From the IMG/VR virus record IMGVR_UViG_3300013093_003863, positions 24,770 through 88,769 of that record: DNA of 64,000 nucleotides. One strand, written 5' to 3'. The translations under genes and the position numbers were made by a program. Numbering within the stretch: the first letter of the stretch is position 1; each line of letters begins with the position of its first letter. This document shows, piece by piece, positions 1-64,000 of the stretch. The notes under the pieces were generated by a model, which saw only the letters and a program-made list of their open reading frames with translations, had not been told where the DNA came from and did no database searches. The DNA is from a virus.

Positions 1-55
1 AAACGCAGTGGATTGCTTGCCCAATCTCGTTGAATGTACTGGATAATATTTTTGA

Positions 56-1063
56 TCATGCGGTCAAGTTGGTCCAAAAACGAATACTGTTGCGTGCCCA
101 GATGTCAAGCAAACGTCGATCGTATTTGGCAGTGCTTCGTAATTTGGCATCGATTACGGCATACAATTCGGCACCGGTGGCACGTAGTACGCCCAAGTCC
201 GTCACATGTTCGGTCCATTGATACTGACTGTCAACCACTGTGGGAATGAATTGAGCCGACTCCAATATGGCCAAACTAAAACATTCGTTCTTGCTGGGCA
301 CAAAAGCAACACGGCACTCACTGATCAATTTGAACATTTCGTCTCGTTGATCAAGACCAAATGTGTACACATCTGCACCGGCAAATAGTTCACTGTCAGG
401 CTCGTGTGTGATCACAGTCGGGGTCACTGCCAATGCCCGTGCCATGGCCATGAATTCTCTGGCACCTTTACGATCGGTAGTGTCGCCGATGTATAACAAT
501 CCACGTGTTTGATTGGATCCTATTAGGCCTTGTGGCACAAATGGTGGCGGAGTGTAAACGGGTCTTTTGGGATGAACTTGATGACTGTAAGGAGCACACA
601 TGCCAACTCGCCATTCGGTACTGTTCACAACATCAATCTGTTGTTGCAAATATTCATCACTCAAGAAACTGTAACGCCCGTCGTTGTTCATTACATCACT
701 CTCGTGTTGTACAAATATGCCATTATGGTAATTGGCCGATGCAGCAAGGTAACTGTGCAAGTCGTGTGCAACAACCAAATCAGCCATTATACAATTTTGG
801 TTACAGACTTTGTCTATATCTTGTATAATTTGCGGATCCACCTGCAACCAAACGTGTCCGTCTCGCATGTTGGGTTGATAAGTACTGACATCGTTTGAGT
901 ATAATACAGTATCTGCACGTATCGCCTGAGTGGGCCGTGCATCGGTAATAAACACAGTTCGATACCCCATGCTCTTGTGCAAATCTAATACAGTATTGAT
1001 ATAACGCACAATGCCGTTGGGACGTACTAATACACTACTACAGGTATGAACAATAGTCTTCAA
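56..1063 (-). CDS. Putative GT-B fold glycosyltransferase
   Basis: 335 aa; C-terminal half has LLYIG...RKG...FVPSKNECFSLAILES, like the GT4 P-S-x-x-E-x-F-x-L-x-x-x-E motif; TTGA overlap with upstream gene. Confidence 0.65.
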   Translation of the reverse strand: MKTIVHTCSSVLVRPNGIVRYINTVLDLHKSMGYRTVFITDARPTQAIRADTVLYSNDVSTYQPNMRDGHVWLQVDPQIIQDIDKVCNQNCIMADLVVAHDLHSYLAASANYHNGIFVQHESDVMNNDGRYSFLSDEYLQQQIDVVNSTEWRVGMCAPYSHQVHPKRPVYTPPPFVPQGLIGSNQTRGLLYIGDTTDRKGAREFMAMARALAVTPTVITHEPDSELFAGADVYTFGLDQRDEMFKLISECRVAFVPSKNECFSLAILESAQFIPTVVDSQYQWTEHVTDLGVLRATGAELYAVIDAKLRSTAKYDRRLLDIWARNSIRFWTNLTA

Positions 1064-1326
1064 AGTGTTTTACCAACTGTTTCCAAAATTGTGTTCAATT
1101 CGTCATGATCTCTATTGGTTTCACCTAAACGTGCTTTGTGTGCAATTTTGATTGCCTTCTTTAGCGTGGCCGGTTTGATTTCTAGCTCTTCACCAATTGC
1201 CTTGATTGTTTCATTAAGCCCAGTGTTCAAGTCTTCTACTTCTTGCATTACTTGGCATCCCTCATTTATAAGTTGAGTCAATTTAATTTTTGCATCACCA
1301 TTAAACGTTCTGTTGTAATCGGACAT
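1060..1326 (-). CDS. Small helical DNA-binding protein (T4 DsbA/GapR-like)
   Basis: 88 aa, helical, EELEIKPATLKKAIKIAHK pattern; SD GGAG upstream. Confidence 0.45.
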   Translation of the reverse strand: MSDYNRTFNGDAKIKLTQLINEGCQVMQEVEDLNTGLNETIKAIGEELEIKPATLKKAIKIAHKARLGETNRDHDELNTILETVGKTL

Positions 1327-1345
1327 TTGTTTCTCCTAAAATTGT

Positions 1346-1374
1346 ATTATACGGGAGATGTTGTAGAAATGCAA
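1346..1374 (-). promoter_or_regulatory. sigma70-type promoter
   Basis: TTGCAT-17 bp-TATAAT on minus strand upstream of 1326. Confidence 0.6.
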
Positions 1375-1382
1375 TAGTAGAA

Positions 1383-1480
1383 TGCTCACTTTGTACAGAA
1401 TCTGGCGTAACTCATGTACTGGGCAGCAGCCGCCCACTTGACGCCTGGGCTTGCGCCCTAACCGTTGCGACAACGGAACC
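1383..1480 (-). ncRNA. Candidate structured RNA (four hairpins plus pseudoknot), family not identified
   Basis: Hairpins CCGUUG/CAACGG, GGGC-GCAA-GCCC, UGGGCGG/CUGCCCA, GUACA/UGUAC; GGCGU can pair with loop ACGCC; GNRA loop and G-U pair favour minus strand. Confidence 0.55.
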
Positions 1481-1707
1481 TAAGGTAGGTGTCTGTTGAC
1501 CAAATCCAATACTTCTTGTAATGTGCTTACTGCGATATCATCATTGGGGATTGTGATTTTATATTCGTCTTCGAGTCTAAACACCAACTCCATTCGAGCT
1601 AGACTGTCTATACCCAAACTGTCCAAAGTGGTGGATAAAGTCCAATTGGTGGCATCAAGATCTTGGTCCTGGGCTATAAAATCAAACAATTGTTGTGGTG
1701 TTATCAT
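1480..1707 (-). CDS. acpP: Acyl carrier protein
   Basis: LGIDSLARMELVFRLEDEYKITIP with phosphopantetheine Ser; start reassigned to ATG 1707 (75 aa). Confidence 0.85.
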   Translation of the reverse strand: MITPQQLFDFIAQDQDLDATNWTLSTTLDSLGIDSLARMELVFRLEDEYKITIPNDDIAVSTLQEVLDLVNRHLP

Positions 1708-1718
1708 ATAAATACTTA

Positions 1719-1828
1719 GTGCCGTTGCGATACGGACCGATAAAGATTTGAAGAACCTGAGGATTTTCCGTGTCTCTCCTCTGGGCAACAACGAATTGGC
1801 AGACGAGCTTCATTAATTATCACGGCAC
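1719..1828 (-). ncRNA. Candidate structured RNA (long irregular hairpin)
   Basis: Nested inverted repeats GTGCCGT/ACGGCAC, GATAA/TTATC, TGAAG/CTTCA fill the intergenic gap; strand uncertain. Confidence 0.4.
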
Positions 1829-1831
1829 GCT

Positions 1832-4800
1832 TTATGCACCACGCCACTGTGCATACAATCCAGTTACGTACATCATATCGTATTCACCATAATAGAGTTT
1901 GTTTAATTCGGTTTTTACTGCTGGAGTCAATGATCCGGTACCGGGCACCACGTCAAAAGCAAAAATCATATTGCCATCTTCGTCGTCTCCAAGATAGTCA
2001 CCGCCCAATCGTCCCATTACAATATCAATATTTTTATCAACTATCGCGTTTCTTCTTTTTGCCCTTGCAAGATCATCGGCATTTTTTTGTTTGTGTAACT
2101 TTTTATATTTAAGATCACTATTTTCCAATTCTACGTAGCCGCGAACTTCAACCCCGGGAATTTGTGCTAGACTCATCCAATTACGTTTACCGCCGGGTGT
2201 TTGTTGTGATCCAGCAAGCAAGGTTATTTTTAATATGCTTAGTGCAACACCATACAGGGCTTTGGCAATGCCCTGTCCTCGATAATCTTCATCCACTGTG
2301 ACGGTACTCACTTGGTATGCATTATTGATAGGAAAACCTACCCGCATCAATTTCAATTGTCCGACGGCTTCTTGCCCTGATTGATCTAATATTCTTATTT
2401 CTAAAAAACGCCCAGTGTCAATGGTGGCATAATTTAATCCACTGCCACCCGGTAACGGTTTTATATTCTTTTGGCTTACTGCCCTGGGATCGGTATACCT
2501 AGGATGTTTTAACACATCTTTACCACCTGTATATTGATATGATTGTAAATTTTCAATTTCGGTTATCTCGTCTTCGCTTATGGCACCGATACCTATACCA
2601 ATACCGGCACTAGCCAATGTATATTTTACAGTGTCGATCCAGTTTTTGCCGTTGACTCGACTCACCACAGTAGGTATAACAGTATTCAATACTGCCTGTA
2701 ACAACATGTTGGTCTGTGCTGGAGAAAGTTGTACATTTTGCGCTATATGCAACAAGCCACCAGTTAATAGTGTACCAATGGTTGTTATTACACCACCTTG
2801 TATATAAGGATTTGTTTTGGCTTTGACTAGAATTTCTTTAACTTGTCCACGAACTGAAGGATCGGCTTTGGCTAATAATGCTTGTGCTTGTTCAACGTAA
2901 TTGTCAACAGGTTGTCGAGCGACTTCGCCAACCTCATCTTGGTAAAAATCTATTACAGCATCAGTAACTTGATTAGCAACTTCGGATTCAAATAAACTTT
3001 CATCTACGGCACGTGCATACTCTGTAGCATGTCCACTGCGGTCTACATGCCAAGCATAAAATCTAATATCAGGATATTCTTGGTGTAACTTTAAAAATGA
3101 TTCCAAATTGGGCTTTGAATCATCGTACATAATTGCTTTGTTATAAGGATATCCTGTTAACAATCTACGTATAATACGTGCTTTCTTTTCATCAATTGGC
3201 ACAGGATCTTGATCATTTCCTGCACGGTACACATGTACCTTGTTCATATCTATGTGCCATTGTTCAAATGTTTTTAAGAATATTTCTTTATTGTTAAAGT
3301 CACTTCTAGCAGTAACCATTACAACTTTATTACCGGTTGCAATATCATTTTTCAATTGCTCAATCATGGGTGCAATTGGTTGTGCATGTTTGAAAAAGTC
3401 TTCGGCATCTCTAAATGCACCAAAGTCAAATTCTTCGCCGGGTTGCTTTTTGTACAATGTAAACTCGTGACTGTCTAGGGTCTTGACAGTTTTACCATTG
3501 CGAACTACACCAACTCGAGTATTAGTAGTTACTAGCGTATCGTCAATGTCAAATATAACTAATTTCTTTTCGCCAACAGCTTCGTCAACGCCTTCTTTGG
3601 CATGTTTCTTTTTGCCAGCTTTCATATTAGCCAACCAGTGTGCCATACGAGCTTTCTCTCCCGTACTATGTTTGGCCGTTTTACGTAGGCTACTTACACT
3701 TGCTTTAGTATTAACACCACTGCGTTTAGCCAATCCTTTGCGTCCAGGATGCTTACCATCGGCAAAGTTTTCGCTCATGATCCAAGTGTCGGGAATTTGT
3801 TTATACTTTTCTACCCAGAGATCATGCATTTTTTGTCCGCTTATACCATGACTCTTGGCTACACGTGTCATGATCTTGTCTATGATATCGTATACTTTGT
3901 CGTCATTGTCGTCGACTGCTTGTATCTGTTTTTTATGTGCTTCCAATGCGGCACGTAATTCTTCTACGGCATCTTTATCTTTGTCATGATCCATGTTTTC
4001 GTCTACTTTGTTTTGACTTTGAACATAGTCAATAGCGGATTGTACTATGACTTGATCTATCCCGAGACAGTTTTTGCGATCGCTATAGCCCTGTTTATCC
4101 ATTGCGTGGAGATAGGGATATATTCCTTGGATTTTTGGGAATAGTCCCATTTGCCAGGCCAGCTCAAAACTTATTTCTCCCCTTGGACTATACCATTCGG
4201 GATCATGACGCCATTTAATTCCAAAATTGGGTTTGACACCGTTGGGCCCTTTCACTGGTGGACCGTTATAAAATACTCCGGCACTGTTAAATTCAAGACG
4301 TGTATTATTGAAGGTCATCATGTATTCGCCATCACCTTTAGACCACATGCGATAATTCATTTTATTTAACAGTGCCACAACTGCGGGATCTTGTGAGGGA
4401 TCTTGTGCGGGTGCTTCTTTAAGAGGTGGAGCCGGTCTAAATTCAAACATGTCGGCTTCAACGTCCGAATACTTGCTGACAAGTTTTGCTATAACAGGAT
4501 CCATTGCCTTGTAGGGAATGTTGTGTGCTATTTGAATTGGTTTAGCGTTGGGTCGGCGTAGATTTAGATAAAGATTGATTCTGTCAGGATGTATGATTTT
4601 ACCTTCGTCGACATCATTTTCCCAGACATTTTGTTCGGGACGATGTTTAGCCCAAAAGCCGGCGCCAGCATCAGTTTGTTGCCCACTGCGGCGGATTTTA
4701 TAGCCTTTGCTTTTCACATAGTCATACATGGTTTGAGCAATGCCTTGCCCACGATAGCGTTCTTCAACTTCTAGGTCTTGTGGTAGTAATTCGTCACCAT

Positions 4801-5332
4801 CAAAAGCAAATAACACATGACCCAACTCACGACCGTTGCTTGTAGCCGTAACATACATTACTTGATTATCGTAATCGTCATCATCAACGTATTCATCGTC
4901 TTTTTGTATTTCAATAGAAATATCTATACCGTTAAATGCTTCTTCAGTTATGCCACTTTTTTTTAAACCAAAGTATTCGGGATTGGCCTCGGCAAAGTCA
5001 CGCATGACAACACCGGCATTGGCATTGGCTTCGTTTTCTTGTGGAGTACCAGTTTCGCCTGCAGCTGCAGTCAACTCTCCGGCTAAGTTTTGTTTATGAT
5101 GTGTTAGTTCGTGTGCAAGAGTGCGTAGCACATCTATGGGATTGCGATTGGCAATGACAACATTTAGTGTTTTTGTTTCTGGGTTATACTGCCCAAAAGT
5201 TGTATCAACAGGAGCATCTAGCAATGTGATTTCAGGAAGTTCTTTAATTCCCAATTGCTCAGCGATCCAAGGAATGTACTTTTGTACAAATGCCCGGTTG
5301 TCGCTTTCTTTAGAATACTCTTTTGCTCGCAT
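1832..5332 (-). CDS. Polyvalent multidomain protein: zincin-like peptidase, two GNAT acetyltransferases, HAD phosphatase and unknown modules
   Basis: LAHELTH (HExxH); VEERYRGQGIA and VDEDYRGQGIA (GNAT motif A); IFDIDDTL...VTAR...YDD (HAD motifs). Confidence 0.8.
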   Translation of the reverse strand: MRAKEYSKESDNRAFVQKYIPWIAEQLGIKELPEITLLDAPVDTTFGQYNPETKTLNVVIANRNPIDVLRTLAHELTHHKQNLAGELTAAAGETGTPQENEANANAGVVMRDFAEANPEYFGLKKSGITEEAFNGIDISIEIQKDDEYVDDDDYDNQVMYVTATSNGRELGHVLFAFDGDELLPQDLEVEERYRGQGIAQTMYDYVKSKGYKIRRSGQQTDAGAGFWAKHRPEQNVWENDVDEGKIIHPDRINLYLNLRRPNAKPIQIAHNIPYKAMDPVIAKLVSKYSDVEADMFEFRPAPPLKEAPAQDPSQDPAVVALLNKMNYRMWSKGDGEYMMTFNNTRLEFNSAGVFYNGPPVKGPNGVKPNFGIKWRHDPEWYSPRGEISFELAWQMGLFPKIQGIYPYLHAMDKQGYSDRKNCLGIDQVIVQSAIDYVQSQNKVDENMDHDKDKDAVEELRAALEAHKKQIQAVDDNDDKVYDIIDKIMTRVAKSHGISGQKMHDLWVEKYKQIPDTWIMSENFADGKHPGRKGLAKRSGVNTKASVSSLRKTAKHSTGEKARMAHWLANMKAGKKKHAKEGVDEAVGEKKLVIFDIDDTLVTTNTRVGVVRNGKTVKTLDSHEFTLYKKQPGEEFDFGAFRDAEDFFKHAQPIAPMIEQLKNDIATGNKVVMVTARSDFNNKEIFLKTFEQWHIDMNKVHVYRAGNDQDPVPIDEKKARIIRRLLTGYPYNKAIMYDDSKPNLESFLKLHQEYPDIRFYAWHVDRSGHATEYARAVDESLFESEVANQVTDAVIDFYQDEVGEVARQPVDNYVEQAQALLAKADPSVRGQVKEILVKAKTNPYIQGGVITTIGTLLTGGLLHIAQNVQLSPAQTNMLLQAVLNTVIPTVVSRVNGKNWIDTVKYTLASAGIGIGIGAISEDEITEIENLQSYQYTGGKDVLKHPRYTDPRAVSQKNIKPLPGGSGLNYATIDTGRFLEIRILDQSGQEAVGQLKLMRVGFPINNAYQVSTVTVDEDYRGQGIAKALYGVALSILKITLLAGSQQTPGGKRNWMSLAQIPGVEVRGYVELENSDLKYKKLHKQKNADDLARAKRRNAIVDKNIDIVMGRLGGDYLGDDEDGNMIFAFDVVPGTGSLTPAVKTELNKLYYGEYDMMYVTGLYAQWRGA

Positions 5333-5341
5333 AATGAGTAT

Positions 5342-6538
5342 TTAGTGGAACATCAAGAAGCTATTCATAACATCACGTCGATTAGCTGCTCTGTCGCCGT
5401 GTCCGCTGGCAAATACTACCACATTCCATTTACGTACTGGTCCTACTGGAATTTTCAACATTTCATCGTAGCTGATAATAGTATTGGGACGTATAGGTTG
5501 ACTACTTTCCGCACCAAACGTTTTAATTAAACGTTGTTTAAATTCTTCCCAAGCTTCGGGTGATTTAAATTGTGTACGCCCTTCGGCATCCTTGATGGCC
5601 TTGCCTTTGGGATTGGTTACAATCAAGTCTCTAAACATATCTTTAGGCACTTCAAATGCTTGTTTAACTGTACCGCCACCGGCAATGTGTTGCTTGATTG
5701 GTTTGACTTCGCGACTTTTAGCTCCGCCACTGTGCTGAATTTCAAAGTTGTCGGGCAAGTTGGCCAATGCTGCCATGGCCATCTTGGTATAAGCATAAAA
5801 ATCCACATCCGGATAGTCACGTGCTACTTGTAATGCCATGTCTAAATATTCTTTACTGAAGAAGTCACCAGCATCATGCCAACGTACTACAAGTTTCATT
5901 CCTTTAGCAGCAAGTCCGCTTTTGATTTTATCAATGTTGGCTCGTAACATAGCAAACCACTCTTCGGGATGATTAATCAAAAAGTTAAGACTACGAGCAG
6001 CACTCATGCTACTGGCCGGGAACATTACATAGCCGCCTTTTCGTGCATAACAAAACAGTTGACAAGCACCGGCTCCGGGACAGGTTACAATTTCCACAAA
6101 GTCACCGGTCGCTTCGTCCATGATAATTCCGGCCAGCGCAGGTAGTGTTAGGTCCAATACTACCTCGCCCTCAGTGGCACTTTTTAACATTTTGGCGTTG
6201 GGACTGTCCAGTATGCTTTTGGGTCTAGCCATTATTTGTCTAGCCAAGTCATCTAAATCCCATTCATTGACCGGATTGCCTTCATCATCCACTTGATCAT
6301 CTTTGGTAATGGCCTTGATATTACTGCCATGTATTATACCAGCAAAACGATCTTGTTTGGTTTGAGTGTCGGTCTTGATTCGTTCAGCGCGACTTTGCAT
6401 TGTGCCACGATCAAGTCTACGATGCGGAGCATTTAGTCCAATGGCTTCATCAACTTCGCCGCCGATGTGTAGGGGCTTGACTGTGAATCCACCTAGTTTG
6501 GTGCCCTTGGATTCGATTAAAAATTCACTTGCTCTCAT
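5342..6538 (-). CDS. GP88-like Cys-cluster (radical-SAM-related) phage protein
   Basis: CPGAGACQLFCYARKG, VRWHDAGDFFS, FYAYTK; start MRASEFL overlaps Dps stop (ATGA). Confidence 0.65.
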   Translation of the reverse strand: MRASEFLIESKGTKLGGFTVKPLHIGGEVDEAIGLNAPHRRLDRGTMQSRAERIKTDTQTKQDRFAGIIHGSNIKAITKDDQVDDEGNPVNEWDLDDLARQIMARPKSILDSPNAKMLKSATEGEVVLDLTLPALAGIIMDEATGDFVEIVTCPGAGACQLFCYARKGGYVMFPASSMSAARSLNFLINHPEEWFAMLRANIDKIKSGLAAKGMKLVVRWHDAGDFFSKEYLDMALQVARDYPDVDFYAYTKMAMAALANLPDNFEIQHSGGAKSREVKPIKQHIAGGGTVKQAFEVPKDMFRDLIVTNPKGKAIKDAEGRTQFKSPEAWEEFKQRLIKTFGAESSQPIRPNTIISYDEMLKIPVGPVRKWNVVVFASGHGDRAANRRDVMNSFLMFH

Positions 6539-6972
6539 TTTGCTGTTGCTCGTAGCATCCATGCATGTTTACGGAACGCATCAATACGTTCGGCCAAAAA
6601 GTTACTGAATCCATGTTCGCCAGCCGATTCGGCCAAGTCATAGACAACTTTGATTATGCCTATCATGTGTTCGGCATCTTCTAGTAATACGAGCACCATT
6701 TCTTCTGGTGGAAGAATTTGTGTTTCGTCTGCAATTTCGGTTAATGCACTGAAGCGTGTGTAACTGGCTGGAACATATCCACCACTTTTGCGAATGTTTT
6801 CGGCAAAATCGTCAATGCTACCGTAAACTTCCTCGTATATTTTTTGAAATAGTTTGTGGTATTGATAAAATGCAGCACCTTCTACGTTCCAGTGAAAGTT
6901 GTGACTTTTTAAATAAAAACTAAAACTGCTGGCAAAAGCAATTTTAGAGGAGTTAATTAATTCTTCGTTCAT
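6535..6972 (-). CDS. dps: Dps family ferritin-like DNA protection protein
   Basis: KSHNFHWNVEG, HKLFQKIYEE, DDFAENIR, KHAWML. Confidence 0.92.
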   Translation of the reverse strand: MNEELINSSKIAFASSFSFYLKSHNFHWNVEGAAFYQYHKLFQKIYEEVYGSIDDFAENIRKSGGYVPASYTRFSALTEIADETQILPPEEMVLVLLEDAEHMIGIIKVVYDLAESAGEHGFSNFLAERIDAFRKHAWMLRATAK

Positions 6973-6981
6973 AATGTATAT

Positions 6982-9426
6982 TTAGTCAAAGTATCCGGCA
7001 CGTCGCATTTCGGCCAAACGCACTGCCATTAAACGTTGTTGGCGACGTTCAGCAATGCCCATGGGCTTTTGATATTGGCTGGTCATTGGAGTAGGCCCGG
7101 ACAATTTAGAAACATTTACACGTTGATTGCCGGGCGGAACTGGACTTGATGAATCATCGGGACCGGCTCCCACTGCAGGATCTGCAGCATTGTACTCGTT
7201 CAATTCAATTCCGTAGTGTTTGCATACTTTTAACAATTCGTCGTATGTGAGTAATTCTAAATGACTTACATCCACTTTGTGCTTTAACTGGTCAATCAAG
7301 GACTGTCTACTGGGACCATCTTCGTCAAGACCGGGTGTTCCGGGAATAGCACTTGTACTATCGTTTGGAACCATATGGCCATCCGCATATTCCATTACTT
7401 GCCCTTGGCCATGCCAAGCATCACCTTCACCGTGCCATGAATCTTCGTCGACGTCGTTTTCGTTCATGCCCATGGCATTGTCGATTCTGGTTTCGGCTTT
7501 GGTTTTATAGTAGTATTTGGGTCCGCCTTCTTTGGGATCAACAGCTCGCCACATGAACAATTCTTTGCCGTCTACGTTCATCAACTTGGCAGCACCCGGC
7601 ACTGACATTTCTCTTGGGGCATGATGAAACGAATAGCCTTTATAGTCAATGTCTTGGTTGCCCATCATGCCAGCAACACCGGCTGCACCCAATGTAAATG
7701 CACCCAGTGCGTTTGCAAATTTGCCTTCTTCTACACCTTCAACTGTTGGTGGTTTGCCAGTAATGTACATTTTCCACTCTTTTCCAGTTTGTGCAGTTTT
7801 ACGAGCACACATCTCTCGCATCTTTTGTTTTTGTTCAAACCATGCTTTACTGTTTTCGGGACCGGCACCGGGAAAAATCTTCCAAGTACGCCCATTGATC
7901 TGTATTTCAATGTTGGCAGTGCCCATTGGCTCGTCCTGACCTTTTTTGTGGCCTAATACTTGTTTACCAAATTTGGCAGTGTGTGGTTCAAATTCTGCTT
8001 CAGCTACACCTTGCTCTTTAATTTTTAAATTTTTAAATTGATTCATGCTACTGCCAAACATATTGTCAATTGCAGCTCTTGTTCTTTCTTGGTCTTGCCG
8101 TTTTTGCTCGCGTCTATCTGCGGTGGCTTGTTTTTTGGTGCCCGTTTTAATAGTCGTCATCATGTGGTCAAAAGGCTTATCGCCTGTGGTCTCAGCCACA
8201 TCTCGCTCGTATCCGGTTTCTTCAGCTGCACCGCCAGCGTCGTGTGCCAATTGTTGTATAGCCGCCCAATACTTACGTGGAGCCGTCATGTCATCGCCAT
8301 GCCAGCTGATCGCTTTGCCGAATTTGGCCATTACTTGATTGTAGGCCTTTTCACTGTCAACGCCAAATGTTACGGTATCATATGATCCTTCCGCCACATC
8401 CTGTTGTTTAAGAACAAACACACGTGCAGGACTAATAGGTGATTGACCTGCTCGTTGTGATTTTACTAAGACTTGCCAACTTCCAGTCATCATTTCTGGT
8501 TCACTAACTACTACACCTCGGTCCCAATACTGTTTATCATCTCTTGGAGGATTTGGTAGCATGTCTTTTGGGCCTAACCATAACATTACATGAGTTCCTG
8601 GTTGTAGTCTTGATTGTGACCCTTCCGCTACGCCCTGTTGTTCTCTAACTGCAGGATTGTCAATCTGTTGTGCCACTGCAGTCAAGCCTTCGTTGCCGTT
8701 GGTGATCTTTTTGTACATCCATGCTTCTAGTGGTACGCCCTGTTTAACAGATCGGTAAATCTTTTTTGCAGCCTCGGCTATGGCCCGTAGTTCGCCCAGT
8801 GCCATACCGTCCAGTTGTTCATCTTCCATGGCATAGGCTTCTGTGCCTCCGGTCATCATGGCTTCTTCTACACTCTCACCTAAATCACTGCCTTGAAATT
8901 CTATGTGGTCATATGGACTCCAGGGTTGGCCTGTACGACTGTCTACCTCTTCACCGTTCTCGCCATCATCAGCATATTCATAGTAATCATGACTGGCCAT
9001 GTCTACACCATCAAAATCTGCGTTGTAGTCAATGTAGTATTTTCTTACCTTGCCATCAGGACAATGTACGCCACGACTCAATATTTTTTCCACTGCCACT
9101 TGTGCATCAATAACCTTCTTCATTGGGCTACCACCTTTTCGGGCTATGTCTGCCAATAGGCTCAGATCCTGTGTGTACCAAGCCTGTGCCAAAGCATGTA
9201 GATAACCCATACCATTGTCACCACCGCCGTATTCGGGACTGGGTGCAAATTCTTTTAAAGGTTTATTTTTAACACAGTTATTGACCTTGACCTCTTTGCC
9301 ATAAGTGGGACTGGCCTTTGATCCTTCTTTGTGCCAACCGGTGCGGCAGTGTTCACGATTGCGTTGTGCTTGAGTGCGTTTGGCTTCTGCAATGCTCATG
9401 GCATCTACAATATCATTTAAAAACAT
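6982..9426 (-). CDS. Large modular protein, probable virion/head cargo
   Basis: 814 aa; repeated QQGVAEG/QQDVAEG/EQGVAEA linkers; TAATG coupling with upstream gene. Confidence 0.6.
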   Translation of the reverse strand: MFLNDIVDAMSIAEAKRTQAQRNREHCRTGWHKEGSKASPTYGKEVKVNNCVKNKPLKEFAPSPEYGGGDNGMGYLHALAQAWYTQDLSLLADIARKGGSPMKKVIDAQVAVEKILSRGVHCPDGKVRKYYIDYNADFDGVDMASHDYYEYADDGENGEEVDSRTGQPWSPYDHIEFQGSDLGESVEEAMMTGGTEAYAMEDEQLDGMALGELRAIAEAAKKIYRSVKQGVPLEAWMYKKITNGNEGLTAVAQQIDNPAVREQQGVAEGSQSRLQPGTHVMLWLGPKDMLPNPPRDDKQYWDRGVVVSEPEMMTGSWQVLVKSQRAGQSPISPARVFVLKQQDVAEGSYDTVTFGVDSEKAYNQVMAKFGKAISWHGDDMTAPRKYWAAIQQLAHDAGGAAEETGYERDVAETTGDKPFDHMMTTIKTGTKKQATADRREQKRQDQERTRAAIDNMFGSSMNQFKNLKIKEQGVAEAEFEPHTAKFGKQVLGHKKGQDEPMGTANIEIQINGRTWKIFPGAGPENSKAWFEQKQKMREMCARKTAQTGKEWKMYITGKPPTVEGVEEGKFANALGAFTLGAAGVAGMMGNQDIDYKGYSFHHAPREMSVPGAAKLMNVDGKELFMWRAVDPKEGGPKYYYKTKAETRIDNAMGMNENDVDEDSWHGEGDAWHGQGQVMEYADGHMVPNDSTSAIPGTPGLDEDGPSRQSLIDQLKHKVDVSHLELLTYDELLKVCKHYGIELNEYNAADPAVGAGPDDSSSPVPPGNQRVNVSKLSGPTPMTSQYQKPMGIAERRQQRLMAVRLAEMRRAGYFD

Positions 9427-10337
9427 TATTTGACTCCTGCGGCAGCATTTTGTTTTTGTGTTGCCTGTTTAACTGCTGTAGCAATTTGTTGTGATGCTTG
9501 TGGATCTAGTAGTGCCGGCCCAAGTTCATCAGTTACAGTGGCAGCAAACTTTTTAGCTTGTGGGCTCATGCCTTTTCCTGTTGCAGGATCAGCATTGGGA
9601 GTGTTTAAAAATTCAGCTCCACCGTTTGCCGCAGTAGGAACACCACCTACGGGCTTTTTACCAGTGGCTTGAGAAATTTTTTGTAAACCGGTTGTTATTG
9701 TTTGTTTTTGCTTTGCTGCCACCTGTGGATTTTGTTGTTGTCCACCTTGGGCTGGATTACTGGCTCCTGCTTCTTGAACGTAGGCCTTCCACTCGCGTGC
9801 AATAGCCTCTTCTATGCTTTCTTCGCAACCACCAACACCTTGTCCGGGACGAGGTGGGTTCTTGTCGGTGCCCTTCCAGTAACCACCAAATTTGGCACCA
9901 CGTGGATTATGTTCAGCCGCCGCCATACTGTCTTCGTTCTTGGGACGGATGTGATGTTTTTTCATGTTGATGGCCTTGGCAGCCTGTATCTGTGCCGGAC
10001 TAGCAGCTTCTGCTTGTGTCTGGGCCTGTTGATTTTGTGCAACTTGTTGGCTGGGTGGAGTTGTTGCCGGTGGTTTGAATGCAGTTGAGCCTATTTCTTT
10101 TTGCACTGTGTATGTTTTACCATCACTAGCCTTCATTTGCGTAAATGGTTGCAGAGCAAGTTGTTTGGCTACGTCTTGAGGATTGAACCCGTATTTTTTT
10201 GCAGCCGTATCCACATCCAAGTAATCCAACTGCTTGCCAGTTTGTGGATCGGATATGGCCACTGCCTTCATGCCCTGCGGAGCCATTTCATCTAACCGTT
10301 TGAATGTGTTTATGATATTGCTAAAATGCTGATCCAT
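9426..10337 (-). CDS. Hypothetical Gln/Ala-rich protein, probable virion protein
   Basis: 303 aa, coupled to neighbours by TAATG. Confidence 0.6.
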   Translation of the reverse strand: MDQHFSNIINTFKRLDEMAPQGMKAVAISDPQTGKQLDYLDVDTAAKKYGFNPQDVAKQLALQPFTQMKASDGKTYTVQKEIGSTAFKPPATTPPSQQVAQNQQAQTQAEAASPAQIQAAKAINMKKHHIRPKNEDSMAAAEHNPRGAKFGGYWKGTDKNPPRPGQGVGGCEESIEEAIAREWKAYVQEAGASNPAQGGQQQNPQVAAKQKQTITTGLQKISQATGKKPVGGVPTAANGGAEFLNTPNADPATGKGMSPQAKKFAATVTDELGPALLDPQASQQIATAVKQATQKQNAAAGVK

Positions 10338-11581
10338 TATTTTTTGGCCTTTGGTGGTTTGATATCGTGCTTGACGTTGCTTTGTCTATTGGAATAGCCT
10401 TGCAATCGTTTTTGCACTTGTGCCTTGGTCATGCCACCAGCACCCAATTCAGTAACAACGGTAGCAACTGAACTGCTTACAGTGGCACCAGAATCTTCAC
10501 TTAGTCGATTTAATTCTTGTTTGAGTTGTTGTCTTAACGACTTTGTTTCGTTAACACTCTCGCCTGCATGTTTAAAATATTGTACTTGACGTTCACGTTT
10601 TTCTGCACCGGCTCTAGTGGGATACTTGCCCAAATTCTTGTCGCCATGTTTGCTCTTTAACTCGTAACCGCCTTTGACTTTAACAATGTGCTCCTCCACA
10701 CCTTTCTTTAAAAAGTTAGGTATCTCTCCTGGTGCTTTACTTTTGTTCACGGGCTTTTGTGGTATATTATATTTAGGACCATCAAGTCGAGTGGCAAGTG
10801 GACCAAAGTGTTTACTGGCTTTGGGATCGACTTCTATACGTTTGCGATTGGGATAACTCAGTGATGTCTTTTCGTCGGCCCAACGTTGGCCTTCCGCCAT
10901 ACCTTGTGGTTGTTGTGCTGACTGATATAATTCGGGGTACGCTTTTCTAATATCAATAATAGCATCTTTTACAGTTTTGTTAGTTCTGTCGCCAACTTCT
11001 TGGCCTAGTACCTGTCTATTTTGTTTTACATACGTTAAAATATTTCTAACAGTATCAGCATCACGGCCCACTAACTCAAGTGCGTGTGCTCCGTCTCCGT
11101 GTGGATATAGTGCTTTTGACCAATTATGCCAGTCTGATTCTACAGGATTGTAGCCCTCTTCTATGCCTTCCCAATCACTTGGATCGTGTTCGCCATAATA
11201 GTAGTGCTCCATGGCCTCTTGACGGCTCCAGTGATATTTTTGCATTAGATGTTGTATTTTTCTTTCTGCTTCGTCTTCGTCATCAAGCATTTCATTAACA
11301 GTTTGTTCAGCATTGCCAATATTGAACGCAGGCAATCCGTCTTCGTGTTCTTTGTCCATTTCGTGTTGGCTCAATGCATAGTCCATGACAGTGACCATCA
11401 TTTCTTTAATAGCTCCGAGTTTTTCCTCGACCCATTCAGGTAAATGTTCGTTGTCGCTTAACGCACCTTCTAAGTGACTGGCTACACGTACAATGGTGTG
11501 CAAGGTGTTTTTGGCCATAGTTGCATCAGTGCCATCACTGGGTGCATCGGTAAATTCTTGTAAAAATTCTGTGGGTTTCAT
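10337..11581 (-). CDS. Modular hypothetical protein, probable virion/head cargo
   Basis: 414 aa; MKPTEFLQE N-terminus; QGMAEG linker; TAAATA upstream. Confidence 0.6.
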   Translation of the reverse strand: MKPTEFLQEFTDAPSDGTDATMAKNTLHTIVRVASHLEGALSDNEHLPEWVEEKLGAIKEMMVTVMDYALSQHEMDKEHEDGLPAFNIGNAEQTVNEMLDDEDEAERKIQHLMQKYHWSRQEAMEHYYYGEHDPSDWEGIEEGYNPVESDWHNWSKALYPHGDGAHALELVGRDADTVRNILTYVKQNRQVLGQEVGDRTNKTVKDAIIDIRKAYPELYQSAQQPQGMAEGQRWADEKTSLSYPNRKRIEVDPKASKHFGPLATRLDGPKYNIPQKPVNKSKAPGEIPNFLKKGVEEHIVKVKGGYELKSKHGDKNLGKYPTRAGAEKRERQVQYFKHAGESVNETKSLRQQLKQELNRLSEDSGATVSSSVATVVTELGAGGMTKAQVQKRLQGYSNRQSNVKHDIKPPKAKK

Positions 11582-11612
11582 CGTGATTCCTGAATATATT
11601 GTATATTTAGCG

Positions 11613-11891
11613 TTAAGTAGAAAACGTTAAATCTTGTGAATCTACAGTTTTGCTATCAACAGTTAAATTGCGAGGTCTAAATACAGTTTCAGCTCCGCAA
11701 CTTTCTATACGAACTTGGTGTGTGCCGGATTCGATATCGACTTCTAAGTTTTCTTGTATGAATATTTCGTATGCGGGCCAGATCCAACTGCGTTCGGTCA
11801 ATAAGTCATTGTCCACATACACACGATATGCCGGAGTACCGTGTTGTGTTGTATCACAGTAAACATCGAGCGTGATCACTGTGCGGGCCAT
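11613..11891 (-). CDS. Hypothetical beta-rich protein
   Basis: 92 aa ORF in operon context. Confidence 0.6.
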   Translation of the reverse strand: MARTVITLDVYCDTTQHGTPAYRVYVDNDLLTERSWIWPAYEIFIQENLEVDIESGTHQVRIESCGAETVFRPRNLTVDSKTVDSQDLTFST

Positions 11892-11892
11892 G

Positions 11893-13134
11893 TTACATGG
11901 CTCCTAACTTTCTACCCACAATTATTTCCAGTTTCTTTTGTTCAAGTTCTTTTAGTTTTGGAGCATACGCACGTTCAGCTTCGGGATCGCCTTTGACCAT
12001 GTTTTGAATACTGTTGATACGCATGTCGATCATGTCTAATAGATTTTGTTTGGCTCGAGCAAGGCCACTATCAAAACTATCATTTTCTTTCAAGCCCCGA
12101 CCCACGGTATTTTTAACTGGTGTTTGGCCAGTTTTGGGTGCTTTAACTCCGGTCAAATGAAGTGCCTTCATTTCGTCGCCCAATGTCTTGCCAGTTACTG
12201 CATTTTGATCGCCAGCAGTGCTCATTACATAGCGTGGATCATTCCCGCCTTTGACCACACCAACCCCGCCCATTTCACTGACTAGAGAATTGGCTCGCTT
12301 GGCACTCTTTTTAACCTCCATACCACCTGCAGGTTCAGCCGGTGCCGGTAACCGTGTAGCGGTCTTTGCTGGTGGTGTCCCGGCAACAGGTTCGGCTCCC
12401 GAATCCGGGGTTATTTTATTGAATATGTGTACCAGCTCGGGAGTGGCACGTCCATATAATGCCTTTAAGAAAGCATCACGTTGCTTGGGGTCGTTTCTAA
12501 CTTGGTTGTAGACTGCACGGCATTCGGTGCCATGACTGATATCCACTATTTCACCATTTACAGTAAACGGCACTTTCTTTTCGGGAACAACCAGCACATA
12601 AGCATGTCCTTCACCTACAGTAACAGTGTCAGTTAGATTCTTTGGTAATGTTTTAAACGGCTTTTCGTCGCCCACTGCTTTTCCCGGGGGAATAGTGGCT
12701 CGACGTCCTGTGGGCGTAAACTCTTGATAAAAGCTATCAACTTCCAAACGTTCTTTGTCGGGAGCACCAACGGCAAAAATTAAAACTGTAGAGTTTGTAT
12801 CGATTCCAGCAGCCGCTACCACTGAATCTATCCCGTAAGGATCATTGACCAATAGTATTTGATGATCGTTGACTCCAGCTGCCTTCATGAGCTGGATTTT
12901 TTCATTGGCGTTAAACGGATTCTTGGGAAGTGATTTCTTGTCGTATTTTTGTCCCGATGCTATTTTGTCTTGAACTGTATTGGGACTAGTGGTAATACGC
13001 ACATTGTCAGCACCAAATTTGGCCTGCAACAGTTTTAGTACAGCAAGATGCCCTTGATGAAAGGGCTGAAAGCGTCCGGGATAAGCTACCAGTACACGAC
13101 GCTCTTGTGCTTCAAATAATTCAGTGACAAACAT
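11893..13134 (-). CDS. HIGH-family cytidylyltransferase-like nucleotidyltransferase with C-terminal extension
   Basis: YPGRFQPFHQGH motif; NPF...EK motif. Confidence 0.75.
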   Translation of the reverse strand: MFVTELFEAQERRVLVAYPGRFQPFHQGHLAVLKLLQAKFGADNVRITTSPNTVQDKIASGQKYDKKSLPKNPFNANEKIQLMKAAGVNDHQILLVNDPYGIDSVVAAAGIDTNSTVLIFAVGAPDKERLEVDSFYQEFTPTGRRATIPPGKAVGDEKPFKTLPKNLTDTVTVGEGHAYVLVVPEKKVPFTVNGEIVDISHGTECRAVYNQVRNDPKQRDAFLKALYGRATPELVHIFNKITPDSGAEPVAGTPPAKTATRLPAPAEPAGGMEVKKSAKRANSLVSEMGGVGVVKGGNDPRYVMSTAGDQNAVTGKTLGDEMKALHLTGVKAPKTGQTPVKNTVGRGLKENDSFDSGLARAKQNLLDMIDMRINSIQNMVKGDPEAERAYAPKLKELEQKKLEIIVGRKLGAM

Positions 13135-13162
13135 AGTAATATTCTCTATTACTATATTTAGT

Positions 13163-13609
13163 TTATATTGTTTCTAACAACCAAATATAAAACGGACAAG
13201 CAAACGGCAGTTCCCATGCACCGTTCCAGCCGAGATCCACACATCGGGTCAACACAGGACGATCAGGATCATCGGCACGAAATTGAGTCTTGAAAACTAA
13301 TATACTGTCCAAGTCAACTTCGTCAATCGTGATTTTTTTAATGTTCAGCAGCATGTCCTTGACTATTGCAGTCTTGTCGGCATTTTCCACAGTGTCGTCA
13401 TTGGTTTTATTTTCCAATCGGATCTTGAGCATGTGATCGGTTTCGGCAAGCTCGAGATCGAATTCGATTGTTTCAACTTCGCCACTGGGATTTTTAACCA
13501 AAGCCCTGACAATTTCTGTATCATCCACCAGGATCGAGTACTCGGGCACCTTGTGCCAATAAGTACCTCCCAGTGTGATTTTGAAATGAAGTTTTTCGGT
13601 CTTGGACAT
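13163..13609 (-). CDS. Hypothetical protein
   Basis: 148 aa ORF in operon context. Confidence 0.6.
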   Translation of the reverse strand: MSKTEKLHFKITLGGTYWHKVPEYSILVDDTEIVRALVKNPSGEVETIEFDLELAETDHMLKIRLENKTNDDTVENADKTAIVKDMLLNIKKITIDEVDLDSILVFKTQFRADDPDRPVLTRCVDLGWNGAWELPFACPFYIWLLETI

Positions 13610-13611
13610 GA

Positions 13612-14496
13612 TTACGCCGGTGTTGGAGCAGCTTCTAGTTTTTGTCCTTGTGCAGCCAGGGTATCTTCAATGATGCCCATGCTTCCACGCTCGGCAATTT
13701 TTAGTTTGTCCAAGTCTCCGGCATACTCGTAGTGTCCCACGTGATTCAACAACACTTTGCTGTGTGCCCAAATCTCGCCACCTAGTTCTTGCCAGCGTCG
13801 GCAAAACAACCAATCTTCGCTCAAGTAGTGTCCACGCTCGTCGATCTTGCAATCAAAGATACTATACATCATGGGCTCGAATTGTTTGCCTAGGCCCACA
13901 TCGTCGACATATTTTGTTTCGGGATGTGCCTTGATCAAGTCTTCGTATACCTTGCGTTTGAACATCAAGAAGCCGGTGCCCATGGTGTCCACTGTAAAGA
14001 TATCGCCTTGAATCTTGGTTTCGGGTTTGAGATTGATAACATAATTGACTGGCAAGGCTTTCTTGGGATACAGGCCACCGATCACGTCTTTCTCGTATGC
14101 CATCATTTGCAGTATGGACTCGGGCTGGAATCTAATATCAGCATCAATAAACATAAAGTGAGTGGCTTGAGTATTGGTCATCATCTTGGCCATCAAGTTG
14201 TTGCGTGCACGTGTCACCAAACTCTCGTTTACCATGGTGTCCAAGCTCCAGTTTAGACCGGCTTGTTGTGCCAACAAAATAAAGCGTAACAAGCTGGTCA
14301 TTGTGGGTTCACTTACCATACCACCATAACAAGGAATACCAATGTGCAAATGATTCTTTCTAAAATCATACGGGGTACCTTGTGGTTGAGGTTGTTGTGC
14401 CTGTGCAGCTTGTGCAGCCTGTTTGGCAGCAGCAGCCTTGATCAAAGCCACGGCATCGTTTTGACTCTTTTTAGCGTCAGGTTTTTTAGTACTCAT
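13612..14496 (-). CDS. GT-A fold glycosyltransferase-like protein
   Basis: IGIPCYGG, ESLVTRARN, FMFIDADI (DxD), GTGFLM, YLSEDWLFC; start reassigned to MSTKK. Confidence 0.75.
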   Translation of the reverse strand: MSTKKPDAKKSQNDAVALIKAAAAKQAAQAAQAQQPQPQGTPYDFRKNHLHIGIPCYGGMVSEPTMTSLLRFILLAQQAGLNWSLDTMVNESLVTRARNNLMAKMMTNTQATHFMFIDADIRFQPESILQMMAYEKDVIGGLYPKKALPVNYVINLKPETKIQGDIFTVDTMGTGFLMFKRKVYEDLIKAHPETKYVDDVGLGKQFEPMMYSIFDCKIDERGHYLSEDWLFCRRWQELGGEIWAHSKVLLNHVGHYEYAGDLDKLKIAERGSMGIIEDTLAAQGQKLEAAPTPA

Positions 14497-14518
14497 GTTT
14501 TCCTTTTTGGTTAATTGA

Positions 14519-14695
14519 TTATGCTTTGCTAACTTCGACAACAACTCCGTTGCCAAGTAATTCTTCGGCCACTGATGCCAATGCTGACATTGTATCTTCT
14601 GATACAATATCGCTATCAGTGACAGTAGCTTCAGGTGTGTTTTTGTGCAATTTGCTAACTGTGATAACGATCACTTCTTCTTGAATCCGTGCCAT
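14519..14695 (-). CDS. Small hypothetical protein (absent from ORF track)
   Basis: MARIQEEVIVITVSKL...VVEVSKA, 58 aa; GGAG SD and TAAATA upstream. Confidence 0.6.
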   Translation of the reverse strand: MARIQEEVIVITVSKLHKNTPEATVTDSDIVSEDTMSALASVAEELLGNGVVVEVSKA

Positions 14696-14727
14696 CATGC
14701 ACTCCTTGAATTATATACAGATATTTA

Positions 14728-15432
14728 TTAGGCCTGTACAACCTCGTGAATTTTTCCCACTATACCCGGACTCATTAAAGAGAGCATGGTCACAACGCCC
14801 AAATCATTGGTGTAGAAAAAAGCTCCCCACATGCCTGGATAGGGTCGTTTCAAATTGTGTCTTAACCCGGCAGTGAGTTTTACATCTTCTTGACTTTCTA
14901 ATAGATTAAGCATTTGTTCTTTTAGTAGCAAATCGTAAGTGCCATCTCTCAACAGTATCTTATATTTAAAAGGTATTTTTGGAGCAATGATTACATCTGA
15001 ACAGAGCAATTCTTCTGTGCCTGCCCGCGGACCAGTTATAGCCCGAATGCAACTATAAGTCGATAAGATTTTTGCTACTGATTTTAAATCATTTTCGTCT
15101 TTTGTATAAAATTGAACATTAGAATCTTCAATACGAGTTTTTGTAAGAGATACAAAATTTTCTTTCAGTGTCCTGATACTTTTTAATAAACCAAAATCGA
15201 CTTTATCGTACCTATCGGCTTGTGCTTTGTGTCGCCAACTGCCGCCCCAATTGCTTCGATTTTGAGCTTGAAGTTTCAATAGTTCTACGGCACGTTCGGT
15301 ATTATCATAACAAGCCACTTGAGCACAGTCGGCATGTATTTCCATACGCCAAAGATACTGACCCCAGAATCGTTTCTTGGTCTCTTTGAACTTGATACCG
15401 TAATTAAGACTGTTCCAGAATGATGTATCCAT
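14728..15432 (-). CDS. Hypothetical protein
   Basis: 234 aa from MDTSFW, overlapping the ClpA 3' end. Confidence 0.55.
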   Translation of the reverse strand: MDTSFWNSLNYGIKFKETKKRFWGQYLWRMEIHADCAQVACYDNTERAVELLKLQAQNRSNWGGSWRHKAQADRYDKVDFGLLKSIRTLKENFVSLTKTRIEDSNVQFYTKDENDLKSVAKILSTYSCIRAITGPRAGTEELLCSDVIIAPKIPFKYKILLRDGTYDLLLKEQMLNLLESQEDVKLTAGLRHNLKRPYPGMWGAFFYTNDLGVVTMLSLMSPGIVGKIHEVVQA

Positions 15433-17683
15433 TTTCGTCCACAGTAGGTTGTTGAAGTTGCATTTTGGGCGAGAATATAAATTCACCAGCATAGTCAACT
15501 TCAATTACAGTATCACGTGCAACACTTTCAAACAAGATCTTTTTACTCAGTGGTACTTTGATCAAATCATTTATCTTGCGTGCCAAGGGCCTTGCACCCA
15601 TTTTGCTATCGTAGCCGACCGCGGCCAATCGATCAACTGCAGCCTCGGTCAACGTGATCTTGATTGCTTTTTCGCTCAACAACTCGTTGACTTCGTTGAT
15701 AAATTTAATAACAATTTTTTTGATACTAACTTGTGTAAGTCGATTGAACTTGCAAACACTGTCCAGTCTATTGCGGAATTCGGGTCTAAAGAATTCTTTG
15801 ACTGCTCGGTCGTCTTCGTCGGTCTTTTGCAGTTCGGTACTAAATCCAATGGTGTTACGCTCGTTGTCGCTGGCACCCAAGTTGCTGGTTAGAATAACAA
15901 TACAGTTACGTGCGTCGGCTTTCTTGCCGTTGCTGCTGGTAATTATTCCTTCGTCCATGAGTGCCAGCAACACATTCATTACATCGGGATGTGCTTTCTC
16001 AACTTCGTCAAACAGGATAACCGAGTTGGGATTCTTTTCAATATCGCTGATTAACATGCCACCTCCCAAGTTGCCGTCATCGTAGCCCACATACCCGGGA
16101 GGAGCACCGATCAATTTGGCCATGCTGTGTTTTTCTTGATACTCGCTCATGTCGTAACGCAACATTCGCATGCCCATACCTTCGGCAAGCAATTTGGCCA
16201 GTTCGGTTTTACCAGTGCCGGTTGGTCCCAAGAACAAAAAGTTGCCCACTGGCTTGTTGAGACTTTTTAAGCCGGCTCGTGCCACGTAGATCTTTTCCAA
16301 TACTGTGTCAACTACACTATCTTGTCCGTACAGTTTTGTCTTGATAGTGTCTTCCAGTCCCACCAGGCTCTTGGTACTTTCGCTACCAATTTGTTCGGCC
16401 GGTATCTTGATAAATTTACTGATAACATCCACTATGTTGCTTTTGGTAACAGTCCAATCCACGGCATGTATTTTCAATCGTGCTGCTGCTGTGTCGACGA
16501 GATCAATGGCTTTGTCAGGCAAACGTCGATCTGTTTGATAACGTACACTGAGATCAACAGCAGCTTCAATGGCATCGTCACCGATCTTGCCACCATGAAA
16601 TGCTTCAAAATATTCTCGTAGATTGTACAAGATTTCTTTTGCCACTGTGGGAGTGGGCTCTTCAACAACAATTCTACAGAACCTACGCATCAAGGCACGA
16701 TCCTTTTCAAAACTCTGTGTGTACTCTTCCCAGGTGGTACTGGCCAAGACCTTGATACTGCCCTTGGACAAGGCCGGTTTGATCATGTTGGCAAAGTCCA
16801 CACCTGATCCGCTACTGCCCGATCCGGCACCACGCATTTGATGTGCTTCGTCAATGAACAAAACACATTTGCCTTTTAGTTGCAGTGCCGCAATTACGTC
16901 TTTGAACTTTTCTTCAAACTCGCCGCGATATTTGCTTCCGGCAAGCAAATTGCCAATATCTAGATTGTAAACAGTGTAGTCTTTCAAGTAATCGGGGCAG
17001 TCACCATTCACAATGTTACGTGCCAGGCCTTCGGCAATGGCAGTTTTACCTACACCGGCATCGCCTACCAGTAACACGTTGCTTTTGTTACGCTTGGCCA
17101 AAACTTGTGCTATTTCATCTAGTTCAAAGTCTCTGCCCACCACCGGATCAATTTTGCCTTCTTTGGCCTGTACATTTAAATTTTCACAGTACTCTCTCAG
17201 TATCTCATCGGCTCGAACATTGTTTGTTCTACGTGCCGGTCTTGCTTCGGTATAGTTGTTACGATAAAATTCAATTAGTTCTAGTTTGTTGATGCCGTAT
17301 TTGTTGAAAAAGTAACTGGCATGACTATTGGCTTCGGCAGCAATACTCAAAAATATATCAATTACTTGAGCATGGCTACGACCCGAAAACATCACTTGTG
17401 TCAGTGCACGATTAAACACACGTTCTAGGCTTTGTGTTTTCTTTGGTGTTGTATTTTCTTCTGTGGTGATAATGTAGGTTTGTTTGTGCAAGTATTCTTC
17501 TAGATCAGTTGCCAATCCAGCAACATCGATCCCGAAGTTGGCCAACAATTCGTTGAACGGTTTAAACACTATTAAACCATGTGCAAGATGTTCGAGTGTT
17601 ACATATTCATGATTGTGTTGTTTGGCCAATTCGGTGGCATTTTGTATTACCACTTCAATTTCGGGATTTGTATGTAAGCTCAT
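15404..17683 (-). CDS. clpA: ATP-dependent Clp protease ATP-binding subunit ClpA
   Basis: Clp N domain; GDAGVGKT and GPTGTGKT Walker A motifs; LIGAPPGYVG; IGF loop; no ClpB coiled coil. Confidence 0.93.
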   Translation of the reverse strand: MSLHTNPEIEVVIQNATELAKQHNHEYVTLEHLAHGLIVFKPFNELLANFGIDVAGLATDLEEYLHKQTYIITTEENTTPKKTQSLERVFNRALTQVMFSGRSHAQVIDIFLSIAAEANSHASYFFNKYGINKLELIEFYRNNYTEARPARRTNNVRADEILREYCENLNVQAKEGKIDPVVGRDFELDEIAQVLAKRNKSNVLLVGDAGVGKTAIAEGLARNIVNGDCPDYLKDYTVYNLDIGNLLAGSKYRGEFEEKFKDVIAALQLKGKCVLFIDEAHQMRGAGSGSSGSGVDFANMIKPALSKGSIKVLASTTWEEYTQSFEKDRALMRRFCRIVVEEPTPTVAKEILYNLREYFEAFHGGKIGDDAIEAAVDLSVRYQTDRRLPDKAIDLVDTAAARLKIHAVDWTVTKSNIVDVISKFIKIPAEQIGSESTKSLVGLEDTIKTKLYGQDSVVDTVLEKIYVARAGLKSLNKPVGNFLFLGPTGTGKTELAKLLAEGMGMRMLRYDMSEYQEKHSMAKLIGAPPGYVGYDDGNLGGGMLISDIEKNPNSVILFDEVEKAHPDVMNVLLALMDEGIITSSNGKKADARNCIVILTSNLGASDNERNTIGFSTELQKTDEDDRAVKEFFRPEFRNRLDSVCKFNRLTQVSIKKIVIKFINEVNELLSEKAIKITLTEAAVDRLAAVGYDSKMGARPLARKINDLIKVPLSKKILFESVARDTVIEVDYAGEFIFSPKMQLQQPTVDENGYIILEQS

Positions 17684-17691
17684 AAAAATAT

Positions 17692-18534
17692 TTAGTTAGA
17701 GTTGAGTATGTTTTGGATAGTGTCAAGTTGTTGTTGATCGAGATTTTTAGGAACAGTCACAGTCATCTCGGCATATAAATCTCCTCGATGTTCTGAATGC
17801 ATTTGATATATTCCCTGTTGTGCCAATCTGAATTTAACGTTGGGTTGTGTACCCGGTGGAATAGCAATGGTAAATTTTTTATTGTCAAGACCAACAACTT
17901 CGGCAACACCGCCTACTATTGCAGTTAAACAGTTTACACTAAACCGGGTGTGTAAGTCAATGCCATTTGATACATGAAAATTGTCGTTGGCATGAACTGT
18001 TATCTGCACAAACAAATCGCCACGCGGCAAAGTATTAAACATATTATCGCCAAGTCCGGGATATTTTATTTGAGTTCCGCTTGTTACTCCACGTGGAACC
18101 ATGACTTCTACTGCTTCTCTTGTGCCAGTGGTGGTTTGTATGCTAATTGTCTTGGCTTGCTCGTGCAAGGTTTCTGCTAGACTAATTGGCAATTCGATCC
18201 GTAAATCTTTATTGCGTCTCTGTTGTTGTGGACGTAAATGTGCAAAAGGATCGTTTCCAAATCCAAAGTTTTTGAATATTTCTTGTATGTCGGGATGCCC
18301 GCCATTGTGCCAAGTAAAGTGTACTCCGCCGGAGCCGGGATTGCGACGCTCGTGGTCATAGCGTTGACGTCGGTCACTATCGGACAAAGTATCATACGCA
18401 GTTTGAATCTCTTGAAATTTTTGAGTATCTCCGCCTTTATCGGGATGATGCTGGCTGGCCAATTTTCGGTAAGCTCGTTTGATTTCATCGGTTCCGGCAG
18501 ATTCTTCAACACCTAGTGTTTCATAATGAGTCAT
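17692..18534 (-). CDS. dnaJ: DnaJ-class co-chaperone (CbpA-like, no zinc finger)
   Basis: J domain with HPD; C-terminal GDL substrate-binding repeats. Confidence 0.9.
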   Translation of the reverse strand: MTHYETLGVEESAGTDEIKRAYRKLASQHHPDKGGDTQKFQEIQTAYDTLSDSDRRQRYDHERRNPGSGGVHFTWHNGGHPDIQEIFKNFGFGNDPFAHLRPQQQRRNKDLRIELPISLAETLHEQAKTISIQTTTGTREAVEVMVPRGVTSGTQIKYPGLGDNMFNTLPRGDLFVQITVHANDNFHVSNGIDLHTRFSVNCLTAIVGGVAEVVGLDNKKFTIAIPPGTQPNVKFRLAQQGIYQMHSEHRGDLYAEMTVTVPKNLDQQQLDTIQNILNSN

Positions 18535-18540
18535 AGTATT

Positions 18541-18569
18541 ATTATAAATGAAAAACCGGACAGAGTCAA
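18541..18569 (-). promoter_or_regulatory. sigma70-type promoter for dnaJ (predicted leaderless transcript)
   Basis: TTGACT-17-TATAAT, with ATG 7 nt downstream of the -10. Confidence 0.65.
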
Positions 18570-18579
18570 CATGTCCGGT
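18555..18579 (-). terminator. Probable intrinsic terminator after holin candidate
   Basis: ACCGGACA/TGTCCGGT stem followed by a T-run on minus strand. Confidence 0.55.
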
Positions 18580-18597
18580 TATATTGTAGTCGAAAAA

Positions 18598-19200
18598 CTA
18601 CGCAGTGCCGGCTTTCTTTTCCATTGTTCGGCCAAATGCACTTACGCCCAGTATACCACCAAACGCCAAGTGGATAAGTCCACCGTTGCTGAGTGTTAGA
18701 CTCTGCCAAGCAGTATAGCCCATTTGAACCCCAAATCCCTTTTCAATGATGGGCAAGAACATGCTGATCATGGGAAAGGCCACAAAGTCCATGAAACAGA
18801 TCAGCATGTACAACCAACCCATTGCCGGACGCCAAAAACTCTTCATCCAGTGTTCGGGCTCTTTGCCCTCACTGGCCGCCATTAAGTTACCAAATGCAGC
18901 GGTTGTGTTAGCATCTGGAGCAACTGGTTGTTGTCCAAATCCTGTTCGTGACTGCCCAAACCCTCCGCCAAACCCACCTGTGCTCATACTGTTACCCAAT
19001 GGCACATTGCCATTACCAAATCCGCCGGGAGCGGATGATCCAAAGTTGGATTGTGTGGGAGTGGCATTAAACACGGGTGCTGGTGTTGGTTGAGCAGGAG
19101 CACTACTTGTAAACAAACTAGGGGCTTTACTGGTTTGTGCCGCAGCTATGTCGGCACTTGTTGGGTGTTGACCTTCGTCATCGGGATCTAATTTTGGCAT
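18598..19200 (-). CDS. Holin-like membrane protein with long low-complexity N-terminus
   Basis: WRPAMGWLYM...TM...HLAFGGILGVSAFGRTMEK resembles 3TM GTA-type holin; sits at the end of the lysis cassette. Confidence 0.55.
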   Translation of the reverse strand: MPKLDPDDEGQHPTSADIAAAQTSKAPSLFTSSAPAQPTPAPVFNATPTQSNFGSSAPGGFGNGNVPLGNSMSTGGFGGGFGQSRTGFGQQPVAPDANTTAAFGNLMAASEGKEPEHWMKSFWRPAMGWLYMLICFMDFVAFPMISMFLPIIEKGFGVQMGYTAWQSLTLSNGGLIHLAFGGILGVSAFGRTMEKKAGTA

Positions 19201-19211
19201 TTTGTTTTCCT

Positions 19212-19472
19212 TTATCCTATGGCACCGACTAAACTAATCGCACCATTTATAACTGTATTTAATGTTTCCTTCATGGCCATTTGTTCCATGGCCTGAATTA
19301 CATCTAGTTGTTGTTGCACATCTTGTAATACTTCTTGTGCTTGGTCCGGGGGCATATTGCCCGATTGCACTTGTTGTATTACCTGTTGAACAAATTGTGC
19401 TGCATTTGCAAACTGTTGATCGCCACTGTTGATCAAAGTGGCCAAATGGTTGTTTAAATCGTCTTGTGTCAT
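19212..19472 (-). CDS. Hypothetical Gln-rich protein
   Basis: 86 aa, ATGA-coupled. Confidence 0.55.
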   Translation of the reverse strand: MTQDDLNNHLATLINSGDQQFANAAQFVQQVIQQVQSGNMPPDQAQEVLQDVQQQLDVIQAMEQMAMKETLNTVINGAISLVGAIG

Positions 19473-19873
19473 GATGGTCTCTTTCCTTGTACATGTTGGA
19501 TTAGTCTTGCACTATTTTCTATACTTTCAAATTTGAGTTTGCAATACAATGCATTGATCTTTTCTCCGCTGTTGTATCTTTTCCGTAATTCTTGTGCTAT
19601 TGTATCTAAAGCCTTTGAAGCCGTGATACTGTCTTCGTTGTGTGCTCGATCACTTTCGTATAGTGCATAAAGTCCTGTGTTGTATGCGATAGTATTTGCA
19701 CTGGCTCGTGATGCCGCATCATCGGCACAATTAGCACTGGCAAGTTGTGCATCATATCGTATGGTTGTTATCAATTGATATTCGTTGTTGTCATATTTGC
19801 CCATTAACAGAGCATCCACCGCCGCGCAACCAGATAGACCAACTATCATGAATAAAGGTATTAATCGTTTCAT
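19469..19873 (-). CDS. Lipoprotein
   Basis: MKRLIPLFMIVGLSGC lipobox. Confidence 0.65.
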   Translation of the reverse strand: MKRLIPLFMIVGLSGCAAVDALLMGKYDNNEYQLITTIRYDAQLASANCADDAASRASANTIAYNTGLYALYESDRAHNEDSITASKALDTIAQELRKRYNSGEKINALYCKLKFESIENSARLIQHVQGKRPS

Positions 19874-20145
19874 TTTGTTGCCTTTTCGTAAATTCGTTTT
19901 TGTGTATTGTACCAATTGTTCCAGTCATCAATCTTGCCGGCACATAGATAATATTGTGTATAGTTGTCGGTTACCACAGTTAATACCTCGCTTAGTTTTT
20001 CAGTATTAGTGTCAACGGTTTTTAAATCCGGACATGCTTCCATCATAGCAGGTGGAACATCGGGCCACTGTGGAGCAACTGTAACAGGAGGTGCTCGAAA
20101 ACTGCCGCATCCAGCTAATAATAAAACGGGTACGAGATATTTCAT
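19870..20145 (-). CDS. o-spanin (Rz1-like lipoprotein)
   Basis: LLLAGC lipobox, Pro-rich segment, follows i-spanin. Confidence 0.7.
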   Translation of the reverse strand: MKYLVPVLLLAGCGSFRAPPVTVAPQWPDVPPAMMEACPDLKTVDTNTEKLSEVLTVVTDNYTQYYLCAGKIDDWNNWYNTQKRIYEKATK

Positions 20146-20597
20146 TTCTTTGTCTCCGGATTAGCTGCGGCATCATTTAAATCTTTAATTGCCAAAGGAT
20201 CAACCTTGCACGTTGCATCAATCTTGGCAGCATCTTTTACAATACGTTCTTGAATTACAACTTGTCGTTTGTATATTACTTGATTCTTCTGCTTGCGTAC
20301 TTGTGCAAGTTTTGTATTAGCCTCGTTACTTTGTGCCTTTGCTGCATCAACTCGTGCTTGTGCCGCATCAACTTGTGCTTGCCATATGGCAGTAACACCT
20401 GCACCGCCAAACATAAAAATGCCCAGTACAAATACCAAAACGCCTAGTGGTTTGAATAACCAACCGTATATTTTTAGCCCGGGGAAATGTGTTAAAAATC
20501 CTGCAAGGAAATATATCAGTACTCCTGCACCAGCCGTTGCGGGCCAGAACCAAACAGGCAAATGTGCCAGTATGTGTTGAATGATAAACTCAAACAT
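20142..20597 (-). CDS. i-spanin (Rz-like)
   Basis: N-terminal TM helices, coiled coil, C-terminal Cys; directly after endolysin. Confidence 0.65.
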   Translation of the reverse strand: MFEFIIQHILAHLPVWFWPATAGAGVLIYFLAGFLTHFPGLKIYGWLFKPLGVLVFVLGIFMFGGAGVTAIWQAQVDAAQARVDAAKAQSNEANTKLAQVRKQKNQVIYKRQVVIQERIVKDAAKIDATCKVDPLAIKDLNDAAANPETKK

Positions 20598-21223
20598 TAT
20601 GCACCAAATAGTTGTAATGCGTGATTGTAACGAGCAGTACGATCTTCAATGCCCAATGTACCGCCGTTAATTACCTTGGTGGCATGTACTATGTCGCCAG
20701 CATCGCTGATGGCATTTAGGCCATGATGTTCCCAAAAGAAACAGGCACTCTCTACTGCACCGTCGGGTGTTTCGCAATAGGCCACAGTTTCTTCAAGGCC
20801 TTTACCTATTTCTCGAGCAAATGCCTCGTACAGACTACGTCCAGTAAGTTGTATTAGGCCACGTCCGTGAAACATCCAACCATCTCCGCTTTCTTCTGAT
20901 CCATTGCCCATACGATCACAATAGGCTCGATTGGCAATTTTCTCGGGATTGTGTGCATATTGATTTGCAATATCCATAGTAGGGAAACGCTTCTTCCAAA
21001 TAGCCATTAATGCCTGTGGTTTGTAGTTTAAGTTTTCTACCAGAGCAGTATAGTTACCGCTCTCGTGCCCGGTTTGTGCCATGAACATAGCCACACGCTC
21101 TTTAGTGGTAATTTTGTATTTTGGCAACTCGTCGCACAGGGCATCATACCAGCTCTGGGCATGTGGATTACCATTTAGTAATTGGTGTACGTGGTTTGCG
21201 GTAAAATCGAATTCGAAACTCAT
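20597..21223 (-). CDS. GH19 endolysin
   Basis: FMAQTGHES, ENLNY, GDGWMFHGRGLIQLTG, TKVINGG. Confidence 0.92.
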   Translation of the reverse strand: MSFEFDFTANHVHQLLNGNPHAQSWYDALCDELPKYKITTKERVAMFMAQTGHESGNYTALVENLNYKPQALMAIWKKRFPTMDIANQYAHNPEKIANRAYCDRMGNGSEESGDGWMFHGRGLIQLTGRSLYEAFAREIGKGLEETVAYCETPDGAVESACFFWEHHGLNAISDAGDIVHATKVINGGTLGIEDRTARYNHALQLFGA

Positions 21224-21238
21224 TGAAAATCTCCCCTA

Positions 21239-22096
21239 TTAGGTTACAAAAGTATTTAGCAAGGAAACAGTTTCTTTTTCGTTTGTAACAATTTTGTTAT
21301 CTACTAGAAAGTCGACCCACTGCTGAATTTGACTCGGGGATAACAGTTTATAGGTGCGTCGATGTATGCTGGCCGTGAGCAGTTTGGGATTGGATTTTGC
21401 AGTTTCTAGTAGATGGTCAAAATTGTCGGCTTCCCAATCGGCTATGTTTAAAACATTGTAGTAACTGTACAAATTATACAATTTATCGTAGGTGCCACAT
21501 TGTGAAAGCACAAATCCCGAATACAAATGAAATTCTGTAACCAAATTGGGATACCGTACATTGGTTTGAAAAAACTCGGGAAAATCACTCACACTGTCTA
21601 CTAGATTGCGTACAGTGTCGGTATGAAACAAAAAAGGTACACCGGCCGGACCCAGCACCCGTGGCATAGCGATGTTGTAGTAGCGTTCGACAAATTTTTG
21701 GCTTGATTCAAACACGGGAAACACATTGATAGCTCCGGTTCTCGGTCGACCTTGCGGGTCAAATAGATTGTCAAACGATTGCACAAACCAAGTCTTGGCA
21801 TCCAGAACCATGCTCCATGTCATGGCAGATTCTCCGGCGGCCAACAGTTTTAACAGTTGTTGTTCTTCCCAACCGTTGATTCGGCTTTGATAATTCCATT
21901 TGCTTTTGGGAACAACACGCACCAACGAGCACAACGGTCCCCACCAATTGCAATCAATTTTGTGAACAATACGGTCATGATCGTTGACCACAACGGTGAT
22001 ACAACCTACGTTGTTCACGTGTTGTTGTATGCTTTGTGCTTGTATTTTTAGTAAGGGTAGTTCGGGTTCAAATACTACAGTAATGAGTTCTAGCAT
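21239..22096 (-). CDS. Glycosyltransferase-like protein (DUF6492-like)
   Basis: GWEEQQLLKL, VLDAKTWF, TEFHLY. Confidence 0.5.
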   Translation of the reverse strand: MLELITVVFEPELPLLKIQAQSIQQHVNNVGCITVVVNDHDRIVHKIDCNWWGPLCSLVRVVPKSKWNYQSRINGWEEQQLLKLLAAGESAMTWSMVLDAKTWFVQSFDNLFDPQGRPRTGAINVFPVFESSQKFVERYYNIAMPRVLGPAGVPFLFHTDTVRNLVDSVSDFPEFFQTNVRYPNLVTEFHLYSGFVLSQCGTYDKLYNLYSYYNVLNIADWEADNFDHLLETAKSNPKLLTASIHRRTYKLLSPSQIQQWVDFLVDNKIVTNEKETVSLLNTFVT

Positions 22097-22104
22097 AGAA
22101 ATAC

Positions 22105-22665
22105 TTATAGTATTCCTGCGGCTGCCTTTAAACTTCGAATATATTCAGTATTGGCCGATCTAGCCGGTATCGGCAAGCCGGCAGCACTACGCATCTCGTC
22201 CAAGGACTGATTGCCAAATTTGGCATCGTAGTCTTCGGGAGTGCACGGAATCATTTCCTTCAACGAGTCAACATCAAAGTAAGTTTCTCTATTGTCTTTT
22301 ACATAACGAACACGCCAGTCCTTGAGTTTTTGCTTGGTCACGTTCATCATGTCCTTCATGATTGTTTCTATATTGTCTACCACTTGTTCGTTGCGATCCA
22401 GTTCCAAGAACACAAGATAATCGCCGTCGTCCATTTCGCCGGTGCTGGTGTCGGCATCAATAACACAGTCGTAGCCCTTTTCAAGAAAGTTAACGAGATC
22501 GGCAGCCGGTTGTTTGCCGGCGACTTTGAAGCTCAGTACAACAATGTCTCGGTCCTCGCCAATCTTGCTCTTGAATTCGTCGATGTGCAATTCGGGATGC
22601 ACTAGACGTTTCAGATCGCCTGGCTCTAGTCCTTCAAAAATATTATTGTGTTGGTTGTTCAGCAT
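22105..22665 (-). CDS. Hypothetical phage protein
   Basis: 186 aa ORF. Confidence 0.6.
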   Translation of the reverse strand: MLNNQHNNIFEGLEPGDLKRLVHPELHIDEFKSKIGEDRDIVVLSFKVAGKQPAADLVNFLEKGYDCVIDADTSTGEMDDGDYLVFLELDRNEQVVDNIETIMKDMMNVTKQKLKDWRVRYVKDNRETYFDVDSLKEMIPCTPEDYDAKFGNQSLDEMRSAAGLPIPARSANTEYIRSLKAAAGIL

Positions 22666-23200
22666 CAGCTTCTCCGCCCAAGGATTGATTGTCGATATTG
22701 GTAGTTTGATTTAGAGTTTGATCTCCGCCTTCTTCGTAGGCCTGATCAATATCTTCCATGTCCACTGTGCCCGATGCCAATTCCAATGCACCCTGCTCGA
22801 TGTCTTGCATGAGTTTTTTGGGCATGATGATTTCTACCAACCAAATTGGACTTTTGATCAGTTTTGGTACTTTTGTACCAGGTTTGTAATCGTACGGTGT
22901 TTTTACTTTTTTGGGATGTTCAAAGTAGTCACGTTTGTAATTTACTTCGCAATCAAATTCCACTAACCGTGCAGCTCCACGCGGGTCGGGCATTTTTTTG
23001 TAAGGCCACATAAATGTGCAACCCACAAAATACTTTTCGTATACAGGTCCTTTGACCAGTTCGCCCTGTTTCCAGTTCGCGAATGCATAAACATCTAGTT
23101 CGTCTACCACACGCTCGAAGTCTAGCAGTGTGTTGACTGCAGAGTCGGTCATGAAGATATCTTTGGTGTTGTCTAATAGTTCTTTAATATTTGCCGGCAT
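22643..23200 (-). CDS. Hypothetical phage protein
   Basis: 185 aa from MPANIK; TATAAATA just upstream. Confidence 0.6.
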   Translation of the reverse strand: MPANIKELLDNTKDIFMTDSAVNTLLDFERVVDELDVYAFANWKQGELVKGPVYEKYFVGCTFMWPYKKMPDPRGAARLVEFDCEVNYKRDYFEHPKKVKTPYDYKPGTKVPKLIKSPIWLVEIIMPKKLMQDIEQGALELASGTVDMEDIDQAYEEGGDQTLNQTTNIDNQSLGGEADAEQPTQ

Positions 23201-23220
23201 AGTAGTGTATTTATACAATC

Positions 23221-24405
23221 CTAGAACTTGTAATGGTTGTTGATTCCGGTGTCGTGATAGTCGGCAGATCCTAGACAGTAAAACGGGCTTAAAAATCCCA
23301 CAAATCCCACGGGTCGTCCCAGCTCGTTATTGAAATACTTGGGATCTATGGTTTTGACCAAGAGATTTTGTCCGGCCTCTTGAATACGAAAAGCAGCGGT
23401 ATTTTGAAAGTTGTGATAAAACCAATAGTCCATTTCGTTGTAAAAACTGTTGGTGGGTTTACTGGTTTGAAACGTAGCCGGATCGTAGTCGGGATAGATC
23501 AAGGGTTTGACCACTTGTTCATAGGCACTGCGATGTGCAATGCTGTAATTGGGCCAACGCACTAGATACTGTAGATGTTTGTTGGCCGGCAAGCTGAACC
23601 AGGTGCGTATTATGTGTGCTTGTTTTTGCACTATTTCGGGAAAATCTGGAGTCCAATAAAAATATTCGTTCGTGATATTGTTGTAATCGTAAACAGTATT
23701 ACTATGATTGGCCTGCAAATCCATAAAATACACATACCATTTGCCGTCCTTGATGCACATCTTGGGCTTGTCAATTCCGTACAACACACAGATTTTTTTG
23801 CCGGTATCGGCAAATTCACGATGTTCTTTCATGGCCACAGCATCGTGCTTGCACACATGAGCCAATTGAAAATAGTCTTTGCCTCGAAAAACCCAAGTTT
23901 CATCAGTGGCACTGTCCAAGATAAATTCACTGTAGTCGTGTATGGTAATTCGCACTCGAGGAAAATGTGTTTGGACCCAATTCAGTAACGGTCTAGCAGC
24001 AAAATCGTATTCGCTAAGAGTATTTTGGGGTTTGGTATTGAACGGATCACTGCTGACTCCTTTTTCGCCCTGTTTGGGATAGCGAAAAACTATTTCATCT
24101 ATGTGTATGCCGTTGCGTAAAAAACTGTAAATAGCAGTAGTACTGTCGCCACCGCCGGACGCTTCAACTCGAATCCAATCATAACGTTCGCGTAATTGTT
24201 GTGCACGTTGTCTATACAATTCACGCAAGTCTGTTTCGGGTTCTTGTTCCCATGCCATGGCATCAAATATTGGTCTATTAAAATTCCATTCGGGAAAACG
24301 ATTGGTCTTGGTGGCAGTAATCAGTGCCTGCACTTTGTTGTATATTTTTTCATCACCAAGTTGGTAGTACCCCAACTTGGTATTTTGTTCAATGCCTTTA
24401 ATCAA
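23221..24405 (-). CDS. PP-loop (adenine nucleotide alpha hydrolase-like) protein
   Basis: ASGGGDSTT motif; paralog of 62575-63687. Confidence 0.65.
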   Translation of the reverse strand: MIKGIEQNTKLGYYQLGDEKIYNKVQALITATKTNRFPEWNFNRPIFDAMAWEQEPETDLRELYRQRAQQLRERYDWIRVEASGGGDSTTAIYSFLRNGIHIDEIVFRYPKQGEKGVSSDPFNTKPQNTLSEYDFAARPLLNWVQTHFPRVRITIHDYSEFILDSATDETWVFRGKDYFQLAHVCKHDAVAMKEHREFADTGKKICVLYGIDKPKMCIKDGKWYVYFMDLQANHSNTVYDYNNITNEYFYWTPDFPEIVQKQAHIIRTWFSLPANKHLQYLVRWPNYSIAHRSAYEQVVKPLIYPDYDPATFQTSKPTNSFYNEMDYWFYHNFQNTAAFRIQEAGQNLLVKTIDPKYFNNELGRPVGFVGFLSPFYCLGSADYHDTGINNHYKF

Positions 24406-25291
24406 TTTTTACACCAGTGCTCAATTTCTTCCACTGGGCCTGTTGCGATTCGTACCAGGCATGCAAGTCTTGATCTTTCATTTCGCTCATGCTGTAACAA
24501 TGATCGATCAAGTAGGATTTTTGCACCGATTCGGCTCGAGCAGCCTGTACCAGTATCTTACGCCATTCGCGAAATTTTTCATCCGGCACCGATTTTGGTA
24601 CAACCAAATGATGCGGGGCATCCATGTTGGACACTATTTTTGCAAATCCCTCGCCGGCCAAGATCGGATGATGATTGACCGATTTGGGGCCAGTGGTTCC
24701 CAGTATGTGTACCTTGTCGCCCCAGGACTCGCTTTCGCCTAGAAATCCCACGTGCAAGTCAATGTTGCCCGACATCATGGACAAAATGCTGTCGTTTGTA
24801 CTCTTGAACGGCACAACTTGAACATTGGGAAATTTAGACACAATCTGCAACGAAGTCAAATGGGTAGTCACTCCCAATCCGCTTGTGCCAATATTGAGTG
24901 GTTTGTCCTTGGGAACATCGGCCCAGGTTTGATACTTGGTGCTACTGATTGCTATTGGTGCATTACATTGTGGCATTAGTTCTTGAAAATCGTTGACATT
25001 GTAACTTTCATTGGGATAAAAATTGGGTCGGATAAAAAATGCACTGCTGGTGGCCAAAATAGTATTACTGTTATTTTTCACAAAATTAGCAGCAATGGCA
25101 TTGCCAGCACCGGGTTTGGTATCAAACACAAAGGTGTATTTGTCCTGTATATGGTTGGCTTCCTCGACCAAGGTCCTACTGTATGCAGCCATGGTGTCTG
25201 CGGGACTAAAAGCATAATAAATTGTCACAGTTTCTTTAGCCATGCTCGTGATTGCAAATGCAGAAAGAACAACGGCGAGTAATTTTTTCAT
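24398..25291 (-). CDS. TctC/Bug-family periplasmic solute-binding protein
   Basis: Signal peptide; KPGAGNAIA, GTSGLGVTTHL, VVPFKS. Confidence 0.8.
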   Translation of the reverse strand: MKKLLAVVLSAFAITSMAKETVTIYYAFSPADTMAAYSRTLVEEANHIQDKYTFVFDTKPGAGNAIAANFVKNNSNTILATSSAFFIRPNFYPNESYNVNDFQELMPQCNAPIAISSTKYQTWADVPKDKPLNIGTSGLGVTTHLTSLQIVSKFPNVQVVPFKSTNDSILSMMSGNIDLHVGFLGESESWGDKVHILGTTGPKSVNHHPILAGEGFAKIVSNMDAPHHLVVPKSVPDEKFREWRKILVQAARAESVQKSYLIDHCYSMSEMKDQDLHAWYESQQAQWKKLSTGVKID

Positions 25292-25364
25292 AGAAATTCC
25301 TTTGTAAGTGTTTGTATTTTATACTAAAATTGTCAATCGAGCAATCGTAATTGCCCATTTGCTT

Positions 25365-25480
25365 GTAGAGAAAATCTACTTACGGGAATTGGCGTTCCAG
25401 GCATATCATGCTAGTAAAAGGGTTTCGCTACCCTAGGCGTCAATGTGCAGTCCGACGTCAGAATCATTTCCGGCGTTGCT
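25365..25480 (-). ncRNA. Candidate small structured RNA or leader
   Basis: Intergenic, behind TATAAATA; hairpins GGGU/ACCC, GCAU/AUGC, GGAA/UUCC, GUAGA/UCUAC; repeated ACGCC. Confidence 0.35.
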
Positions 25481-25484
25481 ACAG

Positions 25485-25492
25485 TATTTATA
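25485..25492 (-). promoter_or_regulatory. T4-like late promoter TATAAATA
   Basis: Exact T4 late consensus; the TAAATA core recurs upstream of many genes in the window. Confidence 0.6.
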
Positions 25493-25494
25493 AT

Positions 25495-26148
25495 TTATTT
25501 TTGCAGTCGATTATTTCTGTCGGGTCGACAACCGGCCAGCACATACTCGTCAAGCCAGTGCTCGTCAATGTATTTTACATACTTGTGATTGGCATCTTCA
25601 CTGATAAAACTCATTAATTTTTCCGGATCAGTTTCTACAGGAAATTGAGTTATAGTTCCAACCCACTTCATGTAGTGTTCGCGGTGCAGGAAAAATGCCT
25701 CATGATCCAAAAAATGCACAAGAAAACCGCTGGGAATTAAAATATTGTAATAGTATTCTTGTGCAATAGGCGTTGTGTGTTGTTTACGTACACGCATCTG
25801 TTGCACTTGATTGATATTTTGATCTCGTACAATAATGGCCACTTGCACATCAATACCAAAACTTTCAGCACGACGTGCAACTCCTACTATGTCGGGAATC
25901 CTACGCTCACCATCAAAAAAGAACGGACAACTTACGTTAGCAAGATGATAGTCCCGGTTGTCAAAATGGCCGGCTTCTAGTTTTTTGGGATCGACCCAAT
26001 ACTCGGCAAACGGTTCTTGATCACTAGGTACCCAATAGTTAGAGAGCATTTCGTCCCACCCGGCTACCGCAGGATGTTGACTTAGTACACGACTAAACAA
26101 ATGATTTCCTGACCCTTGCGGCCCGGTTATGATTAGTAAATGTTTCAT
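25495..26148 (-). CDS. P-loop / sulfotransferase-like protein
   Basis: N-terminal IITGPQGSGNHLFSRVLSQHP; IIVRD. Confidence 0.5.
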   Translation of the reverse strand: MKHLLIITGPQGSGNHLFSRVLSQHPAVAGWDEMLSNYWVPSDQEPFAEYWVDPKKLEAGHFDNRDYHLANVSCPFFFDGERRIPDIVGVARRAESFGIDVQVAIIVRDQNINQVQQMRVRKQHTTPIAQEYYYNILIPSGFLVHFLDHEAFFLHREHYMKWVGTITQFPVETDPEKLMSFISEDANHKYVKYIDEHWLDEYVLAGCRPDRNNRLQK

Positions 26149-26816
26149 AGTATTAGCGGAGTTCGCTTGAGTTCTTTCAAGAATGCTTTGGTCTTGTCTG
26201 TTATAATACCAGTTAACTGTAGCGTAACTCGGGGATGGAATCCGGCATTGGCGGTACTGTGTGGCATGTTACGCCAATCAAATGTATGTACATCTCCAGC
26301 ACGCCATTGTGTATGTGTATAGTTACCGTAACTCCAAAACTGTCCCGGTTGCCAGTCAGTTAGTGCGATAAAGTATCGGCCAACACGTTCAGGTTGTTCG
26401 GGGAACCATTTGTATAGTTTGTCAATATGCAAGTGCCACAACTGACCGGGTTGTTGTACATGGATACGTTCCATGTTGTCTTCTAACGCAAATGCATCAC
26501 TTATTGTCTGCAACTTCTTGGGCAGTCGCCACGCCAAGTTTGTAATGATAACTTTGGGATCAATTCCCACACGCTCCAAGTCATATTCCTCATCCACTAG
26601 TTCGGGACGTGGAACATCCACTCCCTCGCCCTTGAATCCACGTGTTTCCCAATTGGCCGGCTTTGAATTTGCAACAATCTTTTTAACTTCTCGAGAGAAG
26701 TCTGCTTCTATTCGGCCCAGCTCAAAGTACACATCTCGTTTCTTATCAACAACGGTGTTGTCAAAATGATATGTGCTCGCTTTGCGTAATTTATCCCAAC
26801 TGCTTTCTTTTTTCAT
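26145..26816 (-). CDS. 2OG-Fe(II) oxygenase-like (cupin/AspH-like) protein
   Basis: PGQLWHLHID...W.AGDV..FDW..MPHSTANAG..PRVTLQ (HxD...H triad). Confidence 0.65.
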   Translation of the reverse strand: MKKESSWDKLRKASTYHFDNTVVDKKRDVYFELGRIEADFSREVKKIVANSKPANWETRGFKGEGVDVPRPELVDEEYDLERVGIDPKVIITNLAWRLPKKLQTISDAFALEDNMERIHVQQPGQLWHLHIDKLYKWFPEQPERVGRYFIALTDWQPGQFWSYGNYTHTQWRAGDVHTFDWRNMPHSTANAGFHPRVTLQLTGIITDKTKAFLKELKRTPLIL

Positions 26817-27445
26817 TTTATTACCTTTACTGTTACGTCATTCTCAATATAATTTTGCTTGTATTCCGCGGGAGGAGTTGCTATCGCCAACGCTCTGCAC
26901 AATTGATGATTGTTTGTTGGCATTGCAAGATTTTGGTCATACTCGGTCCAGGACTCTACTAGATTTGTATTCTGTTGATGTATACGTCGAGCCATTGTTT
27001 TTAAATCCACATAATACTTATGGTATAGCGGATACGTGATATCAAAATGTCCGCATTTGACCCACCAACCCAAACAAGCATCATCACTGCGGTGAACTAA
27101 TACAACGGGACACTCGGGCCAAGTTTTACGTAAAAAATCTATGTGGTTGCAAAAGATGTGACTTTTAATAATACGTATACCATTGTTGTCTCGTGCAAAG
27201 GGTGCATCAAATATGGCTTCTAAACTGGCCCGGCCATGAAAGTCCACCGACTCGGGCAAGTCCGATTCCATTCCGGGATCAAAGTACGCACCCAAGTGCA
27301 TCAAGTCCATGGTACCGCTAGCATCGTGATAATAAGTCCATTCCGCACGATAGTCACTGCGATCTATATCGGGACTGTAATAAATGTTTTTAACAACACT
27401 GCTCCATTTTGAGCCCGGAGCACCGGCTACAAAAATGTACTTCAT
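26813..27445 (-). CDS. P-loop / sulfotransferase-like protein
   Basis: FVAGAPGSKWS, IIKSH, VLVHR. Confidence 0.5.
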   Translation of the reverse strand: MKYIFVAGAPGSKWSSVVKNIYYSPDIDRSDYRAEWTYYHDASGTMDLMHLGAYFDPGMESDLPESVDFHGRASLEAIFDAPFARDNNGIRIIKSHIFCNHIDFLRKTWPECPVVLVHRSDDACLGWWVKCGHFDITYPLYHKYYVDLKTMARRIHQQNTNLVESWTEYDQNLAMPTNNHQLCRALAIATPPAEYKQNYIENDVTVKVIK

Positions 27446-28425
27446 TAGTCTTTACTGATATCAATCTTTTCCAACATGGGTAAAAATGTATCACGTAGAC
27501 TTTGTGCATGTCGAACCAATCCTGCAGGAGTCAATTCTGCATCATCGGTAAACACCACATTGTCATAACACCATTGTTGATACTGTTTACTGTGTACGGC
27601 GGCACTAAATGTCTTGACATACCAGTCAACGACTTCTTGTGGTGTGTTGGGTGGCAATGCAATACTCCAAGCGGCATATACATTTACTCCGGGGGCAACA
27701 CCGTTCAACAAAGGTACATTGGGATACTGTGCCATCTTGTGTGTTCCACTAAATCCAATTGCTTTGACTTTGCCGGCTTCGATCAAGGGTTTGGCCACTG
27801 CAATGGGCATGATACCAAACTCTGTGCCCAAGTTACCATCAAACTGTGCCACACTAGTAACTGCTTGCAATGGTCCATTAAATTTAACTGTTTTAACTAA
27901 CTCGGTATTACCGTGTCCTTTAACCATTAAGTATTCAAACACTGTGCGATGTGCCCCTCCGCCCACCGCTACACTAATGGGGCGGTTGGTTGTGCTGATC
28001 AACTTTACAAATTCTTCAGGAGTATTAATTGTACTTCGAACACTGGCCACTAGCACTTGTGGACTCTTGCCCATGGTCAACACATGAGTAAATTCATTCC
28101 ATTGCCATTTCTTTACAGACTTTTCCCAAATATCGTTTGTGACAAATGTGCTCATATGGCTTAACGCATTTATAGTATATCCATCTGGAGTGGCTTTGTA
28201 CAATTCGTTCATTGACACCACACTGTCGGCTCCGGGCTTGTTTACCACATACCACTTGACCGTGGGTTGTGTTTGATTCACAATGGCCATTAGTTCTCTA
28301 AATGCCAGTTCATTACCAGCACCAGGATTGTTGCCTACAATTACTTCAATGGGCTTGTTGGGACTGGGTTCCCATGCAAATGCTAATGCAGGCAGTAGTA
28401 ATAATATTGTTAAAATTCGTTTCAT
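27445..28425 (-). CDS. TctC/Bug-family periplasmic solute-binding protein
   Basis: Signal peptide; PIEVIVGNNPGAG, NKPGAD, PDGYT, PPNTPQEVV. Confidence 0.85.
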   Translation of the reverse strand: MKRILTILLLLPALAFAWEPSPNKPIEVIVGNNPGAGNELAFRELMAIVNQTQPTVKWYVVNKPGADSVVSMNELYKATPDGYTINALSHMSTFVTNDIWEKSVKKWQWNEFTHVLTMGKSPQVLVASVRSTINTPEEFVKLISTTNRPISVAVGGGAHRTVFEYLMVKGHGNTELVKTVKFNGPLQAVTSVAQFDGNLGTEFGIMPIAVAKPLIEAGKVKAIGFSGTHKMAQYPNVPLLNGVAPGVNVYAAWSIALPPNTPQEVVDWYVKTFSAAVHSKQYQQWCYDNVVFTDDAELTPAGLVRHAQSLRDTFLPMLEKIDISKD

Positions 28426-28426
28426 G

Positions 28427-28981
28427 TTAAAGTCCTATTAATTGATTTATTTCATCGGGCATCCAAGCAACAGGCATGCGTTCTGGATGCCACACAACTC
28501 CGGCTAAGGCTAGCCTACTATCTATCCATGCTTCACAGTTTCCGGTTTCGTCTGTTGCTAATACAGTGGCATTTGGGTGTAATTGTTCTATGTATAAATT
28601 ATGATGACTGTTTACTGTTTTTGTTTCACCAAAATAATTTATTTCGTGCAGTACATCCAAGTGTCCATCTATGGTACTTACTTTACCGCCTAATGCATCT
28701 ACCAACAAAAAACATCCATGACAAATACCAATTATTGGCTTGCCCTGTTTCATTACTTCTGTTGCTAGTTTTAATTCTGTGTTACGTCTAATTGCACTGT
28801 CATCACCACCTGTGATAATTAATGCATCAATTGAAATTGCTAATTGTTTAAAATCTTGATCGTTTCTATTGGGAATAAAAACAAGCGTATGCTCTCGTAA
28901 ATATGAATACCATCCATGTTCAATTGAGTCATACGCTCGACTTTTGTGATATAAAACTCGTTGTGTGAGTCCTATCTTCAA
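28427..28981 (-). CDS. Class I glutamine amidotransferase / peptidase C26
   Basis: LIITGGDD, PIIGICHG (catalytic Cys), VNSHH, WHPE. Confidence 0.85.
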   Translation of the reverse strand: MKIGLTQRVLYHKSRAYDSIEHGWYSYLREHTLVFIPNRNDQDFKQLAISIDALIITGGDDSAIRRNTELKLATEVMKQGKPIIGICHGCFLLVDALGGKVSTIDGHLDVLHEINYFGETKTVNSHHNLYIEQLHPNATVLATDETGNCEAWIDSRLALAGVVWHPERMPVAWMPDEINQLIGL

Positions 28982-28982
28982 A

Positions 28983-29678
28983 TTACCATCCGTAAGCGTC
29001 GGCTACTAGTTCTTTACCAGCTTCTGCGGCTACGGTATTCTTGCAGGAAATTTCATACAAGTCTTTACGCATAGCTTCTACTAGTGCAAAGGCACGAGCT
29101 TGAGCTTCTGGAGTTGTTACTAGTTGTTCTAATTTACGTGCACCAATTTTACTGTGGAAACCTTCGTCCTTGGCAATCTTGGCATAAGCACCAGAGATAA
29201 ATTCATCTTCAATACATTCGGCCATTTGATTCCAAACTGCTTCAGCACGTCCTTCAGCAACTAACTGATAAGCTGCCAATGCAATTGGATCATTCTCGGC
29301 ATCGTACTTGGCCAATAAACCAGCACCTTTGGCAGTTGGCTTAGCGGCTTCGCGAGCAATAGCGGCTTGTACATCAATTGGACTACCTTGGATGTGTTCG
29401 ATAACTTCTTTAACTAAACGGAAGTGTACTGCTTCATCGTGTGCTTGTTGTGTTAACAGTTGCAGTTCCACTGGATCTGCGTCAGCACCTAGTTCGGAAA
29501 CTTGCTTGCTGATTTCAACCATGTTCATACGCTCGTTTACCATACGACCAATAAAGTGATCAACTAGTTCTTCTTGAGCAGGCTTGCTGTCAAAATATGC
29601 TTTAACATTGTGTTGACTTGCTTTAAATAACGCTTGATTGTCGGCCACGATTTTGGCAACAAATTGTTTTGAGTCCAT
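28983..29678 (-). CDS. Ferritin-like diiron protein
   Basis: Paired E...DEAVH and E...DEGFH diiron motifs. Confidence 0.75.
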   Translation of the reverse strand: MDSKQFVAKIVADNQALFKASQHNVKAYFDSKPAQEELVDHFIGRMVNERMNMVEISKQVSELGADADPVELQLLTQQAHDEAVHFRLVKEVIEHIQGSPIDVQAAIAREAAKPTAKGAGLLAKYDAENDPIALAAYQLVAEGRAEAVWNQMAECIEDEFISGAYAKIAKDEGFHSKIGARKLEQLVTTPEAQARAFALVEAMRKDLYEISCKNTVAAEAGKELVADAYGW

Positions 29679-29751
29679 ACTATCTCCTTAAATATATTTA
29701 ATAGAATTTGCATTTCTGCAAAAATATTTATCCAAAACAAAGAAAATTTCA

Positions 29752-30477
29752 ATGAATACCAAAATTTTTAACTTAATCAAAGAAAATTTGCACTCTGCAT
29801 TTAATTTACCCAAATATGCCAATATCGTTATAGACGAAAACACTCAAGTGGATCAACTGCCCTGGACTCCGGCACGCTATCGCAAGTTTCGAGATGCAGT
29901 AGAATCAGAACTGAGTTTACCTTGTGATTATGTTGGCACCTTGCGTAGCATAGTAGATGATCTCAGTGAACGATATATCCTACGCTTTTTTAGCGAGATT
30001 TGGAAACCACGCACCAATGATTATGATTACACCGGTTGGGCACTTGTTGAAGAAATTAATGCCCAAAATCCTCGAGCAGTACTAGATGTAGGTTGCGGAT
30101 ACCATCCGTTTAAAGGACGTATACAAAATCTAGTGGGAATTGATCCTTACAACAATTGTGCCGATTTTGAAGTTGATATATTAGACTATAAGGTAAACCA
30201 AAAGTATGATCACATACTTGCACTAGGATCAATCAATTTTAATAGTCGTGATGATATTGAAGCAAGATTCAGTCATTGCGTTGATCTATTAGAATCGGGA
30301 GGTAAATTTTATCTACGTGCCAACCCTGGCATTGTACACAAGAATGGGCCTTATGTGGAAATATTTCCTTGGAGCTTTGAGATAGTAAGTGAATTTGCCG
30401 AGCGATACAATCTAAAGTTGCTGAAGTATAAACAAGATGCCAATGATAGATTGTACTTTGTATATGAAAAATTATAG
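29752..30477 (+). CDS. Class I SAM-dependent methyltransferase
   Basis: VLDVGCG, GIDP, LESGGKFY. Confidence 0.8.
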   Translation: MNTKIFNLIKENLHSAFNLPKYANIVIDENTQVDQLPWTPARYRKFRDAVESELSLPCDYVGTLRSIVDDLSERYILRFFSEIWKPRTNDYDYTGWALVEEINAQNPRAVLDVGCGYHPFKGRIQNLVGIDPYNNCADFEVDILDYKVNQKYDHILALGSINFNSRDDIEARFSHCVDLLESGGKFYLRANPGIVHKNGPYVEIFPWSFEIVSEFAERYNLKLLKYKQDANDRLYFVYEKL

Positions 30478-30619
30478 TGCAGTCTAATACTTAGTCCTTA
30501 GATAAATTTCATTAACACTAGTAAAACCTTTTTGGGTTGGTTCTTAAATACTTGCGTGAACATACTGTTGTTCGCAACACAGTATGGAACATGATGACAC
30601 AAACCCCAAGGAGGTACTC

Positions 30620-31381
30620 TTGTCCAAACGTAAGAATCGATTAGTAGAAACCGTTCAGTATCAACAACCCAAACAAAAAAGACATATCCAGCCCGACTTA
30701 CGAGTAGTAACCGAGGAATACGTACAACGAAGTCGACGTGTAGAATTAAAGCCTAAGAGTTTAAATCAAGAAACTTACATTGATTTATTGACCAATTCTC
30801 AGAAACTGATTATATTTGCAACAGGACCTGCTGGCACAGGCAAAACCATGTTGGCTGTAATGGCCGCCATCAAAGCCTATCAAGAAGGAGACTGTAAAAA
30901 GATTGTCGTCACTCGTCCGGCAGTGGGCGTAGATGATGAACAACATGGATTCTTGCCCGGAACGCTAAATGAAAAAATGGCACCCTGGACAAGACCCATA
31001 ATGGATGTGTTTGCCGAGTATTACCGACCGGCTGACATTGCTCGAATGCTAGACGAACAAGTTATTGAGGTTTCTCCCCTAGCGTTCATGCGTGGACGGA
31101 CATTTAAAAATTCGTGGATCATAGCTGACGAAATGCAGAATGCCACACCATCTCAGATGAAAATGCTGTTGACACGTTTAGGCGATGCAAGCAAAATGGT
31201 AGTAACCGGAGACACACAACAAGCGGACCGTAAAGAAAACAACAACGGATTAATTGACTTCAAACGTATTGTGGGACAATACGAAAATAGTCGCTATGTC
31301 GCAGGTGTTGAATTCGAAGGACGCGATATACACCGTCATCCTGCGGTATTTGAAATACTTAAAATGTACGGGGAGGTATAG
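30620..31381 (+). CDS. phoH: PhoH family ATPase
   Basis: GPAGTGKT, GFLPG, FMRGRTF, DEMQN, TGDTQQ; TTG start after GGAGG. Confidence 0.93.
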   Translation: MSKRKNRLVETVQYQQPKQKRHIQPDLRVVTEEYVQRSRRVELKPKSLNQETYIDLLTNSQKLIIFATGPAGTGKTMLAVMAAIKAYQEGDCKKIVVTRPAVGVDDEQHGFLPGTLNEKMAPWTRPIMDVFAEYYRPADIARMLDEQVIEVSPLAFMRGRTFKNSWIIADEMQNATPSQMKMLLTRLGDASKMVVTGDTQQADRKENNNGLIDFKRIVGQYENSRYVAGVEFEGRDIHRHPAVFEILKMYGEV

Positions 31382-31395
31382 CCAATAAATATTAG

Positions 31396-32412
31396 ATGTT
31401 CAAATATGGCGATATACGCAAAGTACATCTAGAGATAAGTAGTCGTTGCAATGCTTCGTGCCCTGAGTGCCTTAGAAACCTCAGGGGCGGAGACATTGAA
31501 GATCACGGTGATTATGTAGTACATGACATGAGTTTGAGCGAGGCTCAAACTATCTTTCCGGTAGACTTTTTACAACAACTTGATATTTTTACAATCAATG
31601 GCAACTTTGGTGACTTTATTACCTGCCGTGACGGATTGGAAATTGTACAATACATCAGTGACGCCAATCCCCGTATGTCAATTGAGATCAGCACCAACGC
31701 CAGTGGCCAACCCAAGATCTGGAGCCAACTTGGTAAAATCAAAAACCTACAAGTAATATTTAGAATTGATGGATTGGCCGATACACATCACTTGTATAGG
31801 CAATATACCGATTTTGATTTGATAATCAGTAATGCCAAACGGTTTATTGCTGCGGGCGGAAATGCAGCCTGGTACATGATCGAATTTGACTTCAATCAAC
31901 ATCAACGTGATACTGCACGACAAATGAGCAAGGACTTGGGATTCAAAGAATTTCGACTTATCAATCACGGAAGAAACAACACTGTGGTGTTTACACGAGA
32001 CGGTGAATTTAGCCATACCATTGGTACTCCCGATCCCGATATCAGAGATTATCAAGTATTATTGGACATGCGTGAATTTGTTAAGACTCGTGAAGGAGGT
32101 AATCGAGTCTACTACGAATCTCGAATCAGCAAAAAGAAAATCCGTTGTCAAGTGCAGAATCCGGCCAGCATTTATGTACAAAGCAACGGACAAGTATATC
32201 CCTGTTGTTGGGTGGGATTTGCACCCGATACTAATAAAATAACTCCGGGAATGGATCAAACTGCTGCCATTGCCAAGAACAACAACGCACTAGATGTTGG
32301 AATAGAATCGGCCATGTCTTGGTTCGCCGAGCTGGAAAAAACTTGGTCTATAGATACTGTGCTGAACGGAAGACACTACAAGTGTAATTCTATTTGCGGG
32401 TCAGACGACTGA
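31396..32412 (+). CDS. Radical SAM protein with SPASM/twitch domain
   Basis: CNASCPEC; C-terminal C...GQVYPCC...C..IC. Confidence 0.85.
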   Translation: MFKYGDIRKVHLEISSRCNASCPECLRNLRGGDIEDHGDYVVHDMSLSEAQTIFPVDFLQQLDIFTINGNFGDFITCRDGLEIVQYISDANPRMSIEISTNASGQPKIWSQLGKIKNLQVIFRIDGLADTHHLYRQYTDFDLIISNAKRFIAAGGNAAWYMIEFDFNQHQRDTARQMSKDLGFKEFRLINHGRNNTVVFTRDGEFSHTIGTPDPDIRDYQVLLDMREFVKTREGGNRVYYESRISKKKIRCQVQNPASIYVQSNGQVYPCCWVGFAPDTNKITPGMDQTAAIAKNNNALDVGIESAMSWFAELEKTWSIDTVLNGRHYKCNSICGSDD

Positions 32413-32626
32413 CTGCATTGTGTAGTTCGGATAGATATGCTGTTTGATTTCTAAATTTATTTTCAAGTTCGGCAAGTCGATGTTTTAGCATGGCAATTTC
32501 GTTATCGCGTTGATCATTGGACGATTTGACATCTTTAAGAACTTTTTCGTGACTGAGCAAGTTGGGACGAGGCGGTGCATTGGGGTCCACTGCACGTTTC
32601 TTTTTGACTTTGTACATGTCTAACAT
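32390..32626 (-). CDS. Small coiled-coil hypothetical protein
   Basis: 78 aa; TAAATA upstream. Confidence 0.55.
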   Translation of the reverse strand: MLDMYKVKKKRAVDPNAPPRPNLLSHEKVLKDVKSSNDQRDNEIAMLKHRLAELENKFRNQTAYLSELHNAVSRLTRK

Positions 32627-32634
32627 ACTCATAT

Positions 32635-33792
32635 TTATTTCCAATAGGGTTCAAACTCGGGAACTATATCCAAGACATTTTCTTTGCGTACACGATCAAG
32701 TTCATTGGTTCGGTTCATTACCACGTTCCATTCGGTCAACGGAATTTGATTCATGTAATTGATTATGCCCTGTGCTCTGGGATAGTTCTTGAGTCGTTGT
32801 TGTGCAAGATCTTTAAGTTCTGGAGGCAAATTTGTAATGTTTTGCTCCACCGGGTAATTGGCAATACTTAAATCGTATTTGTCAAATCCATTGGAGTCAA
32901 TGAAATCCAAGACTTGATGCAATGATAATATATTGTAAATGGTCACAACAATATTGAATCTAATATTGACCTTGAACTTTTTTATCAAATCGAGATTGGC
33001 CACGAACCGACTCCAATTGCTGCCACTGCGAATATATTCAAATACCGATCCTAGGCCGTCCATGCTCACTATGAACAATACGTTGGTAAAATAGGTCAAA
33101 TAGTCTTCGATATTGTAGGTTCCCAGGGTCAAACGTGTTAAATTTGTCACGTATGTGAGTCTAATATCTCGCATGCCCAACTGCCGCAGATGTTCTAACA
33201 TAGCCCAATGTTCTTGCTGAAAGAACACTTCGCCACCGGCAAAGTAAACTTCTCGTAATTCACCAAGATCACCGTACTTGGCAATAATGTCTTCCCACAC
33301 TGTGGTATCGTGTGCTTGTATTATGTAACTGCCATTTACAGTGGCGTTTAATTCTTGGGCCCAGGTATGACTGTATCCGGGCCCGCACATGCGGCATTTC
33401 AAATTACATACATTGCTGAATCTAGCGTCCCAATACTGCATTTGAAAATTGTGCAAGGTACCATCGGGTTCGGTTTTGGCCAGTAACCAATCTAGATTAC
33501 TTTCGGGTATGTTGATATTTTTGCTGGTTCTAAAACTTTCAAGACCGTGGCGTTCTTGTCTATAACAATTGGCACAGGCTTCGTGTTCGTGTCCCTGCAT
33601 CATGGCCCGACGCACCGACTTCATTTCGGGAACATTTACTATGTCTTGAGCAGTAGCAAAATCTCGTATGTTTCCAAACTCGACTGCTTGTTTATCGGCA
33701 CTGCAACAAGGACCAAACTTGCCGTTGGGCTCGTGAAAGAAATGAACCCATGGCAAGATGCAAAAAGTCTTACTCGGCAACAACTGAGTCAA
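32635..33792 (-). CDS. Radical SAM protein with N-terminal twitch/SPASM domain
   Basis: FCILPW...GPCC...CANC; CNLKCRMC; YFAGGE. Confidence 0.87.
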   Translation of the reverse strand: MTQLLPSKTFCILPWVHFFHEPNGKFGPCCSADKQAVEFGNIRDFATAQDIVNVPEMKSVRRAMMQGHEHEACANCYRQERHGLESFRTSKNINIPESNLDWLLAKTEPDGTLHNFQMQYWDARFSNVCNLKCRMCGPGYSHTWAQELNATVNGSYIIQAHDTTVWEDIIAKYGDLGELREVYFAGGEVFFQQEHWAMLEHLRQLGMRDIRLTYVTNLTRLTLGTYNIEDYLTYFTNVLFIVSMDGLGSVFEYIRSGSNWSRFVANLDLIKKFKVNIRFNIVVTIYNILSLHQVLDFIDSNGFDKYDLSIANYPVEQNITNLPPELKDLAQQRLKNYPRAQGIINYMNQIPLTEWNVVMNRTNELDRVRKENVLDIVPEFEPYWK

Positions 33793-34156
33793 CTGTGGCT
33801 GCCTCTGCGTCTACTGCAGGTTCTTCTTTGGGAATAAACTGCTCAAGGTAAGCAAGATCCAATTGTGCCATTACATTGATAACATATTTGGGATAGGCTT
33901 CCAAAAAGTATTTGAATAGCTTGTCAAAGTCGCCATCATAAGCATTGAAACGATTTTTAACAATGGTCTTCTTGCTTAAATTTAGTACTACACCGGCGTA
34001 ACTGTGGTCATTGGGCTTTAGGCCTTTAGTAAACTCAATGCGTTCGTCGTATTGATGATTGTTGGGATCGCTCATGTATCCTCTAACATGTGTCATTTTG
34101 GGATCTTTGGGCTTGATCACGTAAAACGCCAAGAGGTGTAAATCTTTAATTTTCAT
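33770..34156 (-). CDS. Hypothetical phage protein
   Basis: 128 aa, ATGA-coupled to clamp loader. Confidence 0.6.
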   Translation of the reverse strand: MKIKDLHLLAFYVIKPKDPKMTHVRGYMSDPNNHQYDERIEFTKGLKPNDHSYAGVVLNLSKKTIVKNRFNAYDGDFDKLFKYFLEAYPKYVINVMAQLDLAYLEQFIPKEEPAVDAEAATVDSVVAE

Positions 34157-35082
34157 TCGTGTCCTATCTTTGATAATTCGGTTATGATTGCTGATACATT
34201 GATTTCTGCGTCGGACACCAGTGTATGATTGGCATATCCACGGCTTATAATTATAATTGCTTCGTCCTGTCCTTCGGGCGTTGAACTCCAGATATCCAAG
34301 TTATCGTACATCCAACGAAAGAAACTTTCCATGTCTTCGTTGGCAATTTGACTGCAAATTAATCCACGTGCTTCGCGAAATTTTCCAGCCTTGAACAATG
34401 CCACACTGTCCAGTTTCCAATCTTTGACACTGGAATCGGTTTGTCCGGGATTGATCAAAGTACCAGTAGTGGTACTTCGTTGCAACAGGTTCAAACACTT
34501 GCGTAAATCGGGATAGGTTGCTTTGACATAGCTGTCTAAAACATCTAGATCAAATTCAATACCTTCGGTTACCAACACAGTGGCTGCTCGTGCAGTGAAT
34601 TCGGTAGCATCGGTTTTGTCAATGTGGAATCCTTGACATCTACTGTGTATGGGCGGAAGTATTTTGTTGGGATAGTTACAGGTCAAGATAAAACGTACAT
34701 TTTGACTGTAGTCTTCCATCAAGTTACGCAGTGCCGGTTGTACACTATTGGGATTCATATAGTCGGCTTCGTCAATGAGCACAACTTTGAACTTGCCAAA
34801 CGGCATGGTTTGGCAAAAATTAATTAGCTTGTCGACCCACTCGACTTTACGTGCTTCTTTACTGCCGTTTGCATACATTACATCGTATTCTTCGATACCC
34901 AGCTCGTTGATCAATATCTTGGCCAGTGTTGTTTTACCGGTACCGGGACTGCCGCTCAATAACAAATGCGGGATAATGCCATCCTTGATCCAGCTTTCGA
35001 CTGTTTGTCGTTGTTCGGGATCGGTAAAAACATAATTTTCTACTGTGTTGGGTCGGTACTTTTCGGTCCAAAGTTCTTTCAT
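34153..35082 (-). CDS. Sliding clamp loader AAA+ subunit (T4 gp44/RFC-like)
   Basis: LWTEKYRP, GSPGTGKTT, IDEAD, SRC. Confidence 0.93.
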   Translation of the reverse strand: MKELWTEKYRPNTVENYVFTDPEQRQTVESWIKDGIIPHLLLSGSPGTGKTTLAKILINELGIEEYDVMYANGSKEARKVEWVDKLINFCQTMPFGKFKVVLIDEADYMNPNSVQPALRNLMEDYSQNVRFILTCNYPNKILPPIHSRCQGFHIDKTDATEFTARAATVLVTEGIEFDLDVLDSYVKATYPDLRKCLNLLQRSTTTGTLINPGQTDSSVKDWKLDSVALFKAGKFREARGLICSQIANEDMESFFRWMYDNLDIWSSTPEGQDEAIIIISRGYANHTLVSDAEINVSAIITELSKIGHE

Positions 35083-35270
35083 TTAATATTCCAATCTTGT
35101 TTTGCTTGTTGCCATACTTGACGCGGATGCGTTATGCACCATACAGGAATTATAACGCAGGCTGCAAGTAATAGCAACCAAGTTGGTGTAGTTGCAGGGT
35201 GATGTGGACAACGCCCTTGACGATAGTCGCACCCGGGACTATACTCGTGTCTACAAGTGGTACATTTCAT
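35079..35270 (-). CDS. Small Cys-rich membrane protein
   Basis: 63 aa, ATGA-coupled on both sides. Confidence 0.5.
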   Translation of the reverse strand: MKCTTCRHEYSPGCDYRQGRCPHHPATTPTWLLLLAACVIIPVWCITHPRQVWQQAKQDWNIK

Positions 35271-35503
35271 TGTTTAAGTATCCTCATAATGCGATCTTGC
35301 TCTTGTTCTTTGAGCCATTCTTCCTCGCCGGCATAAGTGCTACAAGCCGCCAAACTTTCATCTACAAGCCATTTGAGCCGGTACAACTCTTGTTTGGTGT
35401 TCCAAGTAACAAATCCATCATTGCGAGGATTGACGCATTCGGCACGCATCATCCAAATGCCATGTCGTATGGCATTGGCATCCCAGTCACGTCGGTATCC
35501 CAT
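35267..35503 (-). CDS. Hypothetical protein
   Basis: 78 aa in operon. Confidence 0.55.
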   Translation of the reverse strand: MGYRRDWDANAIRHGIWMMRAECVNPRNDGFVTWNTKQELYRLKWLVDESLAACSTYAGEEEWLKEQEQDRIMRILKQ

Positions 35504-35504
35504 T

Positions 35505-35879
35505 TTACCAACGTGTTTTAGAATCGACTAATTTGCCGGTGTTGTGTGTGTCATCTCCGGTGGGTTCGGTATCGGATACCAACAAGATATCGTTGGGGTC
35601 AATTCTACGAATTGTTCGTTCGCCGTCGTGATCCTCAATACCAACTCCACGTGTCCAACGACCGTGGGCAACCATGACCCATTGTCCCACTCTAATATCT
35701 TCTTGCTCGGGTCCAATGGCATATACCTGTGCCCATCTTGGACGAACTCCAGCGGTTCTACCGTCGTCGCCGAGTAAGTACAATCCACTACTGGTTTTCC
35801 TCTCTTTGAAGTTCATATCGGTCACCAGCACATGATCTTTGATGGTGCGTATTTCTTTGATTTTAATTGGTTTTAACAT
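35505..35879 (-). CDS. groES: GroES-like co-chaperonin
   Basis: IKDHVLV...KTSSGLYL...VYAIGP...IRVGQWV...DIL; start reassigned to MLKPIK. Confidence 0.75.
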   Translation of the reverse strand: MLKPIKIKEIRTIKDHVLVTDMNFKERKTSSGLYLLGDDGRTAGVRPRWAQVYAIGPEQEDIRVGQWVMVAHGRWTRGVGIEDHDGERTIRRIDPNDILLVSDTEPTGDDTHNTGKLVDSKTRW

Positions 35880-35880
35880 A

Positions 35881-36318
35881 TCAAATTCTAGTAGGTCCTT
35901 GTGATTTTTTTTGCTCTTTAGCGGTGGGTATAGGTTGTTGTACCACTGATGCTGTTTTGGCCGCTGCTGCTGCCAAACTGCCACGTGCCGGTGGCTCAGA
36001 TGGTGTTGTTGGCTCCAATGGGCCACTGTTGGTAAGATTGTTTACCATGTTATGTAATTCTTGTGCTTGGCTTTTTTCAATTAATTTTTGTTGTGCCATG
36101 ACCACTGCCGGGTCATTGGGACTGTACGGAGCATCGGCAACTGCATAGGCCTGATCCATGATTTGATTTCGCCCCATGGCCACTTCACCGTTGTTGCCCA
36201 ATAAATCACCACGTGCATTGACACGCATGTTGCCAACGGCTGTGACATTTTCGTTGGTTAATTTGACTCGATCAATATCAACCATTTTGCCACGTGCGGT
36301 TTTGTATATTTTTGACAT
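35881..36318 (-). CDS. Hypothetical phage protein
   Basis: 145 aa; YKTARGK...AVGNMRVNARGD. Confidence 0.6.
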   Translation of the reverse strand: MSKIYKTARGKMVDIDRVKLTNENVTAVGNMRVNARGDLLGNNGEVAMGRNQIMDQAYAVADAPYSPNDPAVVMAQQKLIEKSQAQELHNMVNNLTNSGPLEPTTPSEPPARGSLAAAAAKTASVVQQPIPTAKEQKKSQGPTRI

Positions 36319-36327
36319 CGTTATTCC

Positions 36328-36846
36328 TTATTTTAAAAATTCTCGTATATCAAGATCATAATACATACTATTGATCTTGTGTACGCCCAGCAAGTATAAC
36401 ACATAACTGGCTACACTACTACCACGACCCAATCCCCATAATACTGAATTAGCTCGCATGGTGTCTACAAAGTATTTAAGATATTGTAGCAAGGAGAATA
36501 GGTTTCTTTCCTGATACAACAATAGCTCTTGTCCCACACGTTGTAGTTCGGCATCGGTTTGGCACAAATTTAATACATGTTGTGCAATATCCAAATCTTG
36601 ATATTCTTCGGGCATGTACCATGTTTGTTGTTGTCCCCAGTGAAACAGTTCCAAGGAAACGTCCTCTTGGGGAACTGTATATTGTCGCAGTTGCGGAAAT
36701 CCGCTAAAGGTCTGCATCACTGCTGTGTTATAAGGCAAACTGTCCACGACTCGAAACTTTGACAAGTCCAAGTCAGGATCGAGATAAAGCAAGTCGCAAA
36801 GTTCTCGAGTATCGGTATAGGCCTGTCCGTAGGGATCGTAATTCAT
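36328..36846 (-). CDS. Stand-alone fragment of DNA polymerase III alpha (DnaE) palm region
   Basis: WGLGRGSSVASYVLYLLGVHKI matches the DnaE GxGRGS motif; only 172 aa. Confidence 0.7.
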   Translation of the reverse strand: MNYDPYGQAYTDTRELCDLLYLDPDLDLSKFRVVDSLPYNTAVMQTFSGFPQLRQYTVPQEDVSLELFHWGQQQTWYMPEEYQDLDIAQHVLNLCQTDAELQRVGQELLLYQERNLFSLLQYLKYFVDTMRANSVLWGLGRGSSVASYVLYLLGVHKINSMYYDLDIREFLK

Positions 36847-37082
36847 TTAATATCAATTAGCTTGTCGAAGTTGGGATTCTTTTTGGCCATTTCTTCCATT
36901 TGTTTTCGAGTGCGTTCGTTTAATTCAAATTGGTAGTCGTCCAACATCATGTGTATTTGTTGTACTATGTCTCCTCGACCCCAGCGATAAGCCATACTCA
37001 GTCTAGAGTTGAGCTCGCTTATTTTCTTTGACAGCTCTTCTTGAGATAAAGAACTTAATACAGGTGTGAGTGGATGTCCCAT
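36843..37082 (-). CDS. Hypothetical protein
   Basis: 79 aa; promoter TTGATT-17-TATACT just upstream. Confidence 0.55.
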   Translation of the reverse strand: MGHPLTPVLSSLSQEELSKKISELNSRLSMAYRWGRGDIVQQIHMMLDDYQFELNERTRKQMEEMAKKNPNFDKLIDIK

Positions 37083-37126
37083 ACTCGTAGTATATGTGAA
37101 TGTTGTTTAAAAATCAAGTCTTTTGG

Positions 37127-38575
37127 TTAACTTAGATACCAAGTGTTCGCAGCCGAAATATAGGTCAATTGAGCTGTTACATTACCGGCACTGAACTTGT
37201 TGCTTGGAACCCATTTGACTGTGGATGTCGAGTATACATTTGCCGAAACAATGGGAGCTACCGATACAATTTTGAATCGTTGTCGATCAACCGGACTAGG
37301 CGGCAATATAATATTACCGCTAGAAATTGACGCCGACCCAGTGCTGTCGATGATCACGGTGCTTACTGCATTATTGGCAGTGAACACACTACCACCACTG
37401 GTTACAAAATTTGTAATATAAGTACCGCCTTCTACTATGCCCGATTTGGTATAGAAGTTGCCGTACACATGAACGCTCTGGTCGTTTTCAATGCCCATGC
37501 CCTGTAGTACAACATTACCGCTATTGCCGCCATCGTCGGCAGTAAAGAATGCAATATTACCACCTAGACCGTATGTGACATTGGATCCGGTCGCATAATG
37601 CACAATGGTTGACAATTGCTGGAACACATTGCCAGTACCACCGGTGCCGGTATAGGCAACAGCATTGCGATATCCAAGATAATCACCGCTTTGTACCGGA
37701 GTAATTGTGGCAGTACTCAAATTACCGCGTGCAGCAGTAAGAGTATAACCGCCAATTTTGGTTGTATCAAGTTGTGCATTTGTGGTGCTGGCCAAACTCA
37801 AATTACCAAGTGCCACTGAATTATACGATCCCAGGGCACTGACAATGTTTTGTCCTTGATCGCCGGCCAGTGCCACTCCCAATGCTGTTTGGCCGCCATT
37901 GTTTTGACCATAGCCCAAGAACAATGTGGGAGCTGCAGTGATTGCAGGATTGAAATAGATCTGTGGGTCACGCAAACTGTTGCGATTGCGAGTAACATCA
38001 AATATCAAATAGTGTGATCCGCCGTCGATTGAACTAAAATCAAATACATAATTGCCGATTGCATCAAAAGTAATAGTACTTGTGCCGGCATTGAATCCAG
38101 CAATATCGCCGTCGGCAATGCTCACACTAGAGGGAAGTGTTACAGTATATGCGGTATTGGTCACATTGATCCAAACTCGCATCAAGCCATAGCCCAATGC
38201 ACCCGATCCAGTACTAGCTGGCCAGTTAATAAAACTCAAGCTGATTGAGGCATTTGTGGTTAACTTTTGAAAGTTGGCTTTTGAAAAATCCAGCTGAACT
38301 GCACCGCTTGCTGTACCCAAATCCAATAAACTCTGTGTCCAAGATGCCAATTGCGGAGCAATAATCTGTGCCCCGGCCATGTTGTTGTTTAAGGTTTGTC
38401 CATTTAAGGCACTGGTTGTAATGACTTTTGACTGTAGATCAGAAATTTCGTTTTCGGCATAGATAAAGTTATTCTTGATATTGGTAAAATTATCTCTGAA
38501 TCCTTGGCTGGAATTATCTTGCCCAGCAATCGGGAAAGTGCCGTCTACGTTGTATGGATTGATGTTGCTTGACAT
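37127..38575 (-). CDS. Virion structural protein (tail/baseplate or fiber-like)
   Basis: 482 aa, Ser/Thr/Gly/Asn-rich beta composition; N-terminus shared with 38627-38923. Confidence 0.6.
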   Translation of the reverse strand: MSSNINPYNVDGTFPIAGQDNSSQGFRDNFTNIKNNFIYAENEISDLQSKVITTSALNGQTLNNNMAGAQIIAPQLASWTQSLLDLGTASGAVQLDFSKANFQKLTTNASISLSFINWPASTGSGALGYGLMRVWINVTNTAYTVTLPSSVSIADGDIAGFNAGTSTITFDAIGNYVFDFSSIDGGSHYLIFDVTRNRNSLRDPQIYFNPAITAAPTLFLGYGQNNGGQTALGVALAGDQGQNIVSALGSYNSVALGNLSLASTTNAQLDTTKIGGYTLTAARGNLSTATITPVQSGDYLGYRNAVAYTGTGGTGNVFQQLSTIVHYATGSNVTYGLGGNIAFFTADDGGNSGNVVLQGMGIENDQSVHVYGNFYTKSGIVEGGTYITNFVTSGGSVFTANNAVSTVIIDSTGSASISSGNIILPPSPVDRQRFKIVSVAPIVSANVYSTSTVKWVPSNKFSAGNVTAQLTYISAANTWYLS

Positions 38576-38626
38576 GTAATCTGCGTCCTAAATATGATAT
38601 CAAGTATTTATACTCAAAGAGTCATA

Positions 38627-38923
38627 TTAAAAACTATTGCTGACTGCGGCTCGTACCCAAGTGTTTGTGGCAATACATAGATAGATGTAACTAGAATTAT
38701 AGGCTATTTGTCCGGTGATTCCGGGTGCACTAGAACTGACCGGCACTGTGGTTGACGATATATAGGCCGAACTATTGGCCTGCAATGCCGAAATCTCAGT
38801 GGCAGCAACAGTAAAGTTTTCTTGTATGACAGTAAAATTGGTTCTAAAACCCTGTGTATCATTGTCTTGCCCGGCAATGGGGTAAGTGATATCTATATTG
38901 GTTGCATTGATGTTTGATGCCAT
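38627..38923 (-). CDS. Small virion structural protein
   Basis: PIAGQDNDTQGFRTNF N-terminus; G..GQIAY...YIYLC.ATNTW tail-fiber-type C-terminal motif. Confidence 0.6.
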   Translation of the reverse strand: MASNINATNIDITYPIAGQDNDTQGFRTNFTVIQENFTVAATEISALQANSSAYISSTTVPVSSSAPGITGQIAYNSSYIYLCIATNTWVRAAVSNSF

Positions 38924-38947
38924 TTGATCTTTACTCCTACAGTATAT

Positions 38948-41900
38948 TTATGGAAAAGCACCGTACTGCGGGAACTTTAAATATTGATCTTGTGATCCTG
39001 GGACGTAATATTGATCTCGGTCCGAGAAGAATCTAGTGGTCCCGCCATTGAATGTTGTTTGTGTGCTATTGGCCAATTGTGTGCTATTGGTTTTATACGG
39101 CACATAATAGGGAACTGTGTGTCCCAGCGTAGTATCTAGTGTGTAAATCAAAATACTTCCGTTGTAGGTTTGGCCCATGGCCACTTGTATTTTGCTGTTT
39201 AACACAACGGGTTTGACAAATATCAAATTTACCACATCGTTAACAATGTCAATTTGCCAAATACCGCCGCGTTGATTTACACTGTTGGCCAGACTGGTCA
39301 CTAGAATTGTTGGCGGAATTTGCGGATATGTGATTAATGGTGGAGTAGTAGTAAATGTAATCGACGTGTTGCCGTTTATGTTGGCCAATGTGTAATTTGC
39401 ATTGGTTATCACAGTGCCGTTGACTAACACTGTGGTTGGACTGCTTACAATATTGGCCAAGGTAAAAGTCGCAACATTTCCGTTGGCAGTAAATGATTGT
39501 AAGTTTACTCCGCTGTAGACCGATATTTGAGCCGGATTTGATGGCACAACAACATTGGCCGGCGGTGTTGTAAACAACAAAGTGGTGCCCGATATGGTAT
39601 AACTTGAATTAGATTGCAAAATTCCGTTTACATAAACATTGACTGCACCGGCATTGGCAATGCTTTGACTTATGGTATAGGATGATATTGTGTTATTGCC
39701 AGTTATTGTGGTCGAAGCTTGAGTGGATTCTAGATAGCCCGGCACAATCGAGTAGTCATCATAAGCCTCAGAACTGTAGCCTTGATCCACTCCGGTCAAA
39801 ATATCATTACCGATATAGGCATCTACATAATCTACCCAACCGTCGTATGATCCGCCATTGACAAAATTTTCTTGTTTGGCAAAAATCAAGGTCTGTCCCG
39901 ATTGATAATTTGTTACTCCGTCTATGCCACCATGATTGTTGATATAATCTACAGGTCTGCCGTTGATTTGATCAAACGGAACCGACAATGCATAATTCAC
40001 TGTGGCCACAATGGCTCCGATGTTGTTGACCGGCAAGTAGTCAAAAGTTGTTTCGTATCCGGTAATATACACATTGGCACTGGTGTCAAAATATCGACTG
40101 TAGTTGTTGTCCATGTTGTATCGATCAATGGTAAAGTCAATATTCTTGAAGTTAATGCCTGTGGCTGCAAGATTGTAAGCAATTTTTTTACTGTAACCCG
40201 GTTGTGTATAGGCCAAGACCACAGCCTTGACATAGCCCAAGGGCGGATTGAAACTGTTGCCCGAACTGCCTTCTTGGTCGCTGGTCATCCAATTGGGCAA
40301 ACTGCTCTGGTCATAATAGCCAACATTGTTTACCAATCTCGATATCATGTTGGCCGAGTTGTTGGGATAGATAACGTCGTAATTGTTACCGATAGCATCA
40401 ATATAGGGATTGGCTATCACCCCGGCAAGATTGATCTCGAGTGGAGCACCTTGTCCAGCGGAATTTTCTTCGGGATCAACAATTTCAACATAAACAACCT
40501 CGTACTTGACATTGTAGTTGTCGTCAAATACCACCGCAGTTTTAATCGAGCCAAAATTGTAGGTTTTGGTCCAATGATTGTTGAGTATGGCATTGGCATA
40601 GTTGACATATTGGGTACTGTTAAGTCCGGGCAAGAACAACATTCTTAGATTGTTAGCAACGCCAAACCAAGGATCGGTGGGTTTGTAAATGTAATCGGGA
40701 TTGAATATGATTGTATCATTCAATATTGATTGCAAGGCTGCACGTTGATTTTGTGCCGGCATTGCTGTAAGATACAAATCCACATAGGGCCTTTGATCTA
40801 TTAGATCTACAACCACTGTGAATTTTCTCAACGACGATGAAGTTCCATCAGTGGTAGCGGCTTGTACAGTAAAATTATAAGTTCTATCTAGAGTCAATGC
40901 CCCGTTATCAAATGTGGTTGCAAAATCATCTAGACTGAACAGTTCAAAACTTACACGTCCACTGATATCGCCCGATGGCAATAACGACAAGCCCTGTGGA
41001 AGTCCGGCAGGATATCCCGGAGCATCATATAAACTATAAACTAGATCTTTGCCAATTACACTGGTTGCCGTCACAGACAATTCGCTGACGCTGCCGTTAC
41101 GGATAGTGCCGAGATTGGCTGGTGTGACCCAATTCACAATATTGTTGACATCGCCCAGCACAGTCAAGTTGAAGAATTCCGGGGTGCTGGTGTAGGTATT
41201 TCCACTAATGGTCTTGGACACAACTATACCAAACGTGTAAGTCTGTTCTGAAGTGGATTGACTGTTCAATTTTCCGTACAACCATCCGGTTGTGCTGTCC
41301 AGTGTCAGTCCCGGCAAGTTGGCCGGTGATGTATTTCCCGACGAAAAACTGTCAAAGCCAATATAGTCAAAACCTTGATCGGTACCAGAAACAAAAGTAT
41401 CAAATGTTCCAGCTTCGTTGGCCAAACTGTACGTGATAGTGTCACCGGAAAAATCTAGACCTTGAAATTTATAAGCATAATAACTGTCTTGTCTAGCAGT
41501 TGGTATAGCTCCGGGAGTGTTTAAAAGAATAGGAGTGTATACACCGTTGTAGGACTGTACCGAAATGGTATAGGACTGCAAATCATAATTGGCACCATCA
41601 TAAGCCTGCACAGTAAAACTATAACTCAAGGATTGTGTTGCAGTATTGCCAAAATCGTATGCATCGCCGGGATGATCGTATTCTTGTTGATATATGATAG
41701 CACCACTAGCGGGATCGGTCACAATCGTGTTGTATCCCGATATTGATGAAGCATTGGCTTGCGGAATTGGATAAATGTAACCGCTGATGACACCGGTATT
41801 GGCGTCCAGTGTAACCCCATCGGGCAATGCCCCCGATTCAATACTCCACTGTACTTGAACCAATGGGCTGAGTTCGGTCACTGTGAGTTGTTGATAAAAA

Positions 41901-42568
41901 TAACTGCCGTCGTAATAGGTTTCCAACGAAGTCACTGCGGGTTCAATAACCGGGCCATTGACATCGGTGATGCTGATACTGAACGATCTATCATTTACAA
42001 TTCCACTTGAATCTTGGGCACGTACTGTAAACGAATAAGTCTTGGTTTGATCAACCACAGTTGATGTAGTAAAAGTTGGTACGCCTTGCAGATATCCTGC
42101 CTTGGCTATTTCCATGCCCGCCGGCAATTCGCCCGACAACAGAGTATAAGTTACTGCACTATTGTCTGTGGTTTGCGTCTGTAACGGAATTTGATAATAT
42201 TCGTTGTTGGGCACTGTGCCCAAACTGCCACTGGCCGTTACCCAAGAAATTTTATTTGTAATTGAATTGACAATGTTTATTGTAAATGTACCATCTAGTA
42301 CGTAACCATTTTGGCTGTTTGCACGAACTGTAAACGAATAGGGTACTCGTAATTGACTATTAGTTGAGTAAATAGATGTTGGAGTTCCGCTGATGACGCC
42401 GCTGGAATTACAAGTCAATCCCTGCGGCAGTGCTCCACTAATGATGGAAAAAGTAATTGGTGCCCCGTTATTGGCCGAATCGTATGCCAACAATTGGTAG
42501 GATATGGGTAATTGGCTGGCAAAATTGGCTATAGTGCCCGGAGTAGTAATCCAACTTAGATTTGACAT
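38948..42568 (-). CDS. Large baseplate/tail protein with Ig-like repeats
   Basis: 1206 aa; repeated SGALP.GL.L...G.ISG.P...YSFTVRA units. Confidence 0.7.
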   Translation of the reverse strand: MSNLSWITTPGTIANFASQLPISYQLLAYDSANNGAPITFSIISGALPQGLTCNSSGVISGTPTSIYSTNSQLRVPYSFTVRANSQNGYVLDGTFTINIVNSITNKISWVTASGSLGTVPNNEYYQIPLQTQTTDNSAVTYTLLSGELPAGMEIAKAGYLQGVPTFTTSTVVDQTKTYSFTVRAQDSSGIVNDRSFSISITDVNGPVIEPAVTSLETYYDGSYFYQQLTVTELSPLVQVQWSIESGALPDGVTLDANTGVISGYIYPIPQANASSISGYNTIVTDPASGAIIYQQEYDHPGDAYDFGNTATQSLSYSFTVQAYDGANYDLQSYTISVQSYNGVYTPILLNTPGAIPTARQDSYYAYKFQGLDFSGDTITYSLANEAGTFDTFVSGTDQGFDYIGFDSFSSGNTSPANLPGLTLDSTTGWLYGKLNSQSTSEQTYTFGIVVSKTISGNTYTSTPEFFNLTVLGDVNNIVNWVTPANLGTIRNGSVSELSVTATSVIGKDLVYSLYDAPGYPAGLPQGLSLLPSGDISGRVSFELFSLDDFATTFDNGALTLDRTYNFTVQAATTDGTSSSLRKFTVVVDLIDQRPYVDLYLTAMPAQNQRAALQSILNDTIIFNPDYIYKPTDPWFGVANNLRMLFLPGLNSTQYVNYANAILNNHWTKTYNFGSIKTAVVFDDNYNVKYEVVYVEIVDPEENSAGQGAPLEINLAGVIANPYIDAIGNNYDVIYPNNSANMISRLVNNVGYYDQSSLPNWMTSDQEGSSGNSFNPPLGYVKAVVLAYTQPGYSKKIAYNLAATGINFKNIDFTIDRYNMDNNYSRYFDTSANVYITGYETTFDYLPVNNIGAIVATVNYALSVPFDQINGRPVDYINNHGGIDGVTNYQSGQTLIFAKQENFVNGGSYDGWVDYVDAYIGNDILTGVDQGYSSEAYDDYSIVPGYLESTQASTTITGNNTISSYTISQSIANAGAVNVYVNGILQSNSSYTISGTTLLFTTPPANVVVPSNPAQISVYSGVNLQSFTANGNVATFTLANIVSSPTTVLVNGTVITNANYTLANINGNTSITFTTTPPLITYPQIPPTILVTSLANSVNQRGGIWQIDIVNDVVNLIFVKPVVLNSKIQVAMGQTYNGSILIYTLDTTLGHTVPYYVPYKTNSTQLANSTQTTFNGGTTRFFSDRDQYYVPGSQDQYLKFPQYGAFP

Positions 42569-42662
42569 GTATAATCGTTTCTCGTAGTGTTGGATCGGGC
42601 CAAGGCCTTAATCCAAATCCTTATATAGCTTATTTAGCGGATTTGAATAAAGCGGGTCTGGG

Positions 42663-42989
42663 CTAATTGATAGAGAAACTGCTGCCGCAACCGCAAGTGG
42701 TTTGGGCGTTGGGATTTTTGATTGAGAAATTGCTGCCCATTAAATCGTCTCGATAGTCGATTTCGGCACCGGTCAAATACTGCATGCTCATTGCATCAAC
42801 CAAGACTTGTACTCCTGATTCGTCTAGAGCAAAATCATCTTCGTTTTGTTCTTCATCGAGAGTAAAGCCATAACTCATGCCCGAACATCCGCCGCCCTGT
42901 ACAAATATGCGTAGTTTAAGGTCGGGATTGTTTTCTTCGGCAAGAATATCTCGTAGTTTTATAGTAGCGTTTTCGGTAATTGTAATCAT
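42663..42989 (-). CDS. erpA: A-type Fe-S cluster carrier (ErpA/IscA, HesB family)
   Basis: [31 protein letters not shown]. Confidence 0.92.
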
Positions 42990-43531
42990 AATCTTCTATT
43001 AATTGCGTCCCAGTCCATGATACGCCAGATGTTGTCTAGGTACTTGGCCTTGTCGGTGTGATAGTCCAAGGTCCAAGCATGTTCCCACCAATCCACTAAC
43101 AAGGCAATGTCGGTGCGTTTGGCGTGATTGCGAATGGTTTTGATCTGTCCCGATTTGCTGAGATAAATCCAATTGGATCCCTGCAACTTCATGGCTTCGG
43201 TTTTGAATGCTTCCTTGAAGTCATTGAAGTTTTTGTGATTGCGTTCGATCAGGTTCAAAATAGTTCCGTGCGGCTTGCGGGCCCCGGGACTGCGAAATTG
43301 TGCAAACCAAATGCTGTGTAAAAATGCTCCGGCTTCGTTAAAACCGGGATCGCCTTCGCCCCGGTTGTAGCGATCCACATAGCCTTTGTACAGTTTGCCA
43401 AAGTGCAAATCCACTGTGGCCCCACTCATGACCGGAGCAAGTGCGGTTCTACTGTAGGGCAATTTTATTTGCTCCAAGGTCTGTTTGTTTTTGGCTTCTA
43501 GTAATTCTATGGTGTGTCTAATGTCGTTCAT
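42986..43531 (-). CDS. sod: Fe/Mn superoxide dismutase
   Basis: [32 protein letters not shown] with four metal ligands; metal specificity not determined. Confidence 0.88.
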
Positions 43532-43534
43532 ACA

Positions 43535-43753
43535 TTATTTATTGCGATACACTACACGTCCGCGATTCATGTCGTATGGTGACATTTCAACTTCCACACT
43601 GTCGCCTAATAATATACGTATATTATTCTGTCGCAGTTTGCCACCGATAGTGGCCATGACCCGGTGTTGATTTTCCAACACAATTCTAAACATGGCATTG
43701 GGAAGGACTTCCTCGACTCGACCGGCCATTCTAATTAAATCTTCTTTGCTCAA
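43535..43753 (-). CDS. infA: Translation initiation factor IF-1
   Basis: SKEDLI...[15 protein letters not shown]...[31 protein letters not shown]. Confidence 0.95.
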
Positions 43754-43780
43754 CGGTTGGTTTACTCCTAATAATTCTAT

Positions 43781-44293
43781 TTACTGTTTACTTAGTGCCA
43801 TTTCTTCAAATGTGTCATATTTGTATTGCCACATATAGTTGTCCAATCGGGGCTCAAAACTGTCTCGATCAAACGGAATAGAATGTTGTTTCAAGTGTAC
43901 CGGAAAACTAAAGAAATAGAATTTTTCTTTGTTTTCTTCGTACACACAGGCAAACACGTGCTCTTTATTTTGACATCCCGATATCAAGGCCGAATATTGA
44001 GGATTTTTTGCAGTGCCATTTTTTCGAACCACGCTGAATTTGGCATCTACATTGTTGCTATAATCACTGCCCGCACCCAGTGTTATCTCTAGGTTTTTGT
44101 TCACTGTGGCAATTGCGATCTCTAACAAATCATCATATTTGAGATATTTAAGATCGCTTTTGCTCCAAGGAAAATCCGGTTCCGAGTGTTGTAGGATTCG
44201 ATCTATTAGAAATTTTACAATTTGTCTATTTTGTGCAATACGTTTTGTGTACCAAGGAGCTCGATATCGAACTTCGGTGAGCATTTGCGACAT
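43781..44293 (-). CDS. Hypothetical protein (possible PD-(D/E)xK-like nuclease)
   Basis: 170 aa; E...SD...DAK spacing is only suggestive. Confidence 0.4.
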   Translation of the reverse strand: MSQMLTEVRYRAPWYTKRIAQNRQIVKFLIDRILQHSEPDFPWSKSDLKYLKYDDLLEIAIATVNKNLEITLGAGSDYSNNVDAKFSVVRKNGTAKNPQYSALISGCQNKEHVFACVYEENKEKFYFFSFPVHLKQHSIPFDRDSFEPRLDNYMWQYKYDTFEEMALSKQ

Positions 44294-44296
44294 AAA

Positions 44297-44692
44297 TTAT
44301 CTCCTCATTCTACTGATGTCAACTGCCTGCTCGTCACTGAACACAGGTACGGCATTGCTCTTGTGCATGGTGCCAATGCCCAATATTTTAGTGCCAGTGT
44401 ATTGTGGTATTTCTTTTGAGCGTACTGCACCCGAGTGGCCTGTATCGAGACTGGCAATTTCGTGTCCGGTACTGCGTCCCGCAGGTGTGGACAATTTGTA
44501 ATTCAATGCCGGAGCCCGCATGGCACGACTTTGGCGTTTTGCTTCTAATTCGGCACCTTGACGCTTGAGCAATTCTCGCCATTCCTGTTCTAAACGTTCG
44601 TGCTCACGCTTTTGTTCTGCTGATTTAAATTTCATTTTGCCTTTGCATTTGCCATTTAAACTTAGTGCAGGATGATGAAGATGCATGGTCAT
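44297..44692 (-). CDS. Hypothetical phage protein
   Basis: C-terminal YTG..ILGIGTMHKSNAVPVFS...AVDISRMRR motif. Confidence 0.6.
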   Translation of the reverse strand: MTMHLHHPALSLNGKCKGKMKFKSAEQKREHERLEQEWRELLKRQGAELEAKRQSRAMRAPALNYKLSTPAGRSTGHEIASLDTGHSGAVRSKEIPQYTGTKILGIGTMHKSNAVPVFSDEQAVDISRMRR

Positions 44693-44729
44693 AAAGTCAC
44701 CTATATTAGTACGTCAGAAGTTAATTATA

Positions 44730-45101
44730 TTACATTTCTTCATCAAAGTCAACCGGCACCACATTAACCTGTTGCATTTTTGCAACACTGTTTCTAATTA
44801 CAGTACTTAGGTTTAGAGCCGCTTGTTTACTGAGAATTAGGGTACTTTCTTGCCTTACATACCCACGTGTTAACATGGTCCAAATTTGACACCAACGACT
44901 GATACTGTACCAAGGGCTTACTGTTTCTACATAAAATGTCACTGTGACGTTTTGCAGTTCCCGATCATGCTCGTCGCCAACCTCAATCCACATCTGCGGA
45001 AAGTGATCGGTGTCGCCACATTCACAAGCAATGGTGTAGACCCGAGCTGTGTCCCAATTGCGATTTAACATAATTCCTTGTGCAGGTGTTTGAGGTTTCA
45101 T
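44730..45101 (-). CDS. Hypothetical protein
   Basis: 123 aa from MKPQTP; CECG..DH motif. Confidence 0.55.
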   Translation of the reverse strand: MKPQTPAQGIMLNRNWDTARVYTIACECGDTDHFPQMWIEVGDEHDRELQNVTVTFYVETVSPWYSISRWCQIWTMLTRGYVRQESTLILSKQAALNLSTVIRNSVAKMQQVNVVPVDFDEEM

Positions 45102-45202
45102 CTTGAATATCCTATAGTGGTATGATTGAAATATTTTGGGGGTAAGTTTTGGTAAGCCATTAGTGCCACAATGCTTAAAAATATCAGTAGTTCTCGAGTC
45201 AT
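45098..45202 (-). CDS. Possible 34-aa membrane peptide (absent from ORF track)
   Basis: MTRELLIFLSIVALMAYQ..., ATGA overlap at both ends. Confidence 0.35.
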   Translation of the reverse strand: MTRELLIFLSIVALMAYQNLPPKYFNHTTIGYSR

Positions 45203-45594
45203 TTATCAATTACTTTTTCTGCTAACATTTTGCCAATCTCATCGGGATCTTTAATTTCCTGCATTTTAAAGTCAGGTCCGGCCATGTAGTGTCGTTCACC
45301 CACAATAAAAATATGATCACGCCAACGTGCTTTGAGTGCTGCAATCAGCTCGTCGTCGTTGCGACCCTGTGCAATGAACTTATTAGTTTCTTCCTCAAAG
45401 AAATAAATAACATCACCATGTTTCTCGCTTTTGACTGCATGTATAATGGAACTTAAATATTTCTTTACATTGTCTCCGGTTTCATTTACATCTTTCATGA
45501 CCTCAAAAAACCCAAGTATAAACCTTGTTAGTTTGTAGACTGCATAAAATATCAAGGCTTGGCCACAGGCCGTTACAAATTCATTAAACTCCAT
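45199..45594 (-). CDS. Hypothetical protein
   Basis: 131 aa; GGAG SD. Confidence 0.55.
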   Translation of the reverse strand: MEFNEFVTACGQALIFYAVYKLTRFILGFFEVMKDVNETGDNVKKYLSSIIHAVKSEKHGDVIYFFEEETNKFIAQGRNDDELIAALKARWRDHIFIVGERHYMAGPDFKMQEIKDPDEIGKMLAEKVIDK

Positions 45595-45603
45595 CTTCGC
45601 TCC

Positions 45604-46452
45604 TTAAATGTCAAAACCAATTGTGGGATCAAACTCGTCTGCTCGCTCTTCGTAATATTTATAGCCTCGGGGATTACAAATAATTCGTGTTGAACCAATG
45701 GTATAATCAAACGGATCATGTGTATGTCCATGTGTCCATACCTGGATTTCGGGATGATCTAAAATAAATTCGCTTAGGTCACTGCTGTAAGCACCATTCA
45801 TTAACACATCTTTTTCATACTTGGGCTTGATGCTTAACTTGCTGGGACTGTGATGTGTCACTACCACAACCGGCAGTGCACCGCCTTCACGAGCACGATT
45901 TTCTGCAAGAGCAGTGGCAAAATACTTCATGGTCTGTAAATGTTCTTGCACAGTATATTCGGGTTGCAGTCTATGATAAGCATCTCGTTCTTTATTGTAC
46001 ATAGTGATTTGACGATAATCATTCATAGCCCCCTGCATATGGTACAGGGTCAGTGCATCTTGTCGATTCATGTCGGTCCACAATGTTGCACCCAAAAATA
46101 GCACACCATCCAGCACCATGCTTTCTTTTTCGAGTAAGTGCACATTGGGGGGCAATTGACTTTTGATATGATCATAAGTTTTATGAAACACAGATCTATA
46201 GAATTCGTGATTACCCATGACCATTATAACCTTGCGATACTTGCGACTGCACTCTTCCAAGACGAATCTATAGAATCTGTCGGGCCGCTTGTCCTCTTGC
46301 TCGTGTGCTAACAACACCATTTCGGGATTGTAGTTTTCTTTCTTGAAACTTCTAGCTTCGAATATATCGCCGGATAGGATTAACACATCACCCCCGGGCA
46401 GGGTCAAATCTGCAAAATCAATGTGCAGGTCGCTGATTACATTTACTCTCAT
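45604..46452 (-). CDS. Calcineurin-like metallophosphoesterase
   Basis: SDLH, GDI, GNHE, THH.P, HGHTH, NPRGY. Confidence 0.9.
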   Translation of the reverse strand: MRVNVISDLHIDFADLTLPGGDVLILSGDIFEARSFKKENYNPEMVLLAHEQEDKRPDRFYRFVLEECSRKYRKVIMVMGNHEFYRSVFHKTYDHIKSQLPPNVHLLEKESMVLDGVLFLGATLWTDMNRQDALTLYHMQGAMNDYRQITMYNKERDAYHRLQPEYTVQEHLQTMKYFATALAENRAREGGALPVVVVTHHSPSKLSIKPKYEKDVLMNGAYSSDLSEFILDHPEIQVWTHGHTHDPFDYTIGSTRIICNPRGYKYYEERADEFDPTIGFDI

Positions 46453-46453
46453 A

Positions 46454-47029
46454 CTAATCCCACATTCCTCTATAATATTTGGCAAACAATCTTAGTCCAT
46501 TTGCAATGCGATCTTCGACTTCCTGATAACCTTCTCGGTCAAATCCCTTGTCGGTGTGAAACTTATCCTCCCAATCGTTGTCAGGATGCAAGTGTTCAAA
46601 GGTCCAAATCATTTCACTTAGTATCCAGGACCAACGTTCATGTACTGTACTGTCTGTGTATCCGTTCTTGGGGTTGGCTTCTTCTGAAGGCCACAACTCT
46701 TCGGGACAATCTTCGGGATCGGTTAATGGACTGCCGTGTTTGTCCATTTGAAGTTGTTTCAACATGGGCAAAATAATTATGGCCAGGGTTGCGTCCATGC
46801 TCCAAGTATCATAATGGTCAATTTTGACATATTTGATCTTAGGATGCACACAATCCAAAATCCATTTTATGCCTCGGCTAATAAATTCAATTCGATCTGT
46901 CCAACGCTCAACCCATTCGGGGTATGGGGGACCGTCTTCTCGTGCCCAGTCACACCAAAAGAATATCCGTTCCATAATCGTGTAAGGTGAAATCCAATGA
47001 TTACGATAGTTAGAAATGTAGATACGCAT
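46454..47029 (-). CDS. Hypothetical phage protein
   Basis: 191 aa; YDTWSMD.TLA.II.PML, GL.LF.KYY..MWD. Confidence 0.6.
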   Translation of the reverse strand: MRIYISNYRNHWISPYTIMERIFFWCDWAREDGPPYPEWVERWTDRIEFISRGIKWILDCVHPKIKYVKIDHYDTWSMDATLAIIILPMLKQLQMDKHGSPLTDPEDCPEELWPSEEANPKNGYTDSTVHERWSWILSEMIWTFEHLHPDNDWEDKFHTDKGFDREGYQEVEDRIANGLRLFAKYYRGMWD

Positions 47030-47826
47030 TATGGTTTACTCTTACAATTATTAAAATGCCATTGATTCATTTGTGGTGCTCCGCCTTCTTTACCGCAATG
47101 CGGGCATTGTAGTTTGGGCTTTGGTTTTCCGGTCATTGACTTACTTCTTTTTTCATTTGCTTCCGTGGTAGTTGCATTCAGGCTCCAAGTTATTTTTCTG
47201 CCTTTTAACGCATCTCTTTTTTTCTGTTTTGTTTCTTCCGAATCCTTCTTTCCCAATCTAGCCAATCTATTCTTAACTCGTTGCTCTTCAGTCCTTACCT
47301 TACCTCTATTTGCATCTGCAATTTTTTGAATATGCTCTTTAGTTTTTGGTTTTCTTAGTTTTTCTTTATGCTCTTCTGACAGAAGTTTGCCTTTATTGGC
47401 ATGACTGATTTTTCTTTTTGTTGATTCTGAAACAATTCTACCAGTACGTTGTTCTTTCCATAATTTTCGAGTACTATCGGAAACTTTATGTCCTTTTAGT
47501 GAGTTACTAATTTTTGACTTTGTTTCGTCATCACGCGGTCCTCTGATTATATTGGCCTTTGCTAACCCTTCTCGTATATTTTTTCTGGCCTCATCAGTAT
47601 GTTTCCTACCAGTCCAAGTCCTACGAGTCGCTTCTCTCCTTGCTTCATCTGTAGTTATTTGTCCGGATAATGCCTTCCATGCAACTAAATCTTGCCATCT
47701 ACCGTCTTCTTCGTACAATTTACGATGTGCTTCAGCATGTTCTTCAACGGTTAACTCAATTAAATTTTCTGGATCATCAGTGCCACCTGCATGTTTTGGT
47801 ATAATATGATGCTTGTGCTTTCCCAT
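47029..47826 (-). mobile_element. Free-standing HNH homing endonuclease with NUMOD3 repeats
   Basis: HHIIPKHAGG.D..NL..LT.EEH..AH; repeated G.K.S.ETK.KIS units; C-terminal CPHC; AT-rich relative to neighbours. Confidence 0.85.
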
Positions 47827-47895
47827 TTTTAAATACTCCTAGTAGAGTATTTAGTCCGATATATAAACTTTCATATCTATATTATAGCACCTTTT

Positions 47896-48099
47896 TCATT
47901 TCTCGTCAACTCGATCCAGTACCCTGCGAGCATATTTACTTATGCCGCCGCCGTGATCCATTCGCTCAACATCTTCTAATGCTAGTCTAAGTCGAGCATT
48001 TTCCTCTTGTAAACCGTAAACTCGATTACGCAAATTGGCAGCATCGATCCACGATCCAATTGCAGATATCAATTTGGCAACAACATAGCCCCAATTCAT
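47896..48099 (-). CDS. Hypothetical protein
   Basis: 67 aa, ATGA-coupled. Confidence 0.5.
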   Translation of the reverse strand: MNWGYVVAKLISAIGSWIDAANLRNRVYGLQEENARLRLALEDVERMDHGGGISKYARRVLDRVDEK

Positions 48100-48362
48100 T
48101 GGGCGTACTTTAATAAAAACATCATGTACTTCGGCTCGTCCACAATCCTAACCTCAGGCTTGATTGTGTCTATCTCCTCGTTGGACCACTGTAATTCAAT
48201 TCCATAGGTTTCGCAAAACCATTGATGCATTGACCGCGAAGTTTTACAATGTTCCCGGCCTTCACCATCTCGGCATTTCCGCATTGCGGCCCAAAAACCT
48301 GCACTGCCCATGACTGTGTCCAGTCTGCGTTCGTGATCACGGTATAGGTCGTTTATTGCCAT
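48096..48362 (-). CDS. Small array paralog
   Basis: ends MFLLKYAQ. Confidence 0.6.
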   Translation of the reverse strand: MAINDLYRDHERRLDTVMGSAGFWAAMRKCRDGEGREHCKTSRSMHQWFCETYGIELQWSNEEIDTIKPEVRIVDEPKYMMFLLKYAQ

Positions 48363-48580
48363 CGTAATACAAATAATGTTAACGCTTCTTCGCTGGGAAA
48401 TTTAATTATCATACCCGGCATGAAACATTTGTGTGTTTTTACCCACGCACCAATCTCGTGCTCATTTTCATTGTACCATATATAGTTGGTTACCCACACG
48501 CATTTGGGTACGTACAGGTTCTTTTGTCCATAGTCATTGTAATCGTCAACAACAATAAACTTTTCTACAGGTGGCATCAT
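48353..48580 (-). CDS. Small array paralog
   Basis: ends LFVLRWQ. Confidence 0.65.
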   Translation of the reverse strand: MMPPVEKFIVVDDYNDYGQKNLYVPKCVWVTNYIWYNENEHEIGAWVKTHKCFMPGMIIKFPSEEALTLFVLRWQ

Positions 48581-48795
48581 AGGTAAGTCAAGGCAAACAC
48601 AGTGGCAATCTCTTCACGATAAAATGTAAACACAGTTTCTGGCGGAATTTCGCCCGTCATGTCGTCCCAACGTCGTTGACGAAATGCAAAGTCAAAATCT
48701 TGACCCTGTCGCCAGCCTCGTGCTCGTAGCTCTTCTACCAGAGCCAATATTGGACCTGCTTCCTGATTGGTTACAGTGATTTGGATCAACTCCAC
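48577..48795 (-). CDS. Small array paralog
   Basis: ends VFALTYL. Confidence 0.6.
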   Translation of the reverse strand: MELIQITVTNQEAGPILALVEELRARGWRQGQDFDFAFRQRRWDDMTGEIPPETVFTFYREEIATVFALTYL

Positions 48796-49007
48796 CTCAG
48801 TGCAAAAAAGGTTGCCGTTTGATCATCTTTAAAGTAAAAATCTGTTCGATCGGACAAGTATACCACATTCCATTTATCTTTAAATACGCCTAGGTTTTCC
48901 CCAAGCCACCATTCTATCTCATCGATTCGTTTGTCATGTTCGTAATGGCTGTGGTATACCTTGACAGTAACCTTAAAGGGCCAAAGTTCTTTTTTAAGTT
49001 GTCTCAT
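48786..49007 (-). CDS. Small array paralog
   Basis: ends FFALRWS; ATGA start. Confidence 0.65.
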   Translation of the reverse strand: MRQLKKELWPFKVTVKVYHSHYEHDKRIDEIEWWLGENLGVFKDKWNVVYLSDRTDFYFKDDQTATFFALRWS

Positions 49008-49228
49008 GACCACCTCAGTAAAAAGAACGCCAAGTCCTCTTCGTTCTTGATATAAACAACGGTACTGATAATATCATTCCAAGTAGAGCATTTGAAGCCG
49101 GTTTGGTCAATCCAGGATATCAATTTAATCCGTTCCATCTTTTTCATGGCTGGAATCTCAACACGGTATTGATACCCGTCCAATTGGTAAGGGCCAGCAG
49201 TGCTGGGTATTCGATCTATCTGCATCAT
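49004..49228 (-). CDS. Small array paralog
   Basis: ends FFLLRWS; ATGA start. Confidence 0.65.
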   Translation of the reverse strand: MMQIDRIPSTAGPYQLDGYQYRVEIPAMKKMERIKLISWIDQTGFKCSTWNDIISTVVYIKNEEDLAFFLLRWS

Positions 49229-49473
49229 GACCACCTCAATAAAAACAGGGTGCGATCTTGTTCACGTTTAAACTCAAAAACACCTTCACCAACAAAACGC
49301 CATCCCGGCCCCGATACAGTGGCTCCTATACCGCCTCCAAATGTTTCTACACACCATTCCATGCAAGGTCGCCAACCCGGATCCGGGTTACCCGGATATA
49401 CATGTTTGCTGACGCGGTCTCGAATCGGTGCCGCCACACTGGCCACATACCAACCCGTTAATTCGTTCTTCAT
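49225..49473 (-). CDS. Small array paralog
   Basis: ends LFLLRWS; ATGA start. Confidence 0.65.
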   Translation of the reverse strand: MKNELTGWYVASVAAPIRDRVSKHVYPGNPDPGWRPCMEWCVETFGGGIGATVSGPGWRFVGEGVFEFKREQDRTLFLLRWS

Positions 49474-49691
49474 GCCCACCTCAATAAAAACACGGTAATT
49501 TCTTCATCGGTTCGAAACTGCCAAGTATCAAAACTTGTGCGGATTCCACAGTCGTTTTCTTTGCTCCAATGGTGTACGGGATCCATATCTCGTTCGTTAA
49601 GACCCCAGCCGGGATTGCTAGGCCAAAGTCCATAATCAACGTCGGCCCGCAATCTCATTCCGGTCCTGATCCATGTAATTTTTTTATTCAC
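49470..49691 (-). CDS. Small array paralog
   Basis: ends VFLLRWA. Confidence 0.65.
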   Translation of the reverse strand: MNKKITWIRTGMRLRADVDYGLWPSNPGWGLNERDMDPVHHWSKENDCGIRTSFDTWQFRTDEEITVFLLRWA

Positions 49692-49914
49692 GATTTAAAT
49701 ATTTAAGTATAAACCAAGTCTCCTTGGCGTCATCATAGAAATCCAAAAAGACTTGACGTTGTGTGCCATGTTGATCAGAATACCAACGATGTTCACGAAC
49801 TGTAAATCCCAGTTCACGCTTCATTACACCACGCATCACAACATAACTTCTTGGCCAGTCATCCAGTAACTGATCCTGAATCCTATCCCATTCTTTTTTA
49901 GTTAACGTAATCAT
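49684..49914 (-). CDS. Small array paralog
   Basis: ends WFILKYLNRE; ATGA start. Confidence 0.6.
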   Translation of the reverse strand: MITLTKKEWDRIQDQLLDDWPRSYVVMRGVMKRELGFTVREHRWYSDQHGTQRQVFLDFYDDAKETWFILKYLNRE

Positions 49915-50171
49915 GACCATTTCAATACAAATGCAGTATGACTGCTTTCTTGATCCCAACGTAGATACATGCCCTGTGTGCTGGTTACAATCAATCTACC
50001 ACCTAATGGTTTTAATTCATAGTTGATTACAGTTTTAATGTCCCACCCAGTTTTCTCGACTATTTTGCCACAATACGAGCAAAAGTTACTAAAATAACTT
50101 GGCCACTCATCGGCATCAAATCTACCAGTTGTCACACTAATACAAAATTTATCATTCGTGATCCGGTTCAT
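49911..50171 (-). CDS. Small array paralog
   Basis: ends AFVLKWS; ATGA start. Confidence 0.65.
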   Translation of the reverse strand: MNRITNDKFCISVTTGRFDADEWPSYFSNFCSYCGKIVEKTGWDIKTVINYELKPLGGRLIVTSTQGMYLRWDQESSHTAFVLKWS

Positions 50172-50395
50172 GCCCACCTCAATAAAAACAAGGTTCTATG
50201 ATGGCTGTCGGCAATATACAAGTCACAATGAAAAGTTTGTCGACCCTGTCGAGTACGACTATGTTCGCCTTGCCATTCATACTCAACTCCATTGTCCTTA
50301 CACCAATCATAAACGTCGTGTAAAAAATCTCGTACTGTGCGATATTGCTCCGCAGTGGCCGTTCCAGTCACAATATGTTCCTCAGGTCGTCTCAT
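50168..50395 (-). CDS. Small array paralog
   Basis: ends LFLLRWA; ATGA start. Confidence 0.65.
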   Translation of the reverse strand: MRRPEEHIVTGTATAEQYRTVRDFLHDVYDWCKDNGVEYEWQGEHSRTRQGRQTFHCDLYIADSHHRTLFLLRWA

Positions 50396-50619
50396 AGCCA
50401 CATCAGGGTAAAATAACTTGCATCTTCGGGACGTCGAAATCTAAAACTGAAACCTTTGGCTCCAACTAAACCACTGAGGTGATATTCCCCGCCCGCCGCA
50501 GTCGCAATCCAATCCAGTATTTTTCTTATAGGGTATTCAGGACCGCCCAAAACATCCTCCCAAAGTATTCGTACTTCGGTCCAGTCTTCGGGAGGAGGCC
50601 AAAATTCAAGTTGTTTCAA
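50392..50619 (-). CDS. Small array paralog
   Basis: ends YFTLMWL. Confidence 0.6.
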   Translation of the reverse strand: MKQLEFWPPPEDWTEVRILWEDVLGGPEYPIRKILDWIATAAGGEYHLSGLVGAKGFSFRFRRPEDASYFTLMWL

Positions 50620-50866
50620 AACGTTTGTATTTTAAATTAAAATAAGTCAAATTGTGTTCTTCTAAATCACCATACAGATGAACCTTATATCCATATCCAT
50701 AAATATCAGCACCTATTCCGTATGATAATGATTTGGGAACACAATTCTTCATGCACCATTTACCAGCTTCGCTTTGTTGCCATTCCCAAATTGAACCTGC
50801 AGCATATATTTCGGGATCATCATTATCACCCATTCTAAATTCATGTAATACTGTTCTTATAACCAT
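50606..50866 (-). CDS. Small array paralog
   Basis: ends YFNLKYKRFETT. Confidence 0.6.
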   Translation of the reverse strand: MVIRTVLHEFRMGDNDDPEIYAAGSIWEWQQSEAGKWCMKNCVPKSLSYGIGADIYGYGYKVHLYGDLEEHNLTYFNLKYKRFETT

Positions 50867-50869
50867 TTG

Positions 50870-51112
50870 CTAAAATACTCCGTTGTCATATTGATTCGTG
50901 TTTATTCGCTCACTGTATCCACAATACAATTGAAACATAAGTGCATCATGATCGTCCGCAAAAACGAAATCCATATGATTTGCCTTGGCACGCCATGCGT
51001 ATCGTTCAGTGTTGGGCATGCCAAATCGTTCTATTGACCATGCACATAACTCGTTCCACGCCGCATCATTGTTATAAGGTGATTGCCAGGGTACTCGTAC
51101 GGTTATCGCCAT
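50870..51112 (-). CDS. Small array paralog
   Basis: F.FADDHDALMFQL motif near C-terminus. Confidence 0.6.
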   Translation of the reverse strand: MAITVRVPWQSPYNNDAAWNELCAWSIERFGMPNTERYAWRAKANHMDFVFADDHDALMFQLYCGYSERINTNQYDNGVF

Positions 51113-51303
51113 TTTAATGCAAAGTGACTTGCGTCTTTGGGGTTGAGGAATCGAAAACGATATCGAGGATTTGGACCAAGCCCCAAATCCATATCAATTT
51201 CGTAATCAATGTCGTGTATCAAAAGCCAAGTGCCAGCGTCCAACGCTCGATCGGCACCTTCAATGGTTATAGTGGTCATGTTTAATTGTAACACATCCGC
51301 CAT
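51103..51303 (-). CDS. Small array paralog
   Basis: ends FRFLNPKDASHFALKWR. Confidence 0.6.
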   Translation of the reverse strand: MADVLQLNMTTITIEGADRALDAGTWLLIHDIDYEIDMDLGLGPNPRYRFRFLNPKDASHFALKWR

Positions 51304-51309
51304 TTGTTG

Positions 51310-51672
51310 TCAAAACGTCTGTTGTTTTAATGTTTCCCATACCTTTTTCTGGTCCAGGAACTTTTGACGCAATCGCTCATATTCTTGTGCACAGGCTTTG
51401 AGTTCTTCAAACTCTTCTTCCAACCGGGGATCGGGAGTGAGCATGGCCAATTGGTTTCGAATTTCTCGTAGTGTTTCCATTAGACTGGCATCTCCAAATT
51501 TTATGTCGGCACCTTCATCCATTTGCAGTGTCTTGCCCTGTATAACAGTACTTGAACTCCAAGCGGGGCTTATCGAGGTATTGACATAGTACTGTCCACT
51601 GGCACTTGATAAATTTTGCCATGGGGTTGCTGGTACTGTAAGGTTACCGTAGCTTGTTGGGTAATAACTCAT
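51310..51672 (-). CDS. Hypothetical protein heading the array operon
   Basis: 120 aa; TATAAT 7 nt upstream of ATG. Confidence 0.55.
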   Translation of the reverse strand: MSYYPTSYGNLTVPATPWQNLSSASGQYYVNTSISPAWSSSTVIQGKTLQMDEGADIKFGDASLMETLREIRNQLAMLTPDPRLEEEFEELKACAQEYERLRQKFLDQKKVWETLKQQTF

Positions 51673-51757
51673 AAATACATTATACGTTATTTGCGACTAC
51701 AAAGTCAAGTTCTACCAAATAATTGGATAAATATTTACTACACAACAGGAGCATTTG

Positions 51758-52804
51758 ATGACCGAACGCAGGAAAATTCGTTGGTTAATTGCACATTTCC
51801 CGCAATACTTATTTGTAAGAACTGCCAAAGCCTTCAAGCATGAGTTAGAAAAATTGTGCCCGGGAGAATTTGAAATAGAAATTCTTACTATGTCTGAATA
51901 TGCCGACCAGTACAACAAGCATCCCGAGTTCAAATCATCGCCGCCGGTGATTGCCGGTTTAGATGGTAAAGTCAATACCAATGATCATGTCAAGACGAAC
52001 ACCAGCTGGGCTCAAAATGCAAAAAAATGGGCAGCACTATTCCAAGCTCTCGGCGACGACGAATTTCAATTGAGTCAAACCCAAATCAGCATAATTGGAA
52101 ACGAGCTGGACAAAAATTTCCACGCCATAGATTTACCATTCTTGTTTGATGATCACGACCACGTGACGCGAGTACTAGATGGCGACATAGGCAATAAATT
52201 ATGTACCGAGATCGGGCAAAAAACACCAATTACAGCATTGGCATTTACATATTCTGGCGGTTATCGAGTAATTGGCTCGAATACAAAAATTACCAATTTG
52301 TCAGATTTGGCCAACACCAACTTATTGACTCAAACTGCACACAGCGTGAAACTGTTTGAAGAAATTGGAGCTAAACCGGTTCGCAGATTGGCACTGAGTG
52401 GAGATCAATTGGCCGATGTTGCCAACGATCCAGCAGCATCAGTAGAAACCACATACTTACGCTTTAGCGGTAAACATGTTTACAAAACCGAACACAGTAT
52501 GTTTACTACAAGTATTTTGACCGGTAACAAGTTTTGGAATTCATTAACCAACAAACAACAGGACGCTTTCCGTATTGCTGCAAAGAAAACAGCCAAACAC
52601 GAACGCAAATGGAGCATTGATGATGCAAAAAAATACGAAGATCTTGCACAAGAAAATGGTGTTGAAATCATTGGTATTAGCGAACAAGATCGAGCAGTTT
52701 TGCAACAGGCCGCTCTTTTAACCTACCAAGAACTTGAATCATTGGGCATTGATCCAATATTGGTACAGTCTATTATAGCACAACGAAACAGTCACATACA
52801 GTAA
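51758..52804 (+). CDS. TRAP transporter DctP-like solute-binding protein
   Basis: DLPFLFDDHDH, YSGGYR, FWNSLTNKQQ; no obvious signal peptide. Confidence 0.75.
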   Translation: MTERRKIRWLIAHFPQYLFVRTAKAFKHELEKLCPGEFEIEILTMSEYADQYNKHPEFKSSPPVIAGLDGKVNTNDHVKTNTSWAQNAKKWAALFQALGDDEFQLSQTQISIIGNELDKNFHAIDLPFLFDDHDHVTRVLDGDIGNKLCTEIGQKTPITALAFTYSGGYRVIGSNTKITNLSDLANTNLLTQTAHSVKLFEEIGAKPVRRLALSGDQLADVANDPAASVETTYLRFSGKHVYKTEHSMFTTSILTGNKFWNSLTNKQQDAFRIAAKKTAKHERKWSIDDAKKYEDLAQENGVEIIGISEQDRAVLQQAALLTYQELESLGIDPILVQSIIAQRNSHIQ

Positions 52805-52814
52805 TTGTACCAAG

Positions 52815-52842
52815 AAAAAACCCGCTGATTCAGCGGGTTTTT
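52815..52842. terminator. Bidirectional intrinsic terminator
   Basis: A6-CCCGCTG-att-CAGCGGG-T5 between convergent genes. Confidence 0.85.
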
Positions 52843-52861
52843 CACGACTAATAATTTAGAA

Positions 52862-53146
52862 TTATACCAGTCCCATTGCCATTGCTTTGTAAGCAACAGC
52901 CACCATTTTGCGACTGGCTTCACCATGCACATACTCGGTAACTACAACACCGTTCTTGGCCACACGAGTGTTGGCATAAATTGCATATCCGCGATTGCGA
53001 ATAACACTGATTGTGGCACTTGGGTTCTTGATACCAAAACGCTTGGCGATTTGACCTTCGCTTAGGGTTTCACCATTGAGTACCAATGCTTGGAATAGTT
53101 TACCTTGTTTTGTTTCGAGGTCGAAATGTTTCAAACTGATTGACAT
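52862..53146 (-). CDS. Winged helix-turn-helix DNA-binding protein
   Basis: GETLSEGQIAKRFGIKNPSATISVIRNRGY. Confidence 0.6.
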   Translation of the reverse strand: MSISLKHFDLETKQGKLFQALVLNGETLSEGQIAKRFGIKNPSATISVIRNRGYAIYANTRVAKNGVVVTEYVHGEASRKMVAVAYKAMAMGLV

Positions 53147-53231
53147 AAAAATTTCCTTTAAAATATTTGCAGTAATTTCAACTGCTACGTCTATTATAAT
53201 GCAACTGTTACAAAATAGCAACAAGTTTTGG

Positions 53232-53594
53232 TTAAACATCTTGATCATCGTTGTCCAAAACTTGCCACCCCAACCGCTTTAAATCGTCGATTATTTCCAT
53301 GGTAACCACACCTTCAGGAACATATCCCTCGGGAGAATCGTCGTTAATAATTCCCGAGCAGTACCAATTTAAATACTCACCTTCTTCCCTAAGATCAGCC
53401 ACCACACCACCGGCCCGGCGCCAACTGCAACCCCAAGTGTCCCCTTTAAGTATAACCCAAGGTTCCATTTTTTGAAAGTCGTTGTTGCACATGGCGGCAT
53501 AGAGATTTTGAGCGTATGCTTCGCTGGCTCGTACTTTGGTTCGAAACCATTCGGCCGCCATCATGTCCTCAAACATATTTGGAGCGTCGTTCAT
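53232..53594 (-). CDS. Hypothetical phage protein
   Basis: 120 aa; YAQNLYAAMCNN, WGCSWR.AGG. Confidence 0.6.
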   Translation of the reverse strand: MNDAPNMFEDMMAAEWFRTKVRASEAYAQNLYAAMCNNDFQKMEPWVILKGDTWGCSWRRAGGVVADLREEGEYLNWYCSGIINDDSPEGYVPEGVVTMEIIDDLKRLGWQVLDNDDQDV

Positions 53595-53926
53595 GCTATT
53601 ATGGGTGCAGTTTTTGCTCGGTCACTGTAGATCGCAGTGCCACGAGCACGTATTAGATCCACTGCCGCTTGCGGGTTGTCCTCAAACATAACCTTCATAT
53701 CCGTCACGCTTATGTTGTGTTCCACTGTTATTGTATATATCTCGTAGCATCGGTGTGCGTTGATGCGGGCCCGCATCATCATGTTAGCAATGGGTAAACT
53801 GGGCGGTCGAGTGTTGCTCAGTTTAGCCCACATTAGTTTTCGTTCGTAGGTACTGATATCAAGGACCGACTCTAAGCCTTGATTGTCCCACATCATTAAA
53901 AATTTGTTAGGTTCCGGTTTGCTCAT
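53591..53926 (-). CDS. Hypothetical protein
   Basis: 111 aa, ATGA-coupled. Confidence 0.55.
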   Translation of the reverse strand: MSKPEPNKFLMMWDNQGLESVLDISTYERKLMWAKLSNTRPPSLPIANMMMRARINAHRCYEIYTITVEHNISVTDMKVMFEDNPQAAVDLIRARGTAIYSDRAKTAPIIA

Positions 53927-54174
53927 TTTCCATCGATAATCTCAATCTTGGTCACATTGGCCACTTTGAAACTACGCCATTCTTGCTTGTCCAAGCAGTA
54001 GGCACTTATTACAGTTTCGTTTTTGGCCTTGGTTTTTTTGCTTTCGTTCAACTTGGCCGGCAATGCCTCAGATCTCAGCGTACAGGGCATGACCCGTACA
54101 CTGCCATCTAGTTTGGTAAAGGTAACTTCACAATCGTTGTTGTGCAATAAATCTACAATTTCTTGATATTCCAT
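53923..54174 (-). CDS. WYL-like/Sm-fold small protein
   Basis: VTFTKLDGSVRVMPCTL...DKQEWRSF. Confidence 0.6.
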   Translation of the reverse strand: MEYQEIVDLLHNNDCEVTFTKLDGSVRVMPCTLRSEALPAKLNESKKTKAKNETVISAYCLDKQEWRSFKVANVTKIEIIDGK

Positions 54175-54192
54175 AACAGTCTCCTATACTTA

Positions 54193-54221
54193 ATTATATG
54201 CTATTATAACTCATTTGTCAA
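54193..54221 (-). promoter_or_regulatory. Consensus sigma70 promoter
   Basis: TTGACA-17-TATAAT. Confidence 0.8.
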
Positions 54222-54267
54222 CTCGTAATTTTGGCAAATGGCGTAAATACAACAAAGGATTTGCAAA

Positions 54268-54642
54268 ATGTCAATATACACTCCACCAAATTACGGAGCC
54301 CAATACCCAGGAAGCCCAATTTATGGTCAACCTCCAGCTACAGGGATTGCAAATCGTACTCCTATAACACCCGGCCCCGAAACTGCTCGGTCCAATTTAT
54401 CCAATCCTACACCACCGGCACCAACAATAGGAACCAAGATCAAGGTTCACAATCCGGTCACACCCAGTCCAGTGGCTGCTCCTGTACATGTTCCAATAAC
54501 ACCTCCGCCCGTGATTGGCGTTCCGGCACGTACTCCATTGATAACTCCCTTGGGAACTCATCCCACGTATACCACTCCCACCGAGCGTTGGGAATACGAT
54601 TACGGCAACGGCGGAGCCGGCAACGGTGATGGCGGACCTTAA
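54268..54642 (+). CDS. Pro/Thr-rich low-complexity protein
   Basis: 124 aa; TAAATA and AAGGA upstream. Confidence 0.5.
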   Translation: MSIYTPPNYGAQYPGSPIYGQPPATGIANRTPITPGPETARSNLSNPTPPAPTIGTKIKVHNPVTPSPVAAPVHVPITPPPVIGVPARTPLITPLGTHPTYTTPTERWEYDYGNGGAGNGDGGP

Positions 54643-54687
54643 TTTACTATTTTGGATAAATAATTGTATCTAATAAAGGAATAGAAC

Positions 54688-54978
54688 ATGGCAATATCTC
54701 CACAAACTGGCATACCCGCATATCTAGGCACCAACGGTGCCAACGGAACAACTGCGGTTGGTAAGAGAAACAAAGTGGCAAACACACTAGGTACCAGTGC
54801 AACCACTGGCCAACCCAACTATCCAGCCAGCACTGTAAGTGCAGCAACTGGTACTCCGGCTTATCTAGGCCCAAATAGCAGCAACGGCACTACTGTTACA
54901 GCTAGACCGGCCGCTGGTTCATTGAATGTCAACACAACTGTAACCGGAAAACCAGTATACGGCGGTGTTTATAGTTAA
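54688..54978 (+). CDS. Small protein with four TG-x-P-x-Y repeats
   Basis: TGIPAY, TGQPNY, TGTPAY, TGKPVY; TAAATA and AAGGA upstream. Confidence 0.55.
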   Translation: MAISPQTGIPAYLGTNGANGTTAVGKRNKVANTLGTSATTGQPNYPASTVSAATGTPAYLGPNSSNGTTVTARPAAGSLNVNTTVTGKPVYGGVYS

Positions 54979-54980
54979 TC

Positions 54981-55208
54981 ATGGCCGATAAAGAAACTGC
55001 AACAACTGTCAAGGTAGCCAGTCCAGTTATCTCTGTTGTGGCTGCACCAAAATCCAAAATAGTTGCTCCTGTGGTAGCAACGACTACACCGCTACCGCCA
55101 AAGTCAATTGCTCCTACTGTTGCAACAACCATTCCAGCGTTAACAACAAGACCTGCCCCTGGCGGTGATACTGTTCAGCCAGCAGCAATTGGCAAGGCAA
55201 AATATTAA
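54981..55208 (+). CDS. Pro/Thr/Ala-rich low-complexity protein
   Basis: 75 aa, 2 nt after previous stop. Confidence 0.5.
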   Translation: MADKETATTVKVASPVISVVAAPKSKIVAPVVATTTPLPPKSIAPTVATTIPALTTRPAPGGDTVQPAAIGKAKY

Positions 55209-55832
55209 TTAATCCGTTACAGGTTTAATACCGCGACCCAGTATAGTTCCATATACTGGGTTTTCTTCTGTGTAAAGCACTTCAAATCCGTGATTCATCA
55301 AAAACGGCACCACTGCACCACTCTTGCCCGAATAGTGTCCCCACCACTTGTTGTACCAGGTGTCATCGCAGACAACAAGACTTGTGGGTGCTAAACGTGA
55401 TACTGCCAACTCGGCTTGCCTTAAATGTGCACGTTGACTATTGACATTGTTCATTTCAGGCATACCCAAATCACGATAACGCTGTTGTTGCTCCAACACA
55501 AACGCTTCGGTTCGATCCGGATGCCAATCCCAATCAAAATTATCTAGATATAAAAAACTTATATAAGCAATGTGCCCGGGAAAAGTCGCCAAGTAATCTT
55601 CTCCGGTGCTCTGCACAACTTCTACATTGGGCAAGGCCAGCAAACGAACTAGATCACAATGATGTGGATCTACATCCACAGTCCACAAGTATCGACCTTT
55701 GCGTAGAGCCCATTCGGCCAATACCTGTGTGCTACCATCGTCCCCGGCACGACCGCATCCGATCTCGACCCAACAACCGGGTTCGGTCAGCTGATCAATG
55801 TACTGTTCGGCTTTGCGAAATACTGCTCCCAT
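55209..55832 (-). CDS. SAM-dependent methyltransferase-like protein
   Basis: WVEIGCG, TVDVD, LYLD, VVCDDT. Confidence 0.7.
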   Translation of the reverse strand: MGAVFRKAEQYIDQLTEPGCWVEIGCGRAGDDGSTQVLAEWALRKGRYLWTVDVDPHHCDLVRLLALPNVEVVQSTGEDYLATFPGHIAYISFLYLDNFDWDWHPDRTEAFVLEQQQRYRDLGMPEMNNVNSQRAHLRQAELAVSRLAPTSLVVCDDTWYNKWWGHYSGKSGAVVPFLMNHGFEVLYTEENPVYGTILGRGIKPVTD

Positions 55833-55996
55833 TATGTTGCGGCTTTATCCTTCTTGTTAGTGCGAAATTTAGATTCGTTCTCAATTACTCGTACAAAACT
55901 ACGAATAAATGCTCCACGTTGATGTCTATCTGTGTAAGCGGCCGCACTGCGTTTTACCTGCTTGGGTAATTTGATTGCTCTAGGATCGTATGCCAT
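55832..55996 (-). CDS. Small basic protein (absent from ORF track)
   Basis: MAYDPRAIKLPKQVKR..., 54 aa; AGGA SD; TAATG coupling. Confidence 0.5.
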   Translation of the reverse strand: MAYDPRAIKLPKQVKRSAAAYTDRHQRGAFIRSFVRVIENESKFRTNKKDKAAT

Positions 55997-56006
55997 TTAT
56001 ATTCCT

Positions 56007-56189
56007 TTAGGCTTTTTTAGTCGCAGCTCTTGCGTTTTTAGTCTCGGTAATTTCATTACGGCGAGCCTTTACTGCCTTGGCCAGTTCTTGTAGTGCTTTG
56101 CGAGCACGAGTTCCGGCGGCATTATTGCCCGCTTCGAACTTTTCATTTTCGGCTAGGTATGCTTCGTAATGTGTTTTTAAATCAGTCAT
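56007..56189 (-). CDS. Histone H1-like Hc1-type small protein
   Basis: KFEAGNNAAGTRARKALQELAK...R.EI. Confidence 0.65.
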   Translation of the reverse strand: MTDLKTHYEAYLAENEKFEAGNNAAGTRARKALQELAKAVKARRNEITETKNARAATKKA

Positions 56190-56592
56190 TTTTGTTTCCT
56201 TTAGTTTGTTTTGCTATTTCCTTATATCCAGCCCAACTTGGGTGAATTCCGTCTGGTTGCAGTCGAGTAATTGGTAATACTGCATCACCGTGTTCCTTGG
56301 CCACTTCTCGTACAATCGCTTGTACGTCGGGTTTGATTGCCGGCAAGATCCAAAATACCCTATTGCCTTTAACCTTGCCACGCACCCGTTCCAGTTCTTT
56401 TCGTGTCTTGATACCTTTATGATCGTTTGAGCCTAGACTGATAATAACTGTTTTGGCAGTCAAATCATTTTTCAAATAGTCTCGATTCCAAGCCCAAGTG
56501 TTCCACCCGCTCTTGGCATACGCCACACATTCGGGTCTAAACATTTGTGTACCTACTGCTATACTATCGCCTAGTACTAAACAATCAATCAT
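56182..56592 (-). CDS. SGNH/GDSL hydrolase-like protein
   Basis: LGDSIA, SLGSND, DGIHP. Confidence 0.75.
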   Translation of the reverse strand: MIDCLVLGDSIAVGTQMFRPECVAYAKSGWNTWAWNRDYLKNDLTAKTVIISLGSNDHKGIKTRKELERVRGKVKGNRVFWILPAIKPDVQAIVREVAKEHGDAVLPITRLQPDGIHPSWAGYKEIAKQTKGNKND

Positions 56593-56980
56593 TGTTATCA
56601 ACCTCTATAGTAATTGGACCGTAAAATATTACATCTCTATCACTCCATTCCCACCCTAGTTGTTCAGGGCCATATTCATAATCCGTTTGGAATGATTCTA
56701 TTAGTTCGGCTTTTTCATCTTCAGTGAGATCGCCTTCGATGCCCCATTCAATGCGTTCGCCTTCATCTTCATCTACCCAACCAAACACTCCGGTATGAAT
56801 TCCCTCTTCACTGTCGGGATCGTATTCGGCCCATGCGTCTTCAGTTTCGTCCCAATCTTCCGGATTGGAATAAACTGCATAGGTGTTAAAACGATTTACA
56901 AACGTAATAGTCTTGCCTGCCTTTGTAAATTCAATACGCTCCACTGCACTGTCTTCCTGGTCTGGTGAGAATTTAATCAT
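56585..56980 (-). CDS. Acidic hypothetical protein
   Basis: 131 aa; GGAG SD. Confidence 0.55.
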   Translation of the reverse strand: MIKFSPDQEDSAVERIEFTKAGKTITFVNRFNTYAVYSNPEDWDETEDAWAEYDPDSEEGIHTGVFGWVDEDEGERIEWGIEGDLTEDEKAELIESFQTDYEYGPEQLGWEWSDRDVIFYGPITIEVDNND

Positions 56981-57888
56981 ACTGTCTCCTTTGCATCTGG
57001 ATCTACTGCTAGGCCCTGCCATGCCTTGATTTTGACTTCTTCATCATTGTATACATTGGTCCACTGCTCGCCAGTCCACCGTGCTTGATGCGTCCACTCA
57101 CTTTTACCTGCAGGTTTAATCATGTAATTGCCGGTACGCACCGGTTTAATTTTCTTAGGGAACCACTCGGTCATGGGATAGTCAATGTCATCCATTTCTC
57201 TGTACTTTTCCCATTTGCCTGTAGTATCCCGGCTACCAGCAATGTAAAAGCCAAAACTACTGCTTTTACCATCGGTACTACCACCCCAATTGTCAATCTC
57301 TTCGCCATCGTACAACACCGAGTTGATAATAGGTTCACCATCAATTTCATCGTAGCCCAATATCAACTTGGCGATGTCAAATGGTTGTGTTAGTTCAATT
57401 TCACCTTCAAAGAATGTGCCCTTTTCATTACTGTCGCCCAAGAACACAACTGTACCTGCCGCTTCTTGATCAATCCACACTTCATCATTGCAGTCAAATT
57501 CGGGCTCGGGTTCTTCTTCATTGAATCCAGTTAAGCCATCTAGTTGACGTTCGTAAACTGTCTCGCCAGTTTCATCTTCAATTTGTAGTGTGCCAGCATC
57601 TCTATTGACTCCATGTGCATGTGCCAAATTATCACACTCGTACCATGAACCTGCAGGGAACGGTTGCATCTCTTCAGGAATATTGTTTTCCTCTGCGTAG
57701 TCACTATCCCAAGCATAGTCAGTGAGATCTAGTCTACGACTTTTAAAGTAATCGTAAATTTCTCGATCTACTGTACCCATAACTTTCTCACCACCATAGC
57801 CCCATAGACTAATTTTGTAGGTACGTGGTGTAAACTTTAATACTTCCAATAACTTTTCATGTTCGGGGTTTGAGATTTCTTCAGTCAT
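56977..57888 (-). CDS. Acidic hypothetical protein
   Basis: 303 aa from MTEEIS. Confidence 0.6.
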   Translation of the reverse strand: MTEEISNPEHEKLLEVLKFTPRTYKISLWGYGGEKVMGTVDREIYDYFKSRRLDLTDYAWDSDYAEENNIPEEMQPFPAGSWYECDNLAHAHGVNRDAGTLQIEDETGETVYERQLDGLTGFNEEEPEPEFDCNDEVWIDQEAAGTVVFLGDSNEKGTFFEGEIELTQPFDIAKLILGYDEIDGEPIINSVLYDGEEIDNWGGSTDGKSSSFGFYIAGSRDTTGKWEKYREMDDIDYPMTEWFPKKIKPVRTGNYMIKPAGKSEWTHQARWTGEQWTNVYNDEEVKIKAWQGLAVDPDAKETV

Positions 57889-57896
57889 TTTTGATC

Positions 57897-58094
57897 CTAT
57901 TGATGATTTAGTTGCCACCATGCCAACCATTGCGTAAAACTATTATACACTTCTCTTGCTTCTCGGTCATCCTGTTCGAGTTTTTTGCCTCTAACATAAA
58001 ACCCATCTGGGCCAATACGCAACCATTCCTCGGGTTCGTTGTTTTCGTTTGTTAAAAACGTAATGGTATTTTTTATTGCTTCAGTATCAGCCAT
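57897..58094 (-). CDS. Hypothetical protein
   Basis: 65 aa; GAGG SD. Confidence 0.5.
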   Translation of the reverse strand: MADTEAIKNTITFLTNENNEPEEWLRIGPDGFYVRGKKLEQDDREAREVYNSFTQWLAWWQLNHQ

Positions 58095-58279
58095 GTATAT
58101 TCCTCTTCGGTAAATGTTACACTCATTTGAATCCATCCATTACTATATGCTTCTTGAATAGCTTTTGCAATTCTTTTGGGACAATTGAGATCAATTTCAA
58201 GAAAGGCTCTATTACCTACCACTACGCCATCTGACACTGTGTAGCCGGGATCGTCTCGTCTTACTACTTTGAATGCCAT
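58073..58279 (-). CDS. Hypothetical protein
   Basis: 68 aa. Confidence 0.5.
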   Translation of the reverse strand: MAFKVVRRDDPGYTVSDGVVVGNRAFLEIDLNCPKRIAKAIQEAYSNGWIQMSVTFTEEEYTWLILKQ

Positions 58280-58452
58280 TATCCAATCCTAGTTGTGCTA
58301 AAAATATCCCGAACAATGCCACGCAGTGCCTGACCAAGGGTTGAACCACGACTCATTCGTTCCTCGACGTTGAGCTTGGCCAGCCATACAATCAGAATCA
58401 CAAAGTAACCCAACATGGCCAAAGTCATGGCATCTAAAAATAAATCTAACAT
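58279..58452 (-). CDS. Small membrane protein (absent from ORF track)
   Basis: 57 aa with one TM segment; fills the gap; TAATG coupling. Confidence 0.45.
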   Translation of the reverse strand: MLDLFLDAMTLAMLGYFVILIVWLAKLNVEERMSRGSTLGQALRGIVRDIFSTTRIG

Positions 58453-58461
58453 AATTGTTCT

Positions 58462-59772
58462 TTATAACTTTTCGCCTGGAGCAAAGCCCCTAAACGATTT
58501 GAATCTTGGAAAGCGCAAACTATAGCTACCGTCTTGATTTTGTGTGACTGCATCGGCACGCACTTCAACCACTTGCCCAATAGTTCCTGCTTTATCGGCC
58601 CATACTGTATCCCGCAACTCATCTGATAAGCCACCGCCCACACTTACACGAATTAGCTTACCATCGTCCTCGCCTTCACAGATCAAGTTGCCCAGTCTTC
58701 CCGCATTCTTGCCTGTACCTTCTTCACAGTCTACTACAGTGAGCGATACTTCGATGTAGGGTTTGAGTTTGAGCCATGTGCGTCCACGTTTGCATTCGTA
58801 AACTGCCTCGGGGTCTTTGATCATGATGCCTTCGTAGCCGCCTGCAATGGCCTCACGATTGATTGCATTGTATCGTTGTTGTCCGGCCTTGGTATCTAAG
58901 TCTACAACTTTTTGTCCAACAACTGCAACATTAGGCATGTGGTCTCCAACATGAGCAAGCCAATTTGTCAGTGTAGTACTACGGTCCCGTTGTTTAAAAT
59001 CACCGCGGCCTGCACTAAATTCCGCTAAACTAAGTATGTCAAATAAATGCAATACGGCATCTTGTGTTTGAGCATTTTCTTTTCTACGTGCCTGCTTCAT
59101 TAGGTCTTGGAAACTAGCACTCATAACCTCGCCATCAAGCACTGTAGGTACCTTGAATAACCGGGCATGCCGGGCAATCTGTTCCTTGATGTGCGGAAAG
59201 TTTGCCAGCTCTTTGCCATTGCGACTGTACTGGTCCACTCTACCATCGGGATACACAATAGTGATCACACGCATGCCATCTAGTTTTACTTCAACAATTT
59301 TTTCGCCAACAAGTAAATCTTCATGATGCGTACTGTCGCTAGCCAGCTGACAACTAAAAACGGGAATTGAGTACCGGTCATTTATTTTTGCCACCACTTT
59401 GTTTACGGTTTTCTCGCTTACACCACAACGCAGGTCTTTGATTAAAATTCTGCGATACCAACCATTCCATTCTTGAACAGTGGCATGGTTCATCATGTGC
59501 ACTATGGCCACACGAGCCGCGTCTCCGGTCAATTGTCTCTTTGCTAGCAGTTCAGCATTCTTCCAAAATGTATTGGGATTAAGACCGCGTCCATCCTTTA
59601 CTGCTTCGGGCACTTGCTTAACGCCATAAGTTATCATTGGATCAAGAGCAGCACGAATACCGCGGAACAATTCCGCATTGCCAGCAATAGCTTCAGCTTC
59701 AAGAATTGCTTCTTTGTTTAAACGACTGGGATGCTCTTCTAAACTGGTTATAACTCGAAAACATTCTGACAT
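58462..59772 (-). CDS. ATP-dependent DNA ligase
   Basis: EVKLDGMR (KxDG), LDGE, FDIL, EGIMIK, WLKLK, SLRFPRF. Confidence 0.95.
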   Translation of the reverse strand: MSECFRVITSLEEHPSRLNKEAILEAEAIAGNAELFRGIRAALDPMITYGVKQVPEAVKDGRGLNPNTFWKNAELLAKRQLTGDAARVAIVHMMNHATVQEWNGWYRRILIKDLRCGVSEKTVNKVVAKINDRYSIPVFSCQLASDSTHHEDLLVGEKIVEVKLDGMRVITIVYPDGRVDQYSRNGKELANFPHIKEQIARHARLFKVPTVLDGEVMSASFQDLMKQARRKENAQTQDAVLHLFDILSLAEFSAGRGDFKQRDRSTTLTNWLAHVGDHMPNVAVVGQKVVDLDTKAGQQRYNAINREAIAGGYEGIMIKDPEAVYECKRGRTWLKLKPYIEVSLTVVDCEEGTGKNAGRLGNLICEGEDDGKLIRVSVGGGLSDELRDTVWADKAGTIGQVVEVRADAVTQNQDGSYSLRFPRFKSFRGFAPGEKL

Positions 59773-59801
59773 TGCAATTCCTTATTTCTTAATATGTACA
59801 T

Positions 59802-59830
59802 ATTATAGCACTTTTGCCATTCTGTGTCAA
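59802..59830 (-). promoter_or_regulatory. Consensus sigma70 promoter for ligase
   Basis: TTGACA-17-TATAAT. Confidence 0.8.
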
Positions 59831-59831
59831 A

Positions 59832-60077
59832 TCACTGATTCTGTGATTTTGTCAACAAGAACATGGTGACATCTGCGCTATCAACTTTGACACATTGTGA
59901 GCTATATCTTGTGATGGTTTTTCGCCAGTTCCAACTGTTATGATCACTTAACGGAGTCATTGCGGCCTGCTTGGGAGTAAACCGTTCGATCCTACCCAAT
60001 ACTAGTCCGCCGCCATTGACGCCTTCAAATGCAACTACATCACCCACAGTCAATTCTCGTCCTAGAAAATCTTTCAT
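59832..60077 (-). CDS. Hypothetical SH3-like small protein
   Basis: DFLGRELTVGDVVAF...G.I..FTPK. Confidence 0.5.
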   Translation of the reverse strand: MKDFLGRELTVGDVVAFEGVNGGGLVLGRIERFTPKQAAMTPLSDHNSWNWRKTITRYSSQCVKVDSADVTMFLLTKSQNQ

Positions 60078-60383
60078 TTACACTTCCTTTAATTTTTCAA
60101 ATACAGTCAACTTGCTGATCATGTACTGTGTTTGATCCAAGTTCTGTATAACACTGGTCAAACTTGATTTGATGTGTTTGATTTGTGATTCGTCAAGTTC
60201 GCGTATAAACCGTGAACTCTGCAAGGGATTTGTCAGTTTAAGTTCGTACCCCACTTGGAATACCGTCTGCTTTTCAAGTTGCGACATGCCAACGACACTG
60301 TTGTGTCCCAACATGAGAGCAACGTCATGTTCTGTGACCTCGGCTAAGAATTTTGTACTGTCTACTTTGGCTATGATTTTCAT
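60078..60383 (-). CDS. Hypothetical protein
   Basis: 101 aa from MKIIAK. Confidence 0.5.
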   Translation of the reverse strand: MKIIAKVDSTKFLAEVTEHDVALMLGHNSVVGMSQLEKQTVFQVGYELKLTNPLQSSRFIRELDESQIKHIKSSLTSVIQNLDQTQYMISKLTVFEKLKEV

Positions 60384-60541
60384 TCTACTTCTACCTCTCT
60401 GTATTCGCGCCATTCTTGTACGTTACTTGTGAATTCATCTCGCCATACTAGGGCTTTGGCTTCGTCATCAAACACCTTGACCACAGTTTCATGTTGGTCA
60501 CAACCGTTATAAAAAACTTCAACGCCTAGATAAACTTTCAT
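60380..60541 (-). CDS. Small hypothetical protein (absent from ORF track)
   Basis: MKVYLGVEVF..., 53 aa; ATGA overlap at both ends. Confidence 0.5.
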   Translation of the reverse strand: MKVYLGVEVFYNGCDQHETVVKVFDDEAKALVWRDEFTSNVQEWREYREVEVE

Positions 60542-60885
60542 TTTGCAAACGCCTTAACATGTCGGCAATCACCTCTAAACTTGAATCCCGAACAACTGCA
60601 ACTGTATACTCCATCTTCTAATCGCACAATGTACAAGTCGCCCCGGCTACCAGTAACTTCCCAACGATTGGGGTTTGTGGTTTCTTCAACTGTAAAGTTA
60701 TTGGGGTCGGCAATTTCTCGAAACTTACGACCACGTGTGTCTATACGTATAGGCGTTTTAAATTTGAAAACTGCCCGATCCCCGGCCCGGATATAGGCAA
60801 ACATCTTGCTCTTACTGTCGTCCATGTAGTAGGCATGGTTCGGAGTCGAATCAGGCCACTCAGTGGTTTCTTGAAATAACTTCAT
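60538..60885 (-). CDS. SWIM zinc finger protein
   Basis: CSCSGFKFRGDCRH. Confidence 0.7.
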   Translation of the reverse strand: MKLFQETTEWPDSTPNHAYYMDDSKSKMFAYIRAGDRAVFKFKTPIRIDTRGRKFREIADPNNFTVEETTNPNRWEVTGSRGDLYIVRLEDGVYSCSCSGFKFRGDCRHVKAFAK

Positions 60886-60894
60886 GTCTACTCC

Positions 60895-61596
60895 TTAATA
60901 AGGTACGTTTTTATAAAACACGTGCGGGCCGGCCTTGGCCACTACTTGGCCTTGTCTGGCCCATCTGGGGTTAACATAATTTGCGTGATAATGTAATACA
61001 TCTTCACTGTCTAATTTTTTAACTCTAAGTCCATTCATTAATGCTTGAGCCTCGGTCACATACTTGTTTTTCTGTTCTTGAGACCACTGTATTAATCTTT
61101 CGTCAGTCCAACTAAATTGTTTAGGAGAGTAAACTACCTTGCACATAGTATCACCCCAAGCACCTTCTCGTAAACGATTGATATGTACTTGACCCACTGC
61201 CAATTGTGCATTTTCATTCAAGTTACCTGCTTCACGAAAAATACTGTATGCAAGGCAATCTACGTCCCGTTGACTTTGTCCGGCAATTTTTTTACCTTTA
61301 AGGTCAACTGCTAGTTCGCCCTTTGCAATATCGGCCTTGAATGGAACATTGTCTAACTTGGCAATAGGCTTGGCTTTGGGAGCAGGCTCGTCGAATGAGA
61401 TTTGCACATAATAGCCCTTGGCGGCTTTGGTTTTTTCAACCTTTGCTAACTCGGCTCGTTTTTCGGTATTGGTTTTAAAGTTGGCAACATTGACCTTGTG
61501 TCCTTTAGCCCTAATAGGATTTCCAAATTGGTCTTCGGTCCACATTGCATAAACCTGCGTACTTGCCAACAACAGTAAAATTGATAATCTTTTCAT
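60895..61596 (-). CDS. Cell wall hydrolase (SleB/Hydrolase_2)
   Basis: Signal peptide; CLAYSIFREAG, INR, CKVVY..KQFSW, HYHANYVNPRW, HVFY. Confidence 0.88.
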   Translation of the reverse strand: MKRLSILLLLASTQVYAMWTEDQFGNPIRAKGHKVNVANFKTNTEKRAELAKVEKTKAAKGYYVQISFDEPAPKAKPIAKLDNVPFKADIAKGELAVDLKGKKIAGQSQRDVDCLAYSIFREAGNLNENAQLAVGQVHINRLREGAWGDTMCKVVYSPKQFSWTDERLIQWSQEQKNKYVTEAQALMNGLRVKKLDSEDVLHYHANYVNPRWARQGQVVAKAGPHVFYKNVPY

Positions 61597-61695
61597 CTTG
61601 AATTAATTTATTACTATAACTTGATTATAGCAAAAATCCCAATTTGGTGCAAATCGGGCGTTGTTTTTGTGCAACAAAAAACTAATACTTGAGTA

Positions 61696-62574
61696 TTACT
61701 CGACCAAGCGTCTAAAATGCTGAGTCTGTTCCTCAATGTACTGATTGGGGTTACGCACCGGCTTCATGGGAATGTATCCGGTCTGCATCAAATTTTCTAC
61801 TTCGGGCAAGTAGTTGACAAAATTTGTCAGCACATCTACAACCACGGGATTGTGCAATAAATTACTGTCATTGGGAACTGCAAACGCCAGCCATTGGTGC
61901 AATTGAAATCCCGGCAGTGTGGTCGATATCAAGGGCAAGTCAACACCTCGAACTCGATCACTCACGGCCAGTATTCGTACCAAGCCGGCCTTGTGATTGG
62001 GATATTCGGTGCTGAATCCGTCGAACCCACAGGCAACTTCTTTACTGGCTACAGCCATGGTCAACTGTGCTCCGCCTTTGTAGGGCACTGGCTCAAAATG
62101 TGTGCCGAATCGGTTGTTCAAGTAACGTATGGCCAAAAATGCATGAGCACCTCCGGCAGCACATAACACTGTATCTTTTTTGGCAGCTGCGATCAATTCA
62201 GACAAACTTTGATAACCAGTGGGATTGGACACAAACACAGTGGGAGTATCAATTATGGGCGAAAAGAATGTCATGGTTTGAGCATGTAGATTTTCTCTGT
62301 TCTTGACCACGTGGTTGTAAACAAAATCACTAGTGGCTCCGTTTAATATGGTATTGTTGTGATTCAATTGCATGTGTGCATAGGCCACATCGCCTTGACC
62401 ACCTGTCTTGTAGTTTATGATATTTTTTACACCACGATTGGATAACATGATACTGAGCATGTGGCTGGTTATGTCGCTAGCACCACCGGGCGATACCGGC
62501 ACCACAATTTCAATAACTTCCTCGGCATACACCAAGTTGGCGACAAAGATCAATAGCAACAACAGTTTTTTCAT
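61696..62574 (-). CDS. TctC/Bug-family periplasmic solute-binding protein
   Basis: Signal peptide; IVVPVSPGGASD, VPYKGGA, VRILAVS. Confidence 0.85.
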   Translation of the reverse strand: MKKLLLLLIFVANLVYAEEVIEIVVPVSPGGASDITSHMLSIMLSNRGVKNIINYKTGGQGDVAYAHMQLNHNNTILNGATSDFVYNHVVKNRENLHAQTMTFFSPIIDTPTVFVSNPTGYQSLSELIAAAKKDTVLCAAGGAHAFLAIRYLNNRFGTHFEPVPYKGGAQLTMAVASKEVACGFDGFSTEYPNHKAGLVRILAVSDRVRGVDLPLISTTLPGFQLHQWLAFAVPNDSNLLHNPVVVDVLTNFVNYLPEVENLMQTGYIPMKPVRNPNQYIEEQTQHFRRLVE

Positions 62575-63687
62575 TTAGGGTCCTAGGTTATAAGATTTAG
62601 CGTGAAGGGTTCGACTTAAAAATATATGATTGGGTTTTTCAAATGCTGTTTGATTCAAGTATTCGTAAAAGCCGCGTTCGCTGGCCAAATTGTGCCAGCC
62701 GCGTACATAATTGGTGACTATGGGATTTTGACTTTTCAAGGCGTCGATCACACTCTTTTCGCTGCGTACTGCATCAAAATCAAACACACTCTTGGATACA
62801 TCTAACTGGGTCTCGGTCACATGCGAGCCATTTATTTTCTGTGCAAAACTAACACCCTGAGATAGTTCGGGGTGTCGTCCCACTGCTCTAGCCCAGGCAG
62901 TATATCCCGGACTGCTTCGGGTATAAAATCGTGTACGTACTTCGAGATTTTTATCTTGGCGTTGCAACTGTTTCAGCATGTTCTTGGCCATGTGACTCTG
63001 TTTGCAATTGATCACTGGATCAAGGAAAAAGCACTCTTGATGTTGTTGTCCCATGGCTATTTTTAATCCGTTGTGATCGCTCTGCTTGGTCCACCAGGTG
63101 CCGTCCCGGAATCCCACTATGGGTTTTTCTAGCCCCACAATGGCTGCCCAAGTATAAGCCCCGTGATGTTGTTCGCAGATTCTAGTGGAATACTCGCAAA
63201 TTTGTCCGTGTATGGGGAAACGTGCACTACCTCCGCGATTTTGAAAAAGCCATTCGTCATTTTGAATTTCGGGTTCTCTAACTTCGGGATCGTCTTCACT
63301 GTAACTGGTAATAATAGTGGTGGGATCCCAGTGATTGGTTTTCATCCAGGTCACATGGCTGTAGGGTTGCCCGGGCACTTTGTCTCCGTACTTGATAATT
63401 ATTTCATCCAAGTGAATACGATTTTGTGCAAAGATATTGTATATGGTATGACTGTCAGTTCCACCGCTCCAGTGTAGCACCAGTCGTTGATATTTGTTAC
63501 GCAGATTGTGGGCATGCTGGGTCATCAGCTGATCTAGAGTTTGCGGCGGCTCGCGACTCCAATCGCCTAATGCATCATTTTCTTGATCATAGCAGTGAAA
63601 GGTAACGGGTAGCCCGGTCTTGTACGATTCAAATTGGGCCAGGTACCAATTGAAAATTTGTTTGTTGTTTACTTGATAATAGATCAT
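62575..63687 (-). CDS. PP-loop (adenine nucleotide alpha hydrolase-like) protein
   Basis: WSGGTDSHT; paralog of 23221-24405; start reassigned to MIYYQ. Confidence 0.65.
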   Translation of the reverse strand: MIYYQVNNKQIFNWYLAQFESYKTGLPVTFHCYDQENDALGDWSREPPQTLDQLMTQHAHNLRNKYQRLVLHWSGGTDSHTIYNIFAQNRIHLDEIIIKYGDKVPGQPYSHVTWMKTNHWDPTTIITSYSEDDPEVREPEIQNDEWLFQNRGGSARFPIHGQICEYSTRICEQHHGAYTWAAIVGLEKPIVGFRDGTWWTKQSDHNGLKIAMGQQHQECFFLDPVINCKQSHMAKNMLKQLQRQDKNLEVRTRFYTRSSPGYTAWARAVGRHPELSQGVSFAQKINGSHVTETQLDVSKSVFDFDAVRSEKSVIDALKSQNPIVTNYVRGWHNLASERGFYEYLNQTAFEKPNHIFLSRTLHAKSYNLGP

Positions 63688-63693
63688 GTCGCT

Positions 63694-63722
63694 AGTATAC
63701 ACGAATGAGGAGATTTTGTCAA
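63694..63722 (-). promoter_or_regulatory. sigma70 promoter (predicted leaderless transcript)
   Basis: TTGACA-17-TATACT, with ATG 7 nt downstream of the -10. Confidence 0.7.
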
Positions 63723-63728
63723 GGAAGA

Positions 63729-63746
63729 AGCCCACCAAAGTGGGCT
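63729..63746 (-). terminator. Probable terminator hairpin after tmRNA coding piece
   Basis: AGCCCAC/GTGGGCT stem followed by TCTTCCTT on minus strand. Confidence 0.55.
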
Positions 63747-64000
63747 GGTTGTTTCTGTTACGAGGTATTTCCTACCCTAGGCCGAGTTTAGGCAGCCAAT
63801 GCGAACAGTTCGTCGTTTGCGTTTACGTTTTTTGCTTCTTCGACCGGGTCACCCCAATCCTAACGGCTTCTACATTGCCGAGCGCCACTATTCTTACTCT
63901 TTGCCCAATCGATCACCATGTCAGGCCCATCATAAAAACACAATACCAAAGTAAATTTACAGTGAATACCAAAGTAAATTTATGCTCTTATGGTGGACCT
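63747..64000 (-). ncRNA. ssrA: Circularly permuted (two-piece) tmRNA; acceptor piece truncated by window edge
   Basis: AGGUCC-A-CCA ends at 63991, then a 62-nt spacer, then 5' strand GGGCCUG at 63928 (G3-U70 pair, A discriminator); tag frame 63820-63788 encodes ANDELFALAA-stop. Confidence 0.9.

Follow-up and report, generated by a model that had tools for sequence, protein, structure and literature searches.

In bacteriophage T4, the capsid targeting sequence (CTS) is described as a 10-residue peptide ending in EFIAE (PMC8442874), with residues 4 and 7 responsible for targeting and residues 8 and 10 for directing processing, and the prohead protease gp21 is described as cleaving after L/I-X-E (PMC9026906). 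The characterised gp21 homologues (T4, phiKZ, 201phi2-1, and SPN3US) all cut after Glu within a three-residue motif (PMC5694885). Phage polyvalent proteins, according to Iyer, Burroughs, Anand, de Souza, and Aravind (2017), combine several unrelated effector domains on one polypeptide. We analyzed a 64,000-nt stretch of phage DNA (the window), in which positions 1832-13134 hold six minus-strand genes with short leaders that end, like the T4 CTS, in hydrophobic-x-Glu, and whose products similarly join unrelated domains. Our search found nothing in print on this system. The analysis points, with a probability of approximately 0.6, to a hypervariable cargo locus in which leader-tagged module chains would be packaged and cut by a gp21-type protease, with modules exchanged at the linkers.

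Source phage and relatives

The source phage is an uncultured, giant, T4-related phage from a lake. The window belongs to a fragment of 88.8 kb from a T4-superfamily jumbo phage whose genome is ~350 kb (the record is 25% complete), and the DNA polymerase is closest to those of Phosso, Atu_ph07, GAP32, and Rak2-like jumbo phages (43-51% identity). The relative G001 (354 kb, 98% complete) has 90 of the 124 proteins in common with the source contig, at a mean identity of 60% and in conserved order. None of the cultured relatives or phages searched carried the locus proteins, and the basic NFADGK module described below found no match there either.

The prohead protease gene, which the first-pass annotation expected elsewhere in the genome, was found as a gp21-type gene in the relative G001 (proteins ~60% identical overall) but not in the source contig. 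A search of that contig for protease and capsid genes revealed neither, as expected for a 25% fragment, and within the window the locus has no head gene linked to it. G001 encodes a Peptidase_S77 protein (89 bits; 37% identical to T4 gp21) and a Gp23 protein (328 bits; 36% identical to gp23). The N-terminus of this capsid protein reads ...KMLAE-NASAG directly before the conserved core, which gives a propeptide end of L-A-E|N.

Locus genes, leaders, and promoters

The genes and leaders were as follows.

1832..5332, minus strand: p1166, putative nine-module polyprotein (ORF, Pfam, PHROGs, AlphaFold, Foldseek, BLAST borders)
5306-5332, minus strand: leader MRAKEYSKE of p1166 (pLDDT <50 for residues 1-7)
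5345..6538, minus strand: p406/398, GP88 family (L009 homologue arranged alike)
6512-6538, minus strand: leader MRASEFLIE of p406/398
6535..6972, minus strand: Dps/ferritin-like gene, no leader (Pfam Ferritin, 1.4e-21)
6982..9426, minus strand: p814, ~nine modules of unassigned fold (relatives' BLAST borders, AlphaFold model)
9385-9426, minus strand: 14-residue leader MFLNDIVDAMSIAE of p814
9426..10337, minus strand: p303, low-complexity protein of no assigned function, 17-residue leader (ORF list)
10337..11581, minus strand: p414, modular protein of no assigned function (ORF and relatives)
11555-11581, minus strand: leader MKPTEFLQE of p414
11893..13134, minus strand: p413, cytidylyltransferase/NMNAT-like nucleotidyltransferase (Pfam CTP_transf_like)
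13111-13134, minus strand: leader MFVTELFE of p413

The ORFs and coordinates of the five leader genes proposed in the first-pass annotation were confirmed, and p303, whose leader ends in RLDE, is a sixth; L009 has these 17 residues (1-17) unchanged, at 100% identity, while the module after them differs. MRASEFLIE begins at an internal ATG that forms an ATGA overlap with the Dps stop codon; translation probably begins at this ATG and not at 6562, where the longest ORF opens. The Dps gene is conserved in 10 related loci on eight contigs.

Scanning six frames of the 88.8-kb contig with the leader pattern returned 11 matches, four of which are gene starts of the cluster. The core pattern was present at 101 of 160 distinct homologue N-termini compared with 15 of 410 G001 proteins (Fisher p = 7e-53); 59 of the 160 fell outside the core pattern and 52 outside both tested patterns. 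The N-termini of T4 gp24, gp22, and gp21, read from the T4 record, are shaped like the locus leaders.

Late promoters had been proposed ahead of several of these genes. A CTAAATA box does precede four of them, but the canonical T4 late box TATAAATA is absent there and is not enriched (5 compared with 3.15 expected).

5339-5345, minus strand: CTAAATA box before p1166
6979-6985, minus strand: CTAAATA box before Dps
11604..11610, minus strand: CTAAATA box before p414
13155-13161, minus strand: CTAAATA box before p413

Half of the 18 CTAAATA boxes in the contig (9/18) are followed, on their own strand, by a gene start no more than 60 nt away (~4% expected). Two of the four locus boxes take their TAA from the stop codon of the preceding gene, and only 6 nt separate the end of the box from the ATG. 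In G001, the head operons have a box of the TAAATA-TAG type ahead of them, and so do the locus genes.

Modules of p1166

The p1166 protein is modular. Its leader (1-9) is followed by an HExxH zincin (10-126), GNAT-1 (~131-243), three modules of no known family (244-521), the basic NFADGK module (522-584), a Pnkp-like HAD phosphatase (585-778), a hydrophobic helical module (779-~920), and GNAT-2 (~921-1166). Foldseek matches comprised the T4 Pnkp phosphatase, AphA, and GNATs. The zincin folds confidently (pLDDT 88-98); it had no significant family (Pfam DUF6647 and Peptidase_M91 were below the cut-off), and a PDB sequence search returned no match.

4943..4954, minus strand: junction G-I-T-E (then E-A), zincin/GNAT-1; low-pLDDT gap 126-130, confident domains on both sides
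4601..4612, minus strand: junction V-D-E|G, residues 241-244; homology borders 242/243, low pLDDT 230-251
3995..4006, minus strand: junction V-D-E|N, residues 443-446; low-pLDDT gap 443-447, homology border 441
3767..3778, minus strand: junction M-S-E|N before the basic module; low pLDDT 511-530, homology border 519
3581..3769, minus strand: basic NFADGK module, residues 522-584, internal here
3578..3589, minus strand: junction V-D-E|A, basic module/HAD phosphatase; low-pLDDT gap 577-585, homology borders 584-590

Each of these gaps between confident domains, including the longer 230-251 and 511-530, contains a site. The codons of the V-D-E sites are varied, with four different Val codons. In G001, the zincin is a separate 127-aa gene ending at the G-I-T-E junction. 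A stand-alone GNAT-1 in L012 begins MRASEFIIE-DAFKGIDI, so that this module follows FIIE| at an N-terminus and GITE| inside p1166. Homologues of the module after V-D-E|G begin MHLFDLFEDNATE-GKILHP at the same point, and their ATE|GKILHP matches VDE|GKIIHP of p1166. The same module following either suggests that leader end and internal linker are equivalent.

Punctuation motif and its placement

Every internal motif quoted in the first-pass annotation was present in the proteins. The loose form [VILM]-x-E, however, was barely enriched: 70 instances in 3516 aa (19.9 per 1000 aa) compared with 16.2 per 1000 aa in the other 118 proteins and a shuffle mean of 49. The narrower form V-[D/A/E]-E-[G/A/S/N/T], defined post hoc from the same data, was strongly enriched, with 11 instances in 3516 aa compared with 6 in 23,560 aa (Fisher p = 1e-6), ~12-fold above the rest of the contig and against a shuffle mean of 1.1.

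In an unbiased count of k-mers, GVAE stood in 52 unrelated contexts and the next unrelated 4-mer in 9. The logo of 257 contexts reads E/K/Q at P6, Q at P5, G at P4, V at P3, A/D at P2, E at P1, and G/A/D/N at P1'. The true punctuation reads (Q)G-V-[A/D/E]-E plus a small residue, and it has the form of a gp21 site, with a hydrophobic P3 and Glu at P1. The motif stands at module borders: counting related sequences repeatedly, 1918 of 7960 internal BLAST endpoints lay within 8 aa of a site (404 +/- 39 in circular-shift controls), and 289 of 345 internal sites had an endpoint within 8 aa.

Pfam and PHROGs returned no match for p814, and Foldseek none at E<=0.001. Its borders are listed below, together with those of p414 and p413.

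8620..8637, minus strand: p814 linker QGVAEG, residues 264-269; contig breaks 8619 and 8621 (runs X6, X10, X11)
8386..8403, minus strand: p814 linker QDVAEG, residues 342-347; contig breaks 8389 and 8395
8188..8202, minus strand: p814 linker DVAE|T, residues 409-413; break 8188, homology borders 407-413
7996..8013, minus strand: p814 linker QGVAEA, residues 472-477; homology border 476, low pLDDT 467-504
7723..7740, minus strand: p814 linker EGVEEG, residues 563-568; homology borders 568/569, low pLDDT 548-588
7456..7467, minus strand: p814 junction M-N-E|N, residues 654-657; break 7456 (X11), homology borders 653-658, low pLDDT from 652
10889-10906, minus strand: p414 linker QGMAEG; contig breaks/joints at 10886-10906 and 11555
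12082-12093, minus strand: p413 site L-K-E|N, after which an extra C-terminal module follows; the G001 orthologue ends exactly there

Whether the motifs fall in disordered linkers was answered in part. They do so in the inter-domain gaps of p1166 and for 7 of 10 instances in p814, where the low-confidence coil holds all five (G/D)-V-x-E sites, but some lie in confident helices, namely I-A-E 12-14 (the leader) and I-A-E 216-218 of p814. Placement in p413 and p406 was judged by Pfam match alone, the AlphaFold models covering p1166 and p814: V-G-E 173-175 of p413, listed as a non-linker instance, is outside the Pfam-matched part of the enzyme (18-123), and I-M-D-E of p406 falls within the GP88-matched region (122-307). 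The two models are of mediocre quality, averaging pLDDT 62 and 60 and scoring under 50 for 43-48% of residues; a low-confidence position is therefore weak evidence for any single site.

DNA-level fixation and module exchange

Rare codons fix the canonical linker at the DNA level, a feature that the first-pass annotation missed. At 33 sites with unrelated flanks (17 further loci), V was GTG in 29 (background 16%), A was GCG in 30 (background 9%), and G was GGT in 31; a first set of 23 sites gave the same picture, and P6 was AAG in 9 of 10 linker sites. With at most one mismatch, the 12-mer linker core has nine copies in G001, eight of them within the locus and in frame. The window's linkers are not DNA-identical (no exact copy of the core, two with one mismatch). 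Linker DNA kept letter for letter would serve as an in-frame recombination joint.

Related phages swap modules at the punctuation sites. Of the 10 listed contig pieces that diverge from the window (155 further pieces lie outside the listing), 8 break no more than 6 nt from a predicted boundary (8389, 8395, 8619, 8621 twice, 8873, 8188, and 7456). In co-occurring strains, joints connect the p814 linker at 8620..8637 with the p414 leader or the p414 linker, and the joint 8188->8388 (run X6) removes module 347-412 of p814 exactly and in frame. Fixation and recombination thus provide a second, partly competing, non-proteolytic reason for linker constancy.

The basic module provides a further line of evidence. 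This module of ~58 residues, together with the x-x-Glu rule at its border, is new here; no Pfam or PHROG family was found for it, and 2037 representative proteins match at E<=1e-3. It is the C-terminal end in most carriers: in 126 of the 143 closest matches, no more than 70 aa separate its start from the C-terminus. It follows directly on x-x-E in 143 of 144 representative proteins; Glu stands at P1 in 143 of 143 proteins from different 50%-identity clusters, and P3 is hydrophobic in 124 of these 143 (25% expected; p = 3e-55), with P2 free; only 31 of these 124 borders carry the canonical G/D-V/M-A-E. Judged on these counts, the borders are a protein-level signal independent of the linker DNA consensus.

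A secondary possibility, clearly less probable than processing, is that the linker is kept only as a recombination joint or for another DNA or RNA role (e.g., a ribosome pause), the chains acting intact and the likeness of QGVAEG to a protease site being a by-product. The fixed rare codons, the in-frame core copies in G001, and the natural variants that break and rejoin exactly at linkers fit this explanation, for which the glycine-rich crossover motifs of gp38 are a T4-superfamily precedent (PMC3157838). Nevertheless, it leaves unexplained why hydrophobic-x-Glu is kept at borders of different DNA (the V-D-E sites of p1166 and the 124 NFADGK borders), why leaders end in the same motif, and why an arbitrary joint should spell a gp21-type site; moreover, the window's own linkers differ in DNA. 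Because the two roles are compatible, only the strict form excludes cleavage, and the recombination-joint linker probably doubles as a protease site.

Proposed processing and remaining alternatives

The first-pass annotation proposed polyproteins that are packaged, cut, and injected. The leaders, the motif at module borders, the relative's protease and capsid propeptide, and the polyvalent-type domain repertoire support this proposal in part, whereas the motif instances inside helices and the absence of head genes from the source contig weigh against it. Under the cargo reading, the amphipathic leader M-(R/K)-x-x-(E/D)-F/L-(I/L)-x-E would act as a T4-type CTS and carry the protein into the core of the prohead. 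The remainder consists of independent modules in a row, each 60-250 residues long (recognisable ones being the zincin, two GNATs, the Pnkp-like HAD phosphatase, and the NMNAT-like transferase, with many others unassigned), divided by hydrophobic-x-Glu and a small residue, canonically QGVAE|G. A gp21-type (S77) prohead protease would cleave after the linker Glu during head maturation, and the freed small proteins would remain in the head and exit with the DNA. The canonical linker DNA would act as an in-frame joint at which co-occurring phages gain, lose, and reorder modules.

It is unlikely that another protease, either the co-encoded HExxH zincin or a host protease after entry, cuts the chains with no involvement of the prohead protease. 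A confidently folded HExxH module heads p1166, the zincin is a separate leader-bearing gene in G001 and in T4-like cyanophage B23 (gp332, leader MNYKQFLRE), and Iyer et al. (PMC5512222) propose zincin-like peptidases as polyvalent-protein processors. However, the sites have the Glu-terminated, three-residue form cut by the characterised gp21 homologues, the leaders and the G001 capsid propeptide end in the same motif, and the zincin lacks a significant family or PDB sequence match.

Least probable, and improbable overall, is that these are cytoplasmic fused enzymes of which nothing is packaged. The shared N-terminus would then serve translation initiation, the mRNA, or recombination, or would be the tag by which the ClpA-like unfoldase encoded nearby recognises the proteins. 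The HAD phosphatase, NMNAT-like transferase, and Dps neighbour are plausible in the cytoplasm, ClpA/ClpB-like and DnaJ genes lie just downstream of the block coordinates (15404-18534), L006 has one module as a leaderless ORF of 80 aa on its own, and the window links no head gene to the locus. However, the leader fits T4 head-protein propeptides at positions important for targeting and cutting, one of the 15 G001 leader-pattern proteins, of 77 aa, is encoded where gp67 would lie in the head module, between portal and protease, the TAAATA-TAG box is common to locus genes and head operons, and module sizes and domain repertoire fit known packaged effectors.

Comparison with known systems

Similar to T4 IPI, IPII, IPIII, and Alt, the proteins described here have a short N-terminal leader (ending EFLIE/EFLQE here and EFIAE in the T4 CTS), the clade has a gp21-family protease, the putative cargo is diverse, evolves fast, looks non-essential, and lies in a hypervariable locus, and the modules resemble the T4 internal proteins (8-20 kDa) in size. 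In contrast to T4, in which the cargo is encoded by separate genes with one cut each (Alt at both ends), up to nine unrelated modules share a chain here, and the linker is longer, conserved, and fixed in its DNA. P3 is mostly Val rather than the Leu/Ile favoured by T4 gp21, and this group is known from sequence alone.

The 120 homologues listed include deaminase, ParB, NUDIX, GH19+LysM, M23, amidoligase, HD, ART, NMNAT, and sigma-70 domains, a repertoire that is that of polyvalent proteins (PMC5512222). The domains in common are zincin, GNAT, deaminase, ParB, NUDIX, ART, lysozyme-like, and amidoligase, and for polyvalent proteins, too, packaging and delivery alongside the DNA are predicted. 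They differ in that zincin autoprocessing is proposed there, and the available portion of that paper describes no capsid-targeting leader, defined inter-domain cut motif, or DNA-fixed linker.

In phiKZ, 201phi2-1, and SPN3US, a gp21 homologue similarly cuts many head-internal proteins after the Glu of a three-residue motif, sometimes at several sites, and the cargo is ejected into the host. Their motif is S/A/G-X-E or A-X-E, their propeptides exceed 100 residues, their substrates are not chains of independent enzymes, and they belong to another phage lineage.

PeSL cassettes are reportedly conserved short motifs that permit crossovers in the T4 superfamily. Like the linkers, the gp38 motifs and PeSLs are short conserved sequences on either side of variable segments; crossovers at them let phages exchange modules without extended homology. 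The gp38 motifs are structural core elements within one folded domain, and PeSLs are intergenic promoter-terminator cassettes, whereas the joint described here is coding, in frame, and placed between proteins that fold separately.

Leader-bearing genes and their candidate promoters

The block at 1832-13134 contains the following genes, named by their length in amino acids.

Genes of the block and their matches in Pfam and PHROGs
1832-5332, minus strand: p1166; two GNATs, a HAD/Pnkp-type phosphatase, and a weak zincin
5342-6562, minus strand: p406; GP88; probable true start at 6538
6535-6972, minus strand: Dps/ferritin gene; ferritin
6982-9426, minus strand: p814; no family match
9426-10337, minus strand: p303; no family match
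10337-11581, minus strand: p414; no family match
11613-11891, minus strand: p92; no family match
11893-13134, minus strand: p413; cytidylyltransferase-like fold

The first-pass annotation had described five short N-terminal leaders ending at a Glu. When open reading frames and coordinates were checked, all five were recovered exactly as quoted, and a sixth was found on p303 (MDQHFSNIINTFKRLDE), which was 100% conserved in a relative although the next module differed. The leaders were 8-17 residues long and ended in F-L-I-E, F-L-Q-E, L-F-E, S-I-A-E, or R-L-D-E; the start ATG of MRASEFLIE overlapped the Dps stop codon (ATGA). They exhibited the features of a T4-type propeptide, namely a length of approximately 10-19 residues, an L/I-x-E end, and a hydrophobic residue at the equivalent of position 7 of the T4 capsid targeting sequence (CTS), with MRAKEYSKE as the poorest fit. 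A six-frame scan of the contig yielded 11 matches to the leader pattern, 4 of which were starts of block genes. The core pattern was present in 101 of 160 distinct N-termini among 200 homologues, compared with 15 of the 410 proteins of G001, a nearly complete relative genome; five of these 15 were encoded in the syntenic locus. Ahead of the same modules, leader ends and internal linkers (the hydrophobic-x-Glu punctuation between modules) were interchangeable.

TAAATA late promoters had been proposed for several genes. CTAAATA, a candidate late-promoter box, was found before four block genes; the canonical TATAAATA was not enriched. Of the 18 CTAAATA occurrences, nine had a start on their own strand no more than 60 nt downstream; four of these were in the block, and two of the four overlapped the stop codon of the upstream gene. 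The same type of box preceded the head operons of G001.

The Dps/ferritin-like gene (6535-6972, minus strand), which has no leader and is situated centrally in the cargo locus, retained 59-94% identity in 10 related loci on eight contigs. The small leaderless proteins p92 (11613-11891, minus strand) and p148 (13163-13609, minus strand) were interspersed with cargo genes and kept in relatives; neither matched a Pfam or PHROGs family, and in G001 a second, diverged copy of p148 adjoined the first. Immediately past the block (15404-18534, minus strand), a ClpA/ClpB-like AAA+ protein (759 aa) and a DnaJ-like protein (280 aa) were assigned by reading the sequence, and the ClpA-like gene also had a CTAAATA box ahead. 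In the related locus L006, p814 module 269-343 occurred as a stand-alone 80-aa open reading frame (9995-10237, plus strand) starting MNSTQSRLQ and lacking a leader; it is a counter-example to leader targeting of every module, unless it is the remnant of a broken gene.

Punctuation at module borders

p1166 combined a zincin, two GNATs, a HAD domain, and further unknown modules. At least 214 homologues of p1166 and 80 of p814 were identified, each having only part of the modules in common, and other domains in them included deaminase, ParB, NUDIX, GH19+LysM, M23, amidoligase, HD, ART, NMNAT, sigma-70, and SOD. The loose [VILM]-x-E punctuation that had been proposed was hardly enriched (19.9 vs 16.2 per 1000 aa), whereas a narrower motif, V-[D/A/E]-E-small, which was picked after the data had been seen, occurred 11 times in 3516 aa; the remaining 118 proteins (23,560 aa) contained it 6 times (Fisher p = 1e-6). 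In a k-mer count that disregarded homologous contexts, GVAE occurred in 52 unrelated contexts and QGVAEG in 33, compared with 9 for the next unrelated 4-mer. The logo of 257 contexts read [E/K/Q]-Q-G-V-[A/D]-E followed by G, A, D, or N. The V-D-E junctions of p1166 used four different Val codons, and Val, Glu, and the small P1' residue were kept.

The module borders were analyzed along three lines treated as independent: BLAST segments, AlphaFold models, and strain contigs. BLAST segments ended at residues 126/128, 242, 441, 519, and 584 of p1166 and at residues 59, 188, 268, 343/346, 412, 476, 568, and 653-658 of p814. Of 7960 internal endpoints, in which related sequences are counted repeatedly, 24.1% fell within 8 aa of a site, compared with 5.1% in circular shifts, and 289 of 345 sites had an endpoint within 8 aa.

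Structure prediction largely bore out the view that the motifs lie in inter-domain linkers. In p1166 (mean pLDDT 62), the confident domains spanned residues 11-125, 131-220, 531-576, and 586-785, and the sites fell in the gaps at 126-130, 230-251, 443-447, 511-530, and 577-585. In p814 (mean pLDDT 60), the five (G/D)-V-x-E sites and two further motif instances, seven of 10 in total, were in low-confidence coil, but the I-A-E instances at 12-14 and 216-218 were within helices.

In strain contigs from four lake runs, likeness to the window ended at 8389, 8395, 8619, 8621 (twice), 8873, 8188, and 7456, corresponding to the boundaries after Glu346, Glu268, Glu184, Glu412, and Glu656 of p814. These breaks accounted for 8 of the 10 diverging contig pieces that were listed, 155 further pieces lying outside the list. 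In one contig, 8189-8387 was missing and a single letter stood at the joint, so that p814 module 347-412 was lost in frame. In others, the p814 linker at 8618/8619 was connected to the p414 leader (11555) or to the p414 linker (10889). Modules thus demonstrably exchange at linkers in nature, and module order differed among relatives.

Fixation of the linker at the DNA level

The codons at 23 sites, drawn from 11 loci together with G001 and the window, were GTG for Val in 16/20 (genome background 18%), GCG for Ala in 18/23 (background 6%), and GGT for Gly in 20/23. An independent set was obtained from 41 further loci, 17 of which provided 33 sites with unrelated flanks; GTG was used in 29/33, GCG in 30/33 (p = 2e-28), and GGT in 31/33, and the P6 Lys was AAG in 9/10. 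Because rare codons are fixed across unrelated flanks, the canonical linker (QGVAE followed by G) is maintained as DNA. With at most one mismatch, the 12-base linker core had nine copies in the whole of G001, eight of them in the locus and in frame. The linkers of the window were looser, with no exact copy of the core and two copies with one mismatch. Synonymous variation in the window had been considered as proof of protein-level selection alone; this argument was dropped, since the canonical linker is fixed at the DNA level.

A 705-aa protein of G001 (131570-133687, minus strand) carried six canonical linkers, four of which shared the 12-base core, three of these within an identical 17-base string. 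It had no match in Pfam; one module (…YLWHGSR…YATSDP…) may resemble ADP-ribosyltransferase motifs.

A basic module preceded by glutamate

A basic module of approximately 58 residues (NFADGKHPGRKG..., window 3581-3769, minus strand; p1166 residues 522-584), designated NFADGK, matched 2037 cluster representatives (50% identity), of which 887 reached E<=1e-10, and the matches were usually 80-95% identical. Neither Pfam nor PHROGs has a family for it, searches of cultured phages retrieved nothing, and G001 and the source contig had one copy each. We examined its start in the best 150 matches, which comprised 144 new proteins with a recognizable start in 143. The preceding residue was Glu in 143/143, and P3 was hydrophobic in 124/143 (25% expected; p = 3e-55), with P2 free (A, K, N, E, G, L, T, D, or Q). 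A hydrophobic P3, free P2, and Glu at P1 correspond to the rule of gp21, the T4 prohead protease. The canonical-type G/D-V/M-A-E preceded the module in just 31/143; a protein-level signal therefore exists beyond the DNA consensus, and this module gives cleaner evidence than do the p1166 V-D-E junctions. The module directly followed the leader (…FITE, …LFE, or …IITE) in three proteins, and in 126/143 its start was no more than 70 aa from the C-terminus.

These observations bear on a strict reading in which the linkers are swap joints only. The codon fixation and the mapped exchanges are what this reading predicts, but the signal before the basic module extends beyond the DNA consensus, and we consider the reading unlikely.

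The source phage and its complete relative

The source record in IMG/VR (88,769 bases), of which the window takes up 24770-88769, was 25% complete according to CheckV. Its DNA polymerase was nearest to those of Sinorhizobium phage Phosso (51%) and Atu_ph07 (44%), followed by GAP32, Rak2-like coliphages, and Vibrio phage 2.275.O (42-43%). Since these nearest polymerases all come from phages with genomes of 350-490 kb, the source is a fragment of an approximately 350-kb T4-superfamily jumbo phage. The stretch was present in freshwater and lake metagenome runs of many studies, with no RNA dataset among the listed holders.

Scanning viral contigs for relatives yielded G001 (354,429 bases, 98% complete), which had 90 of 124 proteins in common with the source contig at a mean identity of 60% and in the same order. 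Between the two, the polyprotein locus was a rearranged stretch flanked by conserved polymerase (81%) and glycosyltransferase/ClpA genes (87% and 78%). The prohead protease gene was sought and was not found in the 88.8-kb source contig, but G001 encoded a Peptidase_S77 protease (89 bits; 37% identity to T4 gp21) and a Gp23 capsid protein (328 bits; 36% identity to T4 gp23). Neither family matched in the source contig, which we read as incompleteness of the fragment rather than true absence.

The head module of G001 consisted of portal, a 77-aa gene, a 360-aa acidic protein, protease, scaffold, and capsid protein, the T4 order 20-67-68-21-22-23. Shortly N-terminal of its conserved core, the capsid protein read …KMLAE-NASAG, where T4 gp23 reads …FLTE-AEIGG; on sequence, this is likely an L-x-E propeptide site. 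The 77-aa gene (18586-18819, minus strand), which takes the place of T4 gene 67 between portal and acidic core protein, started with the cargo-type leader MNIFELFDK and had a TAAATA box ahead. The leader type is common to cargo proteins and a head-module gene.

Cutting of the linkers by a protease other than S77 is improbable: p1166 carries a zincin of its own, but the residues before the basic module follow the gp21 pattern and G001 encodes a gp21-type protease. That the block proteins are enzymes acting outside the virion is very improbable beside a leader found also in the head module.

Zincin and other modules

The HExxH module of p1166 folded confidently in AlphaFold; its Pfam hits were sub-threshold, and its profile retrieved nothing below E = 0.5 among PDB sequences. 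For p1166, the matches were limited to zincins that three cyanophages encode as stand-alone proteins and to a GNAT of one Campylobacter phage. In the cultured T4-like cyanophage Synechococcus phage B23, the same zincin was a stand-alone 124-aa gene (gp332; L038 4001-4375) starting with the CTS-like leader MNYKQFLRE; the leader-tagged zincin therefore predates the polyproteins and is more widely spread. Residues 779-920 of p1166 (window 2573-2998, minus strand) comprised long hydrophobic Gly/Ile-rich helices (…GIGIGIGAIS) in a low-confidence prediction, and this module may be membrane-active.

Searches of cultured phages with the block DNA, and tblastn searches with p814, the 705-aa protein of G001, and the basic module, returned no match. 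The QGVAEG coding pattern was not found in Vibrio phage 2.275.O, Phosso, GAP32, or Atu_ph07, and Foldseek returned no match to the p814 model at E<=0.001.

Interpretation and comparison with known systems

The leader-bearing proteins are modular chains with punctuation at the module borders, and the linker is fixed at the DNA level. We favor, at a probability of roughly 0.6, the combined reading that these chains are packaged in the head, cleaved by the S77 protease, and injected. A bolder version, which we advance tentatively as somewhat doubtful, is a population-wide cut-and-swap system in which the codon-locked linker would be both a prohead-protease site and a homologous-recombination joint, and NFADGK a universal cleavable tail. 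Under this proposal, giant lake phages would share a pool of injectable mini-proteins re-dealt in frame, and for every new combination the leader would automatically provide packaging and the linker release. The tail might tether cargo to packaged DNA or serve as a DNA counter-ion.

If the linkers are cut, leader and motif would provide a sequence-only rule for head-loaded, host-delivered proteins of uncultured T4-superfamily giant phages, and hundreds of unknown modules, likely counter-defence factors, would become accessible to investigation. As an in-frame joint fixed in DNA, the linker would give proteins a natural means of shuffling their domains. Leader and linker could also be reused in T4-type capsid vectors, so that one gene supplies several foreign proteins to be packaged and then released, and NFADGK is an abundant domain outside Pfam and PHROG families.

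In the main texts of the literature searched, no phage paper contained QGVAEG, GVAEG, or QGVAE (matches were synuclein and others), and no paper contained NFADGK, ENFADG, MRASEF, or MRATEFITE. Searches on phage polyproteins, prohead protease, and ejection proteins yielded only T4/SPN3US and polyvalent-protein papers.

The closest resemblance is to the internal proteins and Alt of T4, although there each gene encodes a single cargo. The CTS of T4 comprises 10 residues, the last five being EFIAE (PMC8442874); residues 4 and 7 serve targeting and residues 8 and 10 processing, and gp21 cleaves after L/I-X-E (PMC9026906). The present leaders (M-R/K-x-x-E-F-L-x-E) have Phe, Ile/Leu, and Glu at the corresponding places, and T4 head proteins start MAKINELLRE (gp24), MLKEQLIAE (gp22), and MNEPQLLIE (gp21) in the T4 record. 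Polyvalent proteins have a domain logic in common with the block proteins, and p1166 conforms to their definition of 2-15 unrelated effector-type domains in one polypeptide; the portions consulted of PMC5512222 and PMC7824862 ascribe processing to zincins and describe no leader or linker. Ejection proteins of phiKZ and SPN3US have long propeptides and are cleaved after Glu by gp21 homologues at S/A/G-X-E or A-X-E (PMC5694885). The present proteins differ in having V/I/L/M at P3 and leaders of 8-17 residues, and the phage is on the T4/Rak2-like side.

The linkers also represent motif-mediated shuffling, in that a short DNA-conserved sequence flanks variable segments and exchanges map there. PeSL cassettes reportedly mediate modular shuffling in the T4 superfamily, and in gp38 crossovers are placed within glycine-rich motifs (PMC3157838). 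These motifs and cassettes are the nearest parallels to an exchange at linkers fixed in DNA.

Follow-up and report, generated by a model that had tools for sequence, protein, structure and literature searches.

A tandem array of phage mini-genes probably coupled through codons that also provide a ribosome-binding site, stop, start and recombination point

Fourteen minus-strand genes lie head to tail at positions 48096-51303 of the window, by which we mean the whole 64 000 nt stretch analysed here (positions 24,770 to 88,769 of record IMGVR_UViG_3300013093_003863). They belong to an uncultured freshwater jumbo phage whose contig (88.8 kb) is 25% complete by CheckV. We consider it probable that they form a translationally coupled array of paralogues, in which one joint built on Leu-Arg-Trp (LRW) codons would act at once as Shine-Dalgarno (SD) sequence, stop, start and recombination point. 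The mechanism would be ordinary: coupling by termination-reinitiation with an intragenic SD sequence, and recombination at short repeats.

RESULTS

Organization of the array

The 14 consecutive mini-ORFs announced in an earlier note on this DNA are present, with product sizes that are revised to 58-88 amino acids once the likely starts replace those of the ORF list, where GTG starts are mostly over-extended. A likely start is either the ATG within an ATGA overlap, or an ATG or GTG made of the last base of an Arg or Lys codon and the TG of the following Trp codon (10-nt overlap). All features described below are on the minus strand.

The first gene, m01 (51103..51279, 58 aa), more likely starts at ATG 51279 than at the ATG of the ORF list (51303); the open frame of its orthologue in a close relative, L057, is just 60 codons. 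The ATG of m02 (50870..51112, 80 aa) is read as AA-A+TG-G from the Lys-Trp codons of m01, with a 10-nt overlap; m02 has an extended tail without the LRW ending, and its stop is followed, after a 3-nt gap, by m03 (50606..50866, 86 aa). The TTG start of m04 (50392..50619, 75 aa; tail L-M-W-L) gives a 13-nt overlap with the end of m03, and an ATGA overlap links m04 to m05 (50168..50395, 75 aa), the tail codons of which are TTA TTG AGG TGG GCA TGA. Within this canonical junction starts m06 (49911..50171, 86 aa), whose own tail, L-K-W-S, has its Lys encoded by AAA and no GAGG. Next come m07 (49684..49920, 78 aa; ATG 49920 or 49914; tail LKYLNRE) and m08 (49470..49691, 73 aa), which has a GTG start overlapping the m07 stop by 8 nt and a canonical LLRWA tail. 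Both m09 (49225..49473, 82 aa) and m10 (49004..49228, 74 aa) are flanked by canonical junctions on either side. They are followed by m11 (48786..49007, 73 aa), by m12 (48577..48795, ~70-72 aa; tail L-T-Y-L), which starts at TTG 48789 (TTGA overlap) or GTG 48795, and by m13 (48353..48580, 75 aa), which has an ATGA overlap with m12 and a tail, CGA TGG CAA TAA, that is the source of the m14 ATG. The stop of this last member (48096..48362, 88 aa) overlaps, again as ATGA, the start of an unrelated 67-aa gene (47896..48099). In relatives the slot is bounded by this gene on the right and, on the left, by a conserved 120-aa non-member gene (51310..51672).

Three minus-strand promoter-like sites score 11/12 (51708, 51313 and 47909), none of them within internal junctions. 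One (51285..51313, TTGACA-17-TACAAT) is at the array head just upstream of m01 and another (51679-51708) lies ahead of the 120-aa gene; both are sigma-70-like by consensus match only. No terminator-like hairpins and no local inverted repeats were found at the junctions.

Junction sequences

At 49004..49024 a 21-mer supplies the F-L-L-R-W-S codons and also GAGGTGG, TGA and ATG; the copies at 49225-49245, 49470-49490 and 50168-50188 match it fully or almost fully. Written as TTTTTAYTGAGGTGGKCATGA, it has exact matches at 49004, 49225, 49470 and 50168, as the earlier note had listed (0 expected, 100 shuffles). The variants that the same note gave are likewise as described: CTGAGGTGGAGTTGA at 48786, TTGAAATGGTCATGA at 49911, which is a copy with three mismatches, and CTGATGTGGCTATGA at 50392. 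A repeat search returned a 22-nt repeat with six copies, at junctions; the remaining repeat families are weak (two to four copies of 14-22 nt) and two of them are also at junctions.

Overlaps of 4, 8, 10 or 13 nt occur at 12 of the 13 internal junctions, the other being the 3-nt gap. The proposal that LRW codons form an SD sequence and that the stop overlaps the next start holds for the 5 of 13 junctions with GAGGTGG in these codons, and is backed by the codon bias of relatives (below); it does not extend to the other eight, which have AAATGG, CGATGG, ATGTGG, a GTG start, a TTG start or the 3-nt gap in its place. Such junctions must function without a strong SD sequence, and the motif is therefore not required for expression. 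Where present, GAGGTG is separated from the ATG by 3 nt (5 nt from GAGG), a distance among the shortest that function. The phage does use SD sequences: an SD-like motif precedes 25 of 74 long ORFs, compared with 5.3% of random positions.

Codon choice in the LRW motif

The simplest competing explanation is that the junctions are a plain by-product: they would look alike because a conserved C-terminal helix was multiplied by duplication or kept uniform by gene conversion, GAGGTGG would have no role in translation, and gain and loss of units would be what tandem arrays usually undergo. It is consistent with the conservation of tail residues as protein (F68, L70 and W72), with the lack of GAGGTGG at 8 of the 13 junctions of the window, and with the expectation that unequal crossing-over in any paralogue array falls in its best-conserved stretch. 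In the window, AGG encodes 5 of the 6 Arg residues of the LRW motif versus 3 of 68 elsewhere in the 14 genes. The same comparison was made in 251 independent relatives that do not match the seed pattern, seed junctions being excluded; these loci had been retrieved by means of the junction pattern, so that the sampled phages are users of the motif. There, the tail Arg codon is AGG, preceded by an NTG codon, in 171 of 219 cases (78%) versus 80 of 973 (8%) in gene bodies (Fisher P = 5e-98), and the tail Leu codon is TTG in 161 of 238 cases versus 195 of 914. The stop is TGA in 203 of 251 relatives and the stop/start overlaps are ATGA in 180, GTGA or TTGA in 22 and an ATG inside the Arg/Lys-Trp codons in 13.

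Protein constraint leaves this choice of AGG, TTG and NCA unexplained. Neither can recent shared ancestry or local conversion produce a bias under which 77 of 88 seed-free clusters (single linkage at 30% identity) have AGG as their majority codon. Furthermore, neighbouring units are only 16-31% identical in their bodies, so synonymous sites should be saturated unless they are under selection. We thus regard the by-product explanation as improbable. The comparison supports the view that strong selection at synonymous sites keeps the LRW codons reading GAGGTGG directly ahead of an overlapping start. The word 'design', used in the earlier note, goes further than this; the data do not tell it apart from a side effect of recombination where a tandem array is best conserved.

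Protein family and predicted fold

Alignment of the 14 proteins reveals a Trp in helix 1 that never varies, a Gly that hardly does, and the F..F.L motif, with Phe and Leu invariant. The common C-terminal motif proposed for otherwise dissimilar proteins is confirmed, but the proteins are alike beyond the C-terminus as well. In leave-one-out HMM searches 12 of 14 members were recovered at E<0.05 (m02, for instance, at 4.3e-6); m06 (E 0.094) and m03 (E 0.64), the weakest member, scored less well. The AlphaFold model of m11 is a beta-alpha-beta-beta-alpha domain (pLDDT 91.3, pTM 0.80), and the AF2 model of m03 arranges its elements in the same order (pLDDT 70.8). Profile searches, and structure prediction for these two members, agree with a single fold.

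Outside the array, no clear member was found on the contig (best of 1021 ORFs, E 0.063 with the family HMM). In public data the family comprises 288 cluster representatives at E<=1e-3, and the corresponding cluster in the ESM Atlas contains 4872 members (97% viral); three near-complete jumbo-phage genomes have 15 to 38 units each. The HMM match ends at most 3 aa from the stop in 386 of 411 members. Pfam curated cut-offs were reached by none of the 14 array members or of 149 relatives, and none of 130 family members matched a PHROG at 1e-3, the array members themselves giving no more than two weak matches (E 0.0024 and 0.0068). Nothing significant was returned by a PDB profile search (best E 0.17) or, at E<=1e-3, by Foldseek against the PDB. 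Fold matches in BFVD are all uncharacterised proteins from uncultured phages. Fold comparison with the PDB (VIA-align) gave ferredoxin-like/ACT/RRM-type alpha+beta sandwiches with a best Z of 6.5, a generic likeness in the range that the tool calls common. Judged by profiles and alignments, the 14 genes are old, diverged paralogues in a large virus-only family of small soluble proteins without a Pfam or PHROG model.

No part of the family is better conserved than the tail, where [RK] is a conserved polar residue; this could mean that the tail is a free docking peptide binding one common host or phage partner, the conservation of nucleotides being secondary; binding of a common partner through the C-terminal helix had been suggested in the earlier note. 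The m11 model does not favour this. It places the tail as helix 2 (residues 62-72) in a compact, high-confidence domain. The conserved residues there are hydrophobic, with F68 invariant, L70 and W72 near-invariant and A65 also conserved, a pattern that, judged from the sequence, would be expected of a helix lying against a sheet. Conservation also extends to the helix-1 Trp, the Gly and strand residues. The tail looks like an element of the predicted fold, and a docking peptide seems unlikely.

Shuffling of units among related phages

Content and order of the array were compared among relatives; unit subsets and order differ, with breakpoints in the motif. L057 (~90% nucleotide identity) is without m10, m11 and m13, and the point at which its m09 tail gives way to the m12 start falls inside TTATTGAGGTGG. 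Twelve metagenome loci and L057 have the same genomic slot filled with differing sets of units, and the order is permuted in some, such as L105 (m08, m05, m09, m06, m11) and L106. Ends of homology blocks are at most 25 nt from a junction in 39 of 47 cases versus 23% expected by chance. Unrelated genes are also found at such junctions in relatives, and their start is the ATGA of the upstream tail. The reordered arrays come from short-read assemblies, which leaves some chance of chimeras; this is lessened by the repeat being only ~21 nt long and by the recurrence of the joints in independent assemblies, m09-to-m06, m08-to-m05 and m06-to-m11 being on contigs from three further runs.

Synonymous divergence (dS) of adjacent units differs many-fold within one genome pair, indicating unit-wise mosaicism. 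Over 56 orthologue pairs the median dN/dS is 0.18, and by this measure the units are kept by purifying selection. Together with the confident fold prediction, the thousands of members ending at the same motif (386 of 411 within 3 aa of the stop) and the absence of gaps between units, it leaves practically no room for the idea that these small ORFs, without annotation anywhere, are chance frames in repetitive DNA.

In integrons, promoterless cassettes are read from one upstream promoter and are gained, lost and reordered. The array resembles them in its promoterless units behind a single promoter and in the gain, loss and reordering of whole units, with insertion of unrelated genes, at one short conserved site. 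A junction serving as attachment site for a dedicated recombinase is nevertheless very improbable. Among the 45 window ORFs of at least 150 aa that were scanned, none matched an integrase or recombinase PHROG. The junction is coding sequence, with no inverted repeat, hairpin or attC-like folded site, and crossover points vary within a shared stretch of 8-25 nt, as homology-driven exchange predicts. An HNH endonuclease gene adjoins the array; it is missing in relatives that vary in the same way. Exchange thus looks homology-driven on the breakpoint evidence. Of the self-coupling cassettes proposed earlier, unit exchange and inserted genes using ATGA starts are borne out by comparison, and dedicated recombination machinery was not found among the window ORFs scanned.

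DISCUSSION

Our preferred reading, a coupled paralogue array, can be outlined as follows. The 14 paralogues would form a polycistronic array in an early-type, hyperplastic slot. Their C-terminal helix ends in F-x-L-[RK]-W-x-stop, for which synonymous selection would write (T/C)TG AGG TGG NCA TGA, such that the same 15-20 bases may complete the protein fold, pair with the 16S rRNA tail (GAGGUG), stop the ribosome and offer the next AUG (AUGA overlap). Because a single stretch holds SD sequence, stop and overlapping start, translation is most likely passed from unit to unit, presumably by termination-reinitiation helped by the intragenic SD site. A minority of junctions would take an alternative route, with the ATG from NNA+TGG or in TAATG. 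As the only DNA repeated between units, the junction would also be where homologous or microhomology recombination resolves, between units of one array or with co-infecting relatives, by a pathway that we infer. Among relatives, whole units are seen to be lost, duplicated, moved or swapped in register, and they would remain expressed.

Overlapping gene pairs, as far as described by Huber et al. (2019; PMC6728339), usually have an intragenic SD sequence and are tightly coupled. The array shares with that coupling co-directional genes, the 4-nt (or 1-nt) stop/start overlap and an SD sequence in the last upstream codons. It differs in having SD, stop and start written into the signature motif of one protein family, in chaining 14 units (15 to 38 per near-complete genome) and in the use of the same stretch as recombination breakpoint. 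A second parallel is with the promoter-early stem-loop (PeSL) cassettes of T4-type phages (Arbiol et al. 2010, PMC2839356; Comeau et al. 2014, PMC4122927). There too, in what these articles describe, small non-essential genes in the hyperplastic regions of T4-like phages are separated by short conserved expression signals, which are exchange points for indels, replacements and shuffling between close relatives, like the array breakpoints in the motif. However, a PeSL is an intergenic promoter-plus-terminator hairpin that acts at the level of transcription and is flanked by unrelated ORFans (PMC2839356, PMC4122927), whereas the array joint is coding sequence with translation signals, between paralogous units, with no promoter or stem-loop. 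Bacillus phage G has roughly 35 copies of a zinc ribbon (Iyer et al. 2021, PMC7824862), likewise a small domain in dozens of copies in a jumbo phage, thought to be regulatory or to act in host conflict; its fold and family are different, and dual-coded junctions and unit shuffling do not figure in the parts of that article considered here.

The proteins may be diversified early host-interaction binders on one scaffold, for host takeover or counter-defence, a proposal that we place slightly short of an even call. More speculative, and rather doubtful at present, is the idea that evolution has made the LRW junction a plug-and-play cassette grammar, an integrase-free counterpart of integrons and PeSLs at the level of translation. 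With it, co-infecting freshwater jumbo phages would swap, amplify and reorder members of a very large, undescribed family of early host-interaction effectors for counter-defence or takeover, and unrelated genes as well, expression being guaranteed.

The array appears to be a clean natural case of one short sequence constrained in three ways at once, by the fold of the protein, by ribosome binding together with stop/start, and by the register of recombination, and it would show a route by which phages keep accessory genes fluid with expression unbroken. Population data from the same lakes show shuffling under way, which makes the system usable for studying how gene cassettes turn over in uncultured viruses. 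Public data contain thousands of family members, yet the family has no name or profile model, and these members are candidates for new host-takeover or counter-defence proteins. Should the cassette grammar prove true, the family would be one main diversifying arsenal of T4-superfamily jumbo phages.

Organization of the array

The source record, of which the window covers bases 24770-88769, is 88,769 bp long and was estimated by CheckV to be 25% complete, which indicates a fragment of a jumbo phage. It encodes a clamp loader, a DNA ligase, a Lon-like protease, PhoH, radical-SAM proteins, an endolysin and virion proteins. No tRNA was detected in the window, and Rfam at gathering thresholds gave no match between 46000 and 53000. 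Three large minus-strand ORFs lacked a PHROG match at 1e-5: 38948-42568 (1206 aa), 6982-9426 (814 aa) and 37127-38575 (482 aa).

Fourteen consecutive minus-strand ORFs, here m01 to m14 in transcription order, fill positions 48096-51303. With start codons reassigned by inspection of the upstream sequence, their products measure 58, 80, 86, 75, 75, 86, 78, 73, 82, 74, 73, 72, 75 and 88 amino acids. Neighbouring genes overlap at 12 of the 13 internal junctions, the remaining one being a 3-nt gap. The overlap is ATGA in six cases and TTGA in one; two others are 10-nt overlaps in which the ATG consists of the last base of a Lys/Arg codon and the TG of the Trp codon, and the m06/m07 junction offers both kinds of ATG. 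The last two are an 8-nt overlap with a GTG start and a 13-nt overlap with a TTG start. The end of m14 itself overlaps, by ATGA, the start of an unrelated 67-aa gene (47896-48099, minus strand).

The earlier note had reported a shared junction sequence at 49004, 49225, 49470 and 50168; exact copies of the 21-mer TTTTTAYTGAGGTGGKCATGA do lie at these four positions, and none arose in 100 shuffles. The m11/m12 junction, a fifth, reads CTGAGGTGGAGTTGA. In a repeat search of the array, a 22-nt repeat with six copies at junctions prevailed, other families being weak matches of two to four copies, and no inverted repeat was found at any junction.

A homing-endonuclease gene (HNH + NUMOD3; 47029-47826, minus strand; Pfam and PHROG matches) separates the 67-aa gene from a 191-aa gene. 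Since these two genes directly adjoin in the related loci L104, L107, L108, L110 and L111, the endonuclease is a free-standing mobile insertion in the window phage.

A single protein family

Measured against the first member, identity among the array proteins is just 16-31%. Their alignment spans the whole length and shows a Trp in the first helix that never varies, a Gly that hardly varies and a conserved F..F.L motif. Leave-one-out HMMs recovered 12 of the 14 members at E<0.05 (search space 1021 ORFs), with marginal values for m03 (E 0.64) and for m06 (E 0.094). The full HMM found no further member in the 88.8-kb contig, where the next best ORF scored E 0.063.

The proposal that the units share one fold is supported by structure prediction. 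The AlphaFold2 model of m11, built from an alignment of 130 family members (pLDDT 91.3, pTM 0.80), consists of a strand (11-16), a helix (26-39), two strands (46-50 and 54-59) and a second helix (62-72), and the model of m03, the weakest member, has the identical order of elements (pLDDT 70.8). The idea in the earlier note of a C-terminal helix available for docking fared less well: the LRW tail forms the end of helix 2 in the m11 model and bears conserved hydrophobic residues. We infer that the tail is an element of the fold rather than a free docking peptide.

Distribution of the family

At cut-off, Pfam recognized none of the 14 array members and none of 149 relatives. PHROGs returned two weak rows only for the array members and no match at 1e-3 for 130 family members. 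Searched with a profile, 1.84 billion representatives yielded 288 clusters at E<=1e-3 (best 7.9e-9), nearly all of 51-106 aa and with the match running to the last residue; a profile search of the PDB gave nothing below E 0.17. The 103 proteins found by a word-indexed search are, where named, hypothetical proteins; the exceptions are a peculiar membrane-protein label and two metaclust labels that carry no information. The ESM Atlas cluster holding m11 has 4872 members, 97% of them viral. Foldseek against BFVD matched dozens of uncharacterised proteins from uncultured phages (best E 1.4e-4), with weak rows for Agrobacterium phage Atu_ph07 and BcepSauron, and fold searches of the PDB yielded generic alpha+beta sandwiches only (Z at most 6.5).

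Three near-complete jumbo genomes (321-374 kb) contain 15, 33 and 38 family matches, most of them grouped into one to three clusters. No family match was found in Limnohabitans phage DC31. Among 50,697 GenBank phages, neither megablast with the array nor tblastn with m11 (at E 0.01) gave a match, and a related-locus search with m11 as sole query returned no locus. The open-access literature searched contained nothing on the family or its junction.

The cultured 490-kb Agrobacterium phage Atu_ph07 (MF403008.1) has six weak family matches (best E 1.6e-4). Two of its hypothetical proteins, AUZ95034.1 (198223-198555) and AUZ95037.1 (199522-199830), with within-genome E of 1.6e-4 and 2.5e-4 and tails ...ALAFAITF... 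and ...ALQFVLRYE..., resemble distant members extended at the N-terminus, and may offer an experimental handle on the family.

No fused, longer relative scored among 7682 candidates, a search which provides weak evidence. Four proteins of 105-161 aa (P0060, P0099, P0136 and P0148) carry two family domains per chain. They look like neighbouring units fused after either the stop or the frame step between them was lost; the chain of P0060 runs on straight past an internal ...LRWS.

Codon choice in the shared tail

In IMG/VR, 49 contigs have the exact 21-mer, in 55 stretches altogether, and all 55 loci bearing it contain family members. Searching them with a 130-sequence profile gave 411 unique family genes; the HMM match ends at most 3 residues from the stop in 386, and 315 end in [RK]-W followed by 0-3 residues. 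The 44 genes bearing the seed, i.e. the junction pattern by which the loci had been fetched, were left out, and of the rest the 251 that end in [LMIVF]-[RK]-W-x-stop were counted.

In these genes AGG encodes the tail Arg in 171 of 219 cases, whereas in the gene bodies it accounts for 80 of 973 Arg codons (Fisher p 5e-98); the Leu preceding the tail Arg is TTG in 161 of 238 cases, compared with 195 of 914 in the bodies. The codon after the Trp is mostly TCA or GCA and the stop is TGA in 203 of the 251 relatives. Their junctions comprise 180 ATGA overlaps, 22 GTGA/TTGA overlaps, 13 with the ATG inside the R/K-W codons and 36 others, many of which are TAATG. The AGG bias does not derive from shared ancestry, since 77 of 88 seed-free clusters (single linkage at 30% identity) use AGG for the majority of their tail Arg codons. 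In the window array, too, AGG is found at five of the six motif Arg positions as against 3 of 68 Arg codons elsewhere. Such codon usage argues that the dual coding of the tail, as protein and as ribosome-binding site of the next gene, is selected.

The GAGGUG formed by the tail codons can pair with CACCUC of the 16S rRNA 3' tail. Sites of this type serve the phage in other places too, a Shine-Dalgarno-like motif preceding 25 of 74 long phage ORFs as against 5.3% of random positions. An intragenic Shine-Dalgarno sequence before the overlapping start is, according to one study of coupled gene pairs, the usual arrangement; translational coupling was strict in 13 of the 14 pairs tested there, with a variable contribution of the Shine-Dalgarno sequence (PMC6728339).

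Exchange of units at the joints

The related locus L057 (~90% nucleotide identity) shares the flanks of the array, namely the 67-aa gene and an upstream 120-aa gene (51310-51672, minus strand), and carries only m01-m09, m12 and m14. At the first difference the m09 tail is kept up to TTATTGAGGTGG and is followed by the start of m12; at the second, m13 is absent exactly between two stop/start overlaps. The first codons of m14 differ in L057 because another upstream tail supplies them.

Metagenome contigs scanned with m06 supplied 12 loci, 11 of which carry close-relative arrays; the twelfth, L115, has no match to 18 window proteins and no family match. L104 contains m04-m09, m12, m13 and m14. 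L107, L108 and L111 contain m01-m06, m08, one unrecognised unit, m12, m13, a 270-aa gene and m14; L109 contains m01-m08, m12, m13, a TauD-family gene with an 89-aa gene, and m14; and L110 contains m03-m08, m12, m13, a ~1.3-kb gap in the unit map and m14. L112 has m02-m04, a 339-aa gene and m05-m09. In L105 the order is m08-like, m05, m09, m06, m11-like, and in L106 m04, m05, m08, X, m09, Y, m06, m10, m11. L114 has m06, m11, five other family units and an m12-like unit, and L113 and L057 are one contig. Content thus varies by whole units, and the order is permuted in L105 and L106, as expected from the suggestion in the earlier note that units are inserted by recombination.

The ends of blastn blocks falling inside the array and not cut by the end of the locus were counted in the nine loci that remained after removal of L113, L108 and L111 as duplicates and of L115 for want of a match. 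Of 47 ends, 39 lay within 25 nt of a junction, where chance would place 23.4% (binomial p 1e-17, with some events not independent). Breaks also fall at junctions in Logan contigs from four further lake runs, none of them the probable source run, with joints m09-to-m06 (three runs), m08-to-m05 (two) and m06-to-m11 (two), in agreement with the independently assembled L105; the L057-type joint m09-to-m12 was seen in one run, with a short side. Several joints of which one side was just 21-26 nt long (e.g. 48421 to 50168 and 49031 to 49225) were left out of the count, their contigs being assigned to other arrays that have no more than the junction motif in common with this one. In two lake runs the contigs of relatives had a depth of ~43-53 over 47800-51800, as against ~9-19 for window-identical contigs; depth is a poor measure, and the reordered variant seems to be the commoner form in these runs.

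Unrelated genes can use the joint as well, since the 339-aa gene of L112 (L112:1173-2192) starts at the same m04-tail ATGA that starts m05 in the window. Its product is visibly similar to that of the 270-aa gene of L107 (L107:6147-6959), which also lies at a unit border; neither has a Pfam match. A further unit border, L109:4413-5785, holds a TauD/TfdA-family dioxygenase gene (E 8e-14) and then the 89-aa gene. The unit at L107:5473-5706 (77 aa), which has a canonical LLRWA/ATGA start junction and a different tail, was missed by the family HMM and may be either a foreign cassette or a family unit that has diverged very far.

Selection and transcription

In 56 orthologue pairs of 72-99% identity dN/dS ranged from 0.04 to 0.74 (median 0.18). 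The dS values vary many-fold between units of one genome pair; between the window and L057 they are 0.07 for m02, 0.04 for m04, 0.42 for m05, 0.17 for m06 and 0.16 for m09, with m08 saturated. This unevenness is what unit-wise replacement predicts, and these rates mark the units as functional genes with separate histories.

Three minus-strand sigma-70-like matches at 11/12 were found, one ahead of the 120-aa gene, one immediately upstream of m01 and one past the 67-aa gene, and no junction has a terminator-like hairpin. These sites, which are consensus matches only, would fit one early transcript made by host polymerase. Among 24 sequencing runs listed for this DNA, none is an RNA run. A strong promoter-like match at 51285-51313 (minus strand) ends 6 nt before the likely m01 ATG at 51279; speculatively, the m01 mRNA may be leaderless or nearly so.

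Mechanism and possible role

The mechanism combines familiar elements, namely overlapping genes coupled through a Shine-Dalgarno sequence inside the upstream gene, and short-repeat recombination in a hyperplastic region. Among described systems, the PeSL cassettes of T4-type phages come closest in evolutionary behaviour; unlike the array joints, they are promoter/terminator hairpins placed between genes (PMC2839356, PMC4122927). The modularity may have been selected itself or may be a by-product of where recombinants survive. An integron-like system acting at the joints is unlikely, given that none of 45 scanned window ORFs matched an integrase, that the joints have no folded site and that the crossover points vary. 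The principle was already known; what is new is its scale, its embedding in the signature of a protein family and the demonstrated shuffling.

As to the role of the proteins, DNA mimicry was considered and rejected, as pI values of 4.5-7.8 are only mildly acidic to neutral and give no pointer to it. The 14 proteins are soluble and combine one conserved scaffold with variable surfaces; the genes, probably early ones, turn over fast between co-occurring relatives, each being under purifying selection. On these grounds the array could well encode diversified host-interaction binders, a reading to which we give slightly less than an even chance.
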